This document shows, one piece after another, positions 1 through 25,548 of a DNA stretch of 25,548 bases. The position numbers were made by a program, and so were the translations under genes. The number at the start of each line of letters is the position of its first letter. Within the stretch, counting starts at the first letter, position 1. A model generated the notes under the pieces. The model was not told the DNA's origin. It did not search any database and saw nothing but the letters and a program-made list of their open reading frames with translations. The stretch comes from Trichormus sp. ATA11-4-KO1 (lineage in GTDB: Bacteria; Cyanobacteriota; Cyanobacteriia; Cyanobacteriales; Nostocaceae), in assembly GCA_019358915.1 (NCBI GenBank), contig JAHHIM010000050.1, positions 1 through 25,548 on the forward strand. Reading direction: 5' to 3'.

Positions 1-136
1 CAACGAGTTGGACGGCTAGTTCGTAAAACATTGTCATTCTCTAAAATGCTCGACAACCATATTGGTGCAATTTGGTATTTTGTTCATCACTACAATGCTA
101 ATTTAAGAAGCTAAATCATTACTATGCGCTACTACC
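1..136 (+). mobile_element. IS1-family insertion sequence, right end (transposase C-terminus plus terminal inverted repeat), cut by window edge
   Basis: Frame 1 (1-114) reads QRVGRLVRKTLSFSKMLDNHIGAIWYFVHHYNANLRS*, matching the R(L/V)xRKTLSFSK..H C-terminal motif of IS1 InsB-type transposases. The reverse complement of the end at 136 begins GGTAGTAG, an IS1-like terminus. Confidence 0.85.
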
Positions 137-354
137 GCCTGCTGCAATCCATGTTTATCATTGCCCACAAAACTGGTAAGCCTATTTACGAAGCCATGCA
201 ATTATTTATTAGTAATCCAGCCACAACCATTAACCTGTTCCATGACAGAGGTAGTTTAGAAGTTGGTAAACGGGCAGATTTTGTCACCGTTCATGATGAT
301 GGCATGGTGCCATGTCTAATTTCAACTATTTGTCAAGGTCGTCGTGTTGCTTAA
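137..354 (+). pseudogene. phnM: 3' fragment of alpha-D-ribose 1-methylphosphonate 5-triphosphate diphosphatase (PhnM), interrupted by IS1
   Basis: LLQSMFIIAH...EAMQLFISNPA...DRGSLEVGKRADFV...CQGRRVA* matches the PhnM/amidohydrolase C-terminus (SLLxAAF...NPA...DRGxIxxGKRADLV...GxRV). The ATG at 124 lies inside the IS end. Confidence 0.75.
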
Positions 355-793
355 TTTAACTTTGGAGTTGTCAAAACAACGTTAATCAAAATTCCAAATT
401 TGATGTGATATGTGGACTCAATAGAAGTATTAGCCAATAGCCAATATTAATTATGATTGAGATATCTGAAAAATTTCTCGATTATCAAATCACAAACTTT
501 TGCGCAGCTTGTGACTGAGTGAGTAATATATTATTTAGTTTAAACTCTAATATAGTAATAATTTATGGTAAACCTGCAATGGAAGAGTAAGAGGATTTGA
601 TACATGGTATAGAAAAAAGCACATAAAGTAGTGTAGAAACTAGAAATAACGCTTGAGTATGCAAATTATAGCCATATATCTCGAAATTCAGATTTATTCA
701 CTGTAAATAGGCTCAAACTCAAGTTAGGACAGGCTTTTAAACGGAGGTATAATTTCCTCTACGGAAATGATATATTATGGATAAAAGTAAAAC

Positions 794-1039
794 ATGAATA
801 AAAAATGGGCTGTTAAAAGACTCACAGTCAATCTCACCTCAGGAGAAAGAGAAAAACTAGAACGCTACTGTGCAATGACAGGAAGGCCAGCAACCGATGT
901 TATTCGGGAATTACTCCGCTCTCTTGAGGTTGAAAAACTTGAAAAGGCTGAAGAAAATATTGAAAAGTCCGAAAATGTTGAAAAGGAAGAAGTCTCTGGT
1001 ATTTTGGATTCCTCTCAACAAACTCATGTTTATTGGTAG
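794..1039 (+). CDS. Ribbon-helix-helix (CopG-like) transcriptional regulator with low-complexity E/K tail
   Basis: Alternating strand KRLTVNL followed by two helices (EREKLERYCAMTG / ATDVIRELLRSL), the RHH pattern. Confidence 0.75.
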   Translation: MNKKWAVKRLTVNLTSGEREKLERYCAMTGRPATDVIRELLRSLEVEKLEKAEENIEKSENVEKEEVSGILDSSQQTHVYW

Positions 1040-1130
1040 TCAAAAATCAATAGTCTGACTAAAACGTAGTTACCTAGAAGAATAAGTTTCAAAATTGTAC
1101 TAATGAGTAAAGCCAAATAATGAAAAATAA

Positions 1131-1262
1131 GCACGTTTGTTGAATGCTGCACTGATATCTGCATAAAATTGGGATTGCTCGTGTCCAAGCAGCATCTTTG
1201 TTTATTTTACGGACACGAGCCTATTAAAAATTATACAGATTAGAAGAAGTAATTATACGTGC
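1131..1262. repeat. Long imperfect inverted repeat / hairpin
   Basis: Nested arms: GCACGT (1131-1136) with ACGTGC (1257-1262); ATCTGCATAA (1157-1166) with TTATACAGAT (1231-1240), 9/10; GCTCGTGTCC (1177-1186) with GGACACGAGC (1211-1220), perfect. Confidence 0.7.
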
Positions 1263-1737
1263 GCTGTTTCTGCACTTGTTTTAGCCTTACAGAATAAAAA
1301 TATGATACTCTGCAATATCCAAAGATATGCATTAACTAAGATTTGCAAGCATGTTAAACGAAATCGTCTATGTTTTCAGTTGGTCGTCAGCTTATTGATG
1401 CTTGCGAAACAACAAGTTATTTAAAAGAGTGCAGTACTGGTGTTTATTGATTTCAGTAACTGTCTCTGATTGTTGGGCGATAAACATTATACAACTGTTT
1501 TAATATAGTAAACATCATAAGAATAAAAACAAGACTAATTAAATGTAAGCATTTGCATACTTGCAATTTTATTGGATTGGTAAAAACCGATAAAAATCAG
1601 ACATCTAGTTGATTGATAAATTGTTCTCCGGGTAGTCTAGGCTAGAAACCCAATTTCTCTAATTTCACAAATGATTTAAAACTGTTATTTTTGCAAAACT
1701 ACCTAAAATCAAGAGTAAGTTATTTATCTTTAAATAT

Positions 1738-4700
1738 ATGCCTTTAAATAATTTGAAACGCAAACGCGGCGTTACACTTACTACAAGAGGGTTACAAAAA
1801 CTTCAAGAAGCTAAGCGTAAATTAGAAGCAAAAGAAAATTATGGAAATAGCTATACGCTGGAAGAAATGAGTACACTTACTGGATTATATTCTAGTACAA
1901 TCTCAAAAGTACTCAATCGGGAAGGAGGCGTAGACAAAAAAACTCTTGACAAGTTATTTTTAGTTTTTAATTCACAAATAGATAAAAGTGATTATTTAAA
2001 CTCAAATACTCGGATAGATTGGGGAAATGCTACCGATCCATTAATTTTTTATGGACGTACAGACGAACTCGCTACTTTAGAGCAATGGATTCTTGATGAA
2101 CGCTGTCAATTAGTAGCACTATTAGGAATGGGTGGTATTGGTAAAACTGCTTTATCTGTGAAGATTTCCCAGCAAATTCAGTCAGATTTTGAATACATAA
2201 TTTGGCGATCGCTACGAGAAGCCCCACCCGTTAAATCTATTATTACTAACCTGATACAAGTTCTATCTGATGATCAGGAAGCAGAAAACAACTTATCAGA
2301 AAATTTAGGTGATAAAATATCACGATTAATCTATTACTTACAAAATACGCGCTGTTTAATAATACTTGATAATATAGAGTCAATTCTCCGCAGTGGTAGT
2401 AGAGCTGGACAATATCGAGAAGGATATGAAGGATATGGTGAGCTTTTTAAACAGCTAGGAGAAGCATCTCACACAAGCTGCTTGGTTCTGACTAGCCGAG
2501 AAAAACCTCAAGAAATAGCATTGTTGGAAGGAAAAAGACTACCTGTTCGCTCATTATCATTGAGTGGATTGAGTGTGCTGGAGGGACAAGAAATATTGAA
2601 AATTAAAGGGTTATCTGCAACAGAAAATGAATGGAAAATCATGATTGAACGTTATGCAGGTAATCCATTAGCTTTGAAGATAGTTGCCACAACCATTCAA
2701 GATATATTTGATGGTAATGTAACTGAATTTTTGGCCCAAAATACATCTGTATTTGGAGACATTCACGATATTTTAGATCAGCAGTTTGAACGCTTGTCAG
2801 ATTTAGAGAAGGAAATAATTTATTGGCTAGCAATTAATCGTGAATCAGTTACTTTATCTGAGTTACGACAAGACATCGTATTACCAAGACCAACACAAAA
2901 ATTACTGGAGTCTCTAGAATCTTTAGTGAGGCGATCGCTAATCGAAAAGGCTACGCTTACGCTAGTTGAAAGAAGTATAGCAACTTTCACTTTACAACCT
3001 GTAGTTATGGAGTATATAACTCAGGCATTGATAGAGCAGGTTTGTCAAGAAATTGTCACGGAGAATATCGATTTTTTGAGAAGCTACGTCCTGATGAAAG
3101 CGACCGCAAAAGATTACGTGAAAGAAGCTCAGATACGCCTGATTATTCAACCACTTATCAATGCTCTGCTTGTCATATTTAAAAGCAAAAGAGGTATAGA
3201 AAAACGAATAACTTCAATTTTAGCTAAGTTGCAAAACGAATCACCTCTTGAACCAGGGTACACGGGTGGAAATCTTCTCAATTTGCTTTGTCAACTACAG
3301 ATAGATTTAAAGGGCTATAATTTTTCTAATCTAACTATTTGGCAAGCAGACCTACAAAACGTGAAATTGCACAATGTAAATTTCCAAAACGCTAATTTAG
3401 CCAAATCTGTTTTTGCTGAAACCTTCGGTGGTATTTTGTCGGTAGCCTTTAGCCCTGATGGCAAATTTTTGGCTATAGGTGATACCAATGGTGAGATTCG
3501 TTTGTACCAAGTTTCAGATTGGAAACAACTTCTCACCTGTAAGGGACATACTAACTGGGTTTTATCACTGGCATTTAATTCTGATACCAGCATTATTGCT
3601 AGTGGTAGCACTGACCATACTGTAAAGTTATGGGATGTCATGACTGGTGAATGCCTTCAAACTTTGTGTGAACATGAGCATGAAGTTTGGTCAGTTGCTT
3701 TTAGCCCGGATGGTGACACACTAGCTAGTGGCAGTGATGACAAAACAGTCAAGCTATGGGATACTCACACTGGTAAATCACTGCAAACTTTCTCAGGACA
3801 CGCAAGTTGGGTACTTTCAATTGCCTTTGGTAAAGATGGGAAAACGCTAGTAAGTGGTAGTGATGACCAGACAGTGAAATTATGGAATATTAACACAGGT
3901 GAATGTCTTAAAACCTTTCAAGGACATTGTGATGGCATACGGTCAATTACTGTCAGTCCTGATGGTAAGATGCTGGCAAGTGGTAGTGAAGACCAGACAG
4001 TAAAGTTATGGAATATTAACACAGGTGAATGCCTGACAACTTTTCAAGGACATGCCAATGAAGTTTATTCAGTTACCTTTAATCCTCAAGGTGACTTTAT
4101 AGCGAGTGGCAGTTTTGACCAGACAGTAAAGTTATGGGATGTTAGTACTGGTGAATGCCTCAAAACTTTCCAAGGACATTCCGGTTGGATATTTTCGGTA
4201 GCTTTCAGTAAGCAGGGAAATTTTTTAGTCAGTGGTAGTTATGACCAAACTGTAAGATTGTGGTGTGTTAGCACAGGTCAATGCCTTAAAACCTTGCAGG
4301 GATATACTAATCAAGTACTCTCAGTCGCTTTCAATCCTGATGGGCAGACGTTAGCCAGTGGTAGTCATGACTCTTCGATCAGATTATGGGATGTTAGTAC
4401 AGGGGAATACCTGAAAACATTCCAGGGCCATCATGCTGCTGTTCGTTCAGTTGATTTCAGTCCAGATGGGTACACCCTGGTAAGTGGTAGTCATGACTCT
4501 TCGATCAGATTATGGGATGTCAGCACAGGGCAATGTCTGAAAACATTCCAGGGTCATCATGCTGCTGTGTGGTCAGTTGCCTTTAGTCCAGATGGGCAAA
4601 AACTAGCAACTAGTAGTGACGATCAAACCTTAAGATTGTGGGATGTTAACACAGGGCAATGCCTGAAAACATTTCAGGGTCATCGTGCTGCGGTGTGGTC

Positions 4701-5286
4701 AGTTGCTTTTAGTCTTCAAGGAACAATGCTAGCCAGTAGTTCTTTAGATCAGACAATCAAATTATGGGATGTCAGAACGGGCGAGTGTAAAAGAACCCTA
4801 GAGGGTCATACAGCTTGGGTTACATCTGTTACTTTCAGCCCAAATGGTGAACTACTCGTAAGTAGCAGTTATGATGGAATGATTAAGTTATGGCATGTCA
4901 GAACTTGTAAATGCTGTAAAATTTTGCAAGCAAGTACAGGTTGGTTAAAATCGATTGCATTTAGTCCAAATAGCCAGGTACTAGCTAGTTGCAGTCAAGA
5001 TAATAAAGTCAATTTGTGGGAAGTTAGTACGGGTAAATCTCTCATGACATTGCAAGGACATACGGGCAGGCTTTGGTCAGTCGTTTTTAGTCCTGATAAT
5101 CAGATTCTGGCTAGTGGTGGTGATGATGAGACAATTCGATTGTGGGATGTAGCAACAGGTAATTGCTTGAAAATTTTGAAAGCTGAGAAACTATATGAAG
5201 GGATGAATATTATAGGAATTACAGGTTTAACTACAGCGACTATCGCCACGCTGAAAGTTTTGGGAGCATATACTAGTAATAAATAA
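1738..5286 (+). CDS. STAND NTPase: N-terminal XRE-like HTH, NB-ARC domain, pentapeptide repeat, 14 WD40 repeats
   Basis: HTH-like [22 protein letters not shown]; Walker A GMGGIGKT; Walker B LIILDN; sensor LTSRE; GNPLAL (GxP); pentapeptide [18 protein letters not shown]; 14 countable GH..WD-type 42-aa repeats. Confidence 0.93.
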
Positions 5287-5292
5287 CTGACC

Positions 5293-5419
5293 TAGCCTAA
5301 TTTATGGCAGTTGCCAAGTAGCTTAGAACATAAACTAATCACAAAACCTGTATAACAAAGGACTTTCAAGTCTATTCTTTGTCCCCTGTTATCAATCTTG
5401 TCTGACATAAATTAGGTTA
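5293..5419. repeat. Inverted-repeat-bounded intergenic element (MITE-like or terminator-like)
   Basis: TAGCCTAATTTATGGCAG (5293-5310) matches the reverse complement of 5402-5419 at 16/18; internal small hairpins. Confidence 0.5.
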
Positions 5420-5451
5420 ATAAGCATAAGGCTTTCTCCGCTCTATTCAAT

Positions 5452-5556
5452 GTTAAACCCCTAACTGTCTAGGCATTACAGGAGGTTAAGGCTAACTGGT
5501 ATTACAGGCGCTTTGACTCCTTAATCCACAGGGGCTAGACAATTAGGGGAATTGAC
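5452..5556. repeat. Extended stem-loop downstream of the peptide gene
   Basis: CCCCTAACTGTCTAG (5458-5472) pairs with CTAGACAATTAGGGG (5535-5549) at 14/15; inner stem 5481-5492 with 5510-5520. Confidence 0.65.
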
Positions 5557-5596
5557 GGTTTAAGTTCAAACTACTGATATAGTAGATCAGCTGAAT

Positions 5597-5794
5597 TTAA
5601 AAACCATCAACTTCGGTATCACTGGGTAATCCTTGCGCGAATTCAGTGGCCATAATTTTTTCTAAATCATCTGTTTCGATATCATTCAAGGTATCAAAAC
5701 TGGTTTCAAAACTAGCAAAACTAGTTTTAAGAAAGTTCTGGGAAAGCTCCATCTTTAAAGAATTTTGCTCGATTGTGTTATTTACTGTGATCAT
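5597..5794 (-). CDS. 65-aa acidic peptide, candidate RiPP-like precursor
   Basis: ATG preceded by a strong SD AAGGAG (5804-5809, 9-nt spacing); 93 bp downstream of the HDO-like gene on the same strand; 13 D/E versus 3 K; no Cys, His, Trp, Tyr or Arg. Confidence 0.75.
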   Translation of the reverse strand: MITVNNTIEQNSLKMELSQNFLKTSFASFETSFDTLNDIETDDLEKIMATEFAQGLPSDTEVDGF

Positions 5795-5887
5795 TGTTTG
5801 ATTCTCCTTAAAGTTATTTCAAGTAAGGCACATCTGAGTGATCGCTTAGACTAGTTGTCTAAAATCATTCATTTTTTATGTTAGCGG

Positions 5888-6655
5888 CTAACATGCAGAT
5901 TTCGCTTGCAGAGGTGTAGATAGTTTTAGTGGGTTCAATATCCCCTGGAGTTCTTCATCTGATATGTAGTCTCCTTTGGGTGGCATAAAGCGCAAAAGAG
6001 CAGTTTCATAACAGGCTCTCGCTACACGGATGCACTCCTCGCGATTAAGCTGTGCAACGACCCTAATTATGTCATCTACATGATTCACTTCAGAGCCAAG
6101 ACTGCTATGTAAACGCAGCCACCGCGTGGCATTGATTCCTGGTGATAGCAATGCCTCTACCTTCTGGATATACTCCTTACCTACAAATGTCCCTAAGCGT
6201 TCAGTCGCATAACAAAGTCCAATACAACCAATTGGATTGGCTGCTTCCACTACTTGGGTAAAGTAATTTACATAATGCTTGGTCGTAGATGGAATGAGTG
6301 CTTGCACTACAGCTTCAGCATCATACCCCATTGACTGAATATCAAGCAGAGCAATTTGTTCGTGACCTGCCTCCTCTCTAGCTTTCTGTGCAGCCCACTG
6401 TGCCAAATTCTCGCGCCCCAAAGCCGAGAAGTTTTCGGCTGCTTTCTCCATCAGTCTTGAAGTATGGCAGCTTAAATGGTAAGCACCTGCCAGTCGCCAC
6501 ACCCAACGTGTATAAGTTCTATCTGGTGGTCTGCGATCTGATTTTACTGCATAGTAGGCCTGTACTATTGCTTGGTCTAAAAGTTTGCGCGTTTTAGTTA
6601 ACGCATCTTCATCAATATCAATCATCTTTTGGGCAAAGGAATCACTGTTTTCCAC
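5888..6655 (-). CDS. Heme-oxygenase-like dimetal oxidase (iron-containing redox enzyme / CADD-PqqC-TenA fold) candidate
   Basis: Helical protein with E94-E95-x-x-H98...D105, Y149-x-x-E152 and H183...E189-x-x-H192, the order of diiron ligands in HDO enzymes. GTG start with a GAGG SD. Confidence 0.72.
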   Translation of the reverse strand: MENSDSFAQKMIDIDEDALTKTRKLLDQAIVQAYYAVKSDRRPPDRTYTRWVWRLAGAYHLSCHTSRLMEKAAENFSALGRENLAQWAAQKAREEAGHEQIALLDIQSMGYDAEAVVQALIPSTTKHYVNYFTQVVEAANPIGCIGLCYATERLGTFVGKEYIQKVEALLSPGINATRWLRLHSSLGSEVNHVDDIIRVVAQLNREECIRVARACYETALLRFMPPKGDYISDEELQGILNPLKLSTPLQAKSAC

Positions 6656-7245
6656 GGGATTAGCCTCAATGTATCTAAGTACTGTCAGCAGTTTCCATTA
6701 CTTCTTTGCCAGGCACAATCTATGCCAATTCAGTATCAGTTGAGAATCATTAACTTATGACTTTTTTTACAATCACATATTTTTGCCATCTTGGCAACTA
6801 CTTCTGCTACTAAAAATTTTAGGTGCGGATAGATTGCTAGTGAGATAATTTTGTGTAATTCCCACTTTTTCAGATGTATTGGACTTTATAGCCTTAAATT
6901 CAACGTTCAAATTAAATCATCCAGTTAAATAAACTTAATTAAAATTTAATCTTTCAAGAAATGCAATCATAATATAATATATGGCTTATTAATTTCTGAT
7001 TATTGAGAATAGTTTTGTAAACAAACACGTTGTTTCGTGGTTTGAGGACTGCTCGTGAAAAATTAAAACTTGCCTAAAAACCTAGGTTCTACAAGTTAGC
7101 TTTTAGCTTTACCGCATTAGCTTGTTTAAGCTGGCTTAAAAAGCTTAAGTTCAATCTTAAAATCTAGATTTTCACTTGCAAAAATGATGCATGTTGGAGA
7201 ATATTAATCATGTTCATGCAAATGAAAAAAATGAATGAGGTTTCA

Positions 7246-7431
7246 ATGCGTAAAATTTCCAGTTCTGACTCTTCTAGTAAACAATGGGTAGACGAACAAA
7301 TTACTATAGACTTAGCATTAGATGAAGCACAGCTACTTGAGCAGTATTGTAGCCAAACAGGTAAAGCTACACAGGATGTAATTCAAGAGCTTATCCAAAG
7401 ACTTCCTATGATGGAGTTACACGAAGGTTAA
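7246..7431 (+). CDS. Second RHH/CopG-like protein, paralog of 794-1039
   Basis: 17/42 identities with the first RHH in an ungapped manual alignment (W..T..L...E...LE.YC..TG....DVI.EL...L). Start placed at ATG 7246 after GAGG; the ORF is open from 7210. Confidence 0.7.
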   Translation: MRKISSSDSSSKQWVDEQITIDLALDEAQLLEQYCSQTGKATQDVIQELIQRLPMMELHEG

Positions 7432-7806
7432 AACGGTATAGTGATGATTTAGCAATCTTTACAGGTCTAATTGCTCGCAAATTATTATTTATTTTATTAC
7501 GAGTTATTTTCCCTCAATTTTGGCTAATTATTCACATAAATCTACATAAAATACCGATGTTTTTATGTATAAATTTATCTAAAATTAGGTATTATTTATT
7601 TAAATAAATTCAAGATTATTTTGTACTCTCTTTTTATTGATTTCCTTTTTTAAATGGTGGCAAAAGCTATTTAAAAAAATCAACGAGAGAAGACAAAATG
7701 CGGCATGAATTTTCTTTATGTTTTATTATCTTGTGTTACGGCACGAGGTCAATAAAAGAAAGACCACGAAAATAAATATTTTTGCTGTGACACATGGAGA
7801 TAGATG

Positions 7807-7832
7807 GTGCGTTGTCGTACTGAGCAACGCAC
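7807..7832. terminator. Hairpin between convergent genes
   Basis: GTGCGTTG-N10-CAACGCAC, perfect 8-bp stem, no clear U-tract. Confidence 0.35.
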
Positions 7833-7921
7833 GCTACACAGCTAAGATTTTATTGATAATTAATCTCATATAATATCGCATTGCTTCTGCCTAATTGCAC
7901 TAGTAGGTCATTAGAGGTATC

Positions 7922-9583
7922 TTAGTTACTCTCAAACTCTTTCACAATTGGGATGGCAACAGAAGGAATCTCCGTCACTAAGCGAAATGGAAACTTAGGT
8001 GTCGAAGCTACTTGAGCATAATCTGATGTCAGAAATACAGCATATTTTTCAGCTTCTGGAGTCAGCTGCGCAGCCATTGCCAAAACTATAGCTTTAACGA
8101 ATTTGCGAATATCTGCTGCTTGTTCACCAACAACTTCACCGCCACTAAAAGGTGTATTTGGTCTTCCTACTTGATCCAAAGTAGTACTGGGGTCTTTCAC
8201 ACTTAAATGAGTACCCCCAACTACACCAGCCAGCCATTTGGGAGATGGAATTTGATTAAATCCTACAATTTGTTCAGTCAAGGCTGGGGTGATTTTATCT
8301 GCGGAACTAGCTAATACTAAGGTAGGTACTTGTACTTTAGTTAAGCCAGTTTGACCAAACATCAGAGAAGTTGTGGGATTGAGCGCGATCGCCTGCTTGA
8401 TTCTGTCATCTCGCAGTTGGTAACTTGTTTCTGGCAATTCTTGAGCAACGCACTGGATAGTTTCTCCCAGACTCAAGCTAGCCAAATTACCCTGACACCG
8501 TTGTTTAAGAAATGTCGGTTGTAACTCGGCTCCAGCAGACACTAAAGCTGTACTACCACCAAAAGAATAGCCAATGATCATCACGTGATTGGTCGCCAGC
8601 TTTCCTTGTAGTGGGTGATTAGCTGTTTGGTTCAGCTTTTCTAGTTCATCGAGGACAAAACTCACATCTCGAGGACGCTCCAAAAACTCCTGAGGCTTTA
8701 AAAGCCTGGTTGTACCTTGTGCTGCTAAATTAGTATTTGTCTCATTACTACCAGGATGTTCTAAAGCCGCAATTACATAACCGTGAGATGCTAAATGTTC
8801 TGCGAGGTAGAGCAAATCAGTACGCACAGACCCCAAACCGTGACTTAAGACAATGACAGGTTTTTCAGCAGTTGCAGCAGTTGACCAGTAAAGATCAACA
8901 GGAATGTCCCGATCGCGTTTTTGGTCATTCCAATTAAAGTTGAGTACTTGTACTTGACCTATTCCTGGTTGGGTAGGGTCAAAAGGTAAAGAAATTTGCG
9001 GTGTTCTGGGGTCGAGTTGGGGGGCGATCGCCAACATAAACTGTTGAGTGCGCCAAAAGGCCGTATTTAAACTTCCTGCAACCTGTAAAGCCTTGGGTAA
9101 ATTAATTTCCAGGCGTTGACTGGGATAGGCAGCAATAAAATTGAGTAGAGAAAGACCCTGCGGTTCACTGGCTCCTAAGACAAATGCGGCTCTCAATGCT
9201 TGTACTCCAGCCTGATCTTTGCGGACTAAGGCCTCAGAAAGGTTGCTGAGAATCGTTGTCCCAACTTGGGTATTGAGTAACCTACTGAGAGTCACAACAT
9301 TTACAGGTACTCTCATCCTCAATGCTCCTAAAAAGAAGCGGCGTTGTTCTTCAGATAATCCCTTGGTGTAAAGTTCTAAACCCCTAGGAAATTCTCCAGT
9401 TTCCGCAGCTTTTTGCAACTCAGCCAGGGAGATAGATTCTGCAAACAGACCAAAACGCACTACAACCGTATCTGCCGCTTGTGCAGACGAATTTGCTCCA
9501 CAAAACTGGGTGAGAATGATACCGATGGCAAGCGCACAACTTTGACCAGCAACTACCTTGAGCTTTTTCCAAATACTTCTCAT
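7922..9583 (-). CDS. DUF1400-containing secreted alpha/beta hydrolase
   Basis: Signal peptide ending AQA-A; N-terminal DUF1400-like region; SHGLGS oxyanion motif; HPGS; nucleophile GYSFGG; GTH. Confidence 0.88.
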   Translation of the reverse strand: MRSIWKKLKVVAGQSCALAIGIILTQFCGANSSAQAADTVVVRFGLFAESISLAELQKAAETGEFPRGLELYTKGLSEEQRRFFLGALRMRVPVNVVTLSRLLNTQVGTTILSNLSEALVRKDQAGVQALRAAFVLGASEPQGLSLLNFIAAYPSQRLEINLPKALQVAGSLNTAFWRTQQFMLAIAPQLDPRTPQISLPFDPTQPGIGQVQVLNFNWNDQKRDRDIPVDLYWSTAATAEKPVIVLSHGLGSVRTDLLYLAEHLASHGYVIAALEHPGSNETNTNLAAQGTTRLLKPQEFLERPRDVSFVLDELEKLNQTANHPLQGKLATNHVMIIGYSFGGSTALVSAGAELQPTFLKQRCQGNLASLSLGETIQCVAQELPETSYQLRDDRIKQAIALNPTTSLMFGQTGLTKVQVPTLVLASSADKITPALTEQIVGFNQIPSPKWLAGVVGGTHLSVKDPSTTLDQVGRPNTPFSGGEVVGEQAADIRKFVKAIVLAMAAQLTPEAEKYAVFLTSDYAQVASTPKFPFRLVTEIPSVAIPIVKEFESN

Positions 9584-9731
9584 AAATAATCTTTACCAAT
9601 GAATACTTACGGGAATATAACGGAAATTTGTGTACTTGACTATCCCAGTAATTGCTGTAATATAAATCCTCTTTGAGATTTGATATTGAATTCTTGTAAA
9701 ATTTTAACTATCAGTTATTGTGGAAGTTTTG

Positions 9732-11243
9732 CTATTTGTTGGTAGGACAAGAGTTCTTTGTCCGGTTCTTCCAAATCCAACCCGGCGCTGGTTCACTAAT
9801 TTCTATCCAACCAGCTTCTTCTCTTCCTGTCACTGTCACCATAGTACCTGCTTTAATCACCTTGCCTGTTTTCTGGCGTCTGCGTCCAGACCCGGCGAAA
9901 GAGCGTAAGTTTGATGAGCTAGCAACAACCCGACAACTGTGTTTTTGTGCAGATGCATTCTTATTACTTGCTACTTGCTGAACTTTCTGTTGAGCAGGCT
10001 CCTCTAGTGAGGTTTGTGGTGATTGATTAGCAGACATGATGCTGAGGGTAACTAAAATAATCGCCGCGCCTGCCCCAATTAACAATCGTGGAGACTGACG
10101 AATAGAGTGTAAATTCAGCCGATAATTGTTGATTAATGTAGATGGATTGGCGGCAGTACTTGAGGTAACTAATGGCGTAGTTTCGTTATCTGGTGGGATA
10201 TAGCAAGGCTTGGTCAACTCCTGAAGATATTGCATCACCTTGGTTGTTGAGGTTAATGGCTGTATAGACCACGAGTAATTTGCATGATCTGGCGGGATGT
10301 AACAGGGCTTTGCCAGTTCCTGGATGTAGTGCATCGCTTTGGTTGCAGACATGTAGCCATCTGTCAAATATTGACCTACCATTTGATTCATGACGGCTGC
10401 AACAGCTGTTGGTGTATTGGCATGGGTAATCGAGGCGAGTGCTTGCAGTGCGTCTTTAGCTGACTGGTAGCGGTATTTAAAGTAATGCCGCACCATTTTA
10501 TTTAAAATAGCTGCCAATTGGTCGCTAACTTCGGTATGATGCTGCCAGACTATTTCCCCACTGACAGAATCCTCTCCCAACTGTATGGGACTCAAACCCG
10601 TCAGAGTTTGGATCGCAATCATTCCCAGAGCATAAATATCACTGCAAGGACGTGGTCTGCCTTGTCCTTGCTCACTCGGCATATAACCTGGAGTACCAAT
10701 AGCGATCGTCTCACTTTTGAGTTGTTCTGGAGTCATGATGGAGTAACTTTTGACTTGCTTAACAGCCCCAAAGTCTACCAAGACTATTTTGTTGTCTGAG
10801 CGACGGATTAAATTGTCGGGTTTAAGATCGCGATGGATTACCTGATTACTGTGAATAAATTCGAGGATGGGTAAGACTTCTTGCAGTAGTGTAATCACCT
10901 GTTCTTCACTCCACTTTGCCCCTGGTGGCATTTCTGACGACAGTGGATGTCCAACAATTAACTCCTGCACCAAGTAAAATTCTTCGTTTTCCTCAAAGTA
11001 AGCTAAGAGCCGGGGAATTTGGTCATGGTTGCCTAGCTTTTCTAATGTTTCGGCTTCCCTATTAAATAAGCGTCTAGCTGTTGGCAAAAATTCGGGATCG
11101 CTAGTAACAGGTTTAAGATGTTTGACGACGCAAGTAGGGTTCCCAGGACGGCGAGTATCTAGGGCTATATAAGTATGACCAAATCCGCCTTTACCTAATG
11201 GTTCGACTACTTGGTAACGCTGGTCTAGTAATCTGCCGAGCAT
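9732..11243 (-). CDS. Hanks-type Ser/Thr protein kinase with TM helix and C-terminal SH3b-like domain
   Basis: LGKGGFG, VVK, HRDLKPDN, DFG, GTPGY, SDIYALG; hydrophobic LLIGAGAAIILVTLSIM; NLRS...GWIEI...GWIW. Confidence 0.93.
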   Translation of the reverse strand: MLGRLLDQRYQVVEPLGKGGFGHTYIALDTRRPGNPTCVVKHLKPVTSDPEFLPTARRLFNREAETLEKLGNHDQIPRLLAYFEENEEFYLVQELIVGHPLSSEMPPGAKWSEEQVITLLQEVLPILEFIHSNQVIHRDLKPDNLIRRSDNKIVLVDFGAVKQVKSYSIMTPEQLKSETIAIGTPGYMPSEQGQGRPRPCSDIYALGMIAIQTLTGLSPIQLGEDSVSGEIVWQHHTEVSDQLAAILNKMVRHYFKYRYQSAKDALQALASITHANTPTAVAAVMNQMVGQYLTDGYMSATKAMHYIQELAKPCYIPPDHANYSWSIQPLTSTTKVMQYLQELTKPCYIPPDNETTPLVTSSTAANPSTLINNYRLNLHSIRQSPRLLIGAGAAIILVTLSIMSANQSPQTSLEEPAQQKVQQVASNKNASAQKHSCRVVASSSNLRSFAGSGRRRQKTGKVIKAGTMVTVTGREEAGWIEISEPAPGWIWKNRTKNSCPTNK

Positions 11244-11672
11244 GATACAGATAGGTGGACTGAGGTTAACTGTTAACTAGAATACACTTAACCCTGACAG
11301 GTTAATCCTCAACTATGTTTCAAGACTGAAAAATTACGTCAGTTCGACGAAATTCACCCTTGATCCTCCTGAACGGCTCTCCCTTCTAATTTTCCTCTGT
11401 GATTCATCAGTCAATCAGCCATGAAGCAAAAACCGGGTGAACTTGCAGTTTCCCGGTTGATCGATACCAATATCAAAACTTTTAGTAGTGAACTATTTCA
11501 CCTTACTTTCTCTTTCAGGAGAAATTGTGCTAAGTGCTGAAGGTGGAACTTTTGGTGTCACTGGCGATCGCTAATTTAGTAACATTAATGCCATGACCAT
11601 CTCACACAGTGCCTCTGGTCTTCAGACCAGATTAACAGACTATGGTTGTAGTCACAGCCAATGATGAATTAA

Positions 11673-11697
11673 AGGAGCATAGCAGTGCTGTGCTCCT
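11673..11697 (-). terminator. Probable fbaA terminator hairpin
   Basis: 11-bp stem with one mismatch (AGGAGCATAGC / GCTGTGCTCCT), about 20 bp after the stop. Confidence 0.6.
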
Positions 11698-11715
11698 ATT
11701 TAATTTTTGGCGAAA

Positions 11716-12795
11716 TTAAACTGTAGCAGATGCCTTAGTCACAACTTTGAGTTCGCCCTTGGCATACTTAGCGGCAAAATCTTCCAGAGAAACCTGCTTA
11801 ATCTTGCTAGCATTGCCAGCAGTGCCAAACTGTTCATAACGGTCAGCACAAACCTTCTGCATATATTTAATCGAAGGCTTGAGGAAGTGACGGGGGTCAA
11901 ATTCCTTGGGATTTGCTGCCAAAGCTTCACGCACAGCTGCGGTAATAGCCAGACGGTTATCAGTGTCGATGTTCACCTTACGCACACCGCACTTGATGCC
12001 TTTTTGGATTTCTTCTACAGGTACACCGTACGTTTCAGGAATTGCACCACCATACTGGTTAATTAGTGCAAGTAAGTCTTCTGGCACAGAAGAGGAACCG
12101 TGCATTACCAAGTGGGTGTTAGGCAGACGGCGGTGAATTTCTTCAATGCGGCTGATTGCCAAAATTTCCCCAGTCGGCTTGCGGGTAAACTTGTAAGCAC
12201 CATGGCTGGTACCGATGGCAACTGCCAAAGCATCTACTTGAGTTTGCTCCACGAAGTCCACAGCTTGGTCGGGGTCAGTTAGCAGCTGATCGCGATCAAG
12301 AGTACCTTCAAATCCATGACCATCTTCAGCTTCACCAGCACCAGTTTCTAGAGAACCCAAGCAACCAAGTTCACCTTCGACGCTAACGCCCAAGGAATGA
12401 GCTACGTTTACCACTTCACGGGTAACATTGACATTGTACTCGTAGCTAGCGGGGGTCTTAGCATCAGCTTCCAGCGAACCATCCATCATCACGCTGGTAA
12501 AGCCATTCTTAATTGCTGAGTAGCAAGTGGCAGGCGCATTACCATGATCTTGGTGCATGACAATGGGAATCTGAGGATAGGTTTCTGCTGCCGCCAAAAT
12601 CAAGTGGCGCAAAAAGTTTTCACCTGCATAAGCACGAGCGCCACGAGAAGCTTGTAAAATTACGGGGCTATCTGTCTCTGCTGCCGCCTTCAGAATTGCC
12701 TGAATCTGCTCCAAGTTGTTGACGTTAAAAGCTGGAATGCCGTAACCGTTTTCAGCCGCGTGATCCAGAAGCAGCCGCATTGGTACGAGCGCCAT
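11716..12795 (-). CDS. fbaA: Fructose-bisphosphate aldolase class II (Calvin-cycle type)
   Basis: [64 protein letters not shown]. Confidence 0.98.
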
Positions 12796-13058
12796 AGATA
12801 GTCCTCCTAATGTATTTTTCAGCTAGTCGGTGTGAGAGAAGCGTAATTGTTACGCTAATGTAATTGTTACGCTAATCTTAAGACTTTTTTCAACTTATAG
12901 GAAATTATAACTAGTGACGGGTGTTTATGTTGAAAAACTTTACGCCTTTAAGCCTGATTATAAGGGAATGGTGACTCCTCGCTGTCAAACATAAACAAAC
13001 CCCCAATTATCTCTTGGTCACTAATGACTCAGATTTCTTGTAATTTTTGAGATAAATA

Positions 13059-13130
13059 TGGGTCGCCCGGGATTCGAACCCGGAACTAATCGGTTAAAAG
13101 CCGAGTACTCTACCGTTGAGTTAGCGACCC
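13059..13130 (-). tRNA. trnK: tRNA-Lys(UUU), CCA not encoded
   Basis: Minus strand GGGTCGCTAACTCAACGGTAGAGTACTCGGCTTTTAACCGATTAGTTCCGGGTTCGAATCCCGGGCGACCCA folds as a cloverleaf with anticodon TTT. Confidence 0.97.
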
Positions 13131-13191
13131 TTCAGTTGCATTTCGCAACTTTGCTATAATAGCATAAACATCTATAGATTTGTAAAAGGCT

Positions 13192-14064
13192 TTAAAAAAA
13201 ATTTGCTGTTAATCTGACAAATGTCGTGCAGCTAGCCTTAGGAGCTAACACAGTCAGGTTTTCGCCAGTGTTGAGAGAGTTGCGGGGGGCAGTCCACGGT
13301 TCCAAACAGTAGAAGTCTTTGTCTTTGAGTGTCCAAAATACCAGTTTAGAATAAATCTGATCGTAATCTAGGGTAAGTTCTAGCTTACGGCTATGGTCTA
13401 TCACCGTAGCAGATTGACTAGTCAAATCACCAAAAGCAATATCGATTTCATCGCGGTTGAAATCAAAATTACCATTAAATGAGTAAATTTCCTTGGATTT
13501 TTGGTCTAGATACTGCTGGGAGGGAATTTTAAACTCTAGCTGAGTTTTACCATCACCAGTCAAAAAGTAAGGATGAAACCCGGCAGAAAATGGCAAAGGT
13601 GTGGATGAGAGATTTTTATACTGTTGCTGAATTTCTAGAGTGTTGCCTTGCAGTTTGTAGGTGAAAATTAATTGAAAATCAAAAGGATAAACTGCCTTGG
13701 TTTGTTCGTTGCTATTGAGTACAAGAGTCAGGCTAGCTTGATCTTGCGTTTGTTGCTCAGTTACTTCCCAGGGTAAATCACGGGCAAAGCCATGTTGTTT
13801 AAGAGTGTACTGCTGCCCATTATAGGTGTAAGAATTATCCGGTAAATTGCCACAAATAGGAAATAAAATCGGATTGCCACCTCTGACGCTTAAATCAGGA
13901 TGAGTAAAGCGTTCAGTATCCAGATAAAAAATTTCTTGCCCCTGGATACGCCAACGGGTGATGATGCCGCCTCTTTCTGGTACTACTTCGATTTGAGAGC
14001 CAGCACTTTCATCTGCAAGGATGTAAGTTTTGTATTGTTGCTGTTCAATGGCAATAGTAAACAC
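13192..14064 (-). CDS. Aldose 1-epimerase / galactose mutarotase-like protein
   Basis: RGGNPILFPICG, HGFAR, GFHPYF, FYCLEPW motifs. Confidence 0.92.
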   Translation of the reverse strand: MFTIAIEQQQYKTYILADESAGSQIEVVPERGGIITRWRIQGQEIFYLDTERFTHPDLSVRGGNPILFPICGNLPDNSYTYNGQQYTLKQHGFARDLPWEVTEQQTQDQASLTLVLNSNEQTKAVYPFDFQLIFTYKLQGNTLEIQQQYKNLSSTPLPFSAGFHPYFLTGDGKTQLEFKIPSQQYLDQKSKEIYSFNGNFDFNRDEIDIAFGDLTSQSATVIDHSRKLELTLDYDQIYSKLVFWTLKDKDFYCLEPWTAPRNSLNTGENLTVLAPKASCTTFVRLTANFF

Positions 14065-14133
14065 AAGTTTTAGTCCTTAATTTAGGGGGAAGTGTAAAGT
14101 GCTGAATCCTGAATACTCAACACTCAGCACTCT

Positions 14134-15168
14134 TTACTCGTCTTCTGCGAACACGAAACGATACAACTCACTAGGGTCTGGTTCGGGACTACTTTCGGCG
14201 AACTTAACGGCATCGTCGATTACTTCCTGAATTTTACGATCAATGGCTTTGAGTTCTGCCTCATCTGCTAAGTTTTGCTCAACTAAATAAGCGGCAAATT
14301 TCTTAATTGGGTCGCGGGAAAACCAAAATTCTTTCTCGGCTTTGCTGCGCATTTCATCTGGGTCTGCCAAGGAGTGACCCCGAAAACGGTAAGTCAAGGC
14401 TTCAATTAATGTGGGACCTTCACCTGCACGGGCGCGGGCTACAGCTGCTTGAGCGACGGCTCGCACCGCTAACACGTCCATACCGTCTACTTCCACGCCT
14501 ACCATGTTAAACACGCTGGCTTTTTTGTAAATCTCTGGCTGGGAAGTTGCCCGTTCGTGGGACATACCAATTGCCCATTTATTATTTTCTACTACGAAAA
14601 TAATTGGCAATTTCCATAGAGATGCCATATTCAATGTCTCGAAAAACTGACCGTTGTTAGCAGCACCATCACCAAAAAAGCAAGCTGTTACTTGGTCAGC
14701 ATTTTTGTCTCCCATGACTTCGCGGCGGTATTTGCTTGTGAAAGCTGCTCCGGCTGCCACAGGAATACCTTCAGCCACAAAAGCATAACCACCTAGTAAG
14801 CCATGCTCCGCAGAAAACATGTGCATGGAACCACCGCGCCCTTTGCTGCAACCTGTGGCTTTGCCAAATAATTCTGCCATGACTTCTCTAGCTGGGACAC
14901 CAGCACTGAGAGCATGAACGTGGTCGCGGTAGGTGCTGGAAACAAAATCTTCACCTGGTCGCATCGCTTGGATAACACCAGTAGAAACGGCTTCTTGCCC
15001 GTTGTATAGGTGGACAAAGCCAAACATTTTGCCCCTGTAGTACATTTCAGCGCACTTGTCTTCAAATAAGCGCCCTAATACCATGTCTTCATACAACCGC
15101 AACCCTTCTGCTTTGGTGATCTGAGTAGTGGCAGCATTAAATGTAGGTAACGTGCGTTCTTGAACCAT
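14134..15168 (-). CDS. pdhA: Pyruvate dehydrogenase E1 alpha subunit
   Basis: [21 protein letters not shown] motif GDGA...[13 protein letters not shown]. Confidence 0.98.
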
Positions 15169-15931
15169 TATTTTTTAGTATCCCTATGTAAAACTGAAAT
15201 TTACCATCTCAAATAAGTTGCTCTCAGACAAAATCTGCTTTTCACAAGCTAGAGTGTAGAGTCAACCACCAAAATTTATGCACCAAAAAGAGTTAAAAGC
15301 AATAGAGGGGAAACAATGGGTGAATTTTTCATTTTTCCAACCACGCTCGGCGAGGCTCTCACCCCGATGGCAACAGATATCCCCTGAGTATTCCCACTTC
15401 TGACTCCTATTCATAGGCTATCAATCAGGATAGCTTGGTTTCTGCATATCCATTAACAATTTATAAAAAATGGACAGGGGAATTTTGGGATCTAGCTAGA
15501 TAGTTGTCATTAAGGTTGATTCAGCATATAATTTTATACTTTCAATCAACATCTACCCTTGCCAGCAAAGCTTCTTTAACTACATACTTAGAGAAATCAG
15601 TGAACAAAAAGTAATTATAAGTGCTTATAAATACAACATGATTACTACTAAATAACGGTAATTATGTTTTATGGTGTTGAAGGCTGATGACAGTTCTTAG
15701 AGGCAACAATACTAAGAATTAAAACAAAGTATCAGCGTTTCCTAGGCAAATGCAAAATATTAGCACTAGAATATGACTCAAATTTTAGGAAGGCACAAAA
15801 TCAATTGTTGCAATATACACTTATAGTGTAAGTTCGACACGGTATTATTCACCGTACTATTATGGCACGGTTTTACATGCCTGGAATGCTCTAGGTGAAT
15901 TATGTTGATCACGGTGCAGGGGAAGTAGACT

Positions 15932-18226
15932 GTGCGAATTCCGCTAGATTACTACCGAATTTTGGGACTACCGTTAGCGGCAAGTGATGAACAGTTGCGG
16001 CAGTCATACAGCGATCGCATTGTGCAATTGCCGCGACGAGAGTATTCTCAAGCAGCAATTTCTTCTCGCAAACAACTTATAGAAGAAGCTTACGTGGTTT
16101 TATCAAATCCTCAGGAACGTAGCAGTTACAATCAGCTTTATCTTGCCCATGCCTATGGCCCTGACGGCAATGCTAATGCTACTGTTGCCGTGGGAAACCA
16201 CACAGACGGCAACAAAGATGATCCTGACACCCAGAGTCTGAGCATTGACATTTCCCAAGCGGAATTAGTTGGTGCTTTATTAATTCTGCAAGAACTGGGA
16301 GAATATGAACTTGTATTGAAATTAGGTCATAATTACCTAACTAATGCCAGTGGTGTAGCAGTCGCCAGAATGGGCAATAATCTAGCAAGTGAAGAATTTC
16401 TCGAAAATTCTGAATATCCAGATATTGTGCTGACGGTGGCGTTGGCTTGTTTAGAACTTGGTCGGGAGCAATGGCAACAAGGTCACTATGAAAATGCGGC
16501 TATTTCTCTAGAAACTGGCCAAGAACTACTATCCCGTGAAGGGTTATTTGCCAGCGTGCAGGCGGAAATGCAAGCTGATCTTTATAAATTGCGCCCGTAT
16601 CGGATTTTGGAATTGCTGGCACTACCAGAAGAAAAGACTGCGGAACGACGCCAAGGTCTAACATTTTTACAAAACATCTTGAGCGATCGCGGTGGCATTG
16701 ATGGCACTGGCAATGATCAATCAGGATTAAATATAGATGATTTTTTACGGTTTATCCAGCAAATACGTAATTATTTAACAGTTGCAGAACAGCACAAGCT
16801 ATTTGAAGCAGAAAGCAAACGTCCTTCGGCTGTGGCTACTTATTTGGCGGTTTATGCCCTACTAGCAAGGGGGTTCACTCAACGTCAACCCGCTTTGATT
16901 CGTCAGGCAAAGCAAATGCTGATGCGTCTGGGTAAGCGCCAAGATGTGCATTTAGAACAGTCACTATGTGCGCTATTACTAGGGCAAACCGAAGAAGCCA
17001 CCCGTGTTTTAGAACTAAGTCAAGAATACGAAGCCTTAGCTTTTATTCGAGAAAGATCCTTAGACTCTCCAGACTTGCTACCGGGACTATGTTTATATGC
17101 CGAACAGTGGTTACAGCATGAAGTTTTTCCCCATTTTCGAGATTTAGCTAATCAGCCAGCCTCGCTGAAAGATTACTTTGCGAATCAACAAGTGCAAGCT
17201 TATTTAGAAGCCCTACCTACGGATGCAGAAACCACTAATGAATGGGCTGTGATCAATCGTCAGGCTTTTTCCCAACATCCCCTTCACAGCAATCATTCCC
17301 CGGCTGATTCTCAACAATTACCTCACGGGAGAATACCTGAACCAGATTTACCAGAAACACCAAACCACAGAAGACCCTCAGATGCCAACTTCTCGCCAAC
17401 TAACTGGAATACACCACTAGGTCAAGTTACCAATCAAGCAAAACCAAAGAAAAATGTGGATTCTCCTGCTGAACGTACAGCTACAGCCCCTAATCACAAC
17501 CTGAATGGCACAGGTAAGACTACTCCATCTCGTCAAGTCAAAAAGCGTAGGAGGCGAAAGCCGAGTCAAGTTGTCAGCCGTGAGGGCGGCGCAAATAATT
17601 CTCAGAGGCGAGCTTTTACTAACACATTAGAAGGAAAAACACGACTTGTTTGGACAGTGTTTGCTTCTTTAGCAGGTGTATTAGTGTTTTGGTTATTAGT
17701 TTCCACAACGTTTGGATGGTTAAAAAATCTGTTTTTCCCCGCACCATCTTTGCAAGGTGAACAGTTATTTGTGCAAATCAATGAACCACCGATAACTATT
17801 CCTGATAAAAGCAGTAAATTGGAACCACCAGCAGGTTCTTTAACAGATGCAACTGCACAAGAAGTGATTCAAGTTTGGCTATCTACTAAAGCCGCAGCTT
17901 TGGGGCCAAATTATGACATTAGCAGTTTACAAGATATTTTAATCGGTTCATCTTTATCTCAATGGCGACTACTTGCCCAACAGGAAAGGGCACAGAACCG
18001 CTATCGGTCATACAACCACACAGTGAAGGTGGAATATGTCAATCAGAATGCGGAGCAAGCAGTGGCAGTAGCTACAGTCAGGGAATTAACACAGTTCTAT
18101 GAAAATGCACAGTTAAAAAATGTTTCTGATGAAACTTTGCGTGTCCGATATTCTTTAATTCGACAAGCAGGTATGTGGCGCATCCAGAATATGTCAGTGA
18201 TTAATCAGATCAGCATGAATTTTTAG
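15932..18226 (+). CDS. ftn2: Cell division protein Ftn2/ZipN (ARC6 homolog: J-like domain, TM, C-terminal IMS/DUF4101)
   Basis: RIPLDYYRILG start, DLYKLRPYRILELL, DLLPGLCLYAEQWL, a single TM helix, C-terminal VRYSLIR..W.I. Confidence 0.92.
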   Translation: MRIPLDYYRILGLPLAASDEQLRQSYSDRIVQLPRREYSQAAISSRKQLIEEAYVVLSNPQERSSYNQLYLAHAYGPDGNANATVAVGNHTDGNKDDPDTQSLSIDISQAELVGALLILQELGEYELVLKLGHNYLTNASGVAVARMGNNLASEEFLENSEYPDIVLTVALACLELGREQWQQGHYENAAISLETGQELLSREGLFASVQAEMQADLYKLRPYRILELLALPEEKTAERRQGLTFLQNILSDRGGIDGTGNDQSGLNIDDFLRFIQQIRNYLTVAEQHKLFEAESKRPSAVATYLAVYALLARGFTQRQPALIRQAKQMLMRLGKRQDVHLEQSLCALLLGQTEEATRVLELSQEYEALAFIRERSLDSPDLLPGLCLYAEQWLQHEVFPHFRDLANQPASLKDYFANQQVQAYLEALPTDAETTNEWAVINRQAFSQHPLHSNHSPADSQQLPHGRIPEPDLPETPNHRRPSDANFSPTNWNTPLGQVTNQAKPKKNVDSPAERTATAPNHNLNGTGKTTPSRQVKKRRRRKPSQVVSREGGANNSQRRAFTNTLEGKTRLVWTVFASLAGVLVFWLLVSTTFGWLKNLFFPAPSLQGEQLFVQINEPPITIPDKSSKLEPPAGSLTDATAQEVIQVWLSTKAAALGPNYDISSLQDILIGSSLSQWRLLAQQERAQNRYRSYNHTVKVEYVNQNAEQAVAVATVRELTQFYENAQLKNVSDETLRVRYSLIRQAGMWRIQNMSVINQISMNF

Positions 18227-18354
18227 GTTGGAAAAAACTAAAATTAATGCGGTTGTGTTTAATTCTCCGTCAGTTGTTATTTGATGGTGAGCAAGTTGTT
18301 TACTTGTGACAACTAACACGAAATCATGACTGAGTTTAATTCTTATTGCTGTTG

Positions 18355-19344
18355 ATGACAGAAACTTTAGTTCATGCTTATACACCCTTGATTCTGTGGA
18401 TGAGTCTGGGGCTATTAATATTGAAAATATTACCTACGTGGTTACCACATTTCCTAGGTCGTGGTCTTTACTGGGTAGGAGTGCCGTTAGAACTGTTGGC
18501 ACTGGCGCGAAAATCTCAGCAGACAGAATTGAGTGGTGTAGAAAGTTGGCCCCTACTAGCATCAGTAGTTACTGTAGGGGCGCTGCTGGTGGGTTTGTTG
18601 GTGGCATTACTAATTGTGTGGGGATGGCAAAAAATCGTATGCCACTGGTTGCAGCCAGATTTAGATGAAGCACTTGCTAGTTATTGGCTTGACCCCTCCA
18701 CTCAAGGCAGTTTTGTGCTAGCTGCTGTGTTGGGAAATACAGGTTTTGTGGGGTTAGCGATCGCTCCCTCTTTTATCCAAGCTGACTTTCTTAACTGGGT
18801 TGTACTGTACAGCATCACCCACAACGTTGTTGGCCCCTATAGTCTGGGAGTATTAATTGCTAGTTACTTCAGTCATGCAAAATCTCCAAATCGCTGGTGG
18901 ATGCAATTGCGGGATCTGCTGACTGTACCTCCTTTATGGGCTTTTATCATTGGGATTCTTACTCAACAAGTACAACTGCCAGAAATCATGGAATCAGGGC
19001 TTCAAGGGTCGGTGAACATCGTTATCGCCTGTGCTTTTCTGTTAACTGGTATCCGCTTAGGCCAACTTCAGGGGTGGCAAAACTTTCAATTTGCGGTGAT
19101 CCCCTCTGTGATCAAGGTTGTAATTATGCCACTACTCGTCGGTTTACTCACAACTTGGTTACTCGGCTTATCAGGCGATCGCCGCTTGGCAATGGTCTTG
19201 ATGTCGGGAATGCCCTCGGCTTTTGCTGGTCTAATTTTGGCAGAAGAATACAATCTCAACCGCGATTTGATTGCTAGCAGTATTATCCTCTCTACACTCT
19301 TGCTACTCCTGCTTCTTCCTTTGTGGATTAAGGTTTTCAGCTAA
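18355..19344 (+). CDS. AEC (auxin efflux carrier) family membrane transporter
   Basis: Multiple TM helices; GNTGFVGL and MPSAF motifs. Start taken at ATG 18355; the ORF is open from 18346. Confidence 0.88.
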   Translation: MTETLVHAYTPLILWMSLGLLILKILPTWLPHFLGRGLYWVGVPLELLALARKSQQTELSGVESWPLLASVVTVGALLVGLLVALLIVWGWQKIVCHWLQPDLDEALASYWLDPSTQGSFVLAAVLGNTGFVGLAIAPSFIQADFLNWVVLYSITHNVVGPYSLGVLIASYFSHAKSPNRWWMQLRDLLTVPPLWAFIIGILTQQVQLPEIMESGLQGSVNIVIACAFLLTGIRLGQLQGWQNFQFAVIPSVIKVVIMPLLVGLLTTWLLGLSGDRRLAMVLMSGMPSAFAGLILAEEYNLNRDLIASSIILSTLLLLLLLPLWIKVFS

Positions 19345-19354
19345 CTTTAACCTA

Positions 19355-19428
19355 AATGTTATGAACTTATGACATTTAATTAGCTTCTATAGGTACTAAT
19401 AAGCCACAATGTCATGAAATAATGACAT
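19355..19428. promoter_or_regulatory. Two copies of a palindromic candidate operator ATGTYAT-N6-ATGACAT
   Basis: AATGTTATGAACTTATGACAT (19355-19375) and AATGTCATGAAATAATGACAT (19408-19428), 18/21 identical. Confidence 0.5.
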
Positions 19429-19656
19429 ATTGATCCCGAAAAAGCTGAAAATTCGTACAGCAGGTAAAAAAGCACCTTGAGACCCCTTGATCCCTACCAA
19501 GGTTTACTGGTTAATATTTACTTAACAACAGGACTCCTCCGATCCCGAAAAAATGCTGATCTTGGCATTACCCAGGAATCGAGTAGTAACCCTCAATTTA
19601 AAAACAGACTAAAAATCTTAAAAACTGGGCAAAACCAGAAGTCAGAGATAAAAAAT

Positions 19657-19850
19657 GTGAGTTCGACAAGTGGAAAAAACCCCTCTCCAAACCTCTCCCC
19701 TGCCAGGAGGAGCCACTGCGTTGCGCGGGTTCCCCGCGTTGTAGCAAGTGGCGTTAGAGGCTTCACAACCTTAATTTATCGTTGAGCTTTCAAGATATTT
19801 AAGCCCCTCTCCGCTTCGGAGAGGGGTTGGGGAGAGGTTATCGAATTCAC
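19657..19850. repeat. MITE-like dispersed repeat containing a nested GC-rich hairpin repeat
   Basis: Ends GTGAGTTCGA / TCGAATTCAC (9/10 inverted); CCTCTCCCC / GGGGAGAGG arms; hairpin CCCCTCTCCG-CTT-CGGAGAGGGG (19804-19826); nested unit 19711-19754. Confidence 0.7.
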
Positions 19851-19944
19851 GTTAAAAAAAATCATCTGGGGTGGATGACATTTTATAAAGCATTCTCTAA
19901 CCCGGGGAAATCATTGACTTTTCAAACTACTGGAGGCCAAATTA

Positions 19945-21174
19945 ATGGCAAAAGAACGCCCGCCACTAGAAGAGATGACATTACGGCAACTACGCAAAGT
20001 TGCCAGCGAATATAGCATCTCTCGTTACAGCCGAATGCGTAAATCTCAACTGCTGGCATCGATTCAAGAAGTCCAGCGCAGCAAAGTGTCGCTTAGCCCA
20101 ACTCGTTCACTGGAGGCACAGGAAACCGTGGAAGCAGCAAAATTTGAATTAGGTCAAGAAGACCGGACTGGTGGTTCTCTGGCTGATGTTGATGAAGGAC
20201 TGGCAGATTTACCAGCCGGTTATGGTGAAAGCCGGATTGTCCTTTTACCCCGCGATCCTCAGTGGGCTTACACGTACTGGGATATTCCCAATGAACACAA
20301 AGCGGAACTAAGGCGACAAGGGGGACAGCAACTAGCACTGCGAATCTATGATGTTACCGACATCAGCCTTGACAACCAAAGTCCTCACAGCATCCAAGAA
20401 TATCCGGCTGACGAACTGGCCAGGGAATGGTACATCCCAATTCCAGTGAGCGATCGCGATTATGTTATCGATATCGGTTATCGTGCTGCTGATGGTCGTT
20501 GGTTGGTATTAGCTCGTTCGGCGCGAGTCCACATTCCTCCCGTATATCCATCTGACTGGATTGAAGATGCCTTCGTCACCGTCAACTTTGAAGAAGATTT
20601 ACATGGTAAGACCGTTTACGAATTAGTTCCTCCTGCTAAGAAAGCCGCCGCCGCAGCAGGTGTCAACGGTAACCCCATCTACGACCAAATCTTTGGCATG
20701 GCCGAATCTGCCGAAGCCCAACGCGTTGCTGGTTCTCTCTTCGGTTCCATGCAGCAAGTCCCAGGTTCAGCGCGTCCCGAACAAGCGATCAGTTCCTACG
20801 TTTTCCCATCTGGTGTAGGTATGTGGGCAGTTCCCACTGCTTCTGGTTTAACTATGTCAGGCGTTGGTTTCTCAGCTTCCGCCGTACCCATGCGTCCCCG
20901 CCAATTCTGGTTAGTTGCTGATGCTGAGTTAATTGTTTATGGTGCTACCGAACCTGATGCTACGGTTACCATTGGTGGTCGTCCAATTAAGCTAAATCCA
21001 GATGGGACATTCCGCTTCCAAATGTCCTTCCAAGATGGTTTAATTGACTATCCAATTTTGGCTATTGCTGCTGATGGTGAGCAAACACGATCAATTCACA
21101 TGAAATTCAATCGTGAAACCCCATCTCGCAATACCAACACTAAAGAAGAAGCTGTTCTAGAATGGTTTTCCTAG
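19945..21174 (+). CDS. DUF4912 domain protein with N-terminal Rho-N-like domain
   Basis: LEEMTLRQLRKVA...YSRMRKSQL (Rho-N); LPAGYGESRIVLLPRDPQWAYTYWD; FWLVADAELIVYGATEPDA; SD GGAGG. Confidence 0.9.
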   Translation: MAKERPPLEEMTLRQLRKVASEYSISRYSRMRKSQLLASIQEVQRSKVSLSPTRSLEAQETVEAAKFELGQEDRTGGSLADVDEGLADLPAGYGESRIVLLPRDPQWAYTYWDIPNEHKAELRRQGGQQLALRIYDVTDISLDNQSPHSIQEYPADELAREWYIPIPVSDRDYVIDIGYRAADGRWLVLARSARVHIPPVYPSDWIEDAFVTVNFEEDLHGKTVYELVPPAKKAAAAAGVNGNPIYDQIFGMAESAEAQRVAGSLFGSMQQVPGSARPEQAISSYVFPSGVGMWAVPTASGLTMSGVGFSASAVPMRPRQFWLVADAELIVYGATEPDATVTIGGRPIKLNPDGTFRFQMSFQDGLIDYPILAIAADGEQTRSIHMKFNRETPSRNTNTKEEAVLEWFS

Positions 21175-21249
21175 AATACTAAAGTGCTGAGTGCTGAGTA
21201 TAAACCCAGTTGCTTCCAGTTACTTCATGTCCTAAACATGGAATTATTC

Positions 21250-21280
21250 CCCGCTACAGCAATGCTGTAGCGGGTTTTTT
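21250..21280 (+). terminator. Rho-independent terminator
   Basis: CCCGCTACAGC-AAT-GCTGTAGCGGG followed by TTTTTT. Confidence 0.9.
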
Positions 21281-21381
21281 AGTTATGCTCTTTGGTAAGG
21301 GTACGGTATACGCACAATTGCATCATTCCCGCCTCCCAATGAATTGGGAGTTTCATAGCAAAAGTCCACTTTAGTGGACTT

Positions 21382-21420
21382 ACTCAGCACTCAGCACTCA
21401 ACACTCAGCACTCAGCACTC
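21382..21420 (+). repeat. STRR-type heptamer tandem repeat (ACTCAGC)n
   Basis: About 5.5 copies of ACTCAGC/ACTCAAC; inverted copies at 21184-21200; related short arrays near 14098-14131 and 11527-11540. Confidence 0.85.
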
Positions 21421-21423
21421 TAA

Positions 21424-22863
21424 CTATGACTCTGCCCAGTTTTTTGCCCAAGCAAGAGTTTGATGTACCTGCTCAAGGGTAGAAGCTTCGCAGTAGAGGC
21501 GTAACACTGGTTCAGTACCGCTAAACCGAATCATTAACCAGCTGTTGTCAGCTAGACGGAATTTATAGCCGTCAATTGTCTGGCAATCAACTACTGCTTT
21601 ACCAGCAATTTCTAGTAATGGTTGGGTTTGCAGTTGTTGTAAAAGACGCGATCGCACTTCCATGCTGGCTAAGGGCAGATCAATGCGATCGTAAGCTGAG
21701 GTGAAACCTGTTTTTTCTTGCAATTGGCGATAATAATCGCTTAAATCTAGCCCAGATTCCACGATCGCCTCTAGCACGTACAGTGCCGAAAGCAGGGCAT
21801 CGCGTTCGGGAATATGGCTACCATAGCCGATTCCTCCCGACTCTTCACCACCCAGTAATACATCTGCGGCTAACATTCTGTCGGCGATGTATTTGTAACC
21901 TACAGGTGTTTCAAACAACGCTAAGTTATGTAATGCTGCCACACGAGGAATTAAATCAGAACCGCTTACAGTTTTGACAATTTCGCCGCTAAAGCCGCGC
22001 CGTAGGGTTAAGTGGTCGATTAATATCGGAATTAATATTTGGGAACTCAAAAAGTTACCTTCTCCGTCCACGGCGGCAATGCGATCGCAGTCTCCATCAA
22101 ATACTAACCCCACCGCTAAACCTGAGTTATCTGTTTTGCGGTGAGTCTTGATCACCTCGAATAAACGAGAAAGATATTTTGGTAGAGGTTCTGGCGCACC
22201 ACCTTCAAATAAAGGATCGCGATCGCTGTTGATTTCTTGGACACCATCACCTAGTAGTTGCGCCAATCCGCCAGCCGCCGCACCGTGCATCACGTCAGCA
22301 AATAGTGTGAGTTTGCCAGAGGCGATCGCCTGACGAATTTTGGTGATATTAACTTTGCCTTCTAGTGCTGCGGTGTAACTAGGCCAAGGATTAAATTTTT
22401 CTTGTTTGCCAGGAGTGGCTACGGTCGGTACACCCTCAAATAACAAAGCTTCTATTTCTTTTGTCACTTCTGGCGGTACTGAACCACCAAAGGAACCCTT
22501 GACTTTTAATCCTAAATATGTACCAGGATTATGGCTAGCTGTAATGACCAGCGCCCCCAAAGCATTAAGTTGTTTTGCTGCCCAACTAAAAGCTGGGGTT
22601 GGGGCATAGGTTTCGCTCAGTAAAACATCAAATCCAATGGCGGTGACTGTATCGGCGACAGCACGAGCAAAATCTTCTGCCATAAATCGGCGATCGTAGC
22701 CGATCACAATTGTCTGGCTACCTACTGTAGAAAAGTATGTATTATATAATACTTTTGCAGCAACTGGCGCGACCAGGGCTAGGCGTTCAAAGGTGAACTC
22801 ATCACCAATAACGCCCCGCCAGCCGTCTGTACCAAACTTAATGGAGTTAGCAGCAACTGGCAT
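21424..22863 (-). CDS. Phosphoglucomutase/phosphomannomutase family protein
   Basis: FGTDGWRG, catalytic TASHNP, metal loop DGDCDR, GEESGG, RFSGTEP. Confidence 0.96.
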   Translation of the reverse strand: MPVAANSIKFGTDGWRGVIGDEFTFERLALVAPVAAKVLYNTYFSTVGSQTIVIGYDRRFMAEDFARAVADTVTAIGFDVLLSETYAPTPAFSWAAKQLNALGALVITASHNPGTYLGLKVKGSFGGSVPPEVTKEIEALLFEGVPTVATPGKQEKFNPWPSYTAALEGKVNITKIRQAIASGKLTLFADVMHGAAAGGLAQLLGDGVQEINSDRDPLFEGGAPEPLPKYLSRLFEVIKTHRKTDNSGLAVGLVFDGDCDRIAAVDGEGNFLSSQILIPILIDHLTLRRGFSGEIVKTVSGSDLIPRVAALHNLALFETPVGYKYIADRMLAADVLLGGEESGGIGYGSHIPERDALLSALYVLEAIVESGLDLSDYYRQLQEKTGFTSAYDRIDLPLASMEVRSRLLQQLQTQPLLEIAGKAVVDCQTIDGYKFRLADNSWLMIRFSGTEPVLRLYCEASTLEQVHQTLAWAKNWAES

Positions 22864-23048
22864 CGAGGTATCCTAACTGTTTACTTGAGGATTTTAGCAT
22901 TTGTACAGTGTATGAACTTAAAAAAAAATAAGTAAGTAATATCCTCTGGTTAATGTGTGATTAACTACTATAAAGCATAGTGAGAATTTTTTGAGATTTT
23001 GAGAACACTTTGGTGGTAAAAGCTGGGAATTGAAAATCCCAAATTGGT

Positions 23049-24731
23049 TTAAGGATTTGATTGTTTCAATGCTTGATTTAATTGGTCTGCTGACAACGAC
23101 TTTAACAGACTGAGATTGAGAGGAGCTTGACTCAGATATTGAGCATAAGCTGGTTGGAGATAGATACTATATTCCGGGCGGTTCAGCAGATGAGTTTCCC
23201 AAAAAGCCACATTTAAAGCCTTGAGATAGGAATAAGCCGGCGCACGGTCTGGACCTAACAAGGCTGGCGGTATCGGTAACACATCATTTTCCGGAGTTGG
23301 TTCGGCAATCAAACTAAAGTGGGTGGCATTTTCGATTAAAGCTAAATACTTGTTGGGGGTAGTAAGCCAGGTGAAGGGGCGAATCTGCTCAGATACTACC
23401 GGAGTCGCAATATCTTGACTACCTGCTACCAGCATGACAGGAATTTGAATTTGACTAATGCCGCTTTGATTGAAAATGGAGCTAGATAAGGGATTAATGG
23501 CCAAGACTGCTTTAATGCGATCGTCTTTGAGTTCGTAATTTCTCTGGGGTAATTCAGTTGCTTGACACTGCAAAACAAGCGACAAATTAAAAGAGGAAAT
23601 ACCGGGATTACAGTCTTGTCGAAGTTGTTCAAAGTTAATACTTGCTCCTGCCAAAGTTAAAACAGTGTACCCACCAAACGAATGACCAATGGCCCCGACT
23701 TGCTGAAGATTAAGTTTTCCTTTAAGGCTAGGATCTGACTTTTCCATCATCTCGAGTTCATCAAGGAGAAACTTGATATCCAAAGGTCGGTTGATAAATT
23801 CCTTTGCTTCTGGTGGCCCTGCCAAACCCGTCAAATAGCGCTGCACACGTTCGGCATTACTACCAGGATGTTCCGGTACAGCTACAGCAAAACCGTAGGA
23901 TGCTAAATGTTCAGCTAAATAAGCCAAGGCAAAACGATCTGAAGCCACGCCATGAGAAATGACGATTACAGGAAAGGGAGGTGAGGGGTCGGCTTGGCTA
24001 GTTCTGAATGTGGCTTCTGGCAAATAAAGATCCATCGGCATCACGCGATCGCGCTGAAAATCTCTGAGTATAAATTCCTGGCGTTGCCAAGTAAATGAAC
24101 CAGGCGATCGCAAATCTGGCTGTTGAGAAAAGTCAACAGCAGTCTTGGCAGTTGCAGTTTGAGGCGAAGTGTTCATTAGCACAGAATGAATCGCTTCTTG
24201 TTGAACCCAAGCAACCACCTCATCCCTTTTTTTCAGTACTTGGGATAAATCATCGACTATCTTCAACCCTGCTGTAAAATTTAGGCGTATAGTACGCGAG
24301 GGAAACTTACGCAGCAAATTTACAACTGTTAAGCCTTCTGGATCAGCAGCAGCCAAGATTAAAGCCCCTCGTAGAGCATAAAAACCATTTTGGCGAGAAT
24401 CAGTGAGCAGTAAATCTCCCAAACGTTGTACAACATCTTCGCCTATGGGTGAGTAAGTAACTTGTGATACAAGGGTTGGCGTGACATTGAAACGTTGCTG
24501 GAGCAGCTCCCGCAACTGAGCTAGTTGCTGAGGATTGGTACGGCTGGCATAAAACGCCAGTTCATCAGTAATTTTGCCTTCCTTCGCAAAAACTTCTAAA
24601 GAGTCAACGCTGAGGGAAAACTCTCCAAAGGGAGGGTAAAAAAAGCTAATGCGCTCAGCGCTTAGTCCAGGAGTAGCAGTTAGCAACGTAGATAGCAGTC
24701 CGAAACTCAGAGATGTCAAAATTTTTTTCAT
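23049..24731 (-). CDS. DUF1400-containing secreted alpha/beta hydrolase (second paralog)
   Basis: Signal peptide MKKILTSL...LSA-E; SHGVAS, HPGS, GHSFGG, ATHFS. Start placed at ATG 24731 after AGGGGG; the ORF is open from 24791. Confidence 0.88.
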   Translation of the reverse strand: MKKILTSLSFGLLSTLLTATPGLSAERISFFYPPFGEFSLSVDSLEVFAKEGKITDELAFYASRTNPQQLAQLRELLQQRFNVTPTLVSQVTYSPIGEDVVQRLGDLLLTDSRQNGFYALRGALILAAADPEGLTVVNLLRKFPSRTIRLNFTAGLKIVDDLSQVLKKRDEVVAWVQQEAIHSVLMNTSPQTATAKTAVDFSQQPDLRSPGSFTWQRQEFILRDFQRDRVMPMDLYLPEATFRTSQADPSPPFPVIVISHGVASDRFALAYLAEHLASYGFAVAVPEHPGSNAERVQRYLTGLAGPPEAKEFINRPLDIKFLLDELEMMEKSDPSLKGKLNLQQVGAIGHSFGGYTVLTLAGASINFEQLRQDCNPGISSFNLSLVLQCQATELPQRNYELKDDRIKAVLAINPLSSSIFNQSGISQIQIPVMLVAGSQDIATPVVSEQIRPFTWLTTPNKYLALIENATHFSLIAEPTPENDVLPIPPALLGPDRAPAYSYLKALNVAFWETHLLNRPEYSIYLQPAYAQYLSQAPLNLSLLKSLSADQLNQALKQSNP

Positions 24732-25001
24732 TAAAACCGCCCCCTGTATATCCCATCTAAACAAGTTTGGGTGGAGAAGAAAGCAGGGCATAATCTGTGC
24801 CGCTTTCCTGTTTACTGTGGTTACTCATATCAAATAGACTACAAGCAGAAGAAAGCAAGTACTTACATTCATAGTCTTACATATACTTCAGTAAATTATG
24901 CTGAAATAAATTATGGGCTAGGAGATTGCAACCAGTAGCATGATAATTAATTAAAGAGAATTCACAAATTAAACTAACAACCTAAAAGTTATATATTACT
25001 A

Positions 25002-25424
25002 ATGAATCAAAAATTGTGGATTACAGCTTTAATTGCCTTTATTAATTCCCTCAGTTTGACAATTTTAATTCCCATTATTTATCTGTATGGAAAACAATTT
25101 AATCTTAGCGATTTTCAGACCAGTTTGTTATTTTCGACTTATTCCATAGCTCAGTTTTTTGCGACTCCCGTTATTGGTAAACTATCGGATCGCTTTGGAC
25201 GCAAGCCATTACTGATTATTAGTTTAGCTGGAACTGTAATTGCAAATTTAATTGCTGGCACTGCCACAACGGCAAGTATTTTGTTTTTAGCACGATTTTT
25301 AGATGGCATTACTGGTGGTAATACTTCTGTTGCTCAAGCCATTATTTCCGATGTTACTACTCCAGAAAATCGAGCTAAAGGTTTTGGCATTTATGGAGCA
25401 GCATTTGGGTTAGGCTTTGTATTA
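25002..25424 (+). pseudogene. MFS transporter (DHA1/TetA-like), N-terminal part, interrupted by IS5-family element
   Basis: Motif A GKLSDRFGRKP, ARFLDGITGG, and motif C start AFGLGFVL, which runs directly into the IS end. Only about 141 codons, against roughly 400 expected for a 12-TM MFS protein. Confidence 0.88.
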
Positions 25425-25548
25425 GAGGGTGTTTGAAAAGTCAGAAAGGTTGTAAAAAAGCTCTCTCAGTATAAGCTGTGAATGAATAGTAAACAGCACC
25501 GAGAGAGTGACATGAGTAAAGCTTACCCCAGCAATCTGACCCGTGACC
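25425..25548 (+). mobile_element. IS5-family insertion sequence, left end and transposase start, cut by window edge
   Basis: TIR-like GAGGGTGTTTGAAAAGTC directly after TTA (25422-25424, probable target); ORF from 25512 reads MSKAYPSNLTRD, matching the YPS(D/N)LT N-terminus of IS5-family transposases. Confidence 0.85.

Follow-up and report, generated by a model that had tools for sequence, protein, structure and literature searches.

The window, the whole 25,548-nucleotide stretch of Trichormus sp. ATA11-4-KO1 DNA that we analysed, carries the five open reading frames described in an earlier note, all of them at the claimed positions and in the claimed orientations. The genes and their parts are as follows:

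794..1039, + strand: RHH1, 81 aa, a small CopG-like ribbon-helix-helix protein; optional satellite
1738..5286, + strand: HTH-NB-ARC-WD40 STAND protein of 1182 aa; candidate receptor and transcriptional switch
1738..2022, + strand: N-terminal basic motif and Cro/C1-type HTH of the STAND protein, predicted to bind DNA (PF13443, E 0.005; conserved alignment columns)
2023..3417, + strand: NB-ARC switch, helical domains and pentapeptide stretch (Walker A at residues 130-137, Walker B at 208-214)
3418..5187, + strand: 14 WD40 repeats, probably two propellers; proposed ligand-binding part
5597..5794, - strand: precursor peptide, 65 aa, with an acidic leader ending L-E-x-I-M-x-x-E-F-x-Q-G
5600..5629, - strand: predicted 10-residue core LPSDTEVDGF, following the conserved Gly (5630-5632) with a putative boundary
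5804..5809, - strand: ribosome-binding site AAGGAG of the peptide gene, read from the sequence
5888..6655, - strand: predicted HDO-fold diiron enzyme, 255 aa
7210..7431, + strand: RHH2, 73 aa, an RHH1 paralogue transcribed away from the HDO gene; likewise an optional satellite

The genes for the predicted haem-oxygenase-like diiron enzyme (HDO) and the peptide make up a single unit pointing towards the 3' end of the STAND gene, and no exporter or protease was found among the genes of the block, as had been claimed. The block is AT-rich, although this is mostly due to its long spacers (GC 0.29-0.47 per 500 nt). The two RHH genes are indeed paralogous: over 50 aa their products share 36% identity, and both fall in the same cluster. 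A third, unlinked copy lies on contig C19. RHH1 weakly matched RHH_1 (PF01402, E 0.009, below cut-off) and RHH2 had no match to the RHH family models. Rfam gave zero matches across window positions 1-9000, and a promoter and terminator scan gave a signal no higher than in shuffles.

Within the STAND protein, the HTH was weakly matched by HTH_26 (E 0.005, below the gathering cut-off), its columns being conserved among homologues, and the NB-ARC domain matched PF00931 with E 9e-15. Both Walker motifs are intact and their patterns were found in all 52 linked STANDs, as expected of NB-ARC STAND proteins. In the NB-ARC tree, the window protein belongs to a clade of 70 rows with support 99, apart from the four unlinked paralogues of its own genome.

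The model of the HDO protein (pLDDT 87.5) predicts a haem-oxygenase-like helical bundle and aligned with 3dde over 217 residues (Z 19.5, rmsd 3.1), followed by HrmI, CADD and UndA with Z of 16.7, 16.4 and 15.7. The window protein had no HDO-family match in Pfam or NCBIfam; PF14518 was matched by 28 of the 37 distant relatives. The predicted iron ligands E95, H98, E152, H183 and H192 are invariant in all 32 close homologues, so that five of the six canonical ligand positions are kept and the sixth is out of register throughout (32/32). In the same 32 proteins, His+4 is G or S (G187 in the window protein) and His+6 is E or D (E/D189). The window enzyme is without the N-terminal extension of about 30 residues typical of most relatives. 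An RRE identity for the family's N-terminal three-strand segment was a guess and was set aside, as none of 37 members matched PqqD.

The peptide gene is preceded by AAGGAG 9 nt upstream of its ATG, and its reading frame shows third-codon-position bias across homologues. The Gly at the end of the leader is conserved in 98 of 100 peptides, and the sequence parsed after it is a variable core of 8-10 residues with a hydrophobic C terminus, the last residue being F, V, L, M, Y, W or I in 96 of 100. As parsed, the 100 peptides contain 61 distinct short cores, with IPMADF, TEFGxM and IDGSDV types besides that of the window, and six loci have tandem precursor copies. A hydrophobic extension is present in 18 precursors. 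An encoded precursor, a conserved leader, a variable core and an adjoining putative maturase together indicate a probable RiPP system. The peptide had no match in Pfam or NCBIfam and no usable match in the ESM Atlas. Two known leader classes were considered and rejected. For the NHLP/proteusin type, the window peptide gave no NCBIfam match at E 0.05, TIGR03793 appearing only in GC-rich relatives. Double-glycine (PCAT-exported) leaders have GG or GA before the cut and a linked peptidase-ABC exporter; here the residue before the Gly is Q in 60, K in 13, R in 7, H in 7 and G in 2 of 98 cases, and no peptidase-ABC exporter was found among the recurrent neighbours.

That the HDO acts on the peptide, as suggested in the earlier note, gained support from three sides. 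The HDO gene is followed by the peptide gene at 79 of the 80 loci from related genomes, and the two occur as natural fusions in P0065 and P0126; in a model of the former the enzyme part was confident and the tail, mostly with pLDDT below 50, uninformative. Among distant HDO relatives, an NHLP-type ORF adjoins the enzyme in 35 of 42 GC-rich loci, as detected by a profile seeded from 29 of those 42; TIGR03793 matched one of three such precursors above cut-off and the other two with E 1e-10 and 4e-8. With NHLP precursors beside its distant relatives, the enzyme is therefore very probably a peptide maturase. No STAND or WD40 gene was found near the GC-rich relatives (0/42 loci).

The HDO-peptide-STAND module is real and conserved. 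The STAND gene is convergent on the HDO/peptide unit in 61 of the 80 loci, these 61 falling into 23 flank-context groups (the largest with n = 27). At 62 of the 80 loci a STAND gene is no more than 10 kb away from the HDO, against a naive expectation of 2-4%; the preferential neighbourhood proposed in the earlier note is thus borne out. The available flanking DNA of the other 18 loci, two of them incomplete, contains no STAND gene. Twelve of the 18 share one context adjoining haem-synthesis genes, and 12 related Nostoc loci keep the HDO and peptide with no STAND within 7.9-10 kb downstream. Of 301 Nostocaceae genomes sampled, 72 had the HDO cassette, and in a phylum-wide cyanobacterial sample of 401 genomes the HDO was present in only 4. 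No conserved exporter or protease was found among the recurrent neighbours flanking the cyanobacterial loci. The RHH family occurs in 28 of 80 HDO loci and in 35 of 60 non-HDO STAND regions; it flanks both sides in one of the 28 RHH-bearing loci, that of the closest relative, and the bracketing is peculiar to the window's own lineage. The claim that RHH genes bracket the module was consequently dropped as a defining feature.

The STAND receptor subfamily is not specific to the HDO and peptide. In 42 of the 60 non-HDO regions it faces a cassette of a ScyA-like TPP enzyme and a KAS-III protein, which from its gene content appears to be furanolide-type. For one representative each, the TPP enzyme matched NF035927 above cut-off and the KAS-III-like protein was matched with E 2e-30. 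Most of these STAND-linked cassettes are minimal (TPP enzyme, KAS-III-like protein, GDSL lipase), an acyl-CoA ligase being present in three regions (L202-L204) and an ammonia-lyase piece in two of them. The second cassette type speaks against a receptor devoted to the HDO/peptide pair.

We compared cassette labels on trees of 52 peptide-type and 43 furanolide-type STANDs. The label changes once on the WD40 tree and 11 times on the HTH+NB-ARC tree; by segment, it changes once in each of the five from residue 521 onwards and 7-13 times in the four earlier ones. Cross-cassette STAND pairs can be 96% identical in the HTH-NB-ARC half and 54% in the WD40 half; L019, of peptide type, and L165, of furanolide type, share 96% of their N-terminal half. 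By sliding identity, the breakpoints of the cassette swaps lie around residues 480-660, just before or within the first blades. In L028 and L029, a different N-terminal half is joined to peptide-type propellers. The WD40 half thus follows the neighbouring cassette and not its own HTH-NB-ARC half. Recombination inside propellers that are about 55% identical is in any case disfavoured.

The same pattern was seen within the peptide type. Across the 52 loci, core distance correlated with WD40 distance (rho 0.63 for repeats 8-14 and 0.55 for repeats 1-7), compared with 0.16 for NB-ARC and 0.11 for HTH. When the comparison was restricted to pairs sharing at least 85% NB-ARC identity, the propellers were 0.76-0.99 identical if the core was the same and 0.52-0.72 if the cores were unlike. 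Receptor specificity would then co-vary with the signal, as in quorum sensing, in sequence only and with linkage as a confounder: since the WD40 end, peptide and HDO genes are adjacent, co-transfer alone could produce the correlation. This leads to the possibility that the STAND is a pathway regulator activating the adjacent cassette on some other cue, its propellers co-travelling as neighbouring DNA. In its favour are the physical adjacency and a correlation of WD40 with HDO distance as well (partial rho 0.56-0.61); in addition, 15 of the 60 STAND regions have neither a furanolide-type gene nor a peptide match, and the regulator XssQ is, in the part of PMC8205485 available, controlled by a two-component system and not by the product. 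Chimeric propellers are, however, absent among 95 STAND proteins, with the breakpoints clustering before or in the first blades, and the core still tracks WD40 once HDO and NB-ARC are removed (partial rho 0.40, reached by 0 of 200 permutations, a count overstated because the loci are kin). Moreover, L013/L027 and L023/L027 have HDOs 82-83% identical, yet differ in core and propellers (0.60-0.67), whereas L013/L023, with HDOs 80% identical, have similar cores and propellers of 0.85-0.87. We consider a regulator with hitch-hiking propellers unlikely overall; part of the co-variation is explained by physical linkage.

The reading that we prefer, with a probability of roughly 0.6, is that of a cognate synthase-receptor pair in which the propellers would bind the product of the neighbouring cassette and the HTH would switch transcription. 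The HDO, we strongly infer, oxidises the core of a peptide that it recognises by its conserved leader. There is about an even chance that the C-terminal carboxylate binds one iron and that desaturation or oxidative decarboxylation takes place on the last residue, which is hydrophobic; the main alternative, an oxidative cut at the conserved Gly, is considerably less probable. A general protease may then release the core of 8-10 residues. To judge from the co-variation, the WD40 propellers would bind the matured product, the core sequence setting the specificity groups, and, by analogy with the STAND family, the ligand would open the NB-ARC switch and the HTH alter target transcription. The same receptor chassis would be reused with other propellers for the product of the TPP-enzyme/KAS-III cassette. 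The signal could act between cells, for quorum or kin, or solely inside the producer.

Several observations do not add to the synthase-receptor reading or count against it. The window and L001 peptides differ by nine non-synonymous and three synonymous codons, and nostoclides did not induce their own genes in the part of PMC9324945 at hand; we count both against it. The HDO loci with no STAND gene in the available DNA, the GC-rich loci with none, the STAND regions with neither cassette type, the lack of a conserved exporter or protease in the cyanobacterial flanks, the out-of-register sixth ligand and the barrier to recombination inside diverged propellers weigh on the same side. Surface residues of the propellers gave a modest partial rho of 0.19 with the core, a value that 11 of 300 matched random sets also attained; for non-surface positions it was 0.21. 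Of three predictions made beforehand for unlinked receptors, one proved exact and another partial, the exact one being explained by shared descent. Complex prediction of the WD40 region (545-1182) with peptide residues 30-65 scored 0.00 in two runs and was uninformative. No operator motif shared upstream of the 91 cassettes was found; for the two larger groups of peptide type, the top-ranking upstream motif corresponded to the ribosome-binding region, did not recur in furanolide-type cassettes and was discarded.

If the peptide or lactone were an allelochemical, the STAND could sense it for resistance or feedback in the producer, by an unchanged receptor-ligand logic but with no communication involved. 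Such an intracellular loop requires no exporter, the furanolide cyanobacterin is described as a phytotoxin in the available part of PMC13288894, and the GC-rich relatives resemble ordinary RiPP clusters with a halogenase and an S8 peptidase. A one-enzyme cassette with dozens of distinct short cores fits specificity groups, however, and in the portion of PMC9324945 seen nostoclides N1 and N2 had no allelopathic effect in three test organisms; self-protection thus seems to us quite unlikely.

The Apaf-1-like architecture and the variable propeller surface also suit an immune guard, an NLR-like protein watching the peptide or the enzyme-peptide complex and answering disturbance by a phage or foreign cell with growth arrest. 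Fungal HET-E watches HET-C in such a manner. The nearest homologues of Apaf-1 are cyanobacterial, according to the accessible part of PMC13581612, and STAND-linked peptide systems are among the predicted conflict systems in that of PMC7159879. The effector here is nevertheless a predicted HTH: as the earlier note had it, no nuclease or TIR match was found in residues 1-561, nor one to a caspase. In PADLOC, the only matches were an unspecific one to WD40 and weak ones to NTPases; the gene families that recur in the flanks have metabolic or regulatory roles, and a small-molecule cassette can stand in for the peptide cassette. We regard a guard function as very unlikely.

A literature search, largely confined to papers outside subscription, found no description of the HDO-peptide-STAND module in the titles and abstract openings listed, in agreement with the suggestion that the arrangement is undescribed. 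Overall, the neighbourhood, the HDO-peptide pairing and the WD40 co-variation support parts of the earlier interpretation; the RHH brackets and a receptor for the HDO/peptide alone do not survive. Carried by many filamentous cyanobacteria, a receptor whose sensing end changes with its factory points to a chemical signalling switch of a new kind. More tentatively, and short of what we would call probable, HTH-NB-ARC-WD40 proteins may be widespread quorum or kin-signal receptors of heterocystous and related cyanobacteria, NLR/Apaf-1-type switches for self-made signals. They would have two chemical languages, a new class of HDO-matured peptides comprising dozens of specificity groups and lactones of furanolide type, plugged in by recombination before the propellers, and would include the receptors of nostoclide-like mediators. 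If true, NLR-type proteins would sense not only foreign molecules but also signals made by the cell itself, RiPPs would gain a class made by a single enzyme, probably with new HDO chemistry, and exchangeable sensor modules would be at hand for waking silent biosynthetic clusters. With its named candidates for receptor and ligand and its natural variants in specificity, the locus family makes the idea directly testable.

Among known systems, the regulator closest in design is XssQ (Slr5058) of Synechocystis PCC 6803, a cyanobacterial STAND NTPase with an N-terminal HTH, as predicted for the window protein; as given in the part of PMC8205485 consulted, it binds DNA in EMSA and activates the adjacent biosynthetic cluster. 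It is placed under a two-component system with no self-made ligand described there, whereas the window STAND has a 14-repeat WD40 region co-varying with the synthase. Synechocystis was not among the 39 plasmid matches to the HTH-NB-ARC half at 1e-25, and the XssQ consensus occurred upstream of 2 of 91 cassettes against a shuffle mean of 7.8, with no enrichment. The STAND transcription regulators MalT, GutR and AfsR are given as examples without an immune role in the available text of PMC13581612. The FxSxx-COOH systems with AP-ATPase-TPR, whose peptide is a predicted toxin or signal (Kaur et al. 2020, PMC7159879, in the part available), share a small, fast-diverging precursor, a C-terminal peptide and a coupled repeat-bearing STAND ATPase. 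They are actinobacterial and use a metallopeptidase and radical SAM enzyme, TPR and TIR/vWA/ParA-like domains in place of the HDO, WD40 and HTH, and the NF040586 match of our STAND reflects the shared NTPase only (27.7 bits, cut-off 300).

HDO-fold enzymes working on peptides are known from VarO, which desaturates a RiPP (thiovarsolin; accessible part of PMC6511847), and from MboA (mangotoxin), which binds the peptide's C-terminal carboxylate at Fe1 and has a 3-His/3-carboxylate dimetal site of E86, H89, E143, H172, D176 and H181 (accessible part of PMC13185094). MboA was the second-best PDB match of the HDO family profile (E 8e-4) and has the ExxH(D)...E...H...H spacing in common with it. Both differ in precursor and cluster, and in the window HDO the third carboxylate is out of register; the cyanobacterial loci are also without a linked redox partner, YcaO or ligase. 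The furanolide clusters cyb, ncl and mac (cyanobacterin, nostoclide, maculalactone) resemble the second cassette in combining a TPP acyloin synthase with a condensing enzyme. The CybB/C/E/F set comprises an ammonia lyase, CoA ligase, TPP enzyme and furanolide synthase, while the putatively furanolide-type cassettes linked to STANDs are mostly minimal. CybF is KAS-III-like. Neither NB-ARC nor WD40 is mentioned in the main text of PMC13288894 or of PMC12481558, and nostoclides are presented as density-dependent mediators in the available part of PMC9324945.

The proposed logic resembles that of LuxI/LuxR and ComQXP, with parts from none of those families, and would hence be new in kind. ComQXPA, agr and RRNPP/Rgg-SHP are peptide quorum-sensing systems with pherotypes, and LuxI/LuxR are synthase-receptor pairs. 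With the pherotype systems the module shares a modifying enzyme, a short precursor with a variable core, at times in tandem, and a receptor with a co-swapped sensor; it differs in its NB-ARC-WD40 receptor and HDO enzyme and in doing so with no linked exporter or kinase.

The window spans an entire contig of a Nostocaceae-type genome. An ORF check of the window placed the five genes of the proposed module (794..7431) where the earlier note had them, and a domain search of the window proteins agreed with its statement that the block holds neither protease nor exporter. The STAND protein combines a weak Cro/C1-type HTH (E 0.005), an NB-ARC domain (E 9e-15), a pentapeptide stretch and 14 WD40 repeats. 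The HDO-family profile gave no match for the window's own 255-aa protein; its sequence matches PDB 3dde (E 7e-8), and its predicted model has the fold of a haem-oxygenase-like bundle. Residues E95, H98, E152, H183 and H192 were invariant in 32/32 close homologues, among which the sixth metal ligand lies outside the usual register. The gene lacks the ~30-residue N-terminal extension found in most relatives, and its two closest homologues likewise begin at the shorter start position. RHH1 and RHH2 share 36% identity. Further features of the window are as follows.

6656-6760: remnant of the HDO N-terminal extension, disrupted by a stop codon and what looks like a frameshift
5293-5419: inverted repeat (18 nt, 89%) in the spacer where the STAND and peptide genes converge, possibly a terminator or stability element
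5458-5549: second inverted repeat there (15 nt, 93%), possibly of the same kind
124-354: C-terminal phnM fragment (span 1-354 at the contig end), preceded by a short frame that we take to resemble an IS1 transposase end
7922-9583 and 23049-24791: a pair of paralogous DUF1400 alpha/beta-hydrolase genes that do not recur as neighbours of the module

A GTDB genome scan returned 88 HDO relatives, of which the best 80 were used, and a peptide profile was iterated on these loci. It matched within 1.5 kb downstream of the HDO in 79/80, the remaining locus having a divergent candidate. The neighbourhood comparison suggested by the earlier note bore out its pairing of HDO and receptor: an NB-ARC STAND was present in 62/80 loci, against a naive chance expectation of 2-4%, and convergent in 61. 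Sixty-one of the STAND-bearing loci fall into 23 flank-context groups, the largest holding 27. No STAND was found in 18/80 loci, 2 of which end within 1.5 kb and 12 of which share one Nostoc context by haem-synthesis genes. Bracketing by RHH genes proved not to be a general trait, as RHH occurred in 28/80 loci and on both sides just once. HDO was found in 72/301 sampled Nostocaceae genomes and 26/68 genera; of 37 AT-rich metagenome loci, which include many short ones, the peptide was seen in 29 and part of a STAND/WD40 gene in 21. Within its own genome, HDO and peptide matches are confined to the window, and the four other NB-ARC-WD40 paralogues have no adjoining HDO and fall outside the HDO-linked clade. 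We conclude that the HDO-peptide-STAND module is real and widespread.

Several loci depart from the simple layout. In L060, L063, L064 and L069-L077 no STAND accompanies the HDO and peptide (core of the LFFNIPSSF type). Their neighbours are hemA/hemE/hemF, Rieske and FAD-oxidase genes and a double-RHH gene, and in nine of these loci a NucA/NuiA-type nuclease-inhibitor pair follows. L035, L044, L067, L078, L106 and L133 hold two HDO cassettes with different core types, mostly head to head and with up to six precursor copies. L013, L015, L018, L023, L026, L027, L031, L032, L043, L054, L062 and L066 each have an additional STAND paralogue in tandem, and these second copies form a separate clade; among furanolide-type STANDs, paralogues of the tandem type differ in their propeller surface and lack an obvious cargo. 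A 188-aa protein (L015:7583-8146 and 20 other loci) lies upstream of HDO in 21/80, without Pfam or NCBIfam match; it is often accompanied by an AraC regulator and an ankyrin protein and is possibly a regulon member.

The peptide set comprised 100 copies (95 profile matches and 5 found by eye), with tandem copies at six of the 80 HDO loci. The leader motif L-E-x-I-M-x-x-E-F-x-Q is followed by a Gly conserved in 98/100 and a core of 8-10 residues, with 61 distinct sequences as parsed (5 rows mis-parsed as 11). The last residue is F in 40, V in 17, L in 16, M in 8, Y in 7, W in 5, I in 3, H in 3 and A in 1. Third codon positions accounted for 496/745 differences in the leader end and 430/710 in the core (147 non-independent pairs); the window/L001 pair by itself showed no such excess. 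Eighteen precursors, the window's not among them, start with a hydrophobic 24-residue extension with its own RBS upstream, which by sequence looks like a signal peptide; no codon bias was found across it. The precursors of L053-L055, L059, L062 and L065 are long (146-174 aa), hydrophobic at the N-terminus and equipped with Cys-Cys cores.

HDO and peptide are naturally fused in two proteins. The HDO family extends past cyanobacteria (534 representatives), its Atlas clusters being mainly Pseudomonadota and Myxococcota. Among 42 GC-rich metagenome loci, none matched the cyanobacterial peptide or STAND; 35 had an NHLP-type ORF, most ending DPGF (the profile was seeded on 29 of these, and NHLP identity was confirmed independently of it), 31 a halogenase-family and 21 an S8-peptidase-family member. 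We conclude that the HDO is very probably a peptide maturase. Because Phe is the usual last residue of both precursor types, the peptide C-terminal carboxylate ligates Fe1 in MboA with C-beta close to Fe2 (available text of PMC13185094), and VarO desaturates a RiPP (PMC6511847, in part), HDO may by analogy desaturate or decarboxylate the last residue. The GC-rich RiPP clusters within L085-L163 (e.g. L099, L104, L141, L161) contain HDO, an NHLP precursor ending DPGF, one or two flavin-dependent halogenases and an S8/S53 peptidase, some also an anthranilate-phosphoribosyltransferase-like and an Asp/Asn-hydroxylase-like gene; our literature search turned up no counterpart and no paper naming DPGF and NHLP together. 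On ORF reading, L135 has a family member in an apparent YcaO/NHLP cluster that also carries genes for HlyD and an ABC exporter.

A second type of cargo also occurs with the receptor. Its HTH profile matched in 244/301 genomes; among the best 150 of 730 matches, 80 had an HDO ≤11 kb downstream and 70 none, and one of these 150 lies near 73 of the top 86 HDO matches. The 60 regions examined cover 65 of the 70 HDO-less matches, 5 at contig ends being omitted. A ScyA-related TPP enzyme and a KAS-III-like protein, typically convergent on STAND, occurred in 42/60, a GDSL lipase in 36 and the module's RHH family in 35; both enzymes were missing in 15/60, and the peptide profile matched 0/60. A Gloeothece verrucosa plasmid record has the same layout. 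Furanolides are built by a TPP enzyme and furanolide synthase (PMC13288894, accessible part), and nostoclides are described as density-dependent mediators without autoinduction (PMC9324945, accessible part); furanolides are the predicted product of the minimal cassettes. Such TPP/KAS-III/GDSL cassettes facing the module's STAND subfamily (L164-L223, 42/60 regions, and L237) may themselves constitute a widespread lactone signal system.

With 52 peptide-type and 43 furanolide-type STANDs labelled by cargo, the WD40 tree shows a single label change and the HTH+NB-ARC tree 11, and the nearest neighbour had the same label for 95/95 and 86/95, respectively. By segment, each of five from residue 521 on gave one change and the four earlier ones 7-13, with swap breakpoints near residues 480-660; peptide-type L019 and furanolide-type L165 share 96% identity over the N-half and 54% over the propellers. 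Sequence divergence itself suppresses recombination within the propellers. Across 52 peptide loci (28/80 were excluded because they had no full-length convergent STAND, no peptide match or a double cassette; the window was added), core distance correlated with the two propellers at 0.63 and 0.55, vs 0.16 with NB-ARC, and the partial core-propeller correlation was 0.40. Predicted top-face residues, at positions we assume from the WD40 literature, added a modest signal of 0.19, equalled by 11/300 matched random sets; at background identity 0.65-0.72 their identity was 0.74 for similar (5 pairs), 0.61 for intermediate (281) and 0.47 for unlike cores (355). Judged from sequence, the propellers follow the cargo of the adjoining cassette, and adjacency and kinship alone also yield co-variation, as would be seen if the cargo hitch-hiked under a regulator answering another cue, which we consider unlikely. 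Of three core predictions fixed beforehand for receptors unlinked from their cassette, that for G555 was exact (~450 kb apart), that for G429 partial, and G565 gave no test.

At the gene level these patterns argue strongly for a matched synthase-receptor pair, from which function is inferred. With a probability of about 60%, the neighbouring cassette would produce a ligand, the matched propellers would bind it, and the NB-ARC switch would license the HTH, a last step with precedent in STAND regulators such as XssQ (PMC8205485, in part). Searches upstream of 91 cassettes found no operator motif. Sensing of the product for self-protection would use the same pairing and seems rather improbable; an immune guard is the least probable reading, PADLOC matches being generic only.

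The accessible parts of the 2026 STAND survey (PMC13581612), an amyloid-motif NLR preprint and the HDO review (PMC13108848) contain no description of the module. Nor did our literature search, incomplete in coverage, find one, and the module is apparently undescribed, as the earlier note supposed. Closest among what has been described are HTH-STAND regulators, pherotype-type quorum sensing, and the FxSxx peptide systems with their coupled AP-ATPase-TPR proteins (available text of PMC7159879).

Follow-up and report, generated by a model that had tools for sequence, protein, structure and literature searches.

The main outcome of this analysis is that the gene of a heme-oxygenase-like dimetal oxidase (HDO), a small peptide gene and the gene for a large sensor-regulator together form a conserved cyanobacterial cassette, which is real and, as far as the literature was searched, undescribed. 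The copy considered here lies in the window, by which we mean the whole stretch of 25,548 nucleotides of Trichormus sp. ATA11-4-KO1 that was analysed (contig JAHHIM010000050.1). Taken jointly, the fold, ligand set, gene pairing, selection, natural fusion and RiPP context, the predicted docking of the peptide and its role as substrate are given high confidence. What, then, would such a modified peptide be for? The answer put forward, tentatively and with slightly less than even confidence, is self-signalling in filamentous cyanobacteria, in which the diiron HDO would turn the C-terminus of a ribosomal peptide into a signal and an NLR-like transcription factor of HTH-NB-ARC-WD40 type would read it, the cassette and the WD40 region being swapped as a block. 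A search of full-text literature, in which subscription journals are thinly covered, returned no paper that treats the enzyme family, HDO-NHLP clusters or the STAND cassette; these proteins may be included in the HDO list given in the supplement of PMC13185094 and in the network of PMC11363339.

The enzyme gene (5888..6655, minus strand) encodes 255 amino acids from a GTG, with M11 as an alternative start, and is followed 93 nt later by the co-oriented gene for an acidic, precursor-like peptide of 65 amino acids (5597..5794, minus strand), both reading frames being as the preliminary description gave them. The same description held that the peptide has the stronger ribosome-binding site, which agrees with a strong Shine-Dalgarno site read from the sequence, AAGGAG (5804..5809, minus strand), 9 nt before the ATG, against only a weak GAGG (6664-6667) 8 nt ahead of the GTG of the enzyme; a site of the GGAG/AGGA/GAGG type precedes the peptide in 68 of 80 loci, where starts were chosen by the best site. 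A genome search found a single copy each of enzyme and peptide in this organism, and the closest locus elsewhere is that of Nostocales cyanobacterium LEGE 11386, at 91% identity, which gives the window the look of DNA from a heterocystous species. Convergent with the pair is the STAND regulator gene (1738..5286, plus strand; 1182 amino acids), and on the far side the upstream, promoter region of the cassette (6699..6915, minus strand) is conserved in relatives. A promoter and terminator scan of the window gave nothing above chance, including no sigma-70 site above chance in this upstream region. Two accessory RHH-like proteins accompany the locus, one divergent from the enzyme gene (7210..7431, plus strand) and resembling the other, which is encoded upstream of the STAND gene (794..1039, plus strand; Pfam RHH_1 E 0.009, below cutoff); they form one cluster, and the family is present in 30 of 81 loci. 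Inverted repeats lie upstream of the STAND gene (1157-1240, 30-nt arms, 70%) and between it and the peptide gene (5458-5549, 15-nt arms, 93%). The rest of the window (7922-25436) holds ordinary neighbours, namely two DUF1400 alpha/beta hydrolases, a Ser/Thr kinase, fructose-bisphosphate aldolase, aldose epimerase, an E1 dehydrogenase, an ARC6-like division protein, phosphoglucomutase and an MFS fragment. One metatranscriptome run (share 0.05) contained contigs of relatives spanning 5636-5898 and 6105-6276, which are not counted as evidence of expression because the reads are possibly DNA.

The AF2 model of the enzyme (pLDDT 88.8) matches heme-oxygenase-like structures, as had been claimed from the letters alone, and Foldseek concurs; by its predicted seven-helix fold the protein falls within the HDO superfamily. 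Structure comparison of the model gave Z 20.1 against 3DDE (rmsd 3.0, 220 residues aligned), 16.9 against HrmI, 16.8 against CADD, 15.0 against UndA and 13.3 against BesC, and phmmer found 3DDE at E 7e-8. The candidate ligands E95, H98, E152, H183, E189 and H192 are present at the positions first proposed for them. Across 120 of 120 close homologs none of them changes apart from position 189, which is E in 98 and D in 22, and each is kept in 94-105 of 108 distant homologs. From its sequence this set fits the motif E-H-E-H-(D/E)-H, described on three core helices as the HDO ligand motif (PMC11363339), and by analogy metal-dependent oxidation with O2 is the likely activity. The window enzyme matched no family in Pfam, NCBIfam or PADLOC, Pfam PF14518 included; homologs do score above the cutoff of 28.9 for that family (L125 44.7, P0146 43.9, L159 35.1), and the nearest Atlas cluster (0.97) has PF14518 in 36% of its members. 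A profile built from 45 distant homologs and run against the PDB with E up to 0.01 returned only 3DDE and MboA (E 0.0032). Both genes of the pair appear from their codons to be under purifying selection, with dN/dS between the window and five relatives of 0.19-0.22 in the enzyme gene and 0.27-0.61 in the peptide gene. For the last 30 peptide codons it is 0.17-0.35, as measured in the four pairs that have synonymous changes in that stretch.

The association of the two genes is tight. The expectation that the small ORF would be conserved beside enzyme homologs was borne out, since in 79 of 80 loci the enzyme is immediately followed by a relative according to a profile seeded with 71 motif-bearing ORFs of those same loci, and a second profile picks up 94 ORFs spread over 80 of 80. 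Since such counts are partly circular, 201 whole genomes of the family were searched, a sample that overlaps the loci behind the peptide profile; 58 of them contain the enzyme and 54 the peptide, and of the 78 peptide matches all but four lie at most 1.5 kb behind a co-oriented enzyme match (74 of 78). Nine full enzymes had no peptide match, and of the eight that were fetched seven have a divergent peptide of 86-102 amino acids. The spread is patchy, with the enzyme family in 4 of 401 genomes of the phylum, and plasmid copies exist. In three assemblies of Gloeotrichia echinulata the enzyme and peptide are naturally fused into one protein of 348 amino acids. Fusion is confined to this cluster, the window pair being separate genes, unlike a Borosin-like fused precursor. 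At the Gloeotrichia-type locus L082 (1501-2547, P0065) the fusion arose via deletion of the stop codon and the intergenic region, and P0122 may be a second, frameshifted fusion. Five loci (L028, L029, L042, L045 and L051) carry tandem, slightly different peptide copies; two of them, L042 and L051 (6000-11000), have two facing HDO genes with three peptide copies each between them, together with a GNAT acetyltransferase.

Within the peptide itself the aligned relatives divide, as anticipated, into a constant acidic helix that ends in Gly and a variable tail. The leader-like helix (5630..5674, minus strand; residues 41-55) has the pattern [DE]LExI[MI]xxEFxxG, in which L44, I47, E51 and G55 are each at least 90% conserved in 47 peptides. 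The candidate core that follows (5600..5629, minus strand; residues 56-65, LPSDTEVDGF) represents a tail of about ten residues, fixed in length, variable in sequence and hydrophobic at its free C-terminus, the last residue in 94 ORFs being mostly F (39), V (15), L (12), M (8), Y (8), W (6) or H (3). The N-terminus is variable, the whole length ranging from 45 to 147 amino acids across relatives, and 23 of 80 relatives have a hydrophobic, signal-like N-terminus that the window peptide lacks. Two sites of modification had been proposed from the first reading. The C-terminal LPSDTEVDGF stays a candidate; the Phe/Ser repeats (residues 21-33) were rejected because their conservation is poor and many relatives lack them, which leaves the tail as the candidate site. 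The further suggestion that the peptide serves as a redox partner is unlikely, since the window peptide contains no Cys or His. It matched no Pfam, NCBIfam or PADLOC family, has no usable Atlas match, and showed no NHLP leader (TIGR03793) in NCBIfam and Pfam searches.

Across the 80 cyanobacterial loci no gene for leader removal or export is conserved within 6 kb, and neither an S53 protease nor a halogenase occurs in any of them (0/80). Reliance on host proteases is common among RiPP clusters; for the thiovarsolins it has been proposed (PMC6511847). Seven loci (L062, L064, L065, L068, L070, L073 and L076) have precursors of about 145 amino acids whose start resembles a signal peptide and whose tails carry Cys-Cys (..ARCCL). 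In 19 of 81 loci (for example L065:3887-4453) a 188-aa protein with no Pfam or NCBIfam match is encoded upstream of the HDO, often with an AraC-type regulator, and occasional extra tailoring candidates are a PhyH-type dioxygenase and a class-III aminotransferase (L052:7195-7995, L114:783-1637, L112:911-2254). Other distant HO-like proteins in Nostocaceae (L117-L119) lie next to acyl-CoA ligase or GNAT-like genes and have no peptide.

Metagenomes scanned with a profile built from 12 distant homologs yielded 79 loci, and it is here that a RiPP context appears. The tree groups 37 distinct sequences into a high-GC clade of their own (support 1.00), separate from the cyanobacterial type, the window enzyme being 44% identical over 245 residues to that of L125. 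An NHLP precursor ORF lies beside the enzyme in 37 of 42 high-GC loci, many of which are near-duplicates representing perhaps ten lineages, and 7 of 10 precursors of distant homologs that were tested pass the TIGR03793 cutoff. Their cores are short and end in DYDPGF, SGDPGF, NAAVGF, AVVF, AACF, KMMW or PTVL. The same 42 loci include a Trp_halogenase-family gene in 26, an S53 protease in 21 and an Asp beta-hydroxylase in 11, and at L187 an acidic non-NHLP peptide ending in TDINFGF adjoins a halogenase. No homology of the cyanobacterial peptide to NHLP precursors or cores was detected (E > 0.28), so that substrate status is carried over through the enzyme and not through the peptide; the NHLP and acidic-helix leaders are unrelated, and the feature they have in common is the hydrophobic free C-terminus that follows. 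By analogy, these clusters lend strong support to reading the peptide as a substrate. Several loci (L125, L130, L183-L186, L191, L195-L197 and L200-L203) look like complete, undescribed RiPP clusters with an HDO, an NHLP precursor (core ..DPGF), one or two halogenase-family genes and an S53 protease, some adding an Asp beta-hydroxylase and an anthranilate phosphoribosyltransferase-like gene. Others combine the HDO with two NHLP precursors (..YNAAVGF and ..YNAAVVF), an S53 protease and a B12 radical-SAM RiPP C-methyltransferase (L180-L182; L180:899-1410 and 3132-4997), or place it in a YcaO/NHLP-exporter cluster where a convergent precursor has the core HYPSVYPTVL after GG (L159:2612-10798).

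How the peptide might meet the enzyme was modelled with enzyme residues 11-246, peptide residues 26-65 and two irons. Binding, which the preliminary description had supposed, is supported as a prediction by a complex score of 0.89 against 0.41 for the best of three controls, where the score mark is one that 116 of 157 solved pairs attained but only 2 of 215 mismatched ones, figures that apply only roughly to the present case. The runs share at least 67% of contacts, with a partner pLDDT of at least 71. In the model I47 sits on helix 1 of the enzyme, in contact with residues 31 and 34, while L56-D59 lie on residues 41-43, W53, R54, 221-225 and Y230; peptide residues 54-65 lie in the interface, whose enzyme side includes E95, H98, E152, H183 and E189. 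The model lends support to a bound peptide whose tail would reach the metal site, and predicts a conserved, enzyme-bound leader with a variable core, as in RiPP systems. The pairing, selection, fusion, NHLP clusters of distant homologs and this complex make a RiPP-type substrate the most likely role of the peptide, the modified site being its hydrophobic last residue and not the Phe/Ser repeats.

The chemistry proposed involves the free carboxylate of the last residue. On an observed base of fold, ligand set, tight pairing, selection, natural fusion and RiPP clusters near distant homologs, the acidic helix 41-55 and LPSD (56-59) are predicted to dock on the enzyme, helix 1 receiving the leader, and to thread the tail to the metal site. 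As substrate carboxylates are described on Fe1 in both UndA (PMC13108848) and MboA, the latter oxidising the last residue of its peptide (PMC13185094), the C-terminal carboxylate would then bind iron and the C-beta-H be oxidised. The last residue is often aromatic, which makes a beta-gamma desaturation of the MboA type impossible, and the most likely course by analogy is oxidation at C-beta-H that leads to decarboxylation with enamide formation or to alpha-beta desaturation. Given the substrate role, oxidative decarboxylation (Phe to styrylamide, -46 Da) is ranked first, although with less than even expectation; desaturation without loss of CO2 (-2 Da) is ranked second, at a rather lower one, and hydroxylation or N-C-alpha cleavage come below both.

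Could the peptide instead be a partner that is never modified and that, as activator, inhibitor or cofactor-loading lid, merely fills the active site of an enzyme acting on a small molecule? A stable predicted complex and a natural fusion would suit a subunit equally well, and the strong ribosome-binding site of the peptide and the lack of conserved processing genes in the cyanobacterial loci point the same way. This is nevertheless improbable, given that unrelated leaders precede similar hydrophobic tails, that tandem peptide copies differ slightly, that other RiPP enzymes and proteases lie beside the distant homologs, that the peptide is free of Cys and His, and that the HDOs studied so far are described as needing no protein effector (PMC13108848), though MboA uses the redox partner MboB. 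A separate doubt concerns the window copy alone, which may be decaying in a family that otherwise functions as proposed. DNA alignment with L001-L004 reveals a dead remnant (6656..6698, minus strand) of an N-terminal extension of about 15-30 residues just upstream of the GTG, broken by a 1-nt insertion also present in L001 and by a TGG>TAG change found in the window only; the remnant runs from an ATG at 6698 past the TAG at 6677-6675 and also contains the weak GAGG site of the GTG. The frameshift and nonsense change would favour decay, as would the fact that in distant homologs the lost extension is confidently predicted to fold as a three-stranded sheet (whether this sheet might be an RRE was put to a fold search, in which the HO domain took up the matches). 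Decay is still unlikely, if slightly less so than a non-substrate peptide, when set against a dN/dS of 0.20 relative to L001, which has the same frameshift, the P0002 enzyme, which starts at the same place, the intact candidate ligands and a complex model in which the peptide docks without the extension. Selection on the rest of the enzyme is unchanged, and on that ground the copy is probably alive.

The substrate reading leaves the third gene to be accounted for. The preliminary description spoke of a minimal RiPP class; the enzyme-peptide pair holds, and "minimal" is incomplete because the convergent STAND, a third conserved gene of the unit, had been missed. A STAND homolog follows the peptide convergently in 70 of 80 loci, some being partial or up to 5 kb away, and two of the ten loci without one end at contig edges; none was seen in the 42 high-GC loci. 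From its sequence the window protein has the layout of a STAND ATPase, with an N-terminal output domain (a Cro/C1-like HTH, ~1-90; HTH_26 only weakly matched, below cutoff at E 0.005), NB-ARC (above cutoff, E 6.5e-15) and a C-terminal repeat sensor of WD40 propellers (~560-1170; 14 repeats in Pfam), and is a candidate receptor and transcription factor. That the STAND is exclusive to the cassette was considered and rejected, the HTH occurring in 160 of 201 family genomes; among the 150 HTH matches listed, 65 lie within 9 kb of an enzyme match, and a further 359 fall beyond the listing. Four further NB-ARC paralogs in the same genome (contigs C7, C14, C49 and C1; 51-57% identity) match from residue 87-94 and have no HTH. 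Of 20 sister STANDs fetched without the enzyme, 14 face an unrelated cassette that consists of a ThDP enzyme related to ScyA (above cutoff for NF035927), a FabH-like protein and mostly a GDSL lipase (L085-L093, L096, L099, L100, L102 and L104). These look like orphan signal cassettes, which we take to be possibly of furanolide type.

The STAND proteins appear to be mosaics. In a tree of the WD40 half the 13 ThDP-type STANDs analysed form one clade (support 100), and for the HTH-NB-ARC half such a clade is rejected (p-AU 1e-86, on 43 of 71 rows picked after quick trees had been seen). The distance between ThDP-type and HDO-type STANDs is 0.28-0.38 up to about residue 640, where it steps to 0.45-0.51 and stays flat. 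Across 51 HDO loci, which leave out L076 with its co-oriented STAND, distance in the peptide tail correlates with that in WD40 (Spearman 0.59; 0.53 given NB-ARC) and less with that in NB-ARC (0.32; 0.09 given WD40), the Mantel-type statistics (0/500 permutations) being overstated because the loci are kin. The cassette upstream region, 72-76% identical between the window and L003-L005 over 117-148 nt, tracks the HTH type of the STAND across loci. Where ThDP and HDO cassettes have matching upstream DNA (8 pairs, about two independent events) the HTHs are nearly identical, at a distance of 0.084 versus 0.369, and the WD40s unrelated, at 0.482 versus 0.480; no shared operator k-mer stood out upstream of both cassette types. 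The mosaic and the promoter tracking together point to a cassette that is exchanged along with WD40 as one contiguous block, set between a promoter on one side and an HTH-NB-ARC switch on the other, and a WD40 that travels with the cassette while the HTH travels with the promoter suggests a signal-receptor pair. In the self-signalling reading the modified tail, freed by host proteases, would bind WD40 and switch NB-ARC, and the HTH would then act on the cassette's own promoter. If the peptide is indeed a substrate, sensing of its modified tail by the STAND is mildly favoured. It is a plausible though not quite probable corollary that promoter and HTH-NB-ARC switch stay fixed and the block exchanged is either one of several peptide types or the unrelated ThDP/FabH small-molecule cassette.

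The most serious competitor shares everything up to this last step. The modified peptide may be an ordinary natural product, a metal binder, inhibitor or allelochemical, and the STAND no more than a regulator of the pathway with some other stimulus, in which case its WD40 covaries by linkage; as the docking and chemistry would be the same, the weight given to this, distinctly lower than that on sensing of the tail and still considerable, is simply that of the final step being wrong. The WD40 end adjoins the peptide gene, so that covariation can arise from linkage alone; biosynthetic cassettes of unrelated kinds are found beside sister STANDs, and the high-GC clusters do without a STAND. Against linkage alone, the distance between ThDP and HDO STANDs changes in a step and not by gradual decay, and the promoter, on the far side of the cassette, follows the HTH. 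Very improbable, by comparison, is an NLR-like immune or conflict system in which the STAND monitors the peptide as decoy or guardee during infection. Its architecture of STAND and WD40, plasmid copies and patchy spread (4/401 in the phylum, 58/201 in the family) would suit such a role, yet the N-terminal domain resembles a DNA-binding HTH and not a killing effector, PADLOC found no match save an overlap of WD40 with one long model, and the sister STANDs pair with small-molecule cassettes.

Self-signalling by a modified peptide, and the substrate reading on which it builds, can be set beside several known systems. About a dozen HDOs are described as characterised, with a tie to RiPPs for VarO only, by genetics (PMC13108848, PMC6511847), and VarO is the only RiPP example cited in the 2026 HDO review, as far as the part available goes. 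The first reading is to be corrected in that an HDO acting on a RiPP has this genetic precedent (PMC6511847); the enzyme-peptide family itself was not found in the literature searched. VarO, of the thiovarsolin cluster, is likewise heme-oxygenase-like and needed for dehydrogenation of a RiPP residue; it differs as an accessory to YcaO-TfuA, known by genetic evidence only, that acts on an Arg side chain, on the precursor or after cleavage (PMC6511847). Set against that description, the HDO is here the only conserved enzyme and leader binding is predicted. A close relation in chemistry is MboA, the mangotoxin HDO (PDB 9YPI/9YPM; PMC13185094), described as an HO-like diiron 3H/3C enzyme that acts on the C-terminal residue of a peptide with the carboxylate on Fe1. 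It is the only characterised HDO matched by the family profile, has the same ligand spacings (E..H +3, E..E +57, H..H +9) and carries an acidic residue after the first His, here D in 114 of 120. Its substrate, however, is a non-ribosomal tripeptide made by an ATP-grasp enzyme, it needs MboB, it is described with no leader and no STAND, and its proposed base Tyr82 aligns to K91 of the window enzyme. UndA, BesC, CADD, HrmI and SznF resemble the window enzyme in fold (Z 12.5-16.9) and in the E-H-E-H-(D/E)-H motif (PMC13108848, PMC11363339); they differ in acting on fatty acids, amino acids or themselves, in their identity of 9-14%, and in having neither an N-terminal three-stranded sheet nor a precursor gene. 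NHLP (proteusin-type) clusters with a flavin halogenase, such as srp with SrpE/SrpI, recall the distant homologs that adjoin TIGR03793 precursors and Trp_halogenase-family genes, and in both the cores are short and end in an aromatic residue; an NHLP leader is lacking in the window peptide, and the term "heme oxygenase" is absent from the main text of that report in the form available (PMC12537861).

For the regulator, there is a parallel with cassettes of the nostoclide/cyanobacterin type, in that a ThDP enzyme related to ScyA and a FabH-like gene are flanked by the sister STANDs. Nostoclides are described as cell-density mediators in Nostoc punctiforme in a report whose available part mentions neither WD40 nor a receptor (PMC9324945). 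If the STAND reads the product, this would provide a receptor class for cell-density signalling, the mediators of which are described as largely unknown (PMC9324945), and one of the many cyanobacterial NB-ARC-WD40 proteins that are orphans would gain a ligand. An HDO guided by a leader, forming with its substrate a pair of two genes, could, moreover, yield a residue-tolerant modification of peptide C-termini.

The agr system and the RRNPP systems Rap-Phr and PlcR-PapR are peptide-receptor specificity cassettes, where an adjacent peptide and sensor domain covary and the active part of the peptide is C-terminal. Some precursors of the cassette described here share with them a signal-like N-terminus (23/80); unlike them, it has an HTH-NB-ARC-WD40 STAND as its predicted receptor and a diiron oxidase as its predicted maturase.
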